A stretch of 64,000 bases of DNA from Verrucomicrobiota bacterium. GTDB lineage: Bacteria; Verrucomicrobiota; Verrucomicrobiia; Opitutales; Cerasicoccaceae. Below the pieces are notes generated by a model. The model was given only the letters and a program-made list of their open reading frames with translations, ran no database searches and had not been told where the DNA came from. The translations under genes and the position numbers were made by a program. Of the stretch, positions 1-64,000 are shown in pieces (within the stretch, counting starts at the first letter, position 1; every line of letters begins with the position of its first letter). Where the stretch lies: positions 32,001-96,000 of the forward strand of contig JBCBUK010000012.1 of assembly GCA_039818205.1 (NCBI GenBank), given 5' to 3'.

Positions 1-630
1 TCCAACGGGAAAACGAGCTGCCGAAGCCTTCTGCCAATCCGAAGCCTGAAAATCCGAAAACACCACGACCTTACCAGGGCGACCATCCAACATCCCCGCA
101 GCTGCCGCCAAACCAACAGAAGGTTTGCCTGCCCGGTCGAGCTCCAGCGGTGCGTCGGACAAGCTCTTGAGCGCAGCTCCACGATCAAGGGTTGGGGGCT
201 GGCTCACGATTACTTGATCATCATAAACAACTAGGCCAATCGCAGAATCACTCGGCAATCCGTCCAGATACTGTTCCATCGCATCGCGAAGGCGTTGATC
301 CATTCCCCGCTGCCCCATACTCGCGGAGGCATCGACCACGAATACCGTGACCGGCGAATCCGCAAGAACCGGAGCCTCGCTGCCCGGACTTACCCAACGC
401 GGGTTCGCCAAGGCAAGAATCACCGCTGCATACACCAGCAGGCGTAGCATCAGGAGAAGAAAATCCCGTAAACGGCGACGCCCCTGCTGAGGCAACTTCG
501 ATGGCTCGATGAATCGGGTTGATGGAAAGCGCTGCAAAACCGCCCGCTCACGGTTGATCAAGTGCACGATGATCGGTGCCGCCAATGCCGCCAACCCCCA
601 CAGGAAAAGTGGTGCCCCAAAGGTTAACAC
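1..630 (-). CDS. BatA/vWA domain protein (N-terminal double-TM domain), runs off window start
   Basis: Read by hand from GTG at 630: VLTFGAPLFLWGLAALAAPIIVHLINRER...FPSTRFI...RRLRDFLLLMLRLL...LALANPRW, then VFVVDASASM (vWA DxSxS); follows MoxR and DUF58 genes. Confidence 0.85.
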   Translation of the reverse strand, partial: MLTFGAPLFLWGLAALAAPIIVHLINRERAVLQRFPSTRFIEPSKLPQQGRRRLRDFLLLMLRLLVYAAVILALANPRWVSPGSEAPVLADSPVTVFVVDASASMGQRGMDQRLRDAMEQYLDGLPSDSAIGLVVYDDQVIVSQPPTLDRGAALKSLSDAPLELDRAGKPSVGLAAAAGMLDGRPGKVVVFSDFQASDWQKASAARFPVG

Positions 631-690
631 GGAGCACCTTTCGACTGAGCGCGGTTGGATATCGACAATAGACGCATGATTTACTTTGTT

Positions 691-1587
691 TTACAAAGTT
701 CGATGGTGAAGATACTTAGCCAATGCCAAACCAAGACTGTCGGTCGTCTGCATTCGCAGGTAGTCGACCTGATTCTTAAAGAAGCCTTGGCGCAGGGTTT
801 CGATGAAAGTCGACATACGCTCACTGTATTGATCCCGAACCGTTTGCGGCCAGGCAATTACCTCTCGCCCAGCTTCCATATCTTTGAAACGAGTCACCTG
901 TGGCTGCGGCAAATCCAGTTCATCCGGATCCAGCACTTGCAAGGCAATCACGTCACAATGCCGATAGCGAAAGTTACGCAGCAAAGCCGGCAGCGTGTCT
1001 TCAGCCTCCAACATATCGGAAATCAAAACGACGATTCCCCGGTGTTTAAACGGATGCGTTAAATTATCTAAAGTGCGTTGATGCGCCGCGGCGCCATGCG
1101 GTTGCAAGCGAGTCAACGCATGCATCACTCGAGTCAGCTGGCCACTCCGATGACCCGGTTCAACTGCCTCCAACAATTCATCGCTGTAGGCAAATAAGCC
1201 AACGTTGTCCCCCTGCCGCCCTGCAAGATAAGAAATGCAGGCCGCAATCATCGCCGCATAGCGGAACTTCGTACAAACGGACCGCTCACCGCCGTAGTCC
1301 ATCGACCCGGAACAATCAAGCAACACGGTGCAGTTCATGTTCGTTTCCTCCTGATAGACCTTAGTGTAAAGTCGGTCGCTGCGCGCCAAGACTTTCCAAT
1401 CCAGATACTTCAGATCTTCTCCCGGCGTGTAATTGCGGTACTGCAAGAACTCGGTACCAAAACCATGAAACACACTGCGGTGCATCCCGCTGAGAAAGCC
1501 CTCCACCGCCGTCCGCGCCAGCAATTGCATGTTCGCGATCTGCGTCAAATGCGCGGGGTCTAATAGATCTTTGATCGTGGTGGGCAT
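691..1587 (-). CDS. DUF58 family protein (MoxR-associated, vWA-like)
   Basis: GMHRSVFHGFGTEFLQYRNYTPGEDLKYLDWK and LLDCSGSM motifs; next to MoxR. Confidence 0.9.
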   Translation of the reverse strand: MPTTIKDLLDPAHLTQIANMQLLARTAVEGFLSGMHRSVFHGFGTEFLQYRNYTPGEDLKYLDWKVLARSDRLYTKVYQEETNMNCTVLLDCSGSMDYGGERSVCTKFRYAAMIAACISYLAGRQGDNVGLFAYSDELLEAVEPGHRSGQLTRVMHALTRLQPHGAAAHQRTLDNLTHPFKHRGIVVLISDMLEAEDTLPALLRNFRYRHCDVIALQVLDPDELDLPQPQVTRFKDMEAGREVIAWPQTVRDQYSERMSTFIETLRQGFFKNQVDYLRMQTTDSLGLALAKYLHHRTL

Positions 1588-1741
1588 GGAGAAATCAGAT
1601 TAATCGCTGGGGAGGAAAATTATTGGTTGTTTCCCGCGGCATTCCATGTCTCCCCAGGTTTGGCAAAATTGAATCAAACAGATTTATATAAACCCGCCAA
1701 CCCGTGCCTTCATTTATCACTTCGAATGCCATCAACGAGTC

Positions 1742-2749
1742 TTAGCCTTGCACCGTGGTTAAGAGCTCACCGATCAGTTGGTCGGAGGTCACGCCTTCGG
1801 CTTCGGCGTGGAAACTTGGAATCACCCGGTGGCGCAATACCGGCGTGGCGAGGGCTTTGATGTCTTCCATCGAGACGTTATAACGCCCGTCGAGCAATGC
1901 GCGGGCCTTGCCAGCGAGAACCAACGCCTGCGAGGCGCGGGAGCCAGCGCCCCACTTGATTTTTTCCTTCGCCAAGGCCGTGGCATCCGCCAAGGTCGGC
2001 CGAGTCGCACTGACCAGGTTGACCGCGTAACGAACCACCTCAGTGCCAACCGGCACCGAACGAACCAAGCCTTGGATTTCTTCAATCTCCGGTCCCGTCA
2101 AAACTGCCTGTGGCGTTTCTCGATCCGGCGAAGTGGTCGCCGCAACCATGGCCACCTCATCTTCCGTCGGGAGATAATCCATGACTGTGTTGAGCAAAAA
2201 GCGGTCCAGCTGGGCTTCCGGCAAGGGATACGTCCCCTCCAGTTCAATTGGGTTTTGCGTCGCCAGCACGAAAAACGGCGGCGTGAGCGGATGCGTCTCA
2301 CCGGCAGCCGTCACCTGGCGCTCTTCCATCGACTCCAGCAGAGCCGCCTGGGTCTTCGGCGGGGTCCGGTTGATTTCGTCGGCCAAAACCACATTGGCAA
2401 AGATCGGCCCTTTCACGAAACGAAACGCGCGCTTGCCTGTCGCAGGATCTTCCTCGACCACCTCGGTTCCAAATATGTCGGCGGGCATCAAGTCGGGAGT
2501 AAACTGTATCCGCTTGAACTCCAACGACATACTTTCAGCAAGGCTACGCACTAGCAAGGTCTTCCCAAGCCCAGGAACACCGGTCAGCAGGGCATGCCCA
2601 CGAGCAAACATCGAAATGATGAGCTGCTCAATAACCTCATCCTGCCCCACCACGGCCTTCCGAAGCTCTTTCATCAGGCGGTCACGAATCTCGTGCACGC
2701 GGGCTACGGCGTTTTCTCCGGAAACAGAAATTGGGGGTGGTTGGCTCAT
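1742..2749 (-). CDS. moxR: MoxR family AAA+ ATPase
   Basis: Walker A GVPGLGKT, RIQFTPDLMPAD, LADEINR, ATQNPIELEGTYPLPEAQLDRF. Confidence 0.95.
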   Translation of the reverse strand: MSQPPPISVSGENAVARVHEIRDRLMKELRKAVVGQDEVIEQLIISMFARGHALLTGVPGLGKTLLVRSLAESMSLEFKRIQFTPDLMPADIFGTEVVEEDPATGKRAFRFVKGPIFANVVLADEINRTPPKTQAALLESMEERQVTAAGETHPLTPPFFVLATQNPIELEGTYPLPEAQLDRFLLNTVMDYLPTEDEVAMVAATTSPDRETPQAVLTGPEIEEIQGLVRSVPVGTEVVRYAVNLVSATRPTLADATALAKEKIKWGAGSRASQALVLAGKARALLDGRYNVSMEDIKALATPVLRHRVIPSFHAEAEGVTSDQLIGELLTTVQG

Positions 2750-2903
2750 AACGATTTGCGAAAATTGATTTGATTAGTGGAGAAACTTAAAAACTAACGG
2801 AGTTCCCGCAAATGCTTCGATAAAAAAGTGATCACTTTCCGGGATTGAAATAATTCCTTGGCTCTCCGTCGGATTCGCCCATTTTAGCGCGGATACTCAC
2901 TGC

Positions 2904-4334
2904 ATGCTATTTCACACGACTGAATTCCTCGGCTTCCTAGCGGTCGTTTTTGGCCTCTACTGGCTGTTAGCCAAAAAGTTACGCTGGCAGAACACGTTGA
3001 TTCTGGCCGCTAGCTACTTCTTCTATGGCTGCTGGGATTGGCGCTTCCTCCTGCTGATTGCCCTTAGTTCGATCACCGATTACCTGGTAGCGCTCAACAT
3101 GGAGCGCGGGCCCCGCAAATGGCTCCTGGCCCTCAGCTTGGTTGTAAATCTGGGCATGCTGGGTGTTTTCAAATACTTCGATTTTTTCGTCGGCTCTCTC
3201 AGCGACCTGCTGAGCACGCTCGGTTTCTCGCCAAATTTGACGCTCCTTGGCCTGATCACACCGGTCGGCATCAGTTTCTACACCTTTCAAACGCTCAGCT
3301 ACACCATCGATGTCTATAACCGCAAAATCGAGCCGCTGCGGGACCCAATTGCCTTTTTCTCCTACGTTTCTTTTTTCCCTCAGCTGGTTGCTGGCCCAAT
3401 TGAGCGCGCGCAAAATCTCTTACCGCAGTTTACCCGCAATCGCCAATTCGACTATGCTTTCGCGGTTTCCGGCTGCCGACTCTTCCTGTGGGGCCTTGCC
3501 AAAAAGGTATTTGTCGCCGACCCCGCGGGACGCCTTTGCGATCATGGTTTTGCCAACTATACCGAGGAACCGGGATGGCGTCTCTACTTCTACGTAATCG
3601 CTTTTGCCTTCCAGATTTACGGAGACTTCTCCGGCTATACCGATATGGCCCGCGGCGTCGCCCGCATGTTTGGCTTCGATCTGATGCAAAATTTCCGAAC
3701 CCCCTACTTTGCCACCAGCATTGCAGATTTCTGGCGCCGGTGGCATATATCCCTGACGACTTGGTTCCGCGACTACGTGTTCATACCCCTGGGCGGCAGT
3801 CGAGGGCCCAAGCGCACGACCCTAATCAACGTGATCATCGTTTTCCTCGTGAGCGGCTTCTGGCACGGAGCGAACTGGACGTTTATTGCCTGGGGCGCGA
3901 TCAATGCCCTCCTGTTTATTCCGAGCATCTTCCTGCCTGGCAAAAAACGGGACCCCGAATCCGAAACGGGCCTGATCCCCAGGTTTTCAGACCTTGTTCG
4001 AATCCTAGTCACCTTCAACTTGGTCTGCGTTACCTGGATATTCTTTCGGGCCCCGAATCTCGGCACCGCTTTCGACTACCTGAAGTCGATGATCTTCAAC
4101 AGTCTCGCGGCTCCCGGCGGAATCGTAGTCGCTATTCGGCACTTTGCCAAAGAACCCGCTTTCTGGTCGATCGCAACGCTCCTCGTTTTGGAATGGATTG
4201 GTACCCGGACGCGGTTTAAGATCGATCTGATCCCGACACCCATACGCTGGGCGATCTACCTAGTTGTGTTCCTATCTGCGGTTCTCATCACCCACTTTGG
4301 CAGCAAGGAAAAGTTCATCTATTTCCAATTCTAA
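2904..4334 (+). CDS. MBOAT family O-acyltransferase (AlgI/DltB-like)
   Basis: PVGISFYTFQ, FFPQLVAGPIER, DFSGYTDMA, FWRRWHISL, GFWHGA; ends FIYFQF. Confidence 0.95.
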   Translation: MLFHTTEFLGFLAVVFGLYWLLAKKLRWQNTLILAASYFFYGCWDWRFLLLIALSSITDYLVALNMERGPRKWLLALSLVVNLGMLGVFKYFDFFVGSLSDLLSTLGFSPNLTLLGLITPVGISFYTFQTLSYTIDVYNRKIEPLRDPIAFFSYVSFFPQLVAGPIERAQNLLPQFTRNRQFDYAFAVSGCRLFLWGLAKKVFVADPAGRLCDHGFANYTEEPGWRLYFYVIAFAFQIYGDFSGYTDMARGVARMFGFDLMQNFRTPYFATSIADFWRRWHISLTTWFRDYVFIPLGGSRGPKRTTLINVIIVFLVSGFWHGANWTFIAWGAINALLFIPSIFLPGKKRDPESETGLIPRFSDLVRILVTFNLVCVTWIFFRAPNLGTAFDYLKSMIFNSLAAPGGIVVAIRHFAKEPAFWSIATLLVLEWIGTRTRFKIDLIPTPIRWAIYLVVFLSAVLITHFGSKEKFIYFQF

Positions 4335-4340
4335 GGCCTC

Positions 4341-5273
4341 ATGAAACGCTTCATCATAAAATTGATCGCAATCAGCGCCATTGGAGCCGGTGTCCTGTGG
4401 AGCCTCGCTCTTGTCCTGGATCGGCAACCCTACAAAGACCAGAACAACGTCTTCTTCTGGGCCTTGGCGCATCAGGACGCACACCTTGATATCGCCTTCG
4501 TCGGCTCTTCGCGAGTTGCCAATATGATCGATCCAGCCGCGTTCGATGCGGTCGCTGGGACCCGCTCAATCAATCTTGGCGTTGGCGGCGGAACAGCGGT
4601 CGACTCCTACCTTTTGCTCAAGAAATTCCTGGAGAAGAACCAAGTCGATGCCGTCATCCTCAACATCGACTACCTGACCATAAGCAACTTCTTCGACCTC
4701 CCTTTCCGGGCCTCAGCCTGGAGCCTCTACCTTGACGACGAAGAGGTCTATGACGCCTATCAGAAGATTCATGGACCGAACAAGGCCAGCCTTCTAAAAT
4801 ATGCCCCAACAATACGGCATTTTGAGCATGGTCACGAATATCGTTACTACCTCTTCAATGATCCGCCGGATTCATCGCGGCTCGATGCCACTCAAGGAGC
4901 GCGCCTAAAGGACTCCGCCGCCCACCAAGCAGCGTATCAATACCGGATAACGAAGGCCGACCCGCTGGCCATGGAATATCTCGAGAAAACAATCGCGCTT
5001 TGCCAGGAAAAGGGAATCAATCTCATCCTTGTGCGTGGCCCATTTCATCCTCAGGTCGATGATTTCGCCGACCGCAGCGCGAGCAACCAAACGATCCGGA
5101 AACTCATGACAGAGCATGACCTGGTCCTTTTGGATTATGCCGAATTGTTTCCGAATGACGACGCGTTCTTCAATCTGAATCATACCAAATCCGAACCATC
5201 GCGCCACTACTCAACCGAGCTGGCAAAAGCATTCCAAGATCTCAATTCGGCAAACCAAGACGGGGAGAAATAG
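4341..5273 (+). CDS. SGNH-like partner protein of the MBOAT (putative periplasmic acyl transfer)
   Basis: N-terminal TM anchor, FVGSSR block-I motif, NLGVGG, C-terminal FNLNH; 6 bp after the MBOAT gene. Confidence 0.65.
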   Translation: MKRFIIKLIAISAIGAGVLWSLALVLDRQPYKDQNNVFFWALAHQDAHLDIAFVGSSRVANMIDPAAFDAVAGTRSINLGVGGGTAVDSYLLLKKFLEKNQVDAVILNIDYLTISNFFDLPFRASAWSLYLDDEEVYDAYQKIHGPNKASLLKYAPTIRHFEHGHEYRYYLFNDPPDSSRLDATQGARLKDSAAHQAAYQYRITKADPLAMEYLEKTIALCQEKGINLILVRGPFHPQVDDFADRSASNQTIRKLMTEHDLVLLDYAELFPNDDAFFNLNHTKSEPSRHYSTELAKAFQDLNSANQDGEK

Positions 5274-5276
5274 CGC

Positions 5277-5633
5277 ATGAAACACATTGCCCGACACGAC
5301 AGCGGATGGATCGCCGGCGAAGGCTACCGCAAGCAACCATTGCTGCTCCCGGAGGACCTCAACTGCGACGGAGCACTTGTGCAGATCGTCGAAATCCCGC
5401 CTCATGCCCACTGCCCGGATCACTACCACCGCAAGCAAACCGAAGTATTCTACGTTCTGGAGGGCCGCGGTGAGATATCCGTTGCGGGAAAGCAGATAAA
5501 GCTCGGGCCCGGCGATCTACTGACCACCGAGCCCGGCGAAATTCACAATGCAACAAATCCGTATGACGAGGTCTTCCGCTATGTCGTCTTCAAAACAAAT
5601 TGGGACCCCGAGGATTCGTATTGGAACGACTAA
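5277..5633 (+). CDS. Cupin domain protein
   Basis: HYHRKQTEVFYVLEG ... PGEIH cupin metal motifs. Confidence 0.85.
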   Translation: MKHIARHDSGWIAGEGYRKQPLLLPEDLNCDGALVQIVEIPPHAHCPDHYHRKQTEVFYVLEGRGEISVAGKQIKLGPGDLLTTEPGEIHNATNPYDEVFRYVVFKTNWDPEDSYWND

Positions 5634-6341
5634 TTAGTCACGGCTCATAAAAATCCGGAGCACATACCAGAAAAGTAGCGCGACTGCCGCAAAGAGCTCC
5701 AAAGAGGCACCGACGTACTGATTTTCTTCATAGTGGTGCAGAATATTCGAGGTCGTGTAGAGAATCGCGCCCGCGGCCAAAAATACCATTGCGGCAGAGA
5801 ACCACAAGCCAAGCGAGAAACCAAAAAGAACCGCGGCAACAATGAGCCCCAAGGCAACGAACATTCCGACCGTTAGGATCGAACCCATGAACGAAAAGTC
5901 CTTGCGGGTAATAAAGACGGTCGCAGTCAGACCACCGACAAGCAGTAAGGTCACGATCCCTGCTTGGGCAATCAACGAATTATCCCCAGCTTGCATCTGA
6001 GCCAGTAATAGAATCGGAACAAAAATAAGCGCTTCAGCTACAACATAGAGACCAAGGCCAGCATACTGCGCGCCCAAGGATTTCGTGTTGGCCGCAAAAC
6101 TCCGAGCAACCCAACCGATGATCATAAAGCCGCCCAAAACCATTAACCAAGCAGCACCACCGGATTGCAAGATGCCGATGGCGGCATTGCGGACTGGCTC
6201 AAGACTGAGGAGGAGAGATTCGAGCCCAACAAACGCCAGGATCGCTCCGGCGAGATGAGCGTAGGTGCGGCGGATGAAGCGAGCGCGCGTGTCGGGCGCC
6301 GCATCAGCCATGGAACGAACTGGATAATTTTGAGAATACAT
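5634..6341 (-). CDS. Bax inhibitor-1/YccA family membrane protein
   Basis: FIRRTYAHL, TRKDFSFMG, about 7 TM helices, ALELFAAVALLFWYVLRI. Confidence 0.9.
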   Translation of the reverse strand: MYSQNYPVRSMADAAPDTRARFIRRTYAHLAGAILAFVGLESLLLSLEPVRNAAIGILQSGGAAWLMVLGGFMIIGWVARSFAANTKSLGAQYAGLGLYVVAEALIFVPILLLAQMQAGDNSLIAQAGIVTLLLVGGLTATVFITRKDFSFMGSILTVGMFVALGLIVAAVLFGFSLGLWFSAAMVFLAAGAILYTTSNILHHYEENQYVGASLELFAAVALLFWYVLRIFMSRD

Positions 6342-6549
6342 GACGTTAAAAATATTTCTTGATACGGAAAACTGGACCTTAACGAGCTAAACTCAAGCAA
6401 ATTCGCGTCCAGGGCACAAGGCCTACCGGCAACAAAAACGTCAGCCGACCACATATTTACGCCTAAATAAAGTTTATTCCTGACTGTCTACCAGCACGGT
6501 GATAACGTTCATACCAAATATTTCCTAACCTGCCGTTCAAGAATACGAT

Positions 6550-7473
6550 ATGCCCGAGCCCGCTGATCCGATAGCGAACAAAGCGCCGGAGCCCAAAGTC
6601 GATTGGCCAATCATGCTGGCGACCTATTTGGGCGCTGCTCTCGTGTTCTACCCGCTGGCTCGGTGGGTTTTTAAGGCTACGGAGTCTAGCGAGCAACTGC
6701 TTCATGCCCTTATCGTACTCGCGGCAGCTGGTCTCTTCCTGATCACGGAAAAGCGCCAGCGACTCCGCCTGGTGCTCGATCATGACCGCAGTAGCCTAAT
6801 TCTTCTGGCCAGCTCATTCTTATTGGTCAGCACCACGCTACTTTTCCCTTACCCGAGCGAGGATTCTGGCGTGAATATGCTCAAAGCGGTGATTCTGCTC
6901 ATCGCTTTCGGGTTAACCTTGGCCTCCTTGGTCCGCTTCACACTCGGCCCCGAAGTATCACGGACCGCCCGAGGGCTCATCGTCGCATTCACCATTTTCA
7001 TGCTCCTTGCCCTCGTCCTGCCGCTGCTGGACTGGCCTCTGAGAGAGGTTGCCGGCAAGCTCTCCCTCAACGCCCTGGGCCTTATCGGCTATGGCGGGAA
7101 ACTCACCCTCGCCTACACGCCCGCTCCGGAGCTTATCCTCTCGATTAAGGGCCGGCCATTCATCGTAGCCGCCGAATGCAACGGATTTGGCCTTCTTTCG
7201 TCATCCATCCTTCTGACCATCTTATTGGTAATTTATCGCCGCCTGAAAGCCCTGGACGTTGGCCTTGTTCTCCTGCTCGCAATCATAACCGCATTCGTGG
7301 GCAACACCCTCCGCATAATGGTCATCATACTGCTAGCTCCGAACGTTGAAAATTATATGCTTATGCATGAGATCGTGGGCTTGATTTTCTTCTACGGTAC
7401 CCTCGGATTTCTTTGGTGGTTTATCTACGGTTTCAATAAAGGAAAATCGCTTGCCGGCCCGGTAAAATCTTAG
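6550..7473 (+). CDS. Exosortase/archaeosortase family protein
   Basis: Multi-TM; catalytic Cys (AAECNG), Arg (GNTLRI), His (MHEIVG). Confidence 0.85.
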   Translation: MPEPADPIANKAPEPKVDWPIMLATYLGAALVFYPLARWVFKATESSEQLLHALIVLAAAGLFLITEKRQRLRLVLDHDRSSLILLASSFLLVSTTLLFPYPSEDSGVNMLKAVILLIAFGLTLASLVRFTLGPEVSRTARGLIVAFTIFMLLALVLPLLDWPLREVAGKLSLNALGLIGYGGKLTLAYTPAPELILSIKGRPFIVAAECNGFGLLSSSILLTILLVIYRRLKALDVGLVLLLAIITAFVGNTLRIMVIILLAPNVENYMLMHEIVGLIFFYGTLGFLWWFIYGFNKGKSLAGPVKS

Positions 7474-7506
7474 CTTCCGGCGACCAAAATAGCGGCTTCC
7501 AGAGGG

Positions 7507-7521
7507 TGAGACTCAGTCTCC
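7507..7521. promoter_or_regulatory. Palindrome TGAGACTCAGTCTCC upstream of sdhC, possible Fur-like operator
   Basis: GAGAC-tca-GTCTC dyad resembling TGAGAAnnnTTCTCA Fur-type boxes, ahead of an Fe-S/heme operon. Confidence 0.3.
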
Positions 7522-7670
7522 ATTTTGCTCATTAATCCCGTTAATTCAACCTACTTATAAAGCTCCAATTATAACCGGGATTTATTGAAATAACCAACGG
7601 TTTTAACAACGTCTACTTGAGCTCACCTAATGATTTACATCCGTAGATCTTACGAACCGCATTAACCATC

Positions 7671-8447
7671 ATGAGCGCGACTCAAAAACCACGCATCCCT
7701 TCGCTCTTAAAAAAATACCTGATGGCCCTGTCCGGACTGGTCCTCGTGTTGTTCGTTCTCGGGCACATGATCGGCAATCTCCAGTTTTTCGCAGGTCCTG
7801 AAGTTATCAACGCATACGCCTATCATCTGCATCACTTGCCCGGAAATCCGGTTTCGTTGTGGTTGATTCGCCTGGTCCTCCTCGCAACCCTGCTGATCCA
7901 TGTTTGGATGGCGGTATTGCTCACGAAGGAAAATCGCGAAGCGCGTCCGGACACCTACCTGGACCAAAAAACGAGCGTCGCCACCTATGCCTCGCGGACA
8001 ATGCCCATTTCTGGTGTTCTCATTCTCGCGTTCATCGTATTTCACATTTTGCAGTTCACGGTTCGCGTGGTTCCGGAGCATTACGACAAGACCATTGGTG
8101 AATCGAGCATCGAGGTTGGCCACGTGCCACTCGAGTATTTTGATGTATTTGCGATGATGGTTGCTGGCTTCTCGAGCCCGCTGATTTCCTTGTTCTACAT
8201 CGTCACGATGGGTCTGCTCTGCATGCACCTGACCCACGGCGTTTCCTCGATGTTCCAATCGGTCGGCCTCCGCAACGAGTCCTGGCGCCCGAAGCTGAAG
8301 GCCGCCGCACTCGCCTATGGCTGGATCATCTTCCTTGGTTTCGCTTCGATCCCAGCCGCGGTGCTCGCTGGATTTGGCAAGGACTACCTAGCCGACAAAG
8401 AAGCCCAGTGGAGAGCCGCTGCCGCTGTAACCACTCAAAGTCACTAA
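7671..8447 (+). CDS. sdhC: Succinate dehydrogenase/fumarate reductase cytochrome b558 subunit
   Basis: KKYLMALSG, GHMIGNL, heme His residues (IHV, FHI, MHLTHG), YASRTM. Confidence 0.93.
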   Translation: MSATQKPRIPSLLKKYLMALSGLVLVLFVLGHMIGNLQFFAGPEVINAYAYHLHHLPGNPVSLWLIRLVLLATLLIHVWMAVLLTKENREARPDTYLDQKTSVATYASRTMPISGVLILAFIVFHILQFTVRVVPEHYDKTIGESSIEVGHVPLEYFDVFAMMVAGFSSPLISLFYIVTMGLLCMHLTHGVSSMFQSVGLRNESWRPKLKAAALAYGWIIFLGFASIPAAVLAGFGKDYLADKEAQWRAAAAVTTQSH

Positions 8448-8468
8448 CCGTTCAATTTGATCACAGCC

Positions 8469-10448
8469 ATGGAACTCAATTCCAACATCCCTGACGGCCC
8501 AATGGCCGAAAAATGGTCTTCACATAAGACCAAGATTAAGCTGGTAAATCCCTCCAATCGTCGGAAATACCATGTGATCATCGTCGGCTCCGGGCTAGCC
8601 GGCGCGTCCGCTGCCGCATCGTTGGCAGAGATGGGCTATCAGGTCTCCTGCTTTTGTTATCAGGACAGCCCGCGCCGCGCCCACTCGATCGCCGCCCAGG
8701 GCGGGATCAACGCCGCGAAAAATTACCAGAACGACGGCGACAGCATTTATCGCCTGTTCTACGATACCGTGAAAGGTGGAGACTTCCGCTCCCGAGAAGC
8801 CAACGTCCACCGCCTAGCCGAAGTCTCAGTCAACATCATCGACCAGATGGTGGCACAAGGCGTGCCATTCGCCCGTGAATATGGCGGCTTGCTCGACAAC
8901 CGCTCATTCGGTGGTGCCCAACTTTCCCGAACCTTTTACGCTCGCGGCCAAACCGGCCAGCAGCTCCTCCTCGGTGCTTATCAACAGCTCTCGAAGCAAA
9001 TTGGACTGGGCGCTGTTAAAATGTATAACCGCCACGAGATGCTCGAGGTGGTATTGGTCGATGGCCACGCCAAAGGCATCATCACCCGTAACTTGGTCAA
9101 CGGCAAGATCGAGCGCTGGGCCGCCGATACCGTCGTGCTGGCAACGGGCGGTTACGGCAACGTGTTCTTCCTCTCGACCAATGCTCAGGGCTGCAACGTC
9201 ACCGCTGCCTACCGGGCCTACAAGAAGGGCGCTGGCTTCGCCAACCCTTGCTACACTCAAATTCACCCGACCTGCATCCCGGTTCACGGTGATCAGCAGT
9301 CGAAACTAACCCTCATGTCCGAGTCCCTCCGCAACGATGGACGCATCTGGGTGCCCAAGGACAAGGCTGCGGCAGAGAAGATTCGCAAGGGTGAGCTCAA
9401 TCCAAATGACGTCGCCGAGGACGATCGCGACTACTATCTGGAGCGAAAGTACCCAAGCTTCGGCAACCTCGCACCCCGTGACATTTCTTCCCGCTCAGCG
9501 AAGGAAGTGTGCGACGAAGGACTTGGGGTAGCCACTTCCGGCTTGGGAGTCTTCCTTGATTTCCGAGACTCAATTAACCGTCTCGGCAAGGACGTGATTG
9601 CCCAACGCTACGGAAATCTCTTCGACATGTATCAGTGCATCACGGGGGACAATCCATATGAGACCCCGATGATGATCTACCCTGCGGTTCACTACACCAT
9701 GGGTGGCCTTTGGGTGGACTACAATTTGGAGAGCAACATCCCCGGGCTGTTTGTGGCTGGCGAAGCCAACTTCTCGGACCACGGTGCCAACCGGCTTGGA
9801 GCATCCGCGCTCATGCAAGGTCTGGCCGACGGCTATTTCGTTTTGCCCTACACCGTTGGTCACTATCTGGGCCGACAAGGCATTGCCAAGGCTGGCGAAA
9901 TTAAGTCTGACCACCCAGCTTTTGATGACGCCGAAAAAGCCGTTCGCGAACGCATCGACAAGCTCTTGTCCATCAAGGGTGACGAAAGCCCGCGTAGCTT
10001 CCACCAACGACTCGGAAAAATCGTTTGGGACAAGTGCGGCATGGCTCGCAGCAAAGAAGGTCTCGAAGAAGCGATCAAAGATATCCAAGACCTCCGTAAG
10101 GAATTCTGGACCCGCGTCCGTGTCCTTGGTGACGGTGATGAGCTCAACCAGGAGCTCGAACGCGCAGGCCGCGTCGCTGACTTCCTTGAGTTTGGCGAAC
10201 TCCTTTGCCGCGACGCTCTCATGCGTGAGGAATCGTGCGGCGGTCACTTCCGCACCGAGCACCAATACACTCAAGAAGACGAGGAAGTGCAAAGCGGCTT
10301 CCTCTCCGAAGGCGAAGCAAAACGGCACGACGACAAATACAACTTCGTCGGTGTTTGGGAATACCAAGGCGATGACGTGGAGCCCAAACTCAATCAGGAA
10401 TCCCTCGTCTACGAGGAAATCGAAATGGCCACTCGCAGCTACAAATAA
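8469..10448 (+). CDS. sdhA: Succinate dehydrogenase/fumarate reductase flavoprotein subunit
   Basis: [19 protein letters not shown] site, [26 protein letters not shown] 8469 preferred over TTG 8457. Confidence 0.97.
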
Positions 10449-10508
10449 CCGCTCTGAGTCAGTAGACAGCCTAACCAATTCAACTTATCTTTAGAAAGAT
10501 TCTCCGAC

Positions 10509-11270
10509 ATGCACTTACATCTTAAAATCTGGAGACAAAAAAACGGTGACGAGTCGGGCAAGTTCGTGAGCTACGAACTACCCGAAGTCGATGAAGGTTC
10601 CTCCTTCCTCGAAATGCTCGACATCATGAACGAGCAATTGGTCGAAAAGGGTGAGCCACCCGTCGCCTTCGACCACGATTGCCGCGAAGGTATTTGCGGA
10701 ATGTGCTCGCTGGTGATCAATGGCGAGGCCCACGGGCCCGAACGCGCCACGACGGCCTGCCAATTGCATATGCGCCATTTCAACGATGGAGACACCATCA
10801 CCATCGAACCGTGGCGCGCAAAAGCATTCCCCGTCGTCAAAGACCTCGTGGTCGATCGCACCGCATTTGACAAGGTGATTCAGGCCGGCGGCTTCATCAC
10901 TGCGCGCACGGGATCAGCTCCCGACGCCAACGAAATTCCGATCCCGAAGCCAGTCGCCGATCACGCCATGGATGGCGCGGCTTGCATCGGTTGTGGCGCC
11001 TGTGTCGCTGCCTGCCCAAACGGCTCAGCCATGCTCTTCACTTCCGCCAAGGTAGGCCACCTAAACAGCCTTCCCCAGGGACAGGCCGAGAAGTATTCGC
11101 GAGTAACCAAAATGGTGGACGCCATGGATACCGCTGGTTTCGGCAACTGCACCAACTACGGCGAATGCCAGGCCGTTTGCCCGAAGGAGATCACCTTGGA
11201 CTTCATCGCCAAGATGAATCGCGACTACGCAGTCGCCCGCATCAAAAATTTCTTCAACAAGGCCAGCTAA
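10509..11270 (+). CDS. sdhB: Succinate dehydrogenase/fumarate reductase iron-sulfur subunit
   Basis: [32 protein letters not shown]. Confidence 0.97.
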
Positions 11271-11343
11271 CACCCTGAGCTTGCATCTCAGATTTATCGC
11301 AGTGCGATAAACGCTAGGCAACCGGTCGTTAATCTGAATTTTG

Positions 11344-11375
11344 AGCACCAACGTTACCCGCGTTGGTGCTTTTTT
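11344..11375 (+). terminator. Rho-independent terminator of sdhCAB
   Basis: AGCACCAACG-ttacccg-CGTTGGTGCT followed by a T run. Confidence 0.85.
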
Positions 11376-11446
11376 GTAAGCGGTCATTGCTGCGAAAAAC
11401 ATTTGGCTCGCCATCGGGGCTCGGGGTTTCCTAGCGTGATCCGCTT

Positions 11447-12799
11447 ATGTTGGAGTCATTGACCGATCGCATGACCCACGCGATGCGCAATTTGCGCGGT
11501 GTTGGGAAGTTGTCCGAAGAGAACATGGCCGAGGCCTTGAAGGAGGTTCGGACTGCTCTGCTGTCGGCGGATGTTCATTTTAAGGTCGCCCGCCAGTTCA
11601 TCGAAAACGTCAAGACCGAGGCCACCGGCCAAGATGTTCTGAAATCGGTCACGCCTGGTCAGCAGATTATCAAAATCATCAACGACGAGCTCGTAAAGCT
11701 CCTCGGCGAAGGCAGCACTCAGCTTACTGACAAAAAGCCGCTGCGCATCATGATGGTCGGTCTGCATGGTGCTGGTAAGACAACAACCACCGTCAAACTG
11801 GCCAAGCGCCTGGCGAAAAATGGCTACAAGCCAGCAATGATTGCCTGCGACGTGTATCGCCCGGCGGCGATTGATCAGCTGCAGACCCTGGGCGAGCGCG
11901 AGGAGATCCCCGTCTACACTGATCGCGACTCCAAGGACGTCCCCAAGATCGGTAAAGCGGGCTTAAAGTGGGCTAAAGAACAAGAACGCGACCTCATTAT
12001 TTTTGACACCGCTGGTCGCCTCCAAATCGACGAGGATTTAGTGCAGGAAATCGTCCGCCTGAAAAAGGAGATCCAGCCGGATGAAGTCCTGCTAGTTGCC
12101 GACTCGGCACTCGGTCAAGAAGCGGTCAACGTCGCCAAACACTTTCACGAAGCTGTCGACCTGACGGGCATCGTCTTGACCAAGCTCGATGGTGACGCCC
12201 GCGGTGGTGCCGCCCTCTCCATGAAGACGATGACCGGAGCCCCCATTAAGTTCATGGGCACCGGTGAAAAGGTCGACGACTTCGATGTCTTCCACCCCGA
12301 CCGGATGGCTCAGCGCATCTTGGGTATGGGCGACGTGGTCTCCCTCGTCGAAAAGGCTCAGGAAAACATCGATCAGGATGAGGCCGCACGCCTGGCCGAG
12401 AAGATGAAAAAGGCGGACTTCGATTTCGAAGACTTTCTCGCACAGATGCGCCAAATCAAGAAAATGGGATCCATTGGTGGCCTGATGAAGATGCTTCCTG
12501 GCGCCCATGATCTGGAAATCGGTGATGAGCAAGAGGACCAGCTGAAGCGCACTGAGGCTATCATTCTATCAATGACTCCCAAGGAACGGCGCAGCCCACA
12601 AATCATCAACGGCAGTCGCCGAAAGCGCATTGCCAATGGGTCGGGCGTCGAAGTGCGTGACGTCAACCAACTGATTAAGCAGTTTGGCCAGATGCGCAAA
12701 ATGATGAAGATGATGAAGGGTGCAAAAGGCCGTAAGCAGATGGCCAAGATGGCTAAGCAAATGGGCGGCGGCGGCGGCCTTGGCCTCCCGGGAATGTAA
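11447..12799 (+). CDS. ffh: Signal recognition particle protein Ffh
   Basis: [32 protein letters not shown], Met-rich M domain with [11 protein letters not shown]. Confidence 0.98.
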
Positions 12800-12804
12800 C
12801 TCGG

Positions 12805-13221
12805 TCAATTGGGTGACTCCGATTCTTCCCGTGGCTCGTTCGCGTGGCGCTCCATCCACCAACCAATCAAGGGAAACTGGATCCAGAACGAGAAATAGAA
12901 GATGGTCAGATACCAAAACGGGATGACAAACCCAATCCCCAAGCCCCATCCAATTGCGAGGAGTACGTAGTCATACACGAAGAGCGGAAGGGTCAGATAA
13001 AGGGCAAGCCACAGGGAGTTGCGGAGGTGGCGACCATCTTTCCAGTATCGTCTCAGCGTATAGGCCGTAATCGGGAAATAGACCGCGGTCACAAAAACCA
13101 CGACGACAACCTTCGCCCAATCCGGCCATTGCTGGTAGTATTTCGGCAGACCAATCAGGTAGAAGGTTAGCCAAGTTAGGAAGCTGTAAACAAGCAGCTG
13201 AATATGCTTTTTCGGCGACAT
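12805..13221 (-). CDS. Hypothetical membrane protein (about 4 TM)
   Basis: 138-aa hydrophobic ORF filling the gap, ATG start. Confidence 0.7.
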   Translation of the reverse strand: MSPKKHIQLLVYSFLTWLTFYLIGLPKYYQQWPDWAKVVVVVFVTAVYFPITAYTLRRYWKDGRHLRNSLWLALYLTLPLFVYDYVLLAIGWGLGIGFVIPFWYLTIFYFSFWIQFPLIGWWMERHANEPREESESPN

Positions 13222-13270
13222 CGATCAGTTGACGCTATCAAAGCAGCAGAAACCAACGGTTTCAATATCT

Positions 13271-13939
13271 CTAGTGCCAGCGGATGTCTAAATCATGGAG
13301 GCGGATCAGCGGCTCGCCATCATCGTCCTCCGCGCCAGGCTCTTCGATACCCGTTTCGACCGGCTGAGGCGCCGGCTTGTTGGGATCCTCCAGCTCGCCC
13401 TTCGACGCGAGAACTTCTAACAACGCATCGTAGGCACCTGGCTGAGAGAAAATATAGAATCCAGAAATCCGGGGATCGGTTCCCACCGGATAGCCAATCG
13501 GATCTCCGAGCGGCCAAACCGCGTCGTACGGGTGATCCACCATGTCGACGACCGCCTCTAGATTGTCGATGGTGAATCCTCGCTCATTGAGATCAGCCTC
13601 CATGGACTCCAAAACCTTAACCGAACGCACCGTCGCAACGCGGTTCTCGCCAGATTTCTTTCCCGCGATGTAAAAGGCAACGCGGAAGCGGATGATCGCT
13701 CCATCCGCACTCGCCCCCATGAAGACTTCCTCGTCATCGATAAAAGCCTCACGCGTCACATCCAAGCGCCAGGCATCGCGTTCAATCGCGTGCGGACGGC
13801 GGTTATCAATGGAGAGCGCATTGAGCGTATCGTAGCTCTCGCCCTTGTATTCGAAGTCTTGCACCGAGTGGCACCCGGTAAACAACGCGCTAATGACGAT
13901 TCCAGATGCGAGGCTCAAGCGGAGGAATTGATTCTTCAT
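13271..13939 (-). CDS. Hypothetical lipoprotein (paralog B)
   Basis: Lipobox FTG-C; clear similarity to 13966..14631. Confidence 0.8.
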   Translation of the reverse strand: MKNQFLRLSLASGIVISALFTGCHSVQDFEYKGESYDTLNALSIDNRRPHAIERDAWRLDVTREAFIDDEEVFMGASADGAIIRFRVAFYIAGKKSGENRVATVRSVKVLESMEADLNERGFTIDNLEAVVDMVDHPYDAVWPLGDPIGYPVGTDPRISGFYIFSQPGAYDALLEVLASKGELEDPNKPAPQPVETGIEEPGAEDDDGEPLIRLHDLDIRWH

Positions 13940-13965
13940 AACCGATTAATTTCCAAATATTTCCG

Positions 13966-14631
13966 TTAATAGTGCCACTTGATGAAGTCGCCCCAGCCGC
14001 CCGAGGATTCCTCCGCAGCTTCACCTTCTTCAACGACCTCAACCGCCTCAACCGATTCGACAGCTTTATCTTCGCCAACCGACTCCACGATGACTTCCTC
14101 TTCAATTACGATAGGCTCCATGTCGCCAAGCGATTCCAGAAGCGCGTCGTAGGCGCCCTCTTTCGCGAATAAGTAAAATCCAACAACGCGGGTGCGTCCG
14201 CCAACGGTGTAGCCAATGACATTAGCGCCCGTAACAATGGCGACTCGGCGGGTTACGATAAATCCATCCTCCTTCAGCAACTGGACGATCTTGTCCATCA
14301 CCTTGGTCGTGCGTTCGGTGGTATTTTCGGTCCACTTAGATTTCTCGCCGAACATGTGAAATTCCATCCGGAAAACGATCATCGAGCCGTCCTCACTGGC
14401 CCCAATCGTTATGTCCTCGCCCTCTAGAACCGCGTGGCGATCCGGCCCAAGGCGCCAGGCATCGCGTTCGATCGGAAATGGGCGCCGACTATCGATCGTG
14501 ATGTTATCAACCGTCGAGTAGGTCTGGCCCTTATACTCAAAATCACGGCTGGAAGTACATCCAGCCAACAGGGCTAAAAGCAGCACAATGAGCGAATTTC
14601 CCGCGCAACGGTGAATGTCAGAACGTTTCAT
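13966..14631 (-). CDS. Hypothetical lipoprotein (paralog A)
   Basis: Lipobox LAG-C; acidic C-terminal tail; clear similarity to 13271..13939. Confidence 0.8.
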   Translation of the reverse strand: MKRSDIHRCAGNSLIVLLLALLAGCTSSRDFEYKGQTYSTVDNITIDSRRPFPIERDAWRLGPDRHAVLEGEDITIGASEDGSMIVFRMEFHMFGEKSKWTENTTERTTKVMDKIVQLLKEDGFIVTRRVAIVTGANVIGYTVGGRTRVVGFYLFAKEGAYDALLESLGDMEPIVIEEEVIVESVGEDKAVESVEAVEVVEEGEAAEESSGGWGDFIKWHY

Positions 14632-14735
14632 AGCGGATGTGCGTTTAGCAGCTATACTGCTGAGATCAAAGGCGAAAGCTTTCTCTTAACACAAACGTCA
14701 CACGACGATCATATACAGCATCGCAGCTTGCGTGA

Positions 14736-15764
14736 TCAGGGATCAAACAAGTCCTTCTGCGGCGGATCCACGTCCGCCTCCATCATTACGTCATCGTGCT
14801 TGTGTAGATGGCGAGGTGGCTTCTTTACCCGCAAGGCGAGCGCAGCCTCACCCTCATCCGCTAGGCGGTCACAAATTCGACGGACCTGCATCTTCAGCCA
14901 GCGAGTGGTTTGAGACTTTGCAGTGTAGTCGGCTGGGCCGTAGCTGTCGACCCGGGCATCCTGCTGCAGTTGGTCGTTCTGCAAAAACTCACTCTCGCTC
15001 TCCGGATCATAAACCGCGTAGGTTTTGCCACCATTGCGCCTCACCACAGAAAAAACGGGTACATCGCTCGGACCGTCCGCGACATAGATCATGTTCTCAA
15101 TCGGCACTCGCCGATCCTCGTGAAGCATCTTCGCGTTGACGTCGATATCGGCGTTTTTATTCGAGCCCTTGTTAATCTCAAAAATATACCGGGTTTTGAT
15201 GGTGTTATCGACCATTGAGCCAATTTGCCCGATCTCAAACTCCATCGGAATCTCGAGCTCATCTTGCTGCAGAAAATGCGGGGGCAAAGGAGTTTCGATA
15301 AACTCACAGCCAAAGACGCCGTCCACTTCCGGCGCGATTTTGCTTCCCCGGATCATCTCCGTCAGGCCGGTACTCACGATATAGTGCTCCAAGACAATAT
15401 CGTGCTTTGAGTAGCGCTCCTCCGACTGAGCAATCGCCTTCAAATCGCTGAACAAATCTGGAAGCCCGGGATAAAAGTTCAATTCCGCCCCCAATTCCCG
15501 CAATCGGCTATTCCTGAGCCCCTTCATCGGGCCGTTCTTCACATAGCTCAGAAGGTGGTTTAAATAGACGGTTTCCGGTGACACGCGAACGCCTCGCTCA
15601 GCATAAACTGATGGTAGGGTGTTGACCTCTTGCCAAAACTCCTTATCATTAACTGAAAATGCGCGAAACAAGGGCTCCTGCATGTAGCCGGGAATGAGCG
15701 TTTTATCAAAGTCCCAGATGCAGGCAACAATGCGTCGTCGATTCAGGCTGGCGTTGTTTTTCAT
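14736..15764 (-). CDS. HAD-superfamily hydrolase
   Basis: DFDKT motif I, IVSTG motif [10 protein letters not shown] motif IV; start 15764 or 15779. Confidence 0.85.
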
Positions 15765-15909
15765 TGGTAGAATATTCACCCATTGTTTTTGGCCTGAGCC
15801 AAAGGGCGAGTCTCAAAAAGCTGTTAATTATCGGAATATTTTTATGCGTGATAAGCTCTAATCGAATCCGATGTTGAAATTTCCGACAAATCCTTCTTAG
15901 ATCTCATAA

Positions 15910-17106
15910 ATGAACCGCCGCTTTGGCCAAGGGACACCGCCTCCAGGTCCACCACCAGGCCCTCGTGGACCCGGCATGGGTCCGCCTGGTCCACCTCCGC
16001 CGGTATACATTATTCCGGGTCCGCCTCCAGGCCAGCCCATGGGTCCGCCACCACGCCCGAAAGTTCCTCAGAATAACGAGCGAAAGGGGCGTTGCTTGAT
16101 CAATGAAAAGTCAGGAAAGACAACAAATTCGACCCAGGCAGAGAGCCCCAAGCCAAAAGCCACAAAAGTCAAGCATCGCACCGACCAAAAACAGGGTCTT
16201 AACCTCAATCCGCTCCTATTTTTAAGTGTCGCTGTATTGGCCCTGGGCGCGGGAGTTGGTGTCACCTACCTGCTGATCCAGCAGTGGAACATGGCCGAAA
16301 CGGGTCAGGAGCAAACAACGAGCACGGCCGAAAGCGCAAATCCCGCGTCACCAGAGGTGGCCAGCAATTCGGTTATCGTCGCACCGATTCGAGATTCGTT
16401 CCGCGAGTTGAAATCCGCAGCACTTCAACAACTCGAAGATCAAGCAACTGGAACTGAAGTTCTCCTTAGCAATATGTCGGAAGTCACGGGGATGGCGAAT
16501 ATTCGCTCATTCACCATGACCGCTTCTCAAGATTTCGGCGGACGAATCTTCGACGTTAAGATTTACGCACGCGAACCAAGCTCCATCAGAGCGACCACCT
16601 CGGACAAGACCATGAAGAACACGGTTCTTATCAATGGGCAAGCGGGGCAGATCATCTACTATAGCCACATGGCGAACGATAGCTCCAGCCGAGAACTGGA
16701 TAATTACCAGCGTGTGCGGACACTACTCGCCTACACTCCGCCTCTCGCCTTGTGGCAGATGTCGAGCAACATCGCGGCCATAGAAGATGGCGGCATAGAA
16801 TTCTTCAACGGGGCAGAATGCCAGGTGATTTTGAACGAGGGAATCACGCCTTACATGATCAAGCACTACATCGACCCGAATACCTCGCTTGAATTGGGCC
16901 GTTCAGTTGATTTCGTTGCGAACGGCACGCCTGTGACGTTAACCGTCGTTTTCGAACAGTATAGTCGCACCGGTGGCGTCTTGATGCCCCAAAAGATCAT
17001 CATTCGCGACAAAATACCGTCTATCCAGGAAACAGTGGTGGATGTCAGCGAATGGGAATTCAATCCCGGGCTGCTAAACAGCCTCTTCAAAATCGAGAAT
17101 TCCTAA
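15910..17106 (+). CDS. Hypothetical protein: Pro-rich N-terminus, single TM, LolA-like/lipoprotein-sorting-like C-terminal domain
   Basis: PPPGPPPGP tract, TM LLFLSVAVLALGAGVGVTYLLI, C-terminal beta-rich region (YIDPNTSL, GGVLMPQKI, FNPGLLNSLF). Confidence 0.6.
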   Translation: MNRRFGQGTPPPGPPPGPRGPGMGPPGPPPPVYIIPGPPPGQPMGPPPRPKVPQNNERKGRCLINEKSGKTTNSTQAESPKPKATKVKHRTDQKQGLNLNPLLFLSVAVLALGAGVGVTYLLIQQWNMAETGQEQTTSTAESANPASPEVASNSVIVAPIRDSFRELKSAALQQLEDQATGTEVLLSNMSEVTGMANIRSFTMTASQDFGGRIFDVKIYAREPSSIRATTSDKTMKNTVLINGQAGQIIYYSHMANDSSSRELDNYQRVRTLLAYTPPLALWQMSSNIAAIEDGGIEFFNGAECQVILNEGITPYMIKHYIDPNTSLELGRSVDFVANGTPVTLTVVFEQYSRTGGVLMPQKIIIRDKIPSIQETVVDVSEWEFNPGLLNSLFKIENS

Positions 17107-17122
17107 GGAAATCTCAAAAACG

Positions 17123-17365
17123 CTAGGCCTTCTTGGTCCGAAGCTGGTCGATCAAGGTAACGCGGAAGAGCGACAAGGCCAACCAAGCAAAGCCGGCCAT
17201 CACAACGGAGGTGTAAGCCGAGAAGAAGAAATTCCAGTGTGGCTCGTAAAATGGAACGTGCGGCGGAATAATCTTAAAACAGAAGACAAGAAACACGACA
17301 CCCGAAAGGGCGACGTCAATCAATGCGCCAAGTGGAGAGACAAGTTTGCGGTCTTCAGCTTCCAT
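17123..17365 (-). CDS. Small hypothetical membrane protein (2 TM)
   Basis: 80-aa ORF with two hydrophobic helices flanking PPHVP. Confidence 0.65.
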   Translation of the reverse strand: MEAEDRKLVSPLGALIDVALSGVVFLVFCFKIIPPHVPFYEPHWNFFFSAYTSVVMAGFAWLALSLFRVTLIDQLRTKKA

Positions 17366-17413
17366 AAGGCCCCAAATTTAGGCCGCTTGTTTCAGTCCGG
17401 TCAACGCGAAAAA

Positions 17414-18043
17414 TCACGCACGAAGGGCCTGAAGCCAAGTTTTCGCCATCAAACCATATCCCGCCGGAGTGGGATGCACGCCGTCGGGAAGCCAATAGTC
17501 CATTTCCTGGCGGCAAGCAGCCGCTGCAAATGCTCCGTCAAATGGGACAAATATGGCGCCATACTCTCGAGCCAGTTGACGGACAACATGAATTTTGGGA
17601 TCCAAATCCGCTCGCCATGCCACCCGATCATCCGGACAGGGGAGCAAGAACGGTTCGCAGATAACCAAATTCACATCTCCCTGCGCCTTAACGGCATCCA
17701 AGATTCTGCGGTAACCCGCTTCAAAGTCTTCGACCCGGGTCGGATCATTGCTGTCGAACGCCCGCCAACAATCATTGACCCCGATTAGTATCGAGAGCCA
17801 GTCCGGCTTCAAATCAAGGCAATCCTCCTGCCAGCGGGCTTCGAGATCGGCAACGCGGTTGCCAGAAATACCCCGATTGAGGATTTTCAAGCCCAACTCT
17901 GGATAGCGAGCTCCCAAAAGAGAGGCGATGATCCGGACGTAGCCACTGCCGAGTCCACCGTCTTCGTCAGTCAGACGACGAGCATCAGTAATACTATCGC
18001 CCTGGAATAAAACTGTTTGGTTGCTTTTAAAGGGGTTTGGCAT
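17414..18043 (-). CDS. SGNH/GDSL hydrolase
   Basis: FQGDSITD, NRGISG, IGVND, DGVHP; start set at MPNPF. Confidence 0.92.
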   Translation of the reverse strand: MPNPFKSNQTVLFQGDSITDARRLTDEDGGLGSGYVRIIASLLGARYPELGLKILNRGISGNRVADLEARWQEDCLDLKPDWLSILIGVNDCWRAFDSNDPTRVEDFEAGYRRILDAVKAQGDVNLVICEPFLLPCPDDRVAWRADLDPKIHVVRQLAREYGAIFVPFDGAFAAAACRQEMDYWLPDGVHPTPAGYGLMAKTWLQALRA

Positions 18044-18195
18044 GTTGCTTGGATGACAGAATTTGGGGCTGGCGAAAAGATCGCATTTCCGCAAATTACG
18101 CTTGGTAAATTCCATAAATAGAATGCCTTGTAAGGTTTCTTCGGTCCACCCGTCAGAAGCTTCGAGCCCTTACGTGAGAAGTAACTAGAAATATT

Positions 18196-18699
18196 ATGCC
18201 GAGTATCATTGAAGACAATATCGTCTGCCTGCGCCAAGGAGAAGCCCTGCTCAACACCTTGGACAATGCTAGCTACGCAAGGCCTCATGAAGTCTGTCAT
18301 GGAAGTTCGATTGGTGGCCACCTGCGACACAACATCGATCATTATTTTTGCTTTTTGCGGGGTCTGGCCACCGGAACCGTCGACTACGACGCCCGGGCGC
18401 GGGATAACCAGCTGGAGCGTTCGATCGAAGCTGCCCAAGCCGCGATTAGCGAAATCATCAATGCATTGAACCAACTAGGTGAGAGCGATCTGGATAAAGA
18501 TATCAATGCGATCATGGACTCTGGAAACGCCGACACCGTTCCCGCTCGCTCGACCGTCCGTCGTGAACTGAAATTCCTGCTAAGCCACACGGTTCACCAC
18601 TACGCCCTGATTTCAACAATCTGCCGATTGGAAGGCCACCTAGCCGATGAGTCATTTGGCGTCGCGCCTTCCACGCTGAAACATCAACTCGCTGATTAG
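18196..18699 (+). CDS. DinB/YfiT-like family protein
   Basis: SIGGHLRHNIDHY and RRELKFLLSHTVHHYAL His motifs, FGVAPST. Confidence 0.85.
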   Translation: MPSIIEDNIVCLRQGEALLNTLDNASYARPHEVCHGSSIGGHLRHNIDHYFCFLRGLATGTVDYDARARDNQLERSIEAAQAAISEIINALNQLGESDLDKDINAIMDSGNADTVPARSTVRRELKFLLSHTVHHYALISTICRLEGHLADESFGVAPSTLKHQLAD

Positions 18700-18701
18700 T
18701 C

Positions 18702-19460
18702 ATGTGCACAGCAACCTGGTGGACTGGAGCCGACGGATATGAGCTCTTTTTCAACCGCGACGAGCTAAAGTCGCGGGCTCCCGGCCTACCTCCAAAAAAC
18801 TTCTCATTGAATGGCGTTCGCTATCTGGCACCGATCGACTCCACCGCAGGCGGTACCTGGCTCGTGGTCAATGAGTTCGGTCTAAGCATCTGCCTGATCA
18901 ACCAGTATCCCGACGGAGCCCGCAACCTGGGCGTGCTGCGAATCAGCCGCGGATTGCTGGTTCGATCACTGGCCGATTGCCGGGATTGTCGGGAAGTAAA
19001 GAGTCGCCTGGCGAGAATGGACCTGATTCGCTACGACGCCTTTCTATTGATCGCGGTTGAAGCTAGTGGTGCGGCGTGCACGCATACCTGGGACACCTGG
19101 AATCTGATTTCGGCAGATGAAGCCCAAGGTGCCCAGCCTTTTACGTCTTCGCGCCACATGTCCGCTGATGTCCTTAGAAGCCGGCGCCGACGCTTTGCCG
19201 AGCTCGTAAAACTGCGAGGTGGGGACCCCTCTCCCAATGATCTGCGGGCATTTCACGAATACTACGCTCCAGAAACTGCCGCACATTCCGTCTTTATGAA
19301 CCGCCCGGATGGCGAGACCGTTAGCCTGACCCATGTCGTGGTCAATCATGATCAAATTGTGATCGAGTACGCGCCGCGCCTGCCCGGGGAGTTTCGTTTC
19401 GATCGCGCTACCCAGTTGACGCTCCAACGGGTCGACCTGGGCCTCTCAATCAGCCGATGA
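18702..19460 (+). CDS. NRDE/TANGO2 family protein (Ntn-hydrolase fold)
   Basis: N-terminal MCT, FNRDE, GGTWL, SRGLLV. Confidence 0.9.
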   Translation: MCTATWWTGADGYELFFNRDELKSRAPGLPPKNFSLNGVRYLAPIDSTAGGTWLVVNEFGLSICLINQYPDGARNLGVLRISRGLLVRSLADCRDCREVKSRLARMDLIRYDAFLLIAVEASGAACTHTWDTWNLISADEAQGAQPFTSSRHMSADVLRSRRRRFAELVKLRGGDPSPNDLRAFHEYYAPETAAHSVFMNRPDGETVSLTHVVVNHDQIVIEYAPRLPGEFRFDRATQLTLQRVDLGLSISR

Positions 19461-19463
19461 TTT

Positions 19464-22052
19464 ATGTCAAACGGTAAGCGACGCATAGGGCGTTGGATCC
19501 TGCTGGCATATCTCCTCTTACTGGCCGCATCGACCATTGTTCGTTGGAATCTCCCGGCAACGGGAGAGCTGATGCCGGAGCAAGTGCGCGTTTCCTTGCC
19601 GGAATACCGCGGCGAAGAACCCACCGGCGAGACCATTGAAATTGCCTACCGGGACCTGCCAGCCAATCGCCCAGATGCACCCGTCCTGGTCATGATCCAT
19701 GGGAGCCCGATGGGTTCTCAGGCAATGAACAACATGATCGAGCAGCTCCGGGGCGACTACCGCTTAATCGTACCGGACCTACCCGGCTTTGGCGGATCGA
19801 CCCTCAAAGTAGACGATTACTCGGTTTTAACGCACGCGCACAACTTACGTGATCTCCTAGACCACCTACAGATTGACCATGCCCACATTCTTGGCTACAG
19901 CCAAGGCGGCGGGGTCATCTTGGAATTTGCGGACCGCAACCCAGAGATGACGCAATCACTAATCATGGTTGCTGCTATCGGCGTCCAGGAACTTGAGTTA
20001 TTGGGCGACTACACGCTCAACCATGCGATCTACAGCACCCAGTGGCTCCTCTTCTGGCTGCTGGAGAACTTTACTCCGCACTTTGGCTACATCGACGAGG
20101 GACTCCTGAACGTGGCCTATGCGCGGAATTTCTCAGACACGGACCAGCGTCCACTTCGAGGCGCTCTTGAACGCTACGCCGGGCCAATGTTGATCTTGCA
20201 TGGCCAAAATGATGTTTTGGTTCCGCTGGCTGCCGCCGAAGAACACGCACGCCTCGTTCCCCAAAGCAAGTTGGCAGTTGAACCCAACGAGGGGCATATT
20301 TTCCCCTTCACCCATCCCAAGTGGGTCAAGTCGAAGCTCGAGCCGTTTATTAAGAAGATCGAGCGTGGCGAAGCCACTTTGCGATCAACCGTCGAGCAAG
20401 GCTCATCCTCAAACGGTTCCAATCCCGCCGGCCAACTCGCTGCCGCGACGGGCAAGGTGCTGCTTTTCTACTGCATTCTCTTGATCATTGGTACCCTAAT
20501 CTCCGAGGACCTGACATGCATTGCAGCGGGTATCCTTGCCTCCCAAGGCATTATTGGATTCTGGCCCGCAACGGCGGCCTGTCTGGTTGGGATCTTCTTT
20601 GGCGATCTTTGGTTGTTCTACGCCGGGCGCTGGCTGGGCCGCCCCGCAATTAAACGGGCGCCTTTTAAATGGTTTTTGAATGAGCGCGACGTCGACGGTG
20701 CCGAGCAGTGGTTCCATCGGCGTGGGGCAGCGTTGATCTTCTTCACGCGGTTTATTCCGGGTGCCCGCCTACCAACCTACTTTGCGGCTGGAGTACTCCG
20801 TTCCCCACTCAAGAAGTTCATCTTCTACTTCATGCTCGCCGCCGCCATCTGGACCCCTGCGCTGGTCGGACTATCGATGGTGATGGGCCAGACCTTCCTT
20901 GGCTTCTTTGAAAAGTTCGAGAAATGGGCACCACTGGCCTTCGTTGGATTCGTCATCACGATGCTGATGGCGACGCGCATCCTGGCACCACTTCTTACCT
21001 GGGAGGGGCGCCGACTACTTTTATCGCGTTGGCAACGGATGACCAAATGGGAATTTTGGCCGATGTGGGCATTCTATCCACCGGTCTTTTTCTACGTCAT
21101 TTTCCAAGGCTTACGCTACCGCTGCCCGCCCCTGTTCACCGCAGTAAATCCAGCTATGCCCGAGGGAGGATTTTCCGAAGAGTCGAAATCCGCGATATTG
21201 GACGGCCTGAAGGAGGCCGGTGACGTTATCGGGCGCTGGGAATCGATGCCCGCCCTCGGCGAAGATCGCCTCGGCGCTCTGGAGGCGTTTATGAAGCGAG
21301 AGGACCTGACTTACCCAATCGTTTTAAAACCCAACGAAGGCCAGCGAGGCGAAGGTGTCGCGGTGATCAAAGATCGCGAGCAGGCCGCAGACTATCTCAA
21401 TCGCTGCCAACTCAAGGTCATCGCGCAGGAGTTTCTGCCCGGGCGTGAATATGGCATATTTTACTACCGCTACCCCAACCAGGAAACTGGCGTGCTCTGG
21501 GGGATCACTGACAAGCGATTCACCAGTGTTACCGGCGATGGTGAGAATTCCTTGCGCCATCTCATCCTCGCAGACCCACGCGCAGTTTGCGCGGCTCAGT
21601 TTTTCCTCCGTCGACACGCGGAGGACTTGGCAACGGTGCCAGATAAGGACGAAGTTGTGGTGTTGGCCGAGCTAGGCACCCACTGTCGCGGCGCTGTCTT
21701 TCTCGATGGCTCGCACCTGATAACCGACGTTCTCAGCCAAAAAATCGACGAGATCAGCCGCACCTATGATGGGTTTTACTTTGGACGCTACGATGTTCGA
21801 GCCGAGAACGACGAAGCCTTGCAACGGGGCGATTTTCGGGTCATTGAATTAAATGGCGTCACTTCAGAAGCAACCTGGATTTATGACCCCAAACATTCGG
21901 TGTTTTTCGGATGGAAAACTCTCCTGCGCCAATGGAAGATTGCCTTCGAGATCGCTGATCAAAACCGCCGAAACGGCTTCCCACCCGCTAAGTCATCCCA
22001 AGTGCTCTACCTCCTTTTTCACCTGCGCGATCGAGAAGTATTTGAGGCCTAA
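19464..22052 (+). CDS. Fusion protein: alpha/beta hydrolase + DedA/VTT + ATP-grasp
   Basis: IHGSP, DLPGFG, GYSQGG nucleophile elbow; SEDLTCIAAG and RFIPGARLPTYFAAG (DedA); LKPNEGQRGEG, QEFLPG, GRYDVR, VIELNG (ATP-grasp). Confidence 0.85.
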   Translation: MSNGKRRIGRWILLAYLLLLAASTIVRWNLPATGELMPEQVRVSLPEYRGEEPTGETIEIAYRDLPANRPDAPVLVMIHGSPMGSQAMNNMIEQLRGDYRLIVPDLPGFGGSTLKVDDYSVLTHAHNLRDLLDHLQIDHAHILGYSQGGGVILEFADRNPEMTQSLIMVAAIGVQELELLGDYTLNHAIYSTQWLLFWLLENFTPHFGYIDEGLLNVAYARNFSDTDQRPLRGALERYAGPMLILHGQNDVLVPLAAAEEHARLVPQSKLAVEPNEGHIFPFTHPKWVKSKLEPFIKKIERGEATLRSTVEQGSSSNGSNPAGQLAAATGKVLLFYCILLIIGTLISEDLTCIAAGILASQGIIGFWPATAACLVGIFFGDLWLFYAGRWLGRPAIKRAPFKWFLNERDVDGAEQWFHRRGAALIFFTRFIPGARLPTYFAAGVLRSPLKKFIFYFMLAAAIWTPALVGLSMVMGQTFLGFFEKFEKWAPLAFVGFVITMLMATRILAPLLTWEGRRLLLSRWQRMTKWEFWPMWAFYPPVFFYVIFQGLRYRCPPLFTAVNPAMPEGGFSEESKSAILDGLKEAGDVIGRWESMPALGEDRLGALEAFMKREDLTYPIVLKPNEGQRGEGVAVIKDREQAADYLNRCQLKVIAQEFLPGREYGIFYYRYPNQETGVLWGITDKRFTSVTGDGENSLRHLILADPRAVCAAQFFLRRHAEDLATVPDKDEVVVLAELGTHCRGAVFLDGSHLITDVLSQKIDEISRTYDGFYFGRYDVRAENDEALQRGDFRVIELNGVTSEATWIYDPKHSVFFGWKTLLRQWKIAFEIADQNRRNGFPPAKSSQVLYLLFHLRDREVFEA

Positions 22053-22057
22053 TTACT

Positions 22058-22627
22058 ATGGACCCGAACTACGATCCAGATGCTGCCCCTAGTCTCCACC
22101 AAGCACTGATGGAACGAGACTTTGCTCGAGCACGCGAGTTCCTCAGCAGTGGAGAGTCTCTCGATGACATCATCGAAGACGATGGTTACACCTTCCTCCA
22201 TGTAGCCGCCGCCGAGGGCGATATGGAAATGGTCCAATTTTTCCTGAATCACGGTTGTCCCAAGTCACTAGAAAACTTCAATGAAATCAACCAAACGCCG
22301 CTTATCGCCGCGGCGTCCAACGGACAACTAACGGTGATAAAGCTTCTCCTAGCGAATGGCGCTAAAGTGAATGCCAATGATGAAGAGAGGATCGGCAACA
22401 CGGCGATACGGGAAGCCGTTTATGGCGGCCATGCCAGCGTGGTTGAAGAACTCCTCAATCAGGGAGCAGATCCAACGATTCCGGGATGGATGGCAATGAG
22501 CGCCGTCGACCAGGCATTCTATACGATTGAGGGAGGGATGAACTCAACAGTCGCTCAAACGATTCAGAGTCTTCTTATGCAATTCCCGAGCAATATTAAA
22601 GACCGCTACCTCAATGAGAACGCCTGA
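22058..22627 (+). CDS. Ankyrin repeat protein
   Basis: GYTFLHVAA, QTPLIAAASNG...LLLANGAKVNA, GNTAIREA...LLNQGADP. Confidence 0.88.
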   Translation: MDPNYDPDAAPSLHQALMERDFARAREFLSSGESLDDIIEDDGYTFLHVAAAEGDMEMVQFFLNHGCPKSLENFNEINQTPLIAAASNGQLTVIKLLLANGAKVNANDEERIGNTAIREAVYGGHASVVEELLNQGADPTIPGWMAMSAVDQAFYTIEGGMNSTVAQTIQSLLMQFPSNIKDRYLNENA

Positions 22628-22646
22628 TCGGCATCACAAAAATACC

Positions 22647-23213
22647 TTAGGCAAAGTCACGACGAAATCGACGTGCTTCGCGGATGTAGAAGCGCTCGAG
22701 ATGGCGCACGACCTCCGACATTGGCTGGGAATCCGTATAAAAACACGCTCCCGCGCTCAGGTAAATTGGCTCACGCTCGGCTAGCAGCTCGCGGATGCGT
22801 TTACGTGGGTCCGGCACATTTAAAAGCGGTCGATTGGCGTTCCCGCTCGTGCGTTCCAAGATCGTGTCTGGGCTGGCAAACAGGCAGGCGACCAAGCCAC
22901 GCTTTTTCAGCTCATCAATCATCCCTGGAGCCATCACCAACCCGCCGCCGCAGGAAACCACGCAGTTTTTCTCGGGATGGCCGCCCTCGACAAACGAGCG
23001 TTCTAGCCCGCGAAAGTGCCCTTCGCCATCGGCTTTGAAAATTTCTGGGATACTCTTTCCCTGATCCGTCTCGATGGCCTTGTCGGAGTCGATGTGTTGC
23101 ATCTTCATCCGGCGCGCAAACGCACGTCCCACGGTGCTCTTACCCGTACCCATAAAACCCACCAAATATAGATTTGGTCGGACTTCGGCCGGATTGCGTT
23201 TCGCGGAGATCAT
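22647..23213 (-). CDS. aroK: Shikimate kinase
   Basis: GFMGTGKSTVG, GEGHFR, SCGGG, RPLL; start set at ATG 23213. Confidence 0.93.
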   Translation of the reverse strand: MISAKRNPAEVRPNLYLVGFMGTGKSTVGRAFARRMKMQHIDSDKAIETDQGKSIPEIFKADGEGHFRGLERSFVEGGHPEKNCVVSCGGGLVMAPGMIDELKKRGLVACLFASPDTILERTSGNANRPLLNVPDPRKRIRELLAEREPIYLSAGACFYTDSQPMSEVVRHLERFYIREARRFRRDFA

Positions 23214-23441
23214 AATGAGATTGATTCCTAGAACTTGTTGGCCCGGACGCCAGGTGCAAGATCTATTGTCCGTCAACCAGTATTGAATCGTGGGCAAGAT
23301 TAGAATGGTTGCAGTTGGATACTCAATGCTATGAGGTTCAATTGCGGAAATGCATTTTCAGTAAGAGTTTAGCTAATGCATGGCATAAAAGGCGCTTGTC
23401 GCTTGAAAAGCCATGCATTCGAGTCATCTTTAAAATTAGCT

Positions 23442-24602
23442 ATGCCAGTTAGTGCTCCCACAAAGTCCCAAACGGACGCCAAGTCTCTCGGCCGCCATCG
23501 ATCCAGCAACGGGCCTCTCGAAATCCTACTACCGCTCGAAGAAGAACTCCACGCGTGCATCACGATGGAAGTCAAGGAGCTCGAGGACCGCATTACCGAG
23601 CACCCGACGCTCAAACCGGCATGGCAGGTGTTAAAAGCTTTTCTGCGGAGGCCCGGTAAACGGGTTAGACCATCGCTGTTCTTGTTAAGTTACAGCATGT
23701 TTGATGGGCGCAAAGCTCCCCCGCCCCGCGCTGCTTTCCGCGTGGCCGGAGCACTGGAAATTTTTCATGCCTTTGCCCTCGTCCATGACGACCTCATCGA
23801 CTGCTCGGACTCGCGCCGCGGTAAACCAACCCTTCACCGTGGCCTAGAGGCAAACGTAACCAGCTGCGCCCGCAATGCAGAAAGCCTGGCGCTGGTCTTG
23901 GGCGATATTCTTTTCGGTTTTGCGATGGAGTGCTTCCTCGATCCCGATCTACCTGGACCTCCGAGCCAAACCGCTATGCGCTACTTCTTGCGCATCGCCC
24001 AAGAAACTGGCATCGGGCAAGCCGCAGAGATCTCCATGCTCGACCAGACACTGGGCGACGTTCGAGAAGCGGATATATTGCGGACTTATCATTTAAAAAC
24101 GACCCGCTACACGGTCGAATGTCCTTTGGTTTTGGGTGCCATTCTTGCCGGTGGTAGCCATGAGGCACAATCTGACCTGAAAAGCTTTGCTAGCCCACTC
24201 GGATTGGCGTTTCAGATGGAGAATGATCTGCACGAAGTCGAACTCCTTCCCGATGTGGCCCCTGAGCTCGCCTATGATTTTCGATGTGGCGTAAAAACGT
24301 TGGCCATTAAGCGTCTCCATGACGCGCTGCCGACGAAGAAACGTCAAATCCTCGTCGAGTCCCTGAAAGTTGCTGACACGCCGGAAGGAGTTACCCGGCT
24401 CGCTAAACTGGTCGAAGATTCCGGGATCATTAAAGAACTTCGACAAGAAATTCGCCAACATTTCATGGAAGCCCGCAAAACGCTGCAGGAGTCCTCTCTA
24501 CCGCAGGCTCAAGTCGCATTTCTAGAGTCCGTTGTATCGTTTATCCAAAAGAATCGTCATCATTCGGAATCTGTTGAGGTTCCATCCGCACAAAGCGCCT
24601 AG
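23442..24602 (+). CDS. Polyprenyl synthetase family protein
   Basis: GKRVRP, first Asp-rich motif HDDLIDCSDSRRG, GQ, KTTRYT; second motif degenerate (FQMENDLHE). Confidence 0.85.
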   Translation: MPVSAPTKSQTDAKSLGRHRSSNGPLEILLPLEEELHACITMEVKELEDRITEHPTLKPAWQVLKAFLRRPGKRVRPSLFLLSYSMFDGRKAPPPRAAFRVAGALEIFHAFALVHDDLIDCSDSRRGKPTLHRGLEANVTSCARNAESLALVLGDILFGFAMECFLDPDLPGPPSQTAMRYFLRIAQETGIGQAAEISMLDQTLGDVREADILRTYHLKTTRYTVECPLVLGAILAGGSHEAQSDLKSFASPLGLAFQMENDLHEVELLPDVAPELAYDFRCGVKTLAIKRLHDALPTKKRQILVESLKVADTPEGVTRLAKLVEDSGIIKELRQEIRQHFMEARKTLQESSLPQAQVAFLESVVSFIQKNRHHSESVEVPSAQSA

Positions 24603-24661
24603 GGAAACGACTCCCCGGAATCCGCTTGCGGATTGCCGATCGATGATGTTCTAATGGTTCC

Positions 24662-25105
24662 ATGTTGAACGATGTTGAAGAAGTCGAGATCAAGGGAGTA
24701 ATGCCAACATCCAATGGGTGTGCGGTCTTCCTAGGTTGCGAGGAAAAAACATTTGTCATCTACGTAGATCAGGGAATCGGCAACGCCATCTCCATGACGA
24801 TCAATCATGTGAAGAAAGAGCGCCCCCTTACTCACGACCTGATCAACAGTATCTTCAAGGGCTTTAGCGTTGGGGTTGAGCGCGTGGTGATCAATGATGT
24901 CGACGAGGGCACCTTCTTTGCACGTTTGATTTTAAGTATGGATAATGAGCTGGGTAAGAAGATTGTCGAAGTCGATGCCCGCCCCAGTGATTCCATTGTT
25001 CTTGCCCTCCAGGCAGAGAAACCGATTTATGCGGCACGTAAGGTCATTGACGGTGTCGAGGACATGACTGAAATCCTGGAACGGATTCTGAAACAGCAGG
25101 AGTGA
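24662..25105 (+). CDS. Bifunctional nuclease (DUF151) family protein
   Basis: RPLTHDL, GTFFARL, DARPSDSIVLAL. Confidence 0.92.
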   Translation: MLNDVEEVEIKGVMPTSNGCAVFLGCEEKTFVIYVDQGIGNAISMTINHVKKERPLTHDLINSIFKGFSVGVERVVINDVDEGTFFARLILSMDNELGKKIVEVDARPSDSIVLALQAEKPIYAARKVIDGVEDMTEILERILKQQE

Positions 25106-25198
25106 ACGGCAACTGAATTGAAAAACCGCACCAGCACCCCGTATTCCCTATCAGTAACTAGGTACGGGATGCGCGAATTGCCTAGTATTAGAGACAAG

Positions 25199-26302
25199 AT
25201 GAAGCCCCTGCCCGAATCATTAATTGCCGGCCAGCCACCAACGGCGTTAGCCCCAATGCAGGACGTGACCACCCGGCCATTTATGGCCATCGTGAATCAG
25301 TTCGGCCCACCCGACCTCTTCTTCACGGAGTACTTTCGCGTTCATGAACACTCGCGGCCCGAGGCTCATATTCTTGAATCAATCGATGACAACCCCAGCG
25401 ATCGCCCAGTCTTCGCCCAGTTGATTGGTGAGGATATCGAACACATGCAGCGCACGGTGCGGCTACTCTTGGAACACCCCGTTGCCGGAATCGATCTCAA
25501 TATGGGCTGCCCTGCCCCAAAGGTTTACAAAAAGAATGTGGGCGGCGGACTTCTCCGCGACCCACAAAAAATTGACCGTCTGCTTGGCGCACTACGGGAA
25601 GTCTGCCCCGGGCGCTTCACGGTAAAAATGCGAATCGGCTTCGACAACACGGATCCCTACAAGGAAGTGTTGAGCCTGATCAACAAACACGACGTTGATT
25701 TGCTAAGCGTGCATGGCCGAACGGTGAAAGGCATGTATCGCAGCGAGGTGGACTACGACTGCATTCGTCAGGCGGTCGACCACGTCGAGTGCCCCGTCTT
25801 GGCCAATGGTGATGTCTCTTCGGTCGCCAAGGGTCAGTGGGTGCTTGACCACACGGGAGCACACGGACTAATGATCGGGAGACACGCGATTCGCAATCCA
25901 TGGATTTTCCGGCAATTGCGCGAACACTTTGCAAAGCAAAGTATATTTCAACCTAAATTGAGTGACGTCCGCACTTACGTTGACTTGCTTTGGAAAGAAA
26001 CCCGCAAAGGGCGACACGATGAAAATCGACACGTCGCCTACCTTAAAAAATTCCTTAATTTCGTTGGCCAGAGTGTTGATGCCGAAGGAGCATTTCTTCG
26101 GGCAATGCGCCGCGCTCGTACTCCAGAAGAATTCTTTGCGGTGTGCGACGAGCACCTGATCGACAATGGCCACGCCGAGCAACCGTTATCCCCCGAGCCG
26201 TACCCCGGACTCGTGGCGCGCCCCAATCGCGAAGCGGCAGTCGGGCCATCGGCGAGCAAATCTGGAGAACTCACCGAGTGCAGCTTGGACAACGCCACTT
26301 AA
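25199..26302 (+). CDS. tRNA-dihydrouridine synthase family protein
   Basis: LAPMQDVT, DLNMGCP, VKMRIG, VHGRT, ANGDV, MIGR; start uncertain (25169 or 25199). Confidence 0.9.
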   Translation: MKPLPESLIAGQPPTALAPMQDVTTRPFMAIVNQFGPPDLFFTEYFRVHEHSRPEAHILESIDDNPSDRPVFAQLIGEDIEHMQRTVRLLLEHPVAGIDLNMGCPAPKVYKKNVGGGLLRDPQKIDRLLGALREVCPGRFTVKMRIGFDNTDPYKEVLSLINKHDVDLLSVHGRTVKGMYRSEVDYDCIRQAVDHVECPVLANGDVSSVAKGQWVLDHTGAHGLMIGRHAIRNPWIFRQLREHFAKQSIFQPKLSDVRTYVDLLWKETRKGRHDENRHVAYLKKFLNFVGQSVDAEGAFLRAMRRARTPEEFFAVCDEHLIDNGHAEQPLSPEPYPGLVARPNREAAVGPSASKSGELTECSLDNAT

Positions 26303-26335
26303 GGTGATAAGTCTACAAAGGCTCGACTTATTCCG

Positions 26336-27151
26336 ATGGCACGCAAGAAACCTACTATGCTCCTGCAAATTATCAACGGCGTCGTCATCGGATCGCTCGT
26401 GGCTTACCTCGGCCTTTGCCTTTTTGCGATTTTCTTTGCAAATCGCATGATCTTTCCTGCCCCCGAGCCGAGCTACACCGATAGCAAGGAATACGTGAAG
26501 CTACCCCTGCGTTCCGGCAAGGAGATCACGACGCTCTACCTGGAGAATCCGGATGCGGAATTTACGATCCTCTACAGCCACGGGAATGGCGAAGACTTGG
26601 GCACGATCCGCCCCTTCCTTGAAGATCTCCGCCGGCGCGGTTTTTCGGTCATGGCCTATGACTATCCTGGCTACGGGACCAGCGAAGGTCGCCCAACCGA
26701 GCAAAGCTGCCTTGAGGCGATCGCAGCCGTGTTTAGCTATCTAGTCGTTCTACGTGACGTTGAGCCCGATAAAATCATTTTATTTGGGCGCTCGTTAGGT
26801 GGCGGCCCAACCATCGCACTTGCGTCCAAGAAAGTCGTTGCCGGCGTCATTACGGATGGCACTTACAGCAGCACGTTCCGTGTCGTCACAAAGCGCAAAC
26901 TCTTGCCGTGGGACGTTTTTGATAACCTGGCCGTTATCGACGAAATCAACTGTCCCATCCTGATCATGCATGGAACCGAGGATGGCACCGTCCCGTTCGC
27001 CCACGCCGAGGACCTCTTCGAGAAGGCGAAGGACCCGAAATACAAGCTGTTTATCGAAGGAGCAAACCACAACAATTTGGTTGAATTGGCGGGAAGCCGG
27101 TATTGGGATGCCATTGAGTCCTTTACTGAATCTTTATCCAAACCCCAATGA
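26336..27151 (+). CDS. Alpha/beta hydrolase (ABHD17/YfhR-like)
   Basis: SHGNGED, YDYPGYGTSEG, GRSLGG, HGTED, ANHN; N-terminal TM. Confidence 0.9.
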   Translation: MARKKPTMLLQIINGVVIGSLVAYLGLCLFAIFFANRMIFPAPEPSYTDSKEYVKLPLRSGKEITTLYLENPDAEFTILYSHGNGEDLGTIRPFLEDLRRRGFSVMAYDYPGYGTSEGRPTEQSCLEAIAAVFSYLVVLRDVEPDKIILFGRSLGGGPTIALASKKVVAGVITDGTYSSTFRVVTKRKLLPWDVFDNLAVIDEINCPILIMHGTEDGTVPFAHAEDLFEKAKDPKYKLFIEGANHNNLVELAGSRYWDAIESFTESLSKPQ

Positions 27152-27705
27152 GTCAATCTGCCCTCGTTATCTTGCACCCAGGCTTTGAGGAGATGGAAGC
27201 CGTTGCGCCCATCGACATTCTACGCCGTGGCGAGATCTCCGTCACCGTTGCATCACTCTCCACCGAGCGATTAGTTACCGGTAAAAACAGTGTTTCCATC
27301 CAAACCGATGCCCTACTCGACGAGGTGCTAGACAATGCTTTTGACATGCTGGTTTTACCTGGCGGCCCCGGAGTAAACCAAGGGCTGCGCCAAGATCCCC
27401 GTGTCCAGTCCATGGTCCAGCAGCAGCTGGCCGCTGGCCGGAAAGTTGCTGCCATATGTGCAGCACCACTAGTACTCTTAGACGCCGGAGTCTTGACCGG
27501 TAAAGCTTACACGGCTCACTTCACAACCGAGAATGAGCTTCCGGGACGCGATACCACAGCGGCCGTAGTCGTTGATGGACAAATCACCACTTCACAAGGC
27601 GCCGGAACCGCCACCGCATTCAGCTTGCAGGTGCTCGCCGAGCTCACGGAAACATCGACGGCCGCAAAGATCGCGGAGTCGATCTGCCTGCAGGCTCCTC
27701 AGTAA
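27148..27705 (+). CDS. DJ-1/PfpI (YajL/ThiJ-like) family protein
   Basis: GFEEMEA, LPGG, AICAAP, TSQGAGT. Confidence 0.92.
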   Translation: MSQSALVILHPGFEEMEAVAPIDILRRGEISVTVASLSTERLVTGKNSVSIQTDALLDEVLDNAFDMLVLPGGPGVNQGLRQDPRVQSMVQQQLAAGRKVAAICAAPLVLLDAGVLTGKAYTAHFTTENELPGRDTTAAVVVDGQITTSQGAGTATAFSLQVLAELTETSTAAKIAESICLQAPQ

Positions 27706-27723
27706 ACCCAATTCTAGACGACC

Positions 27724-29217
27724 GTGTGGGAAGAAGAATATCCGTTACCCGGCTATCAGTCGAATACCGAGCGCTACGCTACATTGCAATTCATCACGCT
27801 GGGCATCGGTTCAACGTGGTTTGTCGGTGGTGACTTTGCAGGCGGCTACGCCATTTGCGCCTCCATCGCCGCGCTTTCTCTATTCTTCTACTTTTTCCTC
27901 GGCCAGGAAGTCGTCATTTCCACGAGCCAGGATCAAAAACGTTTCCGACGATGGCTCCTCGTGCCCCTCTTATTCATGATCCTTTGGCCGGTGAGTCAGC
28001 TTTCGCCAACCATTACCGAATATGCCATCGGAGACCGAAATTATTTAACGTTCATTGAGCCAGATGGTGTTGGGCCCGTCACCTCAATTCTGGGTCACCA
28101 TTGGCAACCATCCCTATATCTAAGCATGATGCTTATCGCTGCGATAGGTTACACAGCCTTCACGGTAAGCCACTATGCCATCACTCGAACTTTGTGGGTG
28201 CTCCTGATAAACGCCACCGTGCTAGGTGCGGTCGGCTTGCTGACGAGCATCATGCACTGGGAAAAAATTCTGTCCTTCATCACCCCAGCGCAAGCGAACT
28301 TTTTCTCAACGTTCCCATCGGCCCATCAATGGTCAGCCTTTGCGCTTTTTTGGACGGTCGTTGGCTTCGGTTTGTTTTTTCACCTCAAGCGACGACAAAC
28401 TTGGACAAGCCTTTTAGAGAAAAATGGCGCGTGGCTCATCGCTGGTTGGTTAATCCTTGCTTATTCAGCCTATGAAACGGGGACTCCATTTCATCGTTTT
28501 CTTTTGGGCATCAGCGTCGGGCTGATCCTACTTCGCATCGGCACCGCATTGGTTCGCTATATGCGAACCGGCTTTGTCGCGGGTTTAATGGGCATCCTGC
28601 TTTTGCTCGCTGGCATCAGTGCGATTGGCTATAATTTATTCAACTTTGCCAATGAGTTTTCTCTGGCTCAAAGTGACCCATCCCGCGCTCCCTTTGGAAT
28701 TCCTTGGGGCACGCAACTAGCGCTCTGGCGGGACACTTGGCAGCTTTTCTTGGAGCGTCCGTTTTTCGGGTGGGGCGCGGGCTCATTTCAGGACATCTTT
28801 CCGTTCCATCAGCAGGTTGACCTTGGAAATTTCGAGTATACCTCGCCCCACTCGGATATCCTCCATGTACTATTCGAATACGGTATCGTTGGACTGTGTC
28901 TATTGCTGACCTTTCCCATCGTCATCGCCTTCAAATTCGCCTTCTTAAAACAGCGCCGTATGGTGAGCCACTATCTCTGGGGCGCCGTGACCCTCCTAGT
29001 GCTCCTCTCGCTTTTTTGCCAACCGCTGAGCACACCGGCCAACTTAGCATGCCTCTGGTTCGGGATAGCGGCTGCCTACAAGTGGTCAGAGATCGAACCG
29101 GTTACGCCAAAAAGTTTCTCTGCCAAAAACAACGGGGCCACCAGTGAAACCGAAAAAGATAAGAGAAAAAGCCGACCACGGAGGTCCAGCCAGAAGTCGA
29201 AGCGATCGGTGAACTGA
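27724..29217 (+). CDS. O-antigen ligase (Wzy_C) family membrane protein
   Basis: Multi-TM; LWRDTWQLFLERPFFGWGAGSF, PHSDILHVLFEYGIVG; the true start may lie elsewhere. Confidence 0.8.
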   Translation: MWEEEYPLPGYQSNTERYATLQFITLGIGSTWFVGGDFAGGYAICASIAALSLFFYFFLGQEVVISTSQDQKRFRRWLLVPLLFMILWPVSQLSPTITEYAIGDRNYLTFIEPDGVGPVTSILGHHWQPSLYLSMMLIAAIGYTAFTVSHYAITRTLWVLLINATVLGAVGLLTSIMHWEKILSFITPAQANFFSTFPSAHQWSAFALFWTVVGFGLFFHLKRRQTWTSLLEKNGAWLIAGWLILAYSAYETGTPFHRFLLGISVGLILLRIGTALVRYMRTGFVAGLMGILLLLAGISAIGYNLFNFANEFSLAQSDPSRAPFGIPWGTQLALWRDTWQLFLERPFFGWGAGSFQDIFPFHQQVDLGNFEYTSPHSDILHVLFEYGIVGLCLLLTFPIVIAFKFAFLKQRRMVSHYLWGAVTLLVLLSLFCQPLSTPANLACLWFGIAAAYKWSEIEPVTPKSFSAKNNGATSETEKDKRKSRPRRSSQKSKRSVN

Positions 29218-29241
29218 CTAACCGTAGAACGAAAGAATCTC

Positions 29242-29931
29242 CTAGTTCCGATCCGCTTGTTCTTGGTCGAGTGGCCCACGCAACTTGCGTTCCAGGAGCA
29301 TCTCGGTATTGCTTTTTTCCAGGTATCCCTTCAATCGCGCGAATCGCTTGGATGCATCAAGCATCTCCAAAAGCTGCTGTTTGATGTCGTTGTCTTCACA
29401 CAGGGTGAAACTGGCGAGATCGACATATGTTTCGGGATCATGGAGACCATCAAGAAAATCAAATACTTCGCTTGGAGCGTGGGACCCAAGCTCTTGTCGG
29501 CGGCGAACAGAACGCGCCAGCTCAACGCGCATCGATTGCAGCTCATCGACGCTCGCCCCAGGATCGGTATCCAGGGGCTCAAATTCGGCCAATCGATAGG
29601 GCTCTTCGCGCAAAATTTTCAGTAGCCGCACCCGCGCCAACCCTTGAAGGATCAGATGTGAACACCCGTCTTTATCTTTCTGACAAGCTCGGACAATGCC
29701 AACCGATGCGATCGGGTATGCCGGTTCAAATTCCCCGGTCAACTGCCCCCGAGTCTCATCTTCGCGGGCAATCACGAACAATCGCTCACGGTCCAAGACA
29801 TCGGCCAACATCTGACGGTACCTCGGCTCAAAAATATAGAGCGGAAGCATCGCGTGCGGAAACAAAACCGTGTTCGTCAACGTCATGACCGGAATCTCCC
29901 GCGGTATGGCAATATCATTAGGCACTACCAC
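29242..29931 (-). CDS. LON peptidase substrate-binding domain protein
   Basis: VLFPHAMLPLYIFEPRYRQM, KQQLLE; no ATPase domain. Confidence 0.88.
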   Translation of the reverse strand: MVVPNDIAIPREIPVMTLTNTVLFPHAMLPLYIFEPRYRQMLADVLDRERLFVIAREDETRGQLTGEFEPAYPIASVGIVRACQKDKDGCSHLILQGLARVRLLKILREEPYRLAEFEPLDTDPGASVDELQSMRVELARSVRRRQELGSHAPSEVFDFLDGLHDPETYVDLASFTLCEDNDIKQQLLEMLDASKRFARLKGYLEKSNTEMLLERKLRGPLDQEQADRN

Positions 29932-29974
29932 TAGTGTGCGCCAGGGTCGCTATTTCGCAACCACGATAGATACT

Positions 29975-32404
29975 TTATTCTGGGCGAGTATTCGGATCGA
30001 CAAACCGCTTTACGGATTGAATCCAGGCATCTTGCTCCTCGGGAGTAGCCAAGAATTCATACCAGTTGATCGCCCGCATGTAGTTTACCAAATCTTCCAA
30101 AAAACCATAGGTGGACAGCACCTCATTCTGTTTTTGGACAAACGCTTCAGTTTGCGCATCAATGAGATCAATAATATTCACTCGGCCTACCCGATACTTC
30201 TCCGTCACGATATCCAAATTCTTTTGTGCACGGTCAGCAGCAATGCGGCTAAAACGAATATCGCTGTAGGATGAGCTCAGTGCATAAAGCGAATCCAGAA
30301 CGCGTTGCTCGATAAACTGCCGGGTGAAGGCTCGGTTGTATTCTTGGCTGCGCACGAGTGCCTTCTGGCGCAGCAAATTGAACACGCGGTTTCCACCTTC
30401 GAATATCGGCAACGATGCCTGCACTGTGACCCGCCACTCGTCGTCCGGCAGATTTCCACCGGCACCTGCGGCGAGTGGTGTCTCGAGCGTTTGCTTATCG
30501 AAGACGTTCTGGTAGTTGAAATTCACTCCCACTGAGGGGACATAGAAACTGCGGCTTGCCTGGTCGTAGCTGAGCTCACGTGCAGCCAGCGTTCTATCTT
30601 CAACCTCGAGTTCCGGCGCATGGGACATCGCATGCTGCAATGAAAACAAACGAAACTGTCGGGCCTGAGATTCGCTGGTGATCAACTCAATGACCCGGCG
30701 AGAGGTTACATCGAAATTATCAGAGTCCAGCCCGATCTCCTCGGCATTCCATTTTGTGCCGAGTTCATCCTGGCCTAGGACTCGGTTCAAGGCGGCCAGC
30801 GCGCTCAACACCTGGCTCTCGGCCAAGGCTACCGTCGCACGGTCCGAGGCCTCCGAGGATTCAAATCGATAGACTTCTTCCGGACCAGCGGTGCCGACAT
30901 CCAGGCGCACCCGTGCAAGCCCGAGATTCGTCCGGGTGACCTCCAAATTCTCCTTGGCAATTGCCAAAATCGACTTCGCGGCAAGATAACGTAGATACGC
31001 TACCGCCGCCTGTTGAACTGTGTCGGACTCAAGACTTTGCTCCTGGAACTCCGCTGCCTCATAGTCCTGCTCAGAAATCAGGTAGCCGGTCACCACCTCG
31101 TCATCGTAGATCATTTGAGCCACATCGACACCCACGCTATTCGCCTGACGCGGAATCGAACCCAGCGAACCGCGAGCCGTTGAATCGTCAACCCGCTGAT
31201 ATTGATAGACCGCATTAATCTGCGGGAGCATCCCGGAAAACGCCTGACGACGAGCCTCGTAGACCGCTTCGGTATCCTCGCGGGTGGCACGGAGTTCATA
31301 ATTTGCCTGCTTGGCCATTTCCACCGCTTTAGTCAAACGAAGGGGCTCTGCATTAATGTTTGGCGCCTCGCCCCCGATGAGCGTGGCATCGAAGAGCATA
31401 TCCGTTGGCAGATCAAATTGGATGCCCGCGGCGGTAACAACGTTCACGTACAGCTGGCGCTCGACCCGGAATAGCGCCGGGATCGACGTTGCCGTTTTAC
31501 CCGAGATTAACTCCTCGATATTCAAGGCTGCCCGGCGCGCCAACTGCTTACGCAAATCGGGCATCGTCCCAAAGAGGAACCCATCGGCCACGCCCGATTC
31601 ACCGGTCATCGCATAGGTCGGTATTCCCTTGGCATTGACGCCAGTGATAAATGCCTCGAGCTGCTGCTCATCCGGGAATCGCAGCGGGGGAAAAAAGAAA
31701 ATGGCTTCCGCGTCATCCGGAATACTCGCTAATGACCCCTCTGCCGTTGCTCCTAGCGGAACAAAGCCATGGTCAATCCCGAGATCACGGTCAATCTCGG
31801 CCAAGAGTTCGGGTACAACGCCGTCTTTGACGTCATCCAAATAGGCGTCAGTAGCGGTGTATAGAACCTTTTTGAATCCGACGAGATCGTGGAAGGTTTT
31901 TACGTCTTCGACCAACGAAATATCTGAGACAATTACCGACAAGTTATTGATTGTGGAACGCCCGTTTTTGATGAAAGGCGCAACGATGCGCGGATCCTGA
32001 ACGTAGGCTCCAACGCAGGGCTTCGTAAGCGGAACATTACCACTAGAGGCCTCTTCAAGGCTGAAGTAGCCTTGCAGTAATACTATATCGATCTCTGGAT
32101 CTCCCAAAGCACGCTCAAGCGCACGGCGCGCACCGTCGGGAGACCAATTCGCATTGAACGCCGCGTCTTCGCGGAAGTTGACTTTCCGTTTGCTACGCAA
32201 CAGCGCGGCCGTCTCCTCTTTGACCGTCTCAATCATCGCGTCCAATATGTAGGAGTTACCGTCGCGGACGATCGCGATGGTCAATTCTTCCATCACTGCT
32301 TCGTCGCCATCAGCGCTCGCGCTCTGGGCCCAGGAAGCGGTATGTCCAACGGTAAAAATAGCCAATAGGATGGCAAATCGGCGAATCCAATTCTCGTTAC
32401 GCAT
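29975..32404 (-). CDS. TolC-family outer membrane efflux protein with N-terminal substrate-binding-protein-like domain
   Basis: Signal peptide; about 340-aa alpha/beta N-domain (LYVNVVTAAGI); OEP repeats from LTKAVEMA, YRVGRVNIIDLIDAQ. Confidence 0.85.
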   Translation of the reverse strand: MRNENWIRRFAILLAIFTVGHTASWAQSASADGDEAVMEELTIAIVRDGNSYILDAMIETVKEETAALLRSKRKVNFREDAAFNANWSPDGARRALERALGDPEIDIVLLQGYFSLEEASSGNVPLTKPCVGAYVQDPRIVAPFIKNGRSTINNLSVIVSDISLVEDVKTFHDLVGFKKVLYTATDAYLDDVKDGVVPELLAEIDRDLGIDHGFVPLGATAEGSLASIPDDAEAIFFFPPLRFPDEQQLEAFITGVNAKGIPTYAMTGESGVADGFLFGTMPDLRKQLARRAALNIEELISGKTATSIPALFRVERQLYVNVVTAAGIQFDLPTDMLFDATLIGGEAPNINAEPLRLTKAVEMAKQANYELRATREDTEAVYEARRQAFSGMLPQINAVYQYQRVDDSTARGSLGSIPRQANSVGVDVAQMIYDDEVVTGYLISEQDYEAAEFQEQSLESDTVQQAAVAYLRYLAAKSILAIAKENLEVTRTNLGLARVRLDVGTAGPEEVYRFESSEASDRATVALAESQVLSALAALNRVLGQDELGTKWNAEEIGLDSDNFDVTSRRVIELITSESQARQFRLFSLQHAMSHAPELEVEDRTLAARELSYDQASRSFYVPSVGVNFNYQNVFDKQTLETPLAAGAGGNLPDDEWRVTVQASLPIFEGGNRVFNLLRQKALVRSQEYNRAFTRQFIEQRVLDSLYALSSSYSDIRFSRIAADRAQKNLDIVTEKYRVGRVNIIDLIDAQTEAFVQKQNEVLSTYGFLEDLVNYMRAINWYEFLATPEEQDAWIQSVKRFVDPNTRPE

Positions 32405-32409
32405 GAGTA

Positions 32410-35400
32410 CTATTCTGATTCTTTAATGGGAGCCGGCGACTTCCCGAACTTTTCTGAAAGCGTCTGAACGACGAAATACAACATAGGCACGACGACCACA
32501 CTAACCACCGTGGCAACGATCATACCGCCAAAAACAGAGGTGCCAATCGCCTTACGGCTCTCAGCGCCAGCCCCAGAGGCAACTAGCAACGGAATCACCC
32601 CAAGGATAAAGGAGAATGCTGTCATCAAAACCGCTCGGAATCGCAGACGGGCAGCAGACACCGCAGCGTCAAAAGGAGACATACCCGTTTCTCGCTGAGC
32701 CTTCGCAAACTCCACAATCAGAATCGCGCTCTTCGTCGAGAGCCCGATCAGTAACACTATCCCGATCTGCGTGTAGACGTTATTGTCGTAACCGCGTGCC
32801 ATCAATGCCGCCACCGCACCGAGCAACGCAGTGGGGACCGCCAGACAAACCGAGATTGGCAAAGTCCAACTCTCGTATTGAGCCGCAAGCACCAGATAGA
32901 CTAAAACGATCGCGAGGGCGAAGATGATAGTCGTTCCTCCTTGTGCCATTTTCTCCTGGTAAGAAAGGTCCGTCCAGTCGTAACCGAAGGCGGCGGGCAA
33001 CTGAGTGTTGCCCATATTTTCAACGACAGCCATCGCGTCCCCCGAACTAAAGCCGGGAGCCGGATTACCCATAATCTTCACCGACGGGTACAGGTTGTAT
33101 CGCGTGATCGTTTGTGGTCCGAGGGTTTCCTCGATGTCGATAAAATTGGCCAGCGGCGCCATCCCTCCCCCGGGCGTTCGAATCTCCAGTTTGCCAATGT
33201 CGGTCGGCTGCGATCGAAAATCACTCCCAGCTTGGGCATAGACTTTGAAGACCCGACTGAAGTCGGTGTAGTCATTGATATAGGAGGATCCCAAATTGAC
33301 CTGAAGGGCCGACCAGATGCTTCCCAACGGAATACCCCGGTTCATAACCTGCTCTCGATTCACGTCCACAAACAGTTGCGGCACATTTGCTCGGAAAGGC
33401 GTATACATCCCGGTTAACGCCGTCTGACCGTTACCCGCGTCGATCACGTAATCCGCAACCTGCTGCAGGGTCTGCAAACCGACGCCTTGGCGGTCTTGCA
33501 ACATCATCGTGAAGCCTCCACTGAGCCCGAGACCCGGCAAGGATGGCGTGGGAAAGGCAAAGGCCAAACAATCCTGAAGCTGGCTCAATCGTCGGTTCAG
33601 GGCCATCAATATGGCGTTCTGGTGTTCCGACGGTGGACGTTCTGACCAGTCATCAAAAACAATAACCGCGAATCCGGTGTTGGAGGCAACAGCGCCATCA
33701 ATCAACGAATAACCCGAGATGCTCAAATAACGGGCCACACCCGGAACATCCTTCACCACATTATCGACTTGGTTCAGAACACTCTTGGTGCGATCCAAAG
33801 CGGCGGCTTCGGGAAGTTGAACGCTGGCAATACAGTAGCCTTCATCTTCCTGCGGCACGAAGCCTCCCGGCAAATTGACGAAGCCATAGCCAGCTAGAAC
33901 GATCAAACCGACAAAAAGAAAGACACCAATCGCCGCCTTACGCAGCGCATATTTTACGACGCCGTGGTAGGCACTCGTCGTTCCGTCCATCCCCTTATTG
34001 AACAAGCGGAAAAACCAAGGAGTCTTACCGGAAGTCTTGCGAAGCAGCACGCCGCAAAGAGCTGGGCTCAATGTCAGCGCGTTGATCGAGCTGAACACCG
34101 TGGCGATCGCAATCGTCAACGCAAACTGACGAAAAAGAATGCCTGTTATCCCGCTCATAAAGGCCGTTGGGATAAACACCGCTAAGAGCACCAAAGTGGT
34201 CGCGACCACCGGCCCGGTCACCTCGGTCATGGTTTTCATTGCCGCCTCTTTCGGACTCATCCCAAGCTCTTCGATATTAAGCGTACAATTCTCAACGACC
34301 ACGATCGCGTCATCCACCACAATACCGATCACCAGCACCAGACCGAACAGAGTTAAGGTGTTGATCGAAAAGCCGAGGACGGCCATCGCCGCAAACGTAC
34401 CAATCAACGAAACTGGAATCGTCATCGATGGAATCAGCGTCGCCCGGAAATTTTGCAGGAAGACAAAGACGGTAAAGACGACGAGCGCGAGTGTGATAAA
34501 CAGGGTCTCAACAACTTCCTTGATCGAGGCCTTAATCGCGACCGTGTCGTCATAAACGATCTCATATTGAACGCCTTCCGGAAAATTCTTGGACAACTCT
34601 TTGATTTTGGCTTTTACACCATCAACGACCTCCACCGCATTGGCTCCCGGTATCTGGTAGATCGCAAACGCCGCACAAGGCTCTCCATTAAAGTTCGCCC
34701 CGAGCCGGTAAGATTCGGACCCGACTTCAACACGGGCAATATCGCGTATGCGCAAAGCCCCGCCGTCCACAGTGGATCGGATAATGATGTCGCCGAATTG
34801 CTCGGGATCAACCAATCGCCCCTGGACATTAATCGTGAATTGAAACGGTTGGCCAGCTGGCGCAGGCGGCTCACCAATCGAGCCTGCCGCCACCTGAACA
34901 TTCTGTTGCTGCACCGCGGCTGTCACGTCATCGACCGAGACACTTCTTGCGGTCATTTTCTGTGGATCCAGCCAAATCCGCATCGAATATTTTCCGACGC
35001 CAAATGTTTGCACCTCACCCACTCCGGCGACCCGGGCAACTTCGTCCTTGATCCGCAAATCCAAATAATTGGAAAGGAAAACATCGTTATATTTTTCGTC
35101 ACTCGAGGTCAGCGCGACATACATATTCGCGACCGAGGACTTCTTTTTAACTGTGACGCCCAAGCGCTGGACCTCCTGGGGTAACAACGACTGCGCCTTG
35201 GAAACCCGATTCTGGGTCAATACGTTTGCCATGTCCTGGTCTGTCCCGGTGGCAAAGGTAACCGTCAAACTCATCGAACCATCGTTCGCGGAAACGCTCG
35301 ACATGTAGATCATGTCCTCAACGCCGTTGACTTCCTGCTCGATCGGCGAGGCGACAGTATCAGCTACGGTTTGTGCATTAGCTCCAGGATAAGCCGCCGT

Positions 35401-35538
35401 GACAGTCACCTGAGGCGGCGCAATTTCTGGGTAGCGCTCAACGGGCAGCGAGACCAGCGAGAAGCCACCAAGCAACATAATCACGATGGATATCACTCCG
35501 GCGAAGATCGGGCGGCGAATGAAAAAATGACTAAACAT
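32410..35538 (-). CDS. RND multidrug efflux permease (HAE1, AcrB/MexF-like)
   Basis: FFIRRPIFA, GIVVDDAIVVVEN, PQEDEG, AILIVEFA, RFRAVLMT. Confidence 0.96.
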   Translation of the reverse strand: MFSHFFIRRPIFAGVISIVIMLLGGFSLVSLPVERYPEIAPPQVTVTAAYPGANAQTVADTVASPIEQEVNGVEDMIYMSSVSANDGSMSLTVTFATGTDQDMANVLTQNRVSKAQSLLPQEVQRLGVTVKKKSSVANMYVALTSSDEKYNDVFLSNYLDLRIKDEVARVAGVGEVQTFGVGKYSMRIWLDPQKMTARSVSVDDVTAAVQQQNVQVAAGSIGEPPAPAGQPFQFTINVQGRLVDPEQFGDIIIRSTVDGGALRIRDIARVEVGSESYRLGANFNGEPCAAFAIYQIPGANAVEVVDGVKAKIKELSKNFPEGVQYEIVYDDTVAIKASIKEVVETLFITLALVVFTVFVFLQNFRATLIPSMTIPVSLIGTFAAMAVLGFSINTLTLFGLVLVIGIVVDDAIVVVENCTLNIEELGMSPKEAAMKTMTEVTGPVVATTLVLLAVFIPTAFMSGITGILFRQFALTIAIATVFSSINALTLSPALCGVLLRKTSGKTPWFFRLFNKGMDGTTSAYHGVVKYALRKAAIGVFLFVGLIVLAGYGFVNLPGGFVPQEDEGYCIASVQLPEAAALDRTKSVLNQVDNVVKDVPGVARYLSISGYSLIDGAVASNTGFAVIVFDDWSERPPSEHQNAILMALNRRLSQLQDCLAFAFPTPSLPGLGLSGGFTMMLQDRQGVGLQTLQQVADYVIDAGNGQTALTGMYTPFRANVPQLFVDVNREQVMNRGIPLGSIWSALQVNLGSSYINDYTDFSRVFKVYAQAGSDFRSQPTDIGKLEIRTPGGGMAPLANFIDIEETLGPQTITRYNLYPSVKIMGNPAPGFSSGDAMAVVENMGNTQLPAAFGYDWTDLSYQEKMAQGGTTIIFALAIVLVYLVLAAQYESWTLPISVCLAVPTALLGAVAALMARGYDNNVYTQIGIVLLIGLSTKSAILIVEFAKAQRETGMSPFDAAVSAARLRFRAVLMTAFSFILGVIPLLVASGAGAESRKAIGTSVFGGMIVATVVSVVVVPMLYFVVQTLSEKFGKSPAPIKESE

Positions 35539-35550
35539 GGCAGCTCCCTA

Positions 35551-36687
35551 TTATTCAGCAGCGGGTTGTTCAGCTTGCGCCTGAGTTTCGACCTTCACCT
35601 TTGCTCCGGGTCGCGCTCGTTGAATACCGTTCACAATCAAACGGGAACCGGGCTCAAGCCCTTTCTCTAGAATGATTCCCTGATCGACGCGCGCCCCTTT
35701 GGTCACATACCGGCTCTCAACCATATTGTCCGCATTCACAACGAGAACGAAACTTCCTGCTAGGTCCTTCTGGAGGACGGCTTCCGGGACCACGATGGCT
35801 TCCTCAATATCATCGGCAAATCGCACGTTGCCAAACAATCCCGGATAAAGCAAACGAGTCGGGTTCGGGAATACTGCCCGGACCTCGATCGTGCCGGTCT
35901 CGCGATTGATCTGATTATCAACGTAATCGATGCGTCCCGCCTCTGGGTAAATGCTTCCATCGGCGAGTTGAAGGGAAACCGACAACTGCGCGCTTTTTCG
36001 CTCGGAGCGTAGCTCACGGTCACGTTGCAAATATTTCAGGAATGTGCGTTCGTCGGCATCGAAGTAAAAATACATCGGATCAAAAGAGACGACCCGTGCG
36101 AGCGAGCTATTGCTGCCAGGCCCCACCAGGTTGCCGACATCGATGAACTCGCGCGAGATCTGCCCGTCGATCGGTGATTGCACCTTAGTATATCCCAGGT
36201 CGAGCTTTGCTTGCTCCAGTGTGGCTTGAGCTTGCTCGACGCCTCCTTTGGCCAAGTCCAGGTCTGCCTCAGACTTGAGAAGCTCCAGCTCAGAAATTGC
36301 CTGGGTCGCAAACAGCTCGCGATTTCTCTGATAAGTGGTGTCTGCCAGATCGCGCTGCGCAATCGCGCTCGAGAGCTGCCCCTGGGCCGCCTTCAAATTC
36401 GCCTCATACTCGGCTGGATCAATCGTAAAGAGCAACTGCCCTTCCTCAACATCCGAGCCAGCTCTAAAATCCTGGGTCAGCAGGAAACCTTGCACCCGGG
36501 CAACAACCTCGACCTCCGATACCGCCGCGGTTTGGCCGGGCAAACTATCGTAAACCGTTACCGATTGCGGTTGCACCTCGGCCACAGTAACCGTTGGTGG
36601 TGGCGGCTCGGCGAATTCATTGCGTTTGGGGCAACCAGTCAGAAACAGGCACGCCACAAGAAGGGCAAAATAAAAGCGTATAGACAT
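35551..36687 (-). CDS. RND periplasmic adaptor (membrane fusion protein), lipoprotein
   Basis: Lipobox LTG-C, ARVQG, YTKVQSPIDG, TGTIEVRAVFPNP. Confidence 0.95.
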   Translation of the reverse strand: MSIRFYFALLVACLFLTGCPKRNEFAEPPPPTVTVAEVQPQSVTVYDSLPGQTAAVSEVEVVARVQGFLLTQDFRAGSDVEEGQLLFTIDPAEYEANLKAAQGQLSSAIAQRDLADTTYQRNRELFATQAISELELLKSEADLDLAKGGVEQAQATLEQAKLDLGYTKVQSPIDGQISREFIDVGNLVGPGSNSSLARVVSFDPMYFYFDADERTFLKYLQRDRELRSERKSAQLSVSLQLADGSIYPEAGRIDYVDNQINRETGTIEVRAVFPNPTRLLYPGLFGNVRFADDIEEAIVVPEAVLQKDLAGSFVLVVNADNMVESRYVTKGARVDQGIILEKGLEPGSRLIVNGIQRARPGAKVKVETQAQAEQPAAE

Positions 36688-36764
36688 AGCGACAGCTGAT
36701 AATTCTAACCAAATTTGAGTTAGATCAACTGCCTAGGCAACTTCGTTTTCCACCAGGGACGAAT

Positions 36765-37160
36765 TTACCTAGCCGGCCGGCTAGGTTTAGTCAGCAATGG
36801 CACCAACACGGCACCTCCTGAGATAATAAAAAACCAGTAATTCCGAAAAAGGTCGGTCGTGATTCCATTGACTGCGATTGCTGCAACCGCTGCCGCTGGA
36901 AAAACCAAGAGGATCGAGTAGAGGCCATTCCACTCCATGTCGTTCAAGCGACGGATAGTCTGCGCCATCGCAACGCTCAAGCCGAATATAGCACACACAA
37001 TTGCCAAGAAAATAATCAGGCCGGACAGGTGGTGGTTGTGGTGAAGCCACGCATGAATTATCTCAGCCGAAGCCACGGTCACGATTGTGATGAGAATGAG
37101 ATGTATCAGGTAACCAACGCGTCCCCGCTTGGCGTGCATATTCATGTAAGCACTAAACAT
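36765..37160 (-). CDS. DUF805 family membrane protein
   Basis: GRVGYL, TIRRLNDMEWNG. Confidence 0.75.
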   Translation of the reverse strand: MFSAYMNMHAKRGRVGYLIHLILITIVTVASAEIIHAWLHHNHHLSGLIIFLAIVCAIFGLSVAMAQTIRRLNDMEWNGLYSILLVFPAAAVAAIAVNGITTDLFRNYWFFIISGGAVLVPLLTKPSRPAR

Positions 37161-37202
37161 TGTCCGACCTATTTGCTGGGCATTGAAACATTTTTACGAG
37201 AA

Positions 37203-37235
37203 ATGGGTGCGGAGACCACGGTCCACCGCACCCAT
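37203..37235 (-). terminator. Probable terminator after the 1808-aa gene
   Basis: ATGGGTGCGG...CCGCACCCAT inverted repeat about 40 bp past the stop, followed by TTTC on the minus strand. Confidence 0.6.
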
Positions 37236-37276
37236 AAACTAAGAAGTAAAAATGACTGACGAATGCAATTTATTTC

Positions 37277-40200
37277 TTATCCGCCGACAATCGTGACTCC
37301 AATGAATTGATTATTTCCAGCGGTGTCGAAGGCGTATTCGGTGGCACCAAAGGTGCCGATCGTGCGAACCCGATAGAAATAGGTTTTGTTAACCTCAACA
37401 TCATTATCGATGAAGCTGGCTTCGTTGTTATTGTCATCACTGGTTACGATTGTTGAAGTGCCGATCAGCTCATAACCCGTATCCGGTTGAAGGCTTCGCT
37501 CAATGTGAAAGGCACCGTCAGTGATTAGCTCACCCGTATTGGGGTCTACAACAACCGCCTCTCCCCGCCAAGTGATCTTAAGCGCAGTGCCCGACGCAAC
37601 CAAACTGGCACCGAGATTTGTAGGAGCTGCCGGCTCCACATTTCCAGATGTATCGACGACAATTCTCATAAAGCGAGAGTCGATTCCGGTAAACGGAGCA
37701 ATATCTCGAACCGTAACTCGGGCTGAATAGACGTCCTGGACATCCGTCACATTACCTTCAACCGACAATACGCGCGGATTGGAAATCAGTCCTCCAAATC
37801 CAGTGAGACTACCTTCACCATTGGGATCGATGTAAGGGGGATCAATTGTAACGATGTCCTCCCAGGGGCCATTGACGTTATCCGCTCCTTGAACGATCAA
37901 ATCGGCGTCGGTCATCCGAACATTGAAATCAAACGTAATGCTCAAGAAATCAGGATCACCCGGAAACCGGGGAATGTTTAATTGAACAAGTCCATTCTGA
38001 TTTTCCGGATCGAAGAGCAGATTGGCGTGGGTTGGGATCGAAGCCAACGCATACTCGGTCAGATTGTCATAGGCGTCGCCATCGGTATTGAGTATCGGAT
38101 TACTCAATGCATTTATGGGCTGAATCGTAACCTCACTAAACGGGGGCTGACCGACATAAACACCGTAGTTCTCCGTGCGAGAAGTCACCTGCGTCTCGTC
38201 AAAGCTGAAGAACCGACTGTCTACCGGAACAATATTGAAAAATAGCGTATCCGTCTGCGCCAAATTATCAAATGATCCAATGCGGAAAAGATTCGTCTCA
38301 CTAGACTCCAAAATAGTGTCGGTGCTATCAACAAAAAGTCGGAAGAAAAACGGGGTCCCTACTATCCCGAACTGATTCGCCTCGACCGATGCGTCATCCT
38401 CAGGGGTACCAGGCGGAATAGAACCCAATGCGACCAATATATCCCGCATGGTCGGCAAATCGACATAGTGATTAACGGAAGATCGGCTGCCGGTTGGGAA
38501 CTGCGCACTGACCTCGGGCAAGAACAAACGCTGAGGGACATCATCGTAGGTACGAATGAGAACCTCAAGGTCAACAATCAACGCATACAACTGGAGTTGA
38601 ACGTTAAACTCCTGACTTTCTGTAACCGTGCCTAAGCCAGTGTTGGTGATATCATATTTCACATAGCTACGCATTGTGGGGCGGTAAGGATAATCGTTGA
38701 AAAATCCGACCGTATTCTCGATCACCAGATTTGGCGCCCGAACAATGATAAAGCCAGGTCCAACGGTAGCCGAGTTGTTGGCCAAGGTGAAATCGCCGAT
38801 TGCGAATGAACCCTCGTGCCTGAGCAAGATGAAATAGTTACCAGCTGGAGTGCTGAATGGGAGGTGAATATCCCCTTGGAAAATTATCTGATCACCCGTG
38901 ATAATCGGGGTGCTTTGATTGGCAAAGGTTCCCAGCGGCACGTCGTCTTCGTTGCCAAACACCTGGTCGATCGACAGGTGAATATCAAGATTCGAAGAAT
39001 CCCAGTCAGGTAGGGCTTCGAAGTCTGCTCCGACATTTTTCATCGAAACGGTGATCGGCAAAACACCCGTGCCATTAGAGTCGTCCAGGATGTAGGTTCC
39101 GGGCGTGGCAACAACGTCTTGAATCGTCATGTCGATGTTACTGACAGGCACATTCGCAAAGCTGAATAGCGCCGGTGGCACGCCAACCTGAGCAATTCCA
39201 TCGATTGTGTTCGCGCTATTTTTGGTGTAGGTAAACTCAATCGTCCACGGAAGCGGTCCTGGATTCTGGTAAAGTGCACTTGCCGGATCGATGATAATCA
39301 GCTGATCGACAAAATTTGAATTAGCACCCGCCAGTTCACGCGTGAAGGTTCCGCCCCCGTTCGCAATCACAAGATTGTTATTGCTGTCGCGAATGACAAA
39401 CGAAACGATATCAGCCGTACCGTTCACATCGCTTCCAGAGTTGGACCACGGTGCTGGCAGCTGGTTGACTCCGAGTTCGACCGGGACCTCATACGTAAAG
39501 GTAACGGCGTCGCCCTGAGCCAAACCGCTGATCTCATAGAGTTGTCCCGCAGGCGCGAAGAAATTGTCCACGAGCATCCATTCACCTGGATTACCGACTC
39601 CTGTCACGATTGGTCCAGGAAGACTTGGGTCAGGATTTCCACGATTGAAGACATTGGTCTCCGGAATGGGCTGGAGAATTTCTAAGCCATCAAGGAATGC
39701 CTGAGCTTCGGCATCATCGCTATTCTTGCTAAATGTCCAACGGAAGCTACGTGGACCCGCACCAACCTGGAATGCGACCTGTTGCCAAATCGTGTCGCCG
39801 GAAATAACCGCCGATTGTGGAGTGGTGTCGAAATCGAAGGTCGGAAGCGATTGCACAACTCCATCGACCAGAAATGTCAGCGTGTCTTCGCCGGCTTCTC
39901 CAGTCGTCTTCCACCAGAACTTGACGATTGAATTCTCGGTTAAATCGTAAGTCAGGTTCAAGGCGGCAGTTTGGCCAGCAGTCATCCCAGCGGGCGACTT
40001 TACCGAACTATCGCCTACCGGAGCCGAGCTATCGGGCTCGCCGCTAAAGCTCAAACTATTCGTGTCCGGAATGAAGGCCGGGATTTCTAAATCAACCCGA
40101 GCGGTTGCGCCTGTTATTGCTGTAACCTGGTCGTAGGTCCACGTAATCGTCCACGGATAGGGATAATTGCCGGGCACGTAGAGATCGGTATTATCCGCAT

Positions 40201-42703
40201 CGATCACGATCAAAGTCGGAATATAAACCGGATCAAAGCCAGAAATCACCGCGATACTGGGATCCACGAAAACAACATCATTACCATTTGCGGCAACCAA
40301 TTGATAGGAGAGCGTGTCTGTAGTGCCGGCATTGATAAACCACGGTGCATTAACAGTCGTTGGCCCAAGCACTGTAAACGAGAAGCTCGCAGATTCACCT
40401 TGAGCAATGACAGGGCTCTCGAGGGCATTGTCATTGAACGCAAATCTGTCTTGAACTTCGCGCCATTCTCCCTGACCGCCTACATTCTGGACCTCTCCGA
40501 AATCGAAAGCAGGTGCCACTGGGTTAGGCGATTCGATCTTAACGGTTCGAAGCAAGAAATTATCTTCCGTTGCGCCCGTTTCCTCGGCAATAGCGCTTTC
40601 ACGGTTAACGACAATCACTACCAGGTAGTCTTCGCGACCCGCCTGAATATTGGTGACCGGAATATCGATTGTAAAATCAACCGAAATCGGAGGCACTGGC
40701 GGTGGATCCAACGGAGCGTTGACGCTATTTAGTCCACCGGTATACGGATTCAAAATCGGAGTTGTCCCCGGTCCGAGCACAAGTGCGTTCTCAGGCAAAG
40801 TATCAGTCAGTGGATCAAAACTAAGGTTCTCAAGCAGATAGACTTCCAGAACCGCCGCCGGATTTCCGTTTTCAACCGTGGAAGGCGGCACGATACCAAT
40901 CGTATTATTAGAAAGCGTGAACGAAACATCGGTGAAGCTGTCTCCATTCTGAATCTTGGTGCCGTTCGCAAACGTCAGATTCGACAGTCTCAAGTCCGGT
41001 TGAATAACCGTAATTAGAGTAGTTCCGACGGTTTCATCTGGTGAAGAAGCCAGCGGGGTGTCAGGCGCTGCGACTCGCGTAGTCAAGAAAAACGAACCAC
41101 TGTCAGAAAATCCGGTCAGGTTGAACGTTACGGTTTCTTCGTCACCCGGATCGAATGGAGATGTTGCTAGAGTGATCGGCGCCCCACCCTGAGCTTCCGA
41201 CAAAATATCCGATTCACGGAAATCGTCACTTGGAGCTTGAGTCAAATAAAGCTCAACAACCAATTCTCCTTGAACACTGACCGCGCCGGTATTGCTCACG
41301 GTAACGCTAACTTCGAAAGGTGCGTTGACGCCAATTGTGCTGGTATCGAGTTGCGGTGGAGTAATCGTGATCTCACGACCATCGGCCTGCGCAACCTGCG
41401 GAGTATCAAAAGTTACCGGCAGCGCGGTGCCGTTTCCAATTTGTCCGTTATTATTCGAGCCAATTGTCAAAAATGCTGTATCCCCGCCCGGTGTGACACC
41501 TTTGGTAATAGTGAAGGCAGTGGGAGTCGTTGATGACTCGTTCTCCCAGCCACCATCAACCGCAGAAAATGTGTATCCAGGAGCAATCTGTGCTGGCACA
41601 AAAATGATGCGACCTTCAATCGAAGTGTCCGAAGCCGGCTGGGCGAGCTGGGTGTCGAAATTATTACCCCAACCGAATAGCTCACCATTAGAGTTGATCG
41701 CGTAGGAATTTGCCGCGCCAGTCCCAATAGTCACCCAATTGGACGCGTTTCCAACGCGGGTAGGAGTCGAGACGGATGCGACTGGAAAACCGTTGACCGA
41801 TCCGAGACCCAACTGACCGAGGTAGTTCTCTCCATATGTGAAAACCTGACCGGAGCTATTTAACAAAACAGCGTGTCTTGACCCGGCTTCAACTGCGGTC
41901 CAATTACTTGCCGAACCCACTCGAACAGGAAGCAACAGTGGATAATCCGCAAATGGAATTCCAGAGGTCGTTGGAGGAGCACCCCAAACCCAGAGAGTAC
42001 CGTCTGAACGAATACCAATGCTAAAGTTAGTCCCAGCTGCAGCATCCATCCAAGTCGGTGCAGCTGGATTGTCCGGATCTACCAAAATAGGCTCTTCGAT
42101 AACCGTATCGTCAAATGTTTCTGAGAACGGGTCGAATAATTGGCCAATGCCAAGCTGACCAGCACCGTTGTCACCCCATGCCCACAAAGCGCCTGATGAA
42201 TCAATCGCGAAAGTATGGGCTGGACCAGCCGCAACATCCTGGATGCTTAGTCCAAGCGCTCCAGGGAAAACCACCTGGACTGGATTGCTCGTCGACGTTG
42301 GGAGGGTCCCGGTGCCGAGCTGACCGGCATTATTCTGCCCCCATGCATACAGGGTGCCAGTTGAGTCGTTTGCAGATCCGCTATTGCTAATACCGAAAGC
42401 AAAATTGGGCCCAGCTGAGGTCAAAATAAAGTTCGCAGCTAGAGTAACGGGCGTCGGAACGGGTTGTGGCGTATTAGTATTACCCTGACCCAATTGGCCG
42501 ACATCGTTTTTACCCCAAGATCGCAGCGTACCGGAAGTGCTACCGTCGGTAATTGCAACCGATGTGGCAAACTCTTCACCGGCTGCCACGATGCTCGCCG
42601 CGTGCAGACTGCCCTGAAGGGAAACCAGCGCGGCGATTATCGAAACTCCGAAGGCCGCACGATTAAATTTTAAAGCGGGCATTGGAAAATTGAGAGATTT
42701 CAT
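37277..42703 (-). CDS. Large secreted/surface protein: RCC1 repeats, CARDB/Ig-like domains, repeated beta-sandwiches, C-terminal FN3
   Basis: Signal peptide; WGKNDVGQLGQG, WGQNNAGQLGTG, WGDNGAGQLGIG repeats; PDLRLSNL and APNLVIEN CARDB-like starts; PAAPTNL...YFYRVR. Confidence 0.85.
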   Translation of the reverse strand: MKSLNFPMPALKFNRAAFGVSIIAALVSLQGSLHAASIVAAGEEFATSVAITDGSTSGTLRSWGKNDVGQLGQGNTNTPQPVPTPVTLAANFILTSAGPNFAFGISNSGSANDSTGTLYAWGQNNAGQLGTGTLPTSTSNPVQVVFPGALGLSIQDVAAGPAHTFAIDSSGALWAWGDNGAGQLGIGQLFDPFSETFDDTVIEEPILVDPDNPAAPTWMDAAAGTNFSIGIRSDGTLWVWGAPPTTSGIPFADYPLLLPVRVGSASNWTAVEAGSRHAVLLNSSGQVFTYGENYLGQLGLGSVNGFPVASVSTPTRVGNASNWVTIGTGAANSYAINSNGELFGWGNNFDTQLAQPASDTSIEGRIIFVPAQIAPGYTFSAVDGGWENESSTTPTAFTITKGVTPGGDTAFLTIGSNNNGQIGNGTALPVTFDTPQVAQADGREITITPPQLDTSTIGVNAPFEVSVTVSNTGAVSVQGELVVELYLTQAPSDDFRESDILSEAQGGAPITLATSPFDPGDEETVTFNLTGFSDSGSFFLTTRVAAPDTPLASSPDETVGTTLITVIQPDLRLSNLTFANGTKIQNGDSFTDVSFTLSNNTIGIVPPSTVENGNPAAVLEVYLLENLSFDPLTDTLPENALVLGPGTTPILNPYTGGLNSVNAPLDPPPVPPISVDFTIDIPVTNIQAGREDYLVVIVVNRESAIAEETGATEDNFLLRTVKIESPNPVAPAFDFGEVQNVGGQGEWREVQDRFAFNDNALESPVIAQGESASFSFTVLGPTTVNAPWFINAGTTDTLSYQLVAANGNDVVFVDPSIAVISGFDPVYIPTLIVIDADNTDLYVPGNYPYPWTITWTYDQVTAITGATARVDLEIPAFIPDTNSLSFSGEPDSSAPVGDSSVKSPAGMTAGQTAALNLTYDLTENSIVKFWWKTTGEAGEDTLTFLVDGVVQSLPTFDFDTTPQSAVISGDTIWQQVAFQVGAGPRSFRWTFSKNSDDAEAQAFLDGLEILQPIPETNVFNRGNPDPSLPGPIVTGVGNPGEWMLVDNFFAPAGQLYEISGLAQGDAVTFTYEVPVELGVNQLPAPWSNSGSDVNGTADIVSFVIRDSNNNLVIANGGGTFTRELAGANSNFVDQLIIIDPASALYQNPGPLPWTIEFTYTKNSANTIDGIAQVGVPPALFSFANVPVSNIDMTIQDVVATPGTYILDDSNGTGVLPITVSMKNVGADFEALPDWDSSNLDIHLSIDQVFGNEDDVPLGTFANQSTPIITGDQIIFQGDIHLPFSTPAGNYFILLRHEGSFAIGDFTLANNSATVGPGFIIVRAPNLVIENTVGFFNDYPYRPTMRSYVKYDITNTGLGTVTESQEFNVQLQLYALIVDLEVLIRTYDDVPQRLFLPEVSAQFPTGSRSSVNHYVDLPTMRDILVALGSIPPGTPEDDASVEANQFGIVGTPFFFRLFVDSTDTILESSETNLFRIGSFDNLAQTDTLFFNIVPVDSRFFSFDETQVTSRTENYGVYVGQPPFSEVTIQPINALSNPILNTDGDAYDNLTEYALASIPTHANLLFDPENQNGLVQLNIPRFPGDPDFLSITFDFNVRMTDADLIVQGADNVNGPWEDIVTIDPPYIDPNGEGSLTGFGGLISNPRVLSVEGNVTDVQDVYSARVTVRDIAPFTGIDSRFMRIVVDTSGNVEPAAPTNLGASLVASGTALKITWRGEAVVVDPNTGELITDGAFHIERSLQPDTGYELIGTSTIVTSDDNNNEASFIDNDVEVNKTYFYRVRTIGTFGATEYAFDTAGNNQFIGVTIVGG

Positions 42704-42845
42704 GACTGTGTCCTTTGGTTGAACGCGCCCTGTTTAGACAAGTGACCATTATCAAAATGACTTCGTCTATGGAAGGATAGACTCTTGCGGGCAATTTGGC
42801 TCATATCTCATTCACACATGATTTACAGAGCGAGGAATCGACAGA

Positions 42846-44939
42846 CTATTCGCTGTCGCTTTCCTCTTTTTCGTCATTGTCACCAGCGAGGGTGCTGACA
42901 CGCTCCAGCAATTCGAGCTGAGCCTTGTCGTTATCAAATTTGGTCTGCAGCGCCATAATGTCTTCGTAGGCCTGAGCTTGATCCGAGGGCAATGTATAGC
43001 CTGGAATCTCATTTTCGAGGATTCCCATACGGTATAGGACGCGGGGATCGATGATGTCCTTGTAAGTCGTTCCATCAGCACTGAGCGTTTTCGCGGTAAT
43101 GAAGATAACCAAATTCCGCGTTTGTGTCTGCTTCGTAGTCGATTGGAAAAGCTCACCAAGCAATGGAATCTCGCTCAGGTAGGGAACACTACTATCAGCA
43201 TCGGTAGTCAGGGTCTCCATTAAGCCACCAATCGCTAGCGTAAAACCATCCTTAAGGATCACATTACTTTGTGTCTCAGTGGTTTGGATGATTGGGATCT
43301 CAGCGCCACCGGCTCCACCGAAGCTCGTAACACGGTCACTCCGTGACAGTTGCGGGCGGACATTCAAGCGAATGAATCCAGCACTGTTTACATTGGGAGT
43401 AACCGAGAGAATGGTACCAATGTCTTTATATTCAAAACCGCTAACCTCGAAAGACCCAGTCTCGTCATTGAACGTGTAACTAGGAATCGGAAACTGCTCA
43501 CCAATAACCAATTTAGCTTCTTCACCATCGAGAGTCACGAGAGTCGGGTTATTGACCAGCTTGGCATCCGTATTGGTTTCCAAGAAACTCAAGATCACAT
43601 TGAATGCATCGGCTGAGAACACCGCCGTGTCTGAACGAGTTACCTCGTCAATCCAGTTTAGGTCACCAAGAACCGAGGTGTTAAATGCGTTGTTGGCAAT
43701 ATTTTGCAAGGTATTCGAGGTGCTCGAATTAAAGCCACCAGGAATCTGGAAGTTGTTGCTCGAGCTGTTGGTCGAGTTCGCCTGACGGTCGCGAGTCGTA
43801 TCGAACTCGATACTGTTATCGGAAGCACGTCCGGACTCAGAAGTATACTCCCGATTGAACGGTCCAGCGGTCAATTGATACCCCTGTAACGAAGCCCAGT
43901 TCACCCCGATGTCGCTACGGTCTTCATCATTGATCTCGATGAACTTGGACTCGATCATGACCTGAGGGTTCGGACGGTCGAGACGCTCGATGATCGCCTG
44001 GATGTCATTCATCCGTGATGGGCGCTCCGTAATGAGCAGAGCATTGGTGCGCTGATCAACCTGAACTCGGCCACCAGCCGCGGAATCAATGAGGGGAGCC
44101 AAGGATGACTGCAGGCTGTTGGCGACTGCGTAGTTAATCAGGAAAACGCGTGTCTCTGTTTGTTCGTTGGTCAACTCCTCGAGACTTTTAATTTTGATGA
44201 TGTTGCGGTCTTCAATGTAGGTGTAGCCGAGAGGCTCGAGCACAACTTCAAAAACCTGGCGCCAAGATACATTCCGCAACTTGATGGATGTGCTGCCAAC
44301 CAAGGTATCTGGAATCACCACATTCAGGTCGTAGAGGTCCGCGACGTTGCGGATGATCGTACGAACTTCCTCGTCGGGAAAATCAACCGAAATGGTGTCG
44401 TCCTGCCCCATAAGAGCTTCCTGACCTCCGCTTTCGCTGGGGAACTCAACGGTTGCGCTGCCCGCCTCACCTGGGAAATCAATCTCCATCGCAGGAATCT
44501 CGACGGTCTTCTCTTCGACCGTTGCGTTACCACTGTCGTCCACCACCTTTTCTAAGACTGGCTCTGACTCTGTAATCGGCCGAACCGTGAGTCCAGAATC
44601 GTCGCCGGTGTAAGCGGTCGTGCCAGCATCGTCTGCGGGAGTCGAACCTCCTGTGGCAGAATCTGAACTGCTAGCTGCGGAACCGGCACTACTTGATGCC
44701 GAGTCTTGATTGGACGGAGGAGTCGTGCCCTCCAAGGTTGATCCCGCGTATGGCGGATTCGTATTAGGCGACGGGATCGAGGTTCCGATCTCATCCTCGG
44801 CGTCCACGTCAGTGGGCTCGACGGATGGGTCTTCAGCCGCGGTCGTGCCGGAATCGGACTGCGCAATGCTTGCAGGAGTCAGGGCAATGCCGGAGATGAC
44901 GGCCAGCATTGCGAGGAGCAAGATGTTCAAGAGCTTCAT
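42846..44939 (-). CDS. Secretin (PilQ/GspD family)
   Basis: ISVDFPDEEVRTII, VDQRTNALLI, PQVMIESKFIE, PTLVTLDGEEA, VPYLSEIPLLGELF, NLVIFIT. Confidence 0.93.
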   Translation of the reverse strand: MKLLNILLLAMLAVISGIALTPASIAQSDSGTTAAEDPSVEPTDVDAEDEIGTSIPSPNTNPPYAGSTLEGTTPPSNQDSASSSAGSAASSSDSATGGSTPADDAGTTAYTGDDSGLTVRPITESEPVLEKVVDDSGNATVEEKTVEIPAMEIDFPGEAGSATVEFPSESGGQEALMGQDDTISVDFPDEEVRTIIRNVADLYDLNVVIPDTLVGSTSIKLRNVSWRQVFEVVLEPLGYTYIEDRNIIKIKSLEELTNEQTETRVFLINYAVANSLQSSLAPLIDSAAGGRVQVDQRTNALLITERPSRMNDIQAIIERLDRPNPQVMIESKFIEINDEDRSDIGVNWASLQGYQLTAGPFNREYTSESGRASDNSIEFDTTRDRQANSTNSSSNNFQIPGGFNSSTSNTLQNIANNAFNTSVLGDLNWIDEVTRSDTAVFSADAFNVILSFLETNTDAKLVNNPTLVTLDGEEAKLVIGEQFPIPSYTFNDETGSFEVSGFEYKDIGTILSVTPNVNSAGFIRLNVRPQLSRSDRVTSFGGAGGAEIPIIQTTETQSNVILKDGFTLAIGGLMETLTTDADSSVPYLSEIPLLGELFQSTTKQTQTRNLVIFITAKTLSADGTTYKDIIDPRVLYRMGILENEIPGYTLPSDQAQAYEDIMALQTKFDNDKAQLELLERVSTLAGDNDEKEESDSE

Positions 44940-44976
44940 GTCTAGTCGGGAGTTAAAGTTCGGCAGTGGCTAAGAA

Positions 44977-45507
44977 TTATTGAGAGTCTCGTGTGATGCC
45001 TTTACCAGCACCTTCATCGAATTGTCGAATGACTGTTGAGTCATTGAGTTTGAGCGTGTAGTTTTTGGAGTTCACGTCCAATACCTGAATCAGGTACGGA
45101 GAACCGCGAAAATTGATTTTGACTGTGTCGCCGTCGCGCAGTTGGCCTTGTGGCAGAATCAGGATACCGGCGCCTTCGCGAAACATAACACCGGTCGGTC
45201 GAATTGTCGGCGAAACAGCTTCGAGCACTTCCGCGTCCGTGTAGGCGACCTCCTTGACAACAACGGGCTTGTTATCGACTACCGCTACCGGCTCGGGCTC
45301 AGGTTCTGGAGCAAATTCAAACGGGTATCGCACATCGTCGATGGCGGTCAAAACCTCTGGATCAGAAACATCGTAATATTTCTCAGCCGCTTTGATCTGC
45401 TTGGTCCGTTTGGTGATACTGATCACCCGATCGGCTGCAGCGCTGTTCGTATAGAAGAACGCGAAAAGGAGAGAAAGTAGCGGTAGTGTGATGAATGGTT
45501 TCTTCAT
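44977..45507 (-). CDS. Hypothetical exported protein (PilP/GspC position)
   Basis: Signal-like N-terminus, YPF then PEPEPEP linker, beta-rich C-terminus; lies between PilO-like and secretin genes. Confidence 0.55.
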   Translation of the reverse strand: MKKPFITLPLLSLLFAFFYTNSAAADRVISITKRTKQIKAAEKYYDVSDPEVLTAIDDVRYPFEFAPEPEPEPVAVVDNKPVVVKEVAYTDAEVLEAVSPTIRPTGVMFREGAGILILPQGQLRDGDTVKINFRGSPYLIQVLDVNSKNYTLKLNDSTVIRQFDEGAGKGITRDSQ

Positions 45508-45511
45508 GATC

Positions 45512-46108
45512 TTACTTTTTCTTCTTTTCCTCAGGTTCCTTCTCGGGCGGTATCCCAAGACCAGAAAATTTTATAGATGCCCTTACCTCATCACTGCCAA
45601 TAGCTGTCTGGTTGCTCGGCGACATGGTAAGCGATTCGATCCGCACAATATATTTGCCGGTCCGCAGCTCATACAAAAATATCAGAACGTTCTTATAGGG
45701 ACCGCTGACGGAAACACTAAATTGAACCAGCGGATACTCGTTCATTCCCGCCGCTTTTGCGCCGATGACCTGACCGCGTGACGGATCCATCAAATTGACG
45801 CCGGATTTTTCCGCCATCTGAAGTAGATAGCGGTAGTTATCCGTCGCTGCTTCAGAATCAATGAGTCGCGAATCGATCCCGGTAACGATCTCCTGCATTT
45901 TGGCCAGGTTCTCCTCCAGGTTAACCGAGTTCTCGCGATTGGTGTTCATCAAGTCGCTTTCGGTCAAGGTCTGCTCATACTCGGTCTCAAGCGAAGGAAG
46001 ACGATCACTTCGCAGGAAGGTCAGAACCACCGCAACCAACAAGACACCACCGCAAATGAATGCCAGCGGATACTGCTTAACCTTAGCAATGATTACTTCT
46101 GAGTTCAT
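45512..46108 (-). CDS. PilO/GspM-like protein
   Basis: Single TM, coiled coil, ferredoxin-like FSVSVSGPYKNVLIFLYEL...IVRIESL. Confidence 0.7.
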   Translation of the reverse strand: MNSEVIIAKVKQYPLAFICGGVLLVAVVLTFLRSDRLPSLETEYEQTLTESDLMNTNRENSVNLEENLAKMQEIVTGIDSRLIDSEAATDNYRYLLQMAEKSGVNLMDPSRGQVIGAKAAGMNEYPLVQFSVSVSGPYKNVLIFLYELRTGKYIVRIESLTMSPSNQTAIGSDEVRASIKFSGLGIPPEKEPEEKKKK

Positions 46109-46755
46109 GCTTCAGTTTTGAGGTTAATGACGATGGTGAACTCAAACAGTCCTTGATTTTCAATCCGAGTCGGTTGAGAGACATCAATATTATCAATGCG
46201 GTTGGCGAGAACCTCTAATTCATCGAGAACGACTTTATAATTATCCAGTTCGGAAAGGTCGTCTCCGGAACTTCCCTTCAACATTCCACGAATGGTGTAA
46301 CGCAAACTTGAAACGTATTTTGGCTTACGCTTGCTGCCGACGTTCGTCTGGGAGGTGGTGATCGCAAAACTCTCTAAAGCAATATTCTCCGGACGAGACT
46401 TTGAAATCTCCAGAAGAATATCATCGGGATAAATATAGTTGTCGTAGAACTTGATCAGGTCGTCGGCCTTTGTGCTCAACTTTGAAAACTCCTTACTGAG
46501 TTTAAGCGCTGAGCGATTCCCCGCGGCACCATCTTGGACCAACTTGCGCTGCTCATCGATGCTGGTGCTAATCGTCATGGCTTGATACTCTGAGAAGCCA
46601 AACCAGCCCACGGCCGAAACGGTAAGTGCCAGGGCAACAAAATTGATCAGGAAGTTCGTCCGGACCGCCTTAACATCAGGCAATACGTCAGAATCCCGGA
46701 AGTCGGGATGCCAGTTAGGCTGGCTCTGCGCATTTTTGGATTTTTTATCAGCCAT
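46105..46755 (-). CDS. PilN-like protein
   Basis: Single TM, coiled coil, ILLEISKSRPENIALESF, terminal FEFTIVINL; between PilM-like and PilO-like genes. Confidence 0.65.
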   Translation of the reverse strand: MADKKSKNAQSQPNWHPDFRDSDVLPDVKAVRTNFLINFVALALTVSAVGWFGFSEYQAMTISTSIDEQRKLVQDGAAGNRSALKLSKEFSKLSTKADDLIKFYDNYIYPDDILLEISKSRPENIALESFAITTSQTNVGSKRKPKYVSSLRYTIRGMLKGSSGDDLSELDNYKVVLDELEVLANRIDNIDVSQPTRIENQGLFEFTIVINLKTEA

Positions 46756-46769
46756 GTCCGTGACTCAAA

Positions 46770-47798
46770 TTATTTCTGGTTGCTATAGTTACCCATCAAA
46801 CTGAAAAGACCGAACCAACGTGGGCCAAGATTACTCAAGTCCACCCCATCAGCGACTTTGATACCCTGATGCTCGAACCAGGAATCGTAGTCGGGCTTTA
46901 AAACGTGAACGCCCAGTGTCTTGGAAAGGGTCGTCGCGATCCAGCCGAGGTTATCGGGGGCGAGCCCCAGGAAAATGTTTCCGATGGTTTGACCGGTTTG
47001 AACCTCGTAGAAGCCGGTCGATGCTTGGAGCTCTTTGAGGAGCTTCTTCAGCAAAGTTGGACCCATTTCTGCAAAATCGAAGGTGCTCGAACCAAACAGT
47101 TTCTGGGCAGACTCTTCGTCCTTGAGGCCAAGTTCCTTCTGAACAATCGGATACATACTCCGAAGGCCGTAAGGAACGGGGCGAGCGACATCCAAGGAAT
47201 TGCCGTTACAAACGAGGACTTGCGCATCGTCATAACCCATTTCCAGGATCAGCGTTGGCGCTTTCTCGCCTTTCATCTCCTGATAATTAAGAACACCACC
47301 AACCGTTGCAACCGAGCCGATTTCGACTCGACTGGGAAACAGCCCATAGGAAACCAGGCGTTCTTGTTCCGTGCGAAGGTCTTCCCGAGGCGCACCACAG
47401 AAAACCAATTCCTTACCGGAAGAGCGATCGACTCCGAATTCGCCGCCGCCGTTCGCTACTAGTACCGACATCGCGTAAGCGGCGACATCGATTTTAAACT
47501 GACTTTTCAGAAATTCTGGAAGGTATGCCGGATCTTTAGTCTTGGCTGGGTTGTCCAAGGTTGCCCGACGAATCACGCGAGTTGCTGGGTAAATACCGCA
47601 AACGGCCTGAGCAAACTGAATTTTTGGATTACCAACTAGGGCAAGAACTGTAGCTTTTATGCCCTCAACGCCCTCAGAAAGGGGAATTTCCTCAATCCCT
47701 TCAATGGTGATTGGCGGCTCTAAACTAGAAACACGGGCCACCAGAAGAGAAAACTCGGTGAGTTCAACGAAAAGTGCTTTGGAGGTTGCCTTCGACAT
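46770..47798 (-). CDS. PilM-like (actin-fold) pilus assembly protein
   Basis: Cytoplasmic; LILEMGYDDAQV, ARPVPYG, KELQASTGFYEVQTGQTIGNIFL; first gene of the secretin operon. Confidence 0.7.
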   Translation of the reverse strand: MSKATSKALFVELTEFSLLVARVSSLEPPITIEGIEEIPLSEGVEGIKATVLALVGNPKIQFAQAVCGIYPATRVIRRATLDNPAKTKDPAYLPEFLKSQFKIDVAAYAMSVLVANGGGEFGVDRSSGKELVFCGAPREDLRTEQERLVSYGLFPSRVEIGSVATVGGVLNYQEMKGEKAPTLILEMGYDDAQVLVCNGNSLDVARPVPYGLRSMYPIVQKELGLKDEESAQKLFGSSTFDFAEMGPTLLKKLLKELQASTGFYEVQTGQTIGNIFLGLAPDNLGWIATTLSKTLGVHVLKPDYDSWFEHQGIKVADGVDLSNLGPRWFGLFSLMGNYSNQK

Positions 47799-48141
47799 AA
47801 TCTAGAATGCGAATTGCACGCTCGGAAGGACGAGCACCGTGAAACACGTGGGAAGTTTAACTGCGTGAAATCGACGGGTCATAATAGCGAGCAAGCTGAA
47901 ATATGGCTACCCCCACCCCCTAGCTTTCACAAGTTAAAAATCGTTCACCAATGCGTTTTTGTCGCGATATATGAAGGGTTTACACTTGTTTCACCAACTG
48001 GTGATCCCAGCCTAGTTATTTCGTCCGAGGAATATTCGGGAGCTCTTCCACTCACGGCCATTTCTTGAAAATTTTTTATCAATTCCACGATTCGAGCGCC
48101 CGCCGATTGACAAAACAGCAATTCTCGGAATGCGTACACAG

Positions 48142-48166
48142 AAAAAGCCGACGGAAACCGTCGGCT
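48142..48166 (-). terminator. Rho-independent terminator after the small basic protein gene
   Basis: AGCCGACGG-ttt-CCGTCGGCT followed by TTTT on the minus strand. Confidence 0.85.
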
Positions 48167-48207
48167 GTGCACTGTGAAATACTTAACGGCGCGAGGCGCC
48201 AGGGTAA

Positions 48208-48303
48208 CTACCAGGTACGCTTCTTGTGACGATTCGCATGTGAACGCTTACGGCGCTTATGCTTGTTCATCTTCAATCGACGCTTTTTCTTCAGATTGCC
48301 CAT
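48208..48303 (-). CDS. Small basic protein, bS22/mS38 (AURKAIP1/COX24 domain) ribosomal-type family
   Basis: Translated by hand: [31 protein letters not shown] (31 aa); [15 protein letters not shown] matches the family pattern; has its own terminator. Confidence 0.85.
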
Positions 48304-48416
48304 AAATTTATTTAGGTGATGCTGGCTGGATGAAAGTTGGAATTAGGAAAAACGCGTGATAGTGAGAGCTAGTTAGGGATTGTAAAGCGCAAATTGCCCC
48401 GATCCCTCAGATTCCA

Positions 48417-49229
48417 CTATTTTGGGGCAAATTCCTTCCAAACTTGCCCAAGCTTCCCGCCAGGCGGCGTCTCAATTGCCTGAAAAACGACCCCCTCAAT
48501 GGCTTCAATCCGGGAAAGGTGAATCGGCAGCTGCCCAGTCGGCACTAGACCACGAAGTTTACTGGGCTTTCCAGCGAAACCGTGCCAATCCAGTGGGGGC
48601 ACCTCATCGTAAAGCCCCTCACCGGGAATCTTTAAACCGCATTCCATCGCATGAAGCCGGACCTGGTGCCAACGCGGCAAGGTCGTCGTAGCCCGCCACA
48701 ATGCATAGTCTCCGCACTCGCCAATGCGCTCGAAACAGGTTTCCGACTTCTTCCCGCTCTTGTGGGACACTAGCATCCTCTGCTCATAGCTATGCCGCGC
48801 GACGGGCAGATCACAAAGATACGAATCCTCCTGACCATGCGCAACTTGAGCAACAAACTCATACGAAAACTTCAGCTGCTGGGACCCATAGACGTTGCGC
48901 CAATGGGCAACCGCCTCACGCGTGCAGCCAACCAAGGAAACGCCGCTGACCTCAGCCTCCACCAGGTTGATTGAGAGAGCGATCTCCATCCCCAAACGCA
49001 CCAATTCAGGCTTCCCCTTGGCTATTTGGGCCTTGAGACCAGCCACCAGACTCAGCCGGTCCGGGTAAAATGGGTTCGCATCCGACAGAATGCCACCCGG
49101 CAAGGCGATCGCGAGCAAGCCCTCTCCGACTGTCGCAGCCGGCAAACGGACCGGCTCCGGCCCTAAAAGAGGCGGAGGAAACCCGATCTTCAGCTCCGAA
49201 CTATCGTCCAAGGTAAGAAAATTGCTCAT
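48417..49229 (-). CDS. RluA-family pseudouridine synthase-like protein, catalytic motif degenerate
   Basis: LAIALPGGI (~VVNKPAGL), INLVEAEVSG (~HRLDxxTSG), GKKSETCF, RWHQVRLHA...IPGEGLY (~RTHQIRVH...IVGDxLY), IHLSRI. Confidence 0.7.
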   Translation of the reverse strand: MSNFLTLDDSSELKIGFPPPLLGPEPVRLPAATVGEGLLAIALPGGILSDANPFYPDRLSLVAGLKAQIAKGKPELVRLGMEIALSINLVEAEVSGVSLVGCTREAVAHWRNVYGSQQLKFSYEFVAQVAHGQEDSYLCDLPVARHSYEQRMLVSHKSGKKSETCFERIGECGDYALWRATTTLPRWHQVRLHAMECGLKIPGEGLYDEVPPLDWHGFAGKPSKLRGLVPTGQLPIHLSRIEAIEGVVFQAIETPPGGKLGQVWKEFAPK

Positions 49230-49309
49230 AAAATTGGTCACAGTAACTATTCAGGCATCAAAAAACTCCCACCGCGGAAGCAATGGGAGTCGTCGCAAAT
49301 TGCATTCGC

Positions 49310-49570
49310 TTACTTGGCGCCAGCAAAGAGGAACTTAGAAACGGCGGCCTTGTTACGATTGGCGTTGTTCACGTGGATGATGTTACGCTTTGCAGCCTTA
49401 TCGAGGGCGGACGCGTACTCTGTTGCCAACTTCTTGGAGTCATCATTCACCTCTTCCAGAGAGCGGAGCTTCTTGGCCAAGGTGCGCAGACGGCTGCGGA
49501 CGGCGCGATTGCGGTCGGTCCGGGTTTCGGTCTTACGAATATACTTTTGGGCTTGTTTGGTGTTAGCCAT
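49310..49570 (-). CDS. rpsT: 30S ribosomal protein S20
   Basis: MANTKQAQK...RNRAVRSRLRT...LDKAAKRNIIHVNNANRNK. Confidence 0.97.
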   Translation of the reverse strand: MANTKQAQKYIRKTETRTDRNRAVRSRLRTLAKKLRSLEEVNDDSKKLATEYASALDKAAKRNIIHVNNANRNKAAVSKFLFAGAK

Positions 49571-49628
49571 GGATTGTGAAAGGATCTAATTTGGAAAAGC
49601 CGCTCAAAAAAGGCACTTTAAAGCGGTC

Positions 49629-49634
49629 TGTCAA
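49629..49634 (-). promoter_or_regulatory. Putative -35 element (TTGACA) of an rpsT promoter
   Basis: Perfect TTGACA about 60 nt upstream of the rpsT ATG; the -10 position reads TTTTTT, which is non-canonical. Confidence 0.35.
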
Positions 49635-49654
49635 TGAATAAAATGATGGTTTTC

Positions 49655-50028
49655 AGGAGGGATAAGCCGGATTTTGTCAGAACCAGAAAAATCTGGCCCC
49701 TGCTCTCATTCATCTGCGGGTCGAAACCCGATCTCGCCGAAGCGGGATGCGACTTACCCGGAGCCTTAGCGGGCGGGCTACCCGGCCCCCTACATAGTCT
49801 TGCATCGGAATGGGCTTGCCCTGCCACCTTGGTTACCCTCGGCGCGGTGAGCTCTTACCTCACCTTTTCACCCTTACCTCGACGAATCGAGGCGGTCTAT
49901 TCTCTGTGGCGCTATCCGTCAAACGGCGCTTAAACGCCGCCCGCCCCCACTTTCATGGGGAATCCTGCCCTATGATGTCCGGACTTTCCTCAACTGTCTC
50001 AAAGAACGGCTGCGAGAGCTTACCTCCC
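49655..50028 (-). ncRNA. rnpB: Ribonuclease P RNA (type A)
   Basis: Minus strand carries GAGGAAAGTCCGG (CR I), AGCGCCACAGAGAA (CR II), GGGTGAAAAGGTGAGGTAAGAGCTCACC and ACAAAATCCGGCTTAT (CR V); ends pair (GGGAGG/CCTCCT). Confidence 0.95.
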
Positions 50029-50221
50029 AAAAACCAAGCGGTAAGGATCAATGATAAAGGACAAAAAATCAATCCAATTCGAGCCACCAAGTGACTAAGC
50101 CCAGCCAGGAGACAACACCCATTGTGATTGCCAGATATGCCAAGTATTTTCGATTCAATCAGAAACAATATAGTTCGCGTAGTAAGAACAGATGGGGCCG
50201 TCTTAGCAAACGATCACCACC

Positions 50222-51205
50222 TTACTCCACATCCGCGTTCGCGAAGCGCGGGCCGAGACCGGCATTGGGGGCGATGGCGGGGACATAGAAACCCCAGCGC
50301 TTGCGGAGGTCGTGCACAATGTCGCCGACCCAGAAATGGGATCGCTTCCTTTTCGGGCTCGAACAGATGGTTTCCAGCTGCGGGAGTAAATAATCGTCGC
50401 GGAAGTATTTGGTGGGTTCGTTGTCCGGGAAGAAAGGAGCCTCGTGGTACTTCGCCTGTAGGTCCGGATCGCGGTCGACCTCCAGAACGTACTCCACTGC
50501 CGCCGCATCACTGTCAAAATCCGAGATATTGATGAAACTGGCCGGATTGAAGTCCTCAGCGACATCCGGATTGCCCCAGTAAATCGGGATGCAGCGCGCA
50601 GCCATGGCCTGATAAAGCTTCTCAGTGGTATAGCCACGCATTGCGTAGTTCTCCAGAGACAGGCAAAACCGGGCGCCGGATATGAAGGCATGCTTGTCAG
50701 CAACCGGCCCGCCCACGTTATTCAACGCTTTGCCACCAGAATCAACGTGGCGAGCGGCATGCAGCTTCTCAAAAAACGACCGGCGGCGCGCGGTCCGGCG
50801 TGCATTTACATTGGACACGACAAAGGCGCAAAAGCGTCTGCGCTCCCCACGGAGCTCAGCTTCCTCGGCGGCATCGCCGCGGATAAGTGGCTCGGCGCCC
50901 TGCCCAACCGTTACATAAAACGGCAAACGCAGGTTTCGAGGATCTGCCATTTCCCGAAATGTGAACGCATAGTCGCACGCCCGAAAATTGGGCACTCGGT
51001 CCTCAATAGCCACATATATCCTTTTGCAGTTAAATGATTGATGAACACCACCTTGACCATCCGAATAAAAGACAAAATCTGGCGAATCCGACAACTCAAC
51101 CGTGAAAAGCTTGCGCAGCTGCTGCATGAGGTAATGATTTTCGGGATCAAATGTCTCCCAGAAATCCACAAACGCTACCTTTACCGTTGGACGAACCGTT
51201 TCCAT
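50222..51205 (-). CDS. Glycosyltransferase family 10 (alpha-1,3/4-fucosyltransferase-like)
   Basis: FCAFVVSN, VDSGG, FCLSLEN...GYTTEKL...IPIYWG, FNPASFIN; start set at METVRP. Confidence 0.9.
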   Translation of the reverse strand: METVRPTVKVAFVDFWETFDPENHYLMQQLRKLFTVELSDSPDFVFYSDGQGGVHQSFNCKRIYVAIEDRVPNFRACDYAFTFREMADPRNLRLPFYVTVGQGAEPLIRGDAAEEAELRGERRRFCAFVVSNVNARRTARRRSFFEKLHAARHVDSGGKALNNVGGPVADKHAFISGARFCLSLENYAMRGYTTEKLYQAMAARCIPIYWGNPDVAEDFNPASFINISDFDSDAAAVEYVLEVDRDPDLQAKYHEAPFFPDNEPTKYFRDDYLLPQLETICSSPKRKRSHFWVGDIVHDLRKRWGFYVPAIAPNAGLGPRFANADVE

Positions 51206-51278
51206 GCAAAACGACGCATGAAAACCGGTTTCGCCAACGCCGCCAAGGGGGATTTTTAAGAAATGTAAAATTGCCACG

Positions 51279-52064
51279 ATGAAGGCACTCGACGACCTCA
51301 GGAAATCACTCGCGTGGCGCATCTTTCCCTGGGCCCGGCTCCAACTCGAGCTCGGACCTGGATGCACGGTCGTCCTGCGCAATCGCGGAGACTTTCTCAT
51401 CCTGCGAGAAATCTTTATCGAGCGCGAGTATGACCGCTTTCTTGAGGCCATCGGCCCGGTTCGTACATGGCTCGACCTTGGCTGCAACTGCGGCATGTTT
51501 AGCCTGCGTCTCGAAGCCATGGCCCAGACCAAGGGTTGGGGCGGCGAACGAACGGGAATTCTCATTGATGCGAACGCCGAGGCACTCTCGGCTGCACGGG
51601 AGGCGATTCGGCTAAGCTTGCCTGAGGCCAAGATGGAGCTGGTCGAAGCTGCCGTCGGCCCTAAAGGCCAGACGCACATTGACTTCTACGAGGGCAAGAC
51701 CTCCCACAAGTCGCGGCTTAGCTCACTTGGGTCGCGGGGAAAACGCGTGCGCCGCGAGGTGGCCGATCTGGAGGCACTAGTAAGTAAAATTGGACCGGCA
51801 ATCGACTTGATCAAAATCGATATTGAAGGGGCCGAAGCCCTACTCCTGGAGCATTGGTCGACGTGGCTGGCGGAGACCGCCAAGCACCTCCTTATCGAGT
51901 GGCATGAACCCGAACAACCGGGGGGTGAGCTCCTATCGAAACTCGGCGCACTTGGCTTCTCACTCGTCGATGCTCAATCGAAAACCGGCGCCGGAGAGGC
52001 CGCACTTGCGGCTCCGATCGGGACCGCCCTTTTCAGCAAAAGCGCCGACCGCCCGTACCGATAG
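51279..52064 (+). CDS. FkbM family SAM-dependent methyltransferase
   Basis: EIFIEREY, LDLGCNCGMFS, IDLIKIDIEGAE, IEWH. Confidence 0.88.
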   Translation: MKALDDLRKSLAWRIFPWARLQLELGPGCTVVLRNRGDFLILREIFIEREYDRFLEAIGPVRTWLDLGCNCGMFSLRLEAMAQTKGWGGERTGILIDANAEALSAAREAIRLSLPEAKMELVEAAVGPKGQTHIDFYEGKTSHKSRLSSLGSRGKRVRREVADLEALVSKIGPAIDLIKIDIEGAEALLLEHWSTWLAETAKHLLIEWHEPEQPGGELLSKLGALGFSLVDAQSKTGAGEAALAAPIGTALFSKSADRPYR

Positions 52065-52174
52065 TCGGGAAGCGAGCCCTTGGGCAATCCCGGCAGCGGA
52101 ACTAAATCCGCTAAAAAAAGTCCTTTGATTTGGGCTCAATTGCGTTAAGTTAAACGGCTTTCCTTTTTTCAAAA

Positions 52175-52816
52175 ATGAGCAGCGAGACACAAAAACCAAT
52201 CGACGAAGAAGCATCAACGGCCCCAGCGGTCGAAGAAACGCCAACCGATGAAGCGACTGACGCTTCCGGAGCGGCTGTCGTGGATGAATCCGACACGGGC
52301 GCATTGCTCGAGCAAATCGAGAAGTTGCAAATCGAGCTCAACGAGCAAAAAGAGCGCAATCTGCGGTCCGTTGCCGACCTCGACAACTTCCGCCGCCGCG
52401 TTGCGCGCGAGAAGGACGACCTGCGCAAGCGTGTTGAGGCCGATGTGATTGAAGACCTGCTACCTGCCATGGACAATTTCCAGATTGGCCTTGAGCACGC
52501 TGCCAAAGCCCAGTCGGGTGCCGACGTGGCAAAGGGGTTCGAATTTATCGTCACCCAGATCCAGGGCATTCTTGAGCAGCGGGGCCTTACCCAGGTTGCT
52601 CCGAAGGTCGGGGATGAATTTAACCACCACCAGCACGACGCGGTTGGTCACGAGGTTAGCGATGAAATCCCAGATCACCACATCCTTAAAGTGATGCGAG
52701 CCGGCTATCAGTTAAAAGATCGTCTATTGCGCCCGGCCTCTGTGACTGTCTCTTCAGGCCCGGCTAATAATGCCGATAATGCCGAGTCGACCGACGAGAA
52801 GCCTGCTGATTCCTAA
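52175..52816 (+). CDS. grpE: Nucleotide exchange factor GrpE
   Basis: [33 protein letters not shown]. Confidence 0.96.
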
Positions 52817-52836
52817 TCTGCCTGCCCAATTTTACC

Positions 52837-53991
52837 ATGCCGACTTCCCAAGATTATTACGAGCTGCTAGGGGTTGCACGAGACGCCTCAGCAGACGAAA
52901 TCAAGAAGGCCTACCGAAAAATGGCCGTCAAGTATCACCCGGACAAGAATCCGGGCAATCAGGAGGCTGAAGACAAATTTAAGGAAGTCTCGGAAGCTTA
53001 TGAAGCCTTGAAGGACCCTGACAAACGGGCCGCCTACGACCGCTATGGCCACGCCGCCTTCCAAGGCGCGGGTGCAGGCGCCGGTGGCCGCGGCGCTGGA
53101 GGCTTCCACGATCCGTTCGACGTTTTCCGCGAAGTATTCGGCCAAGGCCAAGGTGGCGGCGGTAGCGGCATCTTCGAGGAGTTTTTCGGTGGCGGTGGCG
53201 GCCAGCGCGGTGGACCCACTCGCGGTGACGACCTACGCTACGACTTGGAAATCTCCCTGGAAGAAGCAGCCGAAGGCGTTGAGAAAGAGATCAGCTATCG
53301 ACGCCACACCAGCTGCAGCACCTGTAAGGGTTCTGGAGCAGCGGCGGGTAGCTCACGGGTGACTTGTTCGACTTGTGGCGGCGCAGGCCAGGTCATTTCC
53401 TCGCGCGGCTTTTTCCAGGTCCGCCAAGCCTGCCCGACTTGCCATGGCCAAGGCACTACCGTGGACAATCCTTGCGAATCGTGCACCGGGACCGGTGTCC
53501 AGGTCAAGGAGCACAAAGTCAAAGTGCGCGTTCCGCCTGGCGTAGATACCGGATCCAAGTTGCGCTCCCGCGAAAACGGCGAAGCCGGCTCGCAGGGTGG
53601 CCCCTACGGCGACCTGTATATCGTGTTGCACATCCGCGAGCACGAGATTTTTGAGCGCCACGAAGACAATCTTTACTGTGTCATTCCCATTAAGTTCACC
53701 CTCGCAGCACTTGGCGGAACGATCGAAGTTCCCACGCTGAAGGGTCGCGCATCGCTAAAAATTCCGCCCGGCACGCAAGGCGGCACCAAATTCCGCCTCC
53801 GTGGCAAAGGTTTGCCTTCTCTGCGTGGCAATCACGTCGGTGACCAAATCGTCCGGGTCGAAATTGAAGTCCCCAAAAAGCTATCCGGTTCGGAACGCGA
53901 AGCCTTGGAAAACTTCGCCGAGATCTGCGGGGACGCCGACGAGCCCGTCGAAAAATCTTTTTTCGACAAAGCCAAGAAGTGGTTTGAATGA
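52837..53991 (+). CDS. dnaJ: Chaperone DnaJ
   Basis: J domain with HPD, G/F region, four CxxCxGxG repeats. Confidence 0.98.
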
Positions 53992-54497
53992 GCATTACGG
54001 ACCTCCCCAATAAGTCTTGGCGCAGCCTGGATGAAGCGGTCAAGCGACGCAAAGAGTTGCGTTCGCGGGGTAAGCGCATCGTCCTAACCAATGGCTGCTT
54101 CGACTTGATGCATACCGGTCACGTCTACTTCCTCCGTGAGGCCGCCAAACTTGGAGACGCGCTTATTGTTGCGCTTAACAGCGACGAAAGCGTCAAAGAA
54201 CTGAAGGGCCCGACCCGCCCGGTCCAATCCACCATTGAGCGGGCCTACCTCTTGGGTAATTTGGAGATTGTCGATACGATTATCTCCTTCGAAACCCCGC
54301 GCCTGACCGCTGAGATTGAAGCTTTAAAGCCCGACGTCTACGCGAAGGCAGGCGACTACACCCTGGAGACACTGAACCCTGAGGAGCGCGCCGCACTTGA
54401 AAAGAATGGTGCTGTCATTCAGTTCATGCCATTTTTACGCGGATATTCGACGACGTCTTTGATTGCCAAGATCAACGCAGCCGCCAACACTTTTTAA
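53988..54497 (+). CDS. Cytidylyl/adenylyltransferase, RfaE domain II type (ADP-heptose synthesis-like)
   Basis: [37 protein letters not shown]. Confidence 0.9.
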
Positions 54498-54512
54498 AAG
54501 AACCAGCAATTT

Positions 54513-55109
54513 ATGTATCGCGTCGCCATACTTGGATCAGGTCGCGGCAGCAATGCCGAAGCAATCTTACGCGCTCAGGAAGACGGGCGCCTTGGTCCTG
54601 CCCAGGTACTGGGGATCTTTTCTGATCAGCAGCACGCGCGCATCTTGAAGCTCGGGCCAGAGTTCGAAACTCCAAGTCTCTACCTCGATCCCGGCCCCTT
54701 CAAAACGAAGTTTACGCCAGATGCCGAAACGCACTGGGCCAACGTCATCGAATCCATTTCTCCGGATCTCGTGGTTCTCGCCGGATTTATGCGTGTTTTA
54801 AAGGCACCGCTACTCGAAACCTTTGCGGGTCGCATCATTAACCTCCACCCGAGCCTCCTGCCGCAGTTCCCTGGCTTGAACGCGATCCAGCAGGCCTATG
54901 ATGCGGGCATTGAGGAAACTGGTTGCACTGTTCATTGGGTCAATTCGGAGATCGATGGAGGCAAGATTATCGACCAGGCGCGCGTGCCGATCGTCAAGGG
55001 CGAAAGCCTTGAGGAGCTGGAGGAACGCGTCCATTTTGCCGAACATGCACTCCTGACGAAGGTCGTCCGCAAATTAGCCGAGGAGGCCTACTTTAGCGTG
55101 CGCCACTAG
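54513..55109 (+). CDS. purN: Phosphoribosylglycinamide formyltransferase
   Basis: SGRGSN, LAGFMR, INLHPSLLPQFPG, GCTVHWV, DGG. Confidence 0.96.
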   Translation: MYRVAILGSGRGSNAEAILRAQEDGRLGPAQVLGIFSDQQHARILKLGPEFETPSLYLDPGPFKTKFTPDAETHWANVIESISPDLVVLAGFMRVLKAPLLETFAGRIINLHPSLLPQFPGLNAIQQAYDAGIEETGCTVHWVNSEIDGGKIIDQARVPIVKGESLEELEERVHFAEHALLTKVVRKLAEEAYFSVRH

Positions 55110-55117
55110 CCTTTCCC

Positions 55118-56011
55118 ATGCACGAAGTCTCCTGTCCTGTCGATTCGGCCTGCGCCGAACAATTAGAAGCGTATTTTTGCGAGTACGTTCGTTCGAACTG
55201 GAGCCTGCTCAAAATTCGCGATCAGGATCCCTACACCTTGCAAGGGTTCTTTGAAGACAAAGCGGATGCCGAGCGCGAATTTGCCGAGCTTAAAGCCCAG
55301 TTCCCTGACCTGACCGACGCACCCAATTGGCGGGAATTCGACGACCAGGAATGGCAGAATGCCTACAAGGCATTCATTGAACCCTGGGCCTACGGCGATC
55401 TGCATTGGGTTCCAGTCTGGCGGCGCGACGACTACCCTTTGCCGGATGGCGAAACCGCCGTCTACCTCGATGCCGGGATGGCTTTTGGAACGGGCAGCCA
55501 TGAAACGACTCGACTCATGGCCCGACGACTCCTCGACTTCCGTGAGAAGCGGTCAACCTTTGCCGATCTTAAAGTAATCGATGCCGGATGTGGTTCGGGC
55601 ATCCTCGCCATCTCGGCTGCTCGCCTTGGCTGCGACGCCGTCTACGCCTTCGACCGCGACCCTGAAGCCGTAAGGGTCAGTATCGAGAATCGGGCCTTCA
55701 ACGACTTGGCTGATGAATCCATTGAATTTGCCGATGCCGGGCTTGAGGACGGCCTTGCTGACCGTGAGGCGGAACTGATTCTGGCCAACATTCAAGCGGA
55801 TGTCTTGAAGATCCATGCAGAATCTCTGGTCCAAGCGACCGCGGCGACGGGCGTTCTGGCACTCAGCGGAATTCTCGCGGAGGAAGTCGACACCGTTCGC
55901 GAAGCCTTCGCGCCACTAGCTGCCGAAAAATGGGGCGAATATCGCGTCGATTCCCGCGTTGACGGCGAATGGTGCGACCTGGTTTTCTGCCAACAAAACG
56001 AGCCACTTTAA
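55118..56011 (+). CDS. prmA: Ribosomal protein L11 methyltransferase
   Basis: GMAFGTGSHETT, DAGCGSGIL, ANI, LSGIL. Confidence 0.93.
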   Translation: MHEVSCPVDSACAEQLEAYFCEYVRSNWSLLKIRDQDPYTLQGFFEDKADAEREFAELKAQFPDLTDAPNWREFDDQEWQNAYKAFIEPWAYGDLHWVPVWRRDDYPLPDGETAVYLDAGMAFGTGSHETTRLMARRLLDFREKRSTFADLKVIDAGCGSGILAISAARLGCDAVYAFDRDPEAVRVSIENRAFNDLADESIEFADAGLEDGLADREAELILANIQADVLKIHAESLVQATAATGVLALSGILAEEVDTVREAFAPLAAEKWGEYRVDSRVDGEWCDLVFCQQNEPL

Positions 56012-56031
56012 GCGACGACCAGAAAAGACCC

Positions 56032-57255
56032 ATGGCGATGCCACGCAAATACCACGAACCGATTGATGCCCCAGCTGGAAGCTTTGCTGAGGCCTTTGCT
56101 CGTCTGCCCCTGAACCAGCTAACCGAGCAGGCCTACTCGACCGATGCCGCTCGTGTGGATACCATTCTCAAGCGTGGGCAGGCACGGACACTGGAGGATT
56201 TCGCCGCGTTGATCTCACCGGCGGGCACGGAGCGTCTCGAAGCTCTTGCCGCACACTCCCAGCAGATTACCCAACGAAACTTTGGCAAAGCAATCCGCCT
56301 GTTTGCTCCGATGTATTTGTCCAATGAATGCGTGAATGTTTGCAAATATTGCGGCTTCTCGCGGCACAACGACATCCCCCGCATAACCATTCCCGTTGGT
56401 AAGGTCGAGGAGCAGTCTAGGATGCTTAAACGACAGGGATTTCGCTCGCTGCTGCTTGTGGCTGGTGAGCATCCGAAGTGGGTTTCTAACGGCTACGTCG
56501 AAGATTGCATCCGCAAAACACTTCCCCACATGCCGGCCATCAGCATCGAACTCGGCCCGATGGAAGCGGAAGAGTATCGGCCATTGGTTAGTGCCGGAGC
56601 CGAAGCGCTGATTGTCTATCAGGAAACGTACCATCAACCGACCTACGAGGAGCTCCATACGGCGGGACCGAAAAAGTATTTTGCATGGCGGATGGACACC
56701 CCTGAACGCGGCTATGCCGCTGGATTCCGCCGACTGGGCATCGGGGCGCTCTTGGGACTGCATGATTGGCGTTACGAAGCCTTAGCGGTGGCCGCTCACG
56801 CCCAGTTTCTCCTGCGCAAGTGCTGGAAGGCACAAGTCTCAGTCAGCCTGCCACGCATGCGCCCGGCGGCGGGTGGATGGCAGCCCAATCCGGAATATTC
56901 GATGAGCGACCGTGAGCTTGTGCAAACCATTTGCGCACTACGGATGCTTTTGCCCCACGTTGGTGTCACGCTTTCAACTCGGGAGCCTCCGGCGTTGCGC
57001 AATGGCTTAGTTCCGCTCGGTGTTACCTTGATGAGCGCCGGAAGTTCCACGGAGCCCGGCGGCTACGATCATTTTGACGAATCCCAATGGACGCCGACTC
57101 GGGAGCAACCGGGCGAGCAGTTCAACATCGCCGACGAGCGTTCCCCTGGCGCCATTGCAGCGATGATCCGTAGTCAGGGATACGAGGCCGTCTGGAAGGA
57201 CTTCGACCAAGCCTTGGTATCCGACAGTTCAATGGCCAAGCCCGTCGAAGCCTAA
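56032..57255 (+). CDS. thiH: 2-iminoacetate synthase (radical SAM)
   Basis: APMYLSNECVNVCKYCGF, VYQETY, SLPRMRP, LSTRE, SAGSSTEPGGY, QFNIADER. Confidence 0.92.
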   Translation: MAMPRKYHEPIDAPAGSFAEAFARLPLNQLTEQAYSTDAARVDTILKRGQARTLEDFAALISPAGTERLEALAAHSQQITQRNFGKAIRLFAPMYLSNECVNVCKYCGFSRHNDIPRITIPVGKVEEQSRMLKRQGFRSLLLVAGEHPKWVSNGYVEDCIRKTLPHMPAISIELGPMEAEEYRPLVSAGAEALIVYQETYHQPTYEELHTAGPKKYFAWRMDTPERGYAAGFRRLGIGALLGLHDWRYEALAVAAHAQFLLRKCWKAQVSVSLPRMRPAAGGWQPNPEYSMSDRELVQTICALRMLLPHVGVTLSTREPPALRNGLVPLGVTLMSAGSSTEPGGYDHFDESQWTPTREQPGEQFNIADERSPGAIAAMIRSQGYEAVWKDFDQALVSDSSMAKPVEA

Positions 57256-58049
57256 GACAAAATCGCGCGATTGAGTTTGCCGGACACGAATCCTTCTTCG
57301 TCGATCTCAACTCGCTTAAACCCGACATCACTGAAGTCGGATTGGATCTGCTCCAAGTGGCTCTTCAGTTCCGTAAGGCGGTCCTGAGGCGCCTCGATCC
57401 GGGCAAGCTCGCCAAAGTGGCGAACTCGGTTGATGGGGAAGCCCATTGAGGTCAGTACGGCCTCCGCCCGCTCGATTTGCTTGAGTTTTTCGAAGGTAAT
57501 TCGTTCGCCGTAGGGAACTCGCGAGGCTAGGCAAGGGCTCGCTGGTTTATCCCAGCAGGCTAGCTTGAAGTGCACCGCGATCTCGCGAACATCTGCCTTG
57601 TTCAATCCGCATTCTAGTAGCGGCGAGCGCACTTTAAACTCGGACGCCGCCTTCATCCCAGGCCGGTAGTCACCGGAATCATCCGCATTGGCGCCATTCA
57701 AGATCCACCAATCCGGGTAGCGCTGCTGGATTCCCGCAATATCGTCGTAGAGTGTATGCTTACAAAAGTAGCAGCGATTCTCGGGATTGTTGAAATAGTT
57801 GGGGTTTTCCAGCTCCCCGGTAATGATTACTTCCAGCGGAATGTCATGCTCTCGAGCAAAATCTCGGGCAAGCTCCAGGTCCGAAAGTTTGAGCGCGGGC
57901 GAAGCTGACGTTACCGCAAGAGCCCGATCCCGGGACAAGAAATGCCGAGCCAAAAAGGCGACCAAGGAGCTATCAACGCCGCCAGAGAATGCCACCAACG
58001 CGCCTGGGCACTCGGAAAACCAATTTTTAAGCGCGTCTAGGTGTTGCAT
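57252..58049 (-). CDS. larE: NPN cofactor sulfur insertase LarE
   Basis: PP-loop SGGVDS, RCYFCK, DYRPG, WDKPASPCLASRVPYG, RVRH. Confidence 0.93.
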   Translation of the reverse strand: MQHLDALKNWFSECPGALVAFSGGVDSSLVAFLARHFLSRDRALAVTSASPALKLSDLELARDFAREHDIPLEVIITGELENPNYFNNPENRCYFCKHTLYDDIAGIQQRYPDWWILNGANADDSGDYRPGMKAASEFKVRSPLLECGLNKADVREIAVHFKLACWDKPASPCLASRVPYGERITFEKLKQIERAEAVLTSMGFPINRVRHFGELARIEAPQDRLTELKSHLEQIQSDFSDVGFKRVEIDEEGFVSGKLNRAILS

Positions 58050-58124
58050 GAACGATCATCATAGATTTGTTTTGCGAACTGTCAACCGGGACACCCATTC
58101 GATCCGACCCGAACTTTTTTGACT

Positions 58125-59468
58125 ATGCGAACCCTCTACTATCAATGCCCCGCTGGTATCAGCGGTGACATGAATCTCGGCGCCATGGTCGCTCTGGGTG
58201 TGGACCCAGCTCGACTGGAAAGTGAACTCCAGAAAATATCGCTCGATGGCTGGTCTATCGCGTTTAGCAATGACGTACGCGGTGGGATCACCGGTATCCG
58301 CTGCGATGTCGTCCTCGACGAATCGGGGGAGCATTCCCACGAGCATGCTCATACCCATACCCATGAGCACAAACATGGAGATCATAGCCACAGTCACGAG
58401 CACGAACATGGAGATCATGGCCACTCACATTCCCACGATCACGGAGACGGGCATTCTCATAGTCACGGACTTGGGCATCATCATCGGACGTTTCGCGACA
58501 TCTGTGAAATGATTGAAGCCTCCGAATTGGACAACGCCATAAAAGCCGACGCAATTGCTGTTTTTGAATCGCTTGCCAAGGCCGAAGGGGCCGTCCACGG
58601 AATGCCGCCCGAAGCGGTACATTTCCACGAGGTTGGGGCCGTTGACTCGATTATCGATATCGTCGGCGCCGCAATTTGCTGGGAGCTACTAGGGATCGAC
58701 CAGGTGAGCTGCGGCACCCTCGAGCTTGGTGGCGGAACGGTGCAGTGTGCACACGGGCGCATGCCGGTGCCCGCTCCTGCGACCGCTAAGCTCGTGCAAG
58801 ACTTACCCGTATCCATAGGCGCAACTAACAAGGAGGCAACCACGCCGACTGGTGCGGCCCTGCTTGTGGGCAAGAGTGCGCAGTTTGGCCTGAGAATCAG
58901 TGGCAAGCAGGTCGCCAATGGCGTCGGCATTGGGCAACGCCAAGACCCCAATCTTTCCAACGTCGTTTATGCCTCGATCATTGAGTCCGACGAGGCAACC
59001 GACACCCAAGACACCGTAACCGAGTTAGCCGCGAACCTCGACGACATGACCAGTGAGGCAGTCGCGTTCCTGTGCGATCGCTTGCTGGACGCGGGCGCAT
59101 TGGACGTTTGGCAAAGCGCCGCGACCTTCAAAAAAGGCCGCGCCGGGTTTATCGTGCACGCACTCGCTGACTCGCAATCAATTGACACCATTGAGGAAGT
59201 CTTTTTCGCCCACAGCACGACTTTGGGCATTCGCCAGCAAGAGTGGCACCGCGCCAAACTCCAGCGAGAGACCATCGAGGTCGAAACCGAATGGGGCCCG
59301 GTGCGCATCAAGCAAGCAATGCGCGATGGCGAGGTCGTCCGGGTTAAGCCGGAGTTCGAAGACTGCAAGCGGATCGCAGAGGAGCAGGGAATTTCACTGA
59401 TGCACTTTCAGCAATTGCTGGCATCTCAGTTATTTGAATATGTCGATGAGGAGGAAGATGATGGCTGA
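58125..59468 (+). CDS. larC: NPN cofactor nickel insertase LarC
   Basis: GISGDM, His-rich tract, AEGAVHG...VHFHEVGAVDSIIDI, AHGRMPVPAPAT, NLDD, KKGR, KPEFED. Confidence 0.95.
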   Translation: MRTLYYQCPAGISGDMNLGAMVALGVDPARLESELQKISLDGWSIAFSNDVRGGITGIRCDVVLDESGEHSHEHAHTHTHEHKHGDHSHSHEHEHGDHGHSHSHDHGDGHSHSHGLGHHHRTFRDICEMIEASELDNAIKADAIAVFESLAKAEGAVHGMPPEAVHFHEVGAVDSIIDIVGAAICWELLGIDQVSCGTLELGGGTVQCAHGRMPVPAPATAKLVQDLPVSIGATNKEATTPTGAALLVGKSAQFGLRISGKQVANGVGIGQRQDPNLSNVVYASIIESDEATDTQDTVTELAANLDDMTSEAVAFLCDRLLDAGALDVWQSAATFKKGRAGFIVHALADSQSIDTIEEVFFAHSTTLGIRQQEWHRAKLQRETIEVETEWGPVRIKQAMRDGEVVRVKPEFEDCKRIAEEQGISLMHFQQLLASQLFEYVDEEEDDG

Positions 59469-60195
59469 TGTACGATCCATTCTTGAACGCTTGCAAAGCG
59501 GCGAGCTGAGCGTCGAACAAGCTACCACCGAACTCCAAGGCTTCGAAGACCTGGGACATAGCCGCGTTGACCATCAGCGCGAGCAACGCAACGGTGCGCC
59601 CGAAGTAATCTTTGGTCAGGGCAAAACACCCGAACAGATCGTCGATATCGTCGGAAGCTTATCCGCCCGTGGTTCCAATGTGCTGGTTACTCGAGTTCAG
59701 GACGATGCGGTTGAGCCTCTGCTCAAGCAGTTTCCAGGCGCCAAGCACCATGCGATTGCGCGTCTCGTTTCACTTGAGACCTCCCCACCTGACCGCGCAG
59801 CGCACACCATTGCGATGGTTTGCGCCGGGACCTCTGACTTGCCGGTCGCCGAAGAAGCGCGATTAACCGCTGAGTTCTACGGCAATCCAGTACTGCAAGT
59901 TTATGACGCCGGTGTGGCTGGGCTACACCGGCTGCTCGCAAGCATTGACCAGATTCGACAGTGCCGAGTCGTGGTCGTGGTTGCCGGGATGGAAGGTGCT
60001 CTTCCCAGCGTTGTGGGCGGCCTAGTGGATGCCCCGGTTATCGCGGTGCCCACGAGCGTCGGATATGGCGCGAATTTTGGTGGGCTTTCAGCCCTCCTCG
60101 GTATGCTCAACAGCTGTGCAAGTGGCCTGAGTGTCGTGAACATCGACAACGGTTTCGGCGCAGGCTATTTAGCCAATCGCATTAACCGCCTGTAG
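59458..60195 (+). CDS. larB: NPN cofactor carboxylase/hydrolase LarB
   Basis: PEVIFGQGKT, AGTSDLPVAEEA, DAGVAGLHRL, AGMEGAL, PTSVGYG, MLNSCASG, VNIDNGFGA. Confidence 0.95.
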   Translation: MMADVRSILERLQSGELSVEQATTELQGFEDLGHSRVDHQREQRNGAPEVIFGQGKTPEQIVDIVGSLSARGSNVLVTRVQDDAVEPLLKQFPGAKHHAIARLVSLETSPPDRAAHTIAMVCAGTSDLPVAEEARLTAEFYGNPVLQVYDAGVAGLHRLLASIDQIRQCRVVVVVAGMEGALPSVVGGLVDAPVIAVPTSVGYGANFGGLSALLGMLNSCASGLSVVNIDNGFGAGYLANRINRL

Positions 60196-60631
60196 CTTGG
60201 AGACGCTTCTTAAGAAAGCGGTCTTTGTTTTCAATTTTCCAAAACTCCCAGCCAAGGTGGTGGTAGAAGCCGACCGCGCGTTTGGTTTCGTCGGTGTAGG
60301 TAGTCAGCCAAATTTCCTGATGCCCTTCTGAGGCGAGCCATTGCTCAACCATGCCGATGAGCTTGCCTCCAATACCGCGACCCTCGTATTCCTCCAGGAC
60401 GGCTATCACCCACATCTCTCCGGTAGAGCGGTTACCAATGGCAAAGCCGACAACCTGACCATCGGTCTCGCATAGCCATCCTTTGTGTGTATCGGTCAAC
60501 ATTTCGGAAACGGAGGCTCGCGTGATGCCCATACTCTCAAGGTCTTCACGACCAGTTGGAGTACTCCATGTGCGAACCCGCACATCGAAAATTTCTGGCA
60601 TATCAGCCGAAATGATCTTCCTGAACTCCAT
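60182..60631 (-). CDS. GNAT family N-acetyltransferase
   Basis: AVLEEYEGRGIGGKL, AVGFYHHLGW. Confidence 0.88.
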   Translation of the reverse strand: MEFRKIISADMPEIFDVRVRTWSTPTGREDLESMGITRASVSEMLTDTHKGWLCETDGQVVGFAIGNRSTGEMWVIAVLEEYEGRGIGGKLIGMVEQWLASEGHQEIWLTTYTDETKRAVGFYHHLGWEFWKIENKDRFLKKRLQATGG

Positions 60632-60717
60632 AGAAACTTCTGCTATTAAATAGGCATCAATAGTCACTTTGTATCAACATCAATACAAAACGAAGGATGT
60701 CAGTGTGATCGAAAAAC

Positions 60718-61722
60718 CTACGCTTTTCGGTGATGGCAGCAGCTTTCGTAGATCTCGCCGCCGTGCTTCATCGCATAGTCATCGAAGTGCTTGGCGTCGA
60801 AGTTCGCCGCAAACTCTTCGCGCTCCAATGGCGTCATCGGCTTGACCGGTGATGCCGCGACAGCGGCTTCCACGTAGGGCACTTTGTCCATTCCGACGAC
60901 CTGCGTGCAGACCTCGGGATAGCTCAACGAGTAGCTGATGATCTCGCTGATGTTCGTCTTGCCATGGAGCTGAGTACGGCGGCTACCGCCAAAACCCTTC
61001 ATGCCAAGAACAGCGATATCGTTTTCTTTACAAAGTGGCATCACGCGCTTCTCAAACTCACGAGATTTCAGCGCGCCGACTATCGAAACGGGCATCAAGG
61101 TCGCGTCCCAGTCGTAGCCGCCCTTAATCAAATCGACATGAATTTGCGGGTCCGTGTGGCCGGTGAAACCCGTGTAGCGAATCTTGCCCTGCTCCTTGGC
61201 GAGGTCGAGCGCAGCCAATGCACCATCGGACTCGTAAGCACGTTCGGCATCGTCGCCGGAGACATGGTGAAGCATCCACAAATCAATATGGTCAGTCTTC
61301 ATGCGGCGGAGGGAGTCTTCCAACATCTTCATCGCACCCGTTTTATCGTCGGAGTACTTACCACTATGGTAGATGCAGAATTTCGTCATGAGGAAGTATT
61401 TGTCGCGCGCAAATCGATCGAGTGCGACACCCATATACTCCTCGGCCTCGCCTCCGTGGTAATCCCAGGCGTTGTCGTAAAAGTTGATACCGAGGTCCAT
61501 CGCCTTGTCGACAATATCGTTGGCCTCCGTTTGGGAACCCGACAGGTAAAGCGTGTGCCCTCCCAAGCCTACCACGGTCAGTAGGTCATCGTGCTTGCCG
61601 AACTTGCGTTTGGGTATCGTGGTTTGCGCGGCGGCATCGGCCAATGCCTGCCCGGTTGATGCGCCCAAAACAGCGGCGGTTCCTAACGAAGACTTGAGGA
61701 AATGACGTCGGGACAAGCTCAT
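60718..61722 (-). CDS. Aldo/keto reductase with twin-arginine signal peptide
   Basis: SRRHFLK Tat motif with ALA cleavage site; GLGG, FYDNAWDY, MTK, SLRRMKTDHIDLWMLHH, GKIRYTGFTGH. Confidence 0.9.
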   Translation of the reverse strand: MSLSRRHFLKSSLGTAAVLGASTGQALADAAAQTTIPKRKFGKHDDLLTVVGLGGHTLYLSGSQTEANDIVDKAMDLGINFYDNAWDYHGGEAEEYMGVALDRFARDKYFLMTKFCIYHSGKYSDDKTGAMKMLEDSLRRMKTDHIDLWMLHHVSGDDAERAYESDGALAALDLAKEQGKIRYTGFTGHTDPQIHVDLIKGGYDWDATLMPVSIVGALKSREFEKRVMPLCKENDIAVLGMKGFGGSRRTQLHGKTNISEIISYSLSYPEVCTQVVGMDKVPYVEAAVAASPVKPMTPLEREEFAANFDAKHFDDYAMKHGGEIYESCCHHRKA

Positions 61723-61753
61723 GTCACGAAGTAATGTTAATCCACCGGATTAG

Positions 61754-62185
61754 TCAACATGAAGCCGCAGGTCGCGTCCCCTTCAACGGAAACAGCTTCG
61801 AAAAGAAACTACGGTTCCGGGCGACGACCCAATATCCCGCTTCAATCATCCAGGCAAACGGTGGAATGTGGTAGTACCAGCGGGCCGCCCAAGACCACTT
61901 GGGAGTGCGTTCCAAGGCGACGAGCACTGCCTCACCCGCTCGAAGGACCCGCCCATGTTCATCCAAATAGTGAACCGCGTAAGACAAGGCTGCCTCATCG
62001 AGCTCCGGAAATCGCTCCAACATCTCTTGGTAGGGCGCGAAGTCGACCCGGCTACCCGTTCGCTGCTGAATCCAAGCCGCACACCGGCAACAGAAGCGAC
62101 AGTCCCCGTCCCATAGCAAAATGGGGCGCTCGGGCGGATTTGCGACGATGGTAGGGAAAACCTGCATCATATTAAAAGATGCCAC
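61754..62185 (-). CDS. DCC1-like thiol-disulfide oxidoreductase (DUF393)
   Basis: WDGDCRFC, FAPYQ, YWVVARNR. Confidence 0.88.
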   Translation of the reverse strand: MASFNMMQVFPTIVANPPERPILLWDGDCRFCCRCAAWIQQRTGSRVDFAPYQEMLERFPELDEAALSYAVHYLDEHGRVLRAGEAVLVALERTPKWSWAARWYYHIPPFAWMIEAGYWVVARNRSFFSKLFPLKGTRPAASC

Positions 62186-62296
62186 AGAGGCTTCAAAAAT
62201 TCAAATGAACCATTAATCTACTATCCGAAGATAGGTATCACAAGTTTGATCATTGCCCAATTTTTGCATTCACTGGAAATACAGTCCGCAACTCCC

Positions 62297-64000
62297 ATGC
62301 ACCCCTTTCTCCCGAAAATCTGGACTTGGCTCGCCTCGATGAGCGCGGCGGCGCTTGCGCTGGCGCCCGCCGAAACCACTGCTGCTCAAGACGATGCATT
62401 TCCGCTGGATGAGCATGGCCATCTAAACTGGTCGGATTTCCGAGTTTTGATGGCGGAGAACTGTTTCGATTGTCACGGCGGATTTTTGAAGGAAGGTGGC
62501 GTTGACCTTTTTGCCATGCGGGAGGAATCCTCAATCGTCGAAAACCCTGAGCTTTGGGAATCGGTGTCCAAAGCGCTGCGGATTCACTACATGCCACCTG
62601 CCGATCACCGCAACTTTCCCACGCACCGCCGAGAAGCGATGGTGCGCACCGTCGATGCAGAGTTACTCGCTGCCGCCGAACAAGAACAAGCCGACCACGC
62701 GTCGTTGCGTCGCCTCAATCGCAATGAATTTGCCAACACCCTGCGCGATCTTCTTTTGGTCGACTATGCGGTCGAAGATGAGCTGCCGCCCGACGACTCA
62801 GGCTACGGCTTTGACAACAACGCCGACGTCCTTCCGGTTTCGCCATTGCTCTTGGAGAAGTATTTGAACGTGGCCGCGGACGTTGGTGAGCGCGCGGTGC
62901 CGCTGCCCATTGAGCCGCGCCAGGTTGATGTCTATGGCATCGAGATGGCTGGTTACAATGGCACCAACCGCAACAACGCTTATGTGGTGTACTCCGATGA
63001 GCAGCGAAGCTCGGCCCGCTACGCGTTCAAACATGTTGGCCAGGGTGACTACGAGGCGCGCATTTTCCTCGCCGGTCAGCAAGCAGGCGATGAACCCTGC
63101 CGTGCCCGGGTTGTGATCAACGGCAAATCGATGGGGGATTTCGTAGTCGAGGCCGAGGATATTGAAGACCCCTTGGTCGCCACCGTCCGCTTCACGGTCC
63201 GCAATGATCGACCCGCCTATTTCCGTATCGACCTGCTGAACGACTACTACAACAAAGACGCGCCGGAAGGAGAACCCAATGACCGAAACCTCATCGTAGG
63301 AGGCATGGAGATTGAGGGCCCGTTTCAAACCGAAGAAAACCTATACACGCCATTCCTGAAACGACATTTCGGGCAGATCCCCAATGAGGCACCCGAGGAT
63401 GTTCTGCGGGATGGAATCTGGCGATTTGCCAGCCGCGCCTATCGACGCCCAGCCGCGGCCGAGGAGATCAGCTCGCTCTGGGCCGTTTACACCGAAGAGA
63501 ATAAACGCACGAACAATCCACGGCGCGCCCTACGCGCCGTTGTCGATTCAGCACTGTCGTCCCCAAATTTCATTTTTCGCTGGGAGCCCAAGCACTCGCG
63601 TGATGAGTTCGCACTGGCGAGTTGGCTCTCTTACTTCATCTGGGGATCCATGCCCGACGACCAACTCTTTGACTTGGCCAAGGATGGCAACTTGCGGGCA
63701 AACCTGGAGAGTGAGATCAAGCGCATGTTATCCGACCCACGGGCGAAGGCATTGACCAATCATTTCGCGGCTCAATGGCTACAGTTTCGCGATCTAGATC
63801 AGTCTCATCCGGACCGGAAGAAATATCCACAGTTCAGCTACGGGCTCCGGCACTCGATGAAACAGGAGACCCAGCGTTTCTTTGAAGACTTGATCAAAAA
63901 AGACCGCTCCATCATGCGGGTACTCGATGCCGATTACACGTTTGCCAATAAACAGCTCGCCGAATTCTACGGCTTGTCCGAAGCTCCCGAAAAGGGCTTT
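62297..64000 (+). CDS. Planctomycete/Verrucomicrobia cytochrome c + DUF1587/DUF1595/DUF1592-type protein, runs off window end
   Basis: Translated by hand (absent from ORF track): signal peptide, CFDCH heme motif, MPP, LRRLNRNEFANTLRDLL, LPPDDSGYGFDN, LSYFIWGSMPD, FAAQWLQ. Confidence 0.88.
   Translation, partial: MHPFLPKIWTWLASMSAAALALAPAETTAAQDDAFPLDEHGHLNWSDFRVLMAENCFDCHGGFLKEGGVDLFAMREESSIVENPELWESVSKALRIHYMPPADHRNFPTHRREAMVRTVDAELLAAAEQEQADHASLRRLNRNEFANTLRDLLLVDYAVEDELPPDDSGYGFDNNADVLPVSPLLLEKYLNVAADVGERAVPLPIEPRQVDVYGIEMAGYNGTNRNNAYVVYSDEQRSSARYAFKHVGQGDYEARIFLAGQQAGDEPCRARVVINGKSMGDFVVEAEDIEDPLVATVRFTVRNDRPAYFRIDLLNDYYNKDAPEGEPNDRNLIVGGMEIEGPFQTEENLYTPFLKRHFGQIPNEAPEDVLRDGIWRFASRAYRRPAAAEEISSLWAVYTEENKRTNNPRRALRAVVDSALSSPNFIFRWEPKHSRDEFALASWLSYFIWGSMPDDQLFDLAKDGNLRANLESEIKRMLSDPRAKALTNHFAAQWLQFRDLDQSHPDRKKYPQFSYGLRHSMKQETQRFFEDLIKKDRSIMRVLDADYTFANKQLAEFYGLSEAPEKGF

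Follow-up and report, generated by a model that had tools for sequence, protein, structure and literature searches.

Organization of the lar–AKR Locus

The locus lies in a 64,000-nucleotide stretch of a Verrucomicrobiota genome (hereafter, the window) and includes three genes for nickel-pincer cofactor synthesis and an aldo/keto reductase (AKR) gene. The following features were found (window positions):

57252..58049, minus strand: larE, 265 aa, predicted ATP-dependent sulfur insertase in the nickel-pincer cofactor pathway (TIGR00268, 287.7 bits, cut-off 150, profile positions 3–259 of 259)
58058..58085, minus strand: promoter-like site, TTGACA, 16 nt, TATGAT, 11 of 12 consensus positions
58119..59468, plus strand: larC, 449 aa, predicted CTP-dependent nickel-inserting cyclometallase in which LarC1 and LarC2 are fused (PF01969, 430.5 bits, positions 1–372 of 375)
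59434..60195, plus strand: larB, 253 aa, predicted NaAD carboxylase/hydrolase (NF033503, 301.9 bits, cut-off 175, positions 1–208 of 209)
60182..60667, minus strand: GNAT acetyltransferase gene, 161 aa (PF00583, 61 bits)
60718..61722, minus strand: AKR gene (P0001), 334 aa (PF00248, 105.4 bits)
60721..60768, minus strand: Cys/His-rich C-terminal tail of the AKR (KHGGEIYESCCHHRKA)
60997..60999, minus strand: codon for Lys242, in register with NphT Lys200
61156..61158, minus strand: codon for His189, aligned with NphT His144
61639..61722, minus strand: predicted Tat signal peptide, residues 1–28, with SRRHFLK, a hydrophobic stretch and A-L-A before D29
61754..62185, minus strand: DCC1-like thiol-disulfide oxidoreductase gene (PF04134, 55.5 bits)

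The genes larE, larC and larB were all complete within positions 57252–60195, as confirmed by their ORF coordinates and by family scans reaching nearly the full profile length, in agreement with the first-pass annotation of this DNA. The family profile scores were far beyond chance. The larE translation contains the SGGVDS P-loop and a CXXC-C triad formed by CYFC and a later PC; judging by this motif, the meaning of which has been described (PMC9283937), LarE is of the catalytic [4Fe-4S] form and not of the sacrificial single-Cys form. In larC, the LarC1 and LarC2 models of NCBIfam fell on one ORF, with 190.8 bits for TIGR00299 and 135.1 bits for NF052512. As called, larB overlaps larC by 35 nt, and its match to NF033503 begins at ORF residue 45, so that the real start may be located downstream of the listed TTG. 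The divergent spacer between larE and larC is 69 bp long and contains the promoter-like site, which is weak evidence because three such sites were observed in the region against 3.0 expected from shuffles.

Downstream of larB, the GNAT gene is followed by the gene for the 334-aa AKR with the SRRHFLK signal. The Pfam match of this protein is partial and covers its first two thirds, residues 52–249 corresponding to positions 3–197 of 291 in PF00248. The GNAT gene is located 50 nt downstream of the AKR gene on the same strand, and the DCC1-like gene 31 nt upstream, also on the same strand. In a tblastn comparison of 20 AKR loci, both adjoined the AKR gene in the present genome only, and the GNAT gene did so in none of 12 fetched 20-kb neighbourhoods. 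The GNAT gene is outside the conserved module, and the DCC1-like gene is likewise not conserved with it.

LarA and Other Candidate Clients in the Genome

The first-pass annotation had reported no LarA-family racemase in the window, and this absence extends to the genome: searches with Lar_N (PF09861) and LarA_C (PF21113) gave 0 matches in the window and in the whole assembly (4.85 Mb, 66 contigs, 99.97% complete), the same searches being positive in control genomes. In addition, the genome contained no match to the ornithine cyclodeaminase family and so showed no other known client. A point against a nickel-dependent AKR is that searches for nickel transporters of the NicO and CbiM types also gave nothing in the genome.

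Relationship to the Nickel-Pincer AKR NphT

NphT, an AKR of Alicyclobacillus cellulosilyticus (PDB 9YEB), has been described as binding nickel-pincer mononucleotide (NPMN) covalently, with K200 forming the thioamide tether, H144 on the nickel and a tetrad of D47, Y52, K75 and H106; it disproportionates sugars to a lactone and an alditol (Semersky et al., Nat Chem, June 2026, PMC13524815). AKRs of the NphT type are further characterised by a shortened cofactor cavity with no room for the AMP portion of NAD(P), a covalent NPMN adduct of +450 Da, nickel content and hydride transfer independent of NAD(P)H. The mention of NPN-linked AKRs in the first-pass annotation was therefore correct, and its central idea is not new, such enzymes having been in print since June 2026. 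The search in that work looked for larC accompanied by larB and larE with no larA within 20 ORFs (PMC13524815), a design that would catch loci like the present one.

The best PDB sequence match of our AKR was NphT itself (9yeb_A, E 2.6e-18, top of 42 PDB matches), with a small lead over ordinary AKRs (69.7 bits versus 64.4 bits for 1ynp). In the alignment, D83, Y88, K114, H152, T187 and H189 correspond to D47, Y52, K75, H106, T142 and H144 of NphT (chain numbering equals the paper numbering plus 3), and the His189 motif reads FTGH as compared to ITGH in NphT. The similarity was detectable over residues 39–241 only, beginning with NphT residue 7 opposite residue 39 and ending with M241 opposite I199. 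A Lys follows directly in each of the two proteins (K242 and K200); because the alignment stops at residue 241, the equivalence of these two lysines rests on register and conservation.

Among 47 homologues sharing 49–72% identity, Y88, K114, H152, G188, H189, M241 and K242 were invariant, and position 83, which is Asp here, was Glu in the consensus. The motif [FILVM][TS]GH was retained in 119 of 120 close homologues. In a broader set drawn from the best 150 cluster representatives and the query, both the His and the Lys were present in 93 of 94 full-length sequences.

The AlphaFold2 model (mean pLDDT 85.3, pTM 0.84) has the (beta/alpha)8 fold of AKRs. The top Foldseek matches were all NAD(P)H-dependent AKRs, from a library that extends to 2026-04-08 and does not include 9YEB; canonical AKR folds gave TM-scores, normalised by target length, of up to 0.76–0.78. 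The best AKR matches in NCBIfam, far below threshold, were NAD(P)H reductases as well. These matches would fit an ordinary nicotinamide enzyme that, like glucose-fructose oxidoreductase (GFOR), keeps NAD(P)(H) tightly bound during export, the lar genes serving some other client, and Tat-exported sugar oxidoreductases do exist: Zymomonas GFOR and Caulobacter aldose-aldose oxidoreductase (AAOR), which converts xylose to xylonate and xylitol, both have Tat signals (PMC4628093). However, the positions at which our AKR differs from canonical AKRs are the invariant His and Lys of NphT, whereas in the three AKRs of this genome that have no signal, canonical motifs are retained (S-T-Y or S-P-L type at the T-G-H and M-K positions). 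The lack of LarA and ornithine cyclodeaminase family members also speaks against another client, and together with the genomic distribution given below this makes an ordinary nicotinamide enzyme highly improbable.

Co-Occurrence with lar Genes and Gene Order

The distribution of the AKR across genomes bears out the proposed association with larBCE. At a presence threshold of E ≤ 1e-25, the NphT-like AKR was found in 32 of 301 sampled genomes of the phylum, and all 32 were larC-positive, although such counts overstate the support because the relatives are not independent. The larC gene was present in 175 of the 301 genomes, and the AKR in none of the 126 genomes without it. Within one family, the AKR and larC occurred in the same 14 of 21 genomes and Lar_N in 0 of 21; in the three genera that vary, both genes were present or absent together. 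The larC gene was also found in 46 of 50 further genomes that contain a related AKR locus and come from other Verrucomicrobiota, Acidobacteriota, Planctomycetota and additional lineages; the four in which it was not seen are metagenome bins whose completeness is not established.

The order larE(−), larC(+), larB(+), AKR(−) was kept in 10 of the 12 fetched neighbourhoods. The present genome has the same order with the GNAT gene inserted, and in one relative, located at a contig end, larB is adjacent. In the tblastn comparison, the AKR gene abutted larB in 12 of the 20 loci. Both this arrangement and the larC frequencies (all of the first and most of the second set of AKR genomes, against the overall frequency in the phylum) argue against the AKR being a nicotinamide enzyme that merely neighbours the lar genes. 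In the wider set of related loci, a lar gene was found within 6 kb in 6 of 80, one of them a weak LarE-like match, and adjacency fails in the other 74. Neighbouring AKR and lar genes are restricted to genomes of the Opitutales type.

Putative Export Signal

The N-terminus of the AKR (MSLSRRHFLK...) contains S4-R-R-H-F-L-K10, a hydrophobic stretch and A26-L-A28, and fits the Tat consensus S/T-R-R-x-F-L-K (PMC3383694), which predicts export of the protein. R5, R6 and F8 were invariant in the 47 homologues, the remainder of the signal being variable, and the RR motif was found in 114 of the 120 close homologues. The genome also encodes TatC (PF00902, 158 bits, contig 4, 151221–151877). The earlier observation of a Tat-signal AKR one GNAT gene away from the lar genes was thereby upheld. 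By stricter criteria, a Tat signal was recognised in 55 of 77 complete related loci, for which a periplasmic nickel-pincer enzyme is predicted; export is not a family-wide trait, as 22 of the 77 are without the signal. We did not find a Tat-signal subfamily of nickel-pincer AKRs described in print, and the main text of the NphT paper does not mention twin-arginine, periplasm, secretion, export, extracellular or localisation (PMC13524815).

It should be noted that the Pfam model TAT_signal scored 21.4 bits, just under its cut-off of 22.7, that none of the NCBIfam Tat models matched the AKR at E ≤ 0.001, and that residues 1–19 had low pLDDT in the AlphaFold2 model. The signal was judged from its motifs, and the N-terminus could instead be an uncleaved membrane anchor or be non-functional; the enzyme would then use its nickel-pincer cofactor either at the membrane or, as NphT does, in the cytoplasm. 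The related loci without a signal would agree with this, as would NphT, which has no signal and enters the alignment at its residue 7. Nevertheless, the close fit to the consensus, the hydrophobic stretch followed by A-L-A, the invariance of the two arginines and F8, and the presence of TatC make an anchored or cytoplasmic enzyme unlikely, and we favour export by Tat.

Other Putatively Exported AKRs, the DMT-Family Protein and the C-Terminal Tail

A second AKR with a clear Tat signal, the His and the Lys was found on contig 14 of the same genome, and a third, divergent AKR may also have the His/Lys pair. Given at least one further protein of this type, it is probable that larBCE has several exported clients.

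A DMT-family membrane protein accompanied this AKR subfamily in 14 of 15 genomes and was found in none of the 286 other genomes. Its gene adjoins the AKR gene in four loci of other lineages and is located on contig 2 in the present genome. This co-inheritance was not found in print. AKR-fold beta subunits of K channels provide an analogy for a regulatory AKR, and both the distribution of the DMT-family protein and its four adjacent loci would be compatible with a non-catalytic or regulatory partner of this membrane protein. Such a role seems scarcely credible, as the full catalytic tetrad and the cofactor residues are invariant, and an enzyme whose substrate or product is transported would be just as likely to be co-inherited with a transporter.

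The Cys/His-rich tail was modelled with pLDDT below 50. At least one Cys was found in the last 22 residues of 98 of the 120 close homologues, at least two in 68 and a CC pair in 57; among broader representatives, at least two were found in 9 of 97. No sugar-specific neighbour of the AKR was conserved. This and the presence of the tail would be consistent with an AKR that binds another pincer species (the dinucleotide form NPAD, or NPMN non-covalently) and performs chemistry other than sugar hydride shuttling, for example periplasmic aldehyde detoxification or the delivery of electrons to a periplasmic acceptor. The NphT paper leaves NPAD and non-covalent binding possible for homologues, and the physiological substrate of NphT is not established there (PMC13524815). 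On the other hand, covalent NPMN is favoured by the invariance of the Lys corresponding to the NphT tether. In addition, LarB matches an equivalog model over its full length, and the tetrad is intact. We therefore consider a different pincer species with different chemistry to be very unlikely.

Proposed Function

Based on the above results, we suggest that the AKR probably carries NPN/NPMN, is exported by Tat in a folded and loaded state and acts in the periplasm as an NAD(P)H-free hydride shuttle between alcohols and carbonyls, sugars being the likely substrates. The combination of the NphT-type His and Lys with a Tat signal makes it a likely periplasmic member of the known NphT family. The first-pass annotation had proposed binding of NPN instead of NAD(P)H and periplasmic hydride transfer, a proposal with which the His/Lys pair, NphT as the best relative, the co-occurrence with larC, the gene order, the lack of LarA, the Tat motif and the presence of TatC all agree.

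The following pathway can be envisaged. Starting from NaAD, sulfur and nickel, the cofactor would be assembled in the cytoplasm by LarB, LarE and LarC, of which LarE is of the [4Fe-4S] type. Lys242 would then form the thioamide tether and His189 would complete the nickel coordination, as in NphT. Since the cofactor would be bound covalently, the holo-enzyme could pass through the Tat system. In the periplasm, which has no NAD(P)H, a redox-neutral hydride exchange would be catalysed by Tyr88, Lys114, Asp83 and His152; this is proposed by analogy with the sugar disproportionation by NphT. The DMT-family protein may move the substrate or the product, and this is the weakest part of the scheme.

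A more far-reaching interpretation, which we offer as tentative and somewhat doubtful, is that the locus stands for an extensive branch of nickel-pincer enzymes, not described so far, that function outside the cytoplasm. Here the AKR would receive its covalent cofactor in the cytoplasm, be exported by Tat in the folded state and engage in NAD(P)H-free hydride shuttling on sugars or aldehydes of the periplasm, with a dedicated DMT transporter. If true, it would give a physiological reason for a tethered nickel cofactor, namely hydride chemistry in a compartment without a nicotinamide pool.

Comparison with Known Systems

The closest known system is NphT, which shares with our AKR the fold, the nickel-ligand His, the tethering Lys, the D/Y/K/H tetrad, the linkage to larB, larC and larE and the absence of LarA. 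NphT has neither the 28-residue twin-arginine signal nor the Cys/His-rich tail, and co-inheritance with the DMT membrane protein is a further difference. The present organism also differs, its nearest named relatives being Verrucomicrobiota, and its DNA was found in a marine metagenome run. NAD(P)H-dependent AKRs have the same fold and catalytic tetrad but are without the NphT-type His/Lys pair.

LarA and the LarA-family 2-hydroxyacid racemases and epimerases are described as using the same LarB/LarE/LarC-derived cofactor, with a Lys tether and a His on the nickel. However, their fold is unrelated to that of AKRs, and they carry out intramolecular racemisation and not intermolecular hydride transfer. 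GFOR and AAOR, both Gfo/Idh/MocA-family members, hold NADP tightly bound. They are exported and exchange hydride between sugars without a free cofactor, the same type of reaction as the disproportionation by NphT, and thereby offer a functional precedent for the activity proposed here. Their fold is of the Rossmann type, whereas the present AKR has a TIM barrel and is predicted to bind a nickel cofactor covalently.

Organization of the lar/AKR gene cluster

Complete larE, larC and larB genes, which the first-pass annotation had recognized from the sequence, were found in the window with scores well beyond the cut-offs of the curated models. As also described there, the gene for an aldo-keto reductase (AKR) is separated from them by one GNAT gene. 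Its product, P0001, starts with MSLSRRHFLK.

Genes of the lar/AKR cluster and its downstream flank (window positions)
57252-58049 (-): larE, 265 aa (TIGR00268, 287.7 bits, well over the cut-off)
58119-59468 (+): larC, both halves fused, 449 aa (PF01969, 430.5 bits)
59434-60195 (+): larB, 253 aa (NF033503, 301.9 bits)
60182-60667 (-): GNAT acetyltransferase, 161 aa
60718-61722 (-): aldo-keto reductase P0001, 334 aa (PF00248, 105.4 bits)
61754-62185 (-): DCC1-like thiol-disulfide oxidoreductase, flanking the AKR gene on the same strand
62246-64000 (+), open at the window end: PSD/PSCyt-domain protein with DUF1587/DUF1592/DUF1595, a planctomycete-type cytochrome c domain and a CBM60-like module

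The flanking genes are housekeeping ones. Upstream lies thiH, which has a 4-nt overlap with the end of larE, followed by prmA, purN, a heptose adenylyltransferase-like gene, dnaJ and grpE; the downstream side holds the DCC1-like and PSD/PSCyt-domain genes. The GNAT and DCC1-like genes lie on either side of the AKR gene, 50 and 31 nt away from it respectively. A tblastn survey of the AKR neighbourhoods of relatives found them beside the AKR in the source genome only, and nothing was found that ties them to the lar/AKR system. Among the sequencing data listed as containing this DNA there was no RNA run, only a DNA run that may be the source sample. Elsewhere in the window, an RCC1-repeat protein of 1808 aa (37277-42703, (-)) adjoins four ORFs without a Pfam match and the gene for a secretin (42846-44939), and an RND efflux operon is located upstream, at 29975-36687.

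The translated LarE carries SGGVDS and a CXXC-C triad, which is the hallmark of the catalytic [4Fe-4S] type (PMC9283937). This marks the LarE of the cluster as a predicted catalytic [4Fe-4S] enzyme, despite the name of the NCBIfam model, 'sacrificial sulfur transferase'. The absence of larA, first noted in the window, extends to the whole genome, since neither Lar_N (PF09861) nor LarA_C (PF21113) had a match in its 66 contigs (99.97% complete). Searches of the same genome for nickel-handling genes returned 0 matches each for NicO, CbiM, the [NiFe]-hydrogenase large subunit and urease alpha.

Comparison of the AKR with NphT

A LarC-anchored search for clusters retaining LarB and LarE, with no LarA within 20 ORFs, was published by Semersky et al. 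(Nat Chem, June 2026; PMC13524815), who reported 427 co-occurrences of AKRs in such larA-less clusters. One of these enzymes, NphT (PDB 9YEB), binds the nickel-pincer mononucleotide (NPMN) covalently via K200 (+450 Da), with H144 on the nickel, and its tetrad D47, Y52, K75 and H106 carries out a redox-neutral intermolecular hydride transfer, seen as sugar disproportionation (PMC13524815). The His/Lys motif was reported in 798 homologues of NphT, the physiological substrate of which is stated as unknown by the authors (PMC13524815). Because this paper describes an NPMN-binding AKR, the first-pass mention of NPN-linked AKR enzymes in the recent literature was right, and the core idea of an AKR acting as a nickel-pincer enzyme is not new. 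With NphT, an old question, that of larBCE clusters lacking larA, was largely answered in 2026; what the text of that paper leaves open is the physiological role of NphT and why NAD(P)H was replaced by a nickel cofactor.

P0001 is not a LarA. Among 42 solved relatives, its best match by sequence was NphT (9yeb_A, E 2.6e-18, 69.7 bits), with a small lead over AKR11C1 (64.4 bits). In the alignment (the 9yeb_A chain numbering being that of the paper + 3), D83, Y88, K114, H152, T187 and H189 of the AKR face D47, Y52, K75, H106, T142 and H144 of NphT, and K242 is in register with K200, M241 and I199 being the last aligned pair. Residues Y88, K114, H152, G188, H189, M241 and K242 were invariant in an alignment of 47 homologues (49-72% identity). 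Both the His and the Lys were present in 93 of the 94 full-length sequences among the query and its best 150 cluster representatives, drawn from a library of 1.84 billion proteins. The AlphaFold2 model of P0001 is an AKR barrel (pLDDT 85.3), with low confidence in the signal (residues 1-19), the loop after K242 (244-248) and the last 16 residues. Foldseek returned only NAD(P)H-type AKRs from the PDB because its library, ending 2026-04-08, predates 9YEB and does not contain it. All the sequence-level tests of NphT-family membership that could be run pointed to P0001 as a member. Genes of this kind are currently annotated plainly as 'aldo/keto reductase'.

The low-confidence tail of P0001 (60721-60768, (-)) is rich in Cys and His and ends with YESCCHHRKA. 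The CC pair was found in 57 of 120 close homologues, and at least one Cys occurred in the last 22 residues in 98 of them; two Cys in this stretch were seen in only 9/97 broader representatives. The tail might bind a metal or form a disulfide close to the nickel site, which is exposed to solvent.

Association of the AKR with larC

An even sample of the phylum (301 genomes, source genome included) was searched with a cut-off of E <= 1e-25 to P0001. An NphT-type AKR was detected in 32 genomes and larC in 175; all 32 AKR genomes were larC-positive, and the AKR occurred in 0/126 larC-negative genomes. Fifteen genomes encode close orthologues of the AKR (E <= 1e-100), only one of which (G005) has a Lar_N match. 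In the order of the window, larC was found in 17 genomes and the AKR in 15 of these, the other two (G069, G168) having Lar_N matches. In family f3, the AKR and larC occur in the same 14 of 21 genomes, with Lar_N in 0/21, and in the variable genera g6, g10 and g17 they are jointly present or jointly absent. It should be noted that such counts overstate the statistical weight, because relatives are not independent. Based on tblastn with the window proteins, the order larE(-), larC(+), larB(+), AKR(-) was retained in 10/12 extracted 20-kb neighbourhoods; in G273, larB adjoins the AKR gene at a contig end.

When GTDB species genomes were scanned with sequence patterns, 80 related loci were obtained, in Verrucomicrobiota, Acidobacteriota, Planctomycetota and other groups; His/Lys cannot count as evidence in these loci because the scan patterns require them. 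A lar gene lay within 6 kb of the AKR in only six of these loci, five of them of the Opitutales type, including three already in the phylum sample. Nevertheless, larC was present in 46 of the 50 genomes behind the non-Opitutales loci; the other four are metagenome bins, the completeness of which is not known. The link between the AKR and larC thus holds at the genome level beyond adjacency. Together with the gene order and the His/Lys pair, this co-occurrence supports the suggestion, made from the sequence alone, that the AKR may bind the nickel-pincer cofactor in place of NAD(P)H.

Tandem AKRs were observed in Acidobacteriota and Planctomycetota, where a second AKR with the same truncated Pfam coverage adjoins the matched one (L061, L068, L069, L071, L084, L087, L090, L103, L113 and L119). 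The two AKRs of such a pair may act as partners or stem from a recent duplication.

Predicted twin-arginine signal

The N-terminus of P0001 comprises S-R-R-H-F-L-K, a hydrophobic stretch and A-L-A ahead of Asp29, and the Pfam TAT_signal model scored 21.4 bits, slightly below its cut-off of 22.7. Compared with NphT, the start of which aligns at residue 39, P0001 has 30-odd extra residues at its N-terminus. R5, R6 and F8 were invariant in the 47 homologues. The RR motif was present in 114 of 120 close homologues, and the remaining six, which start inside or just past the signal region, look like late start calls. Among the full-length cluster representatives, 64/94 have the motif. Under stricter criteria (motif, hydrophobic stretch and a nearby start codon), the signal was found in 55 of 77 complete related loci and was absent from 22. 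TatC is encoded in the source genome. If the signal works, most of the branch would be periplasmic, judging by both of the latter sets.

Our literature search found no paper joining nickel-pincer with twin-arginine, and that on twin-arginine and periplasmic keto reductases gave only unrelated work, judged by title and abstract. The main text of the NphT paper does not mention twin-arginine, periplasm, secretion, export, extracellular location or localisation. In 12 of its 17 supplementary files, twin-arginine, signal peptide, Verrucomicrob-, Opitut- and Lentimonas do not appear, and 'periplasm' occurs only in an unrelated list of nickel enzymes. The parts of the published descriptions consulted for the characterised nickel-pincer enzymes (the LarA family, NphT and an ornithine cyclodeaminase) report no export signal.

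A second AKR of the source genome, and possibly a third, carries a Tat signal. The second (contig 14, 113142-113876, (-); L035:1288-2301; 337 aa, starting with MERRKFL) has SGH and MK, that is, the His/Lys pair, and its best PDB match was NphT (2.7e-16). The third (contig 1, around 83514-84230, (-); L039:1282-2454; 390 aa) has the His and Lys by MAFFT alignment but a best PDB match other than NphT, and is a possible further NphT-type member. Three AKRs without a signal have canonical residues at the His/Lys positions. Since a second, and possibly a third, Tat-signal AKR has His and Lys, larBCE may serve several exported clients.

Co-inherited DMT/EamA-like membrane protein

Pfam annotation of 117 and 131 flanking ORFs revealed no shared enzyme family near the AKR as a substrate clue. 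A gene for a membrane protein of 283 aa (283-285 aa) is convergent with larE in nine extracted loci. The protein is DMT/EamA-like, based on weak Pfam matches, an Atlas feature score of 0.98 and a structural TM of 0.86 to EamA clusters. Its orthologue in the source genome, 67% identical, lies outside the window on contig 2 (76412-77263, (+); L033:1498-2355), and further orthologues are located at L021:5862-6713 and L059:2330-3178. In the 301-genome sample, the DMT protein (E <= 1e-30) was present in 14 of the 15 close-AKR genomes (not in G138) and in 0/286 others. Local synteny alone had been considered, the source orthologue being on another contig, and was dropped in view of this co-inheritance.

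The DMT gene adjoins larE in Opitutales-type genomes and the AKR gene in other Verrucomicrobial lineages. In G054, it adjoins the lar genes while the AKR gene is 1 Mb off. Four loci from other lineages of Verrucomicrobial genomes have an orthologue with 39-45% identity next to the AKR without a nearby lar gene, and in three of these four a 109-aa membrane protein is encoded between them. The DMT protein (E <= 1e-39) was also found in 9/12 further Verrucomicrobial genomes with the AKR subfamily, while Acidobacteriota and Planctomycetota genomes gave only two weak matches near 1e-20. The simplest guess is that it transports a substrate or product of the AKR, and this co-inherited putative transporter provides a starting point for identifying the natural substrate.

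The 109-aa protein is a conserved four-helix membrane protein without a Pfam match. Its gene comes immediately after that of the AKR in six Verrucomicrobial loci (L052:5092-5421, L053:6916-7245, L054:6998-7327, L056:2748-3077, L058:6997-7326 and L064:730-1059), and the DMT gene is next in line in three of them.

Proposed mechanism and comparison with known systems

From the observed genes, motifs, gene order and co-occurrence, we infer the remaining steps of the following pathway. LarB, LarE and LarC would build the cofactor in the cytoplasm, where Lys242 would tether it and His189 would bind the nickel. The folded holo-protein would then be exported by Tat, and in the periplasm the tetrad could exchange hydride between alcohols and carbonyls. 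Because a covalent carrier would travel with its enzyme and need no nicotinamide pool, a periplasmic location would provide a simple rationale for the use of the nickel cofactor over NAD(P)H. The combined reading of the AKR as a nickel-pincer client that is also Tat-exported is, in our judgement, probable from these sequence data.

Exported enzymes that exchange hydride between sugars in a self-contained way are already known. NADP is tightly bound in both the Zymomonas GFOR and the Caulobacter aldose-aldose oxidoreductase. These two enzymes carry Tat signals, and the latter converts xylose to xylonate and xylitol (PMC4628093).

At the level of its sequence, P0001 is an NphT-family member with three differences from NphT: a Tat signal, which NphT lacks and most of the P0001 branch shares; a tail rich in Cys and His, restricted to the close subfamily; and a DMT protein co-inherited with the P0001 subfamily. 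We therefore count P0001 as a variant of the NphT family rather than a new kind of enzyme.
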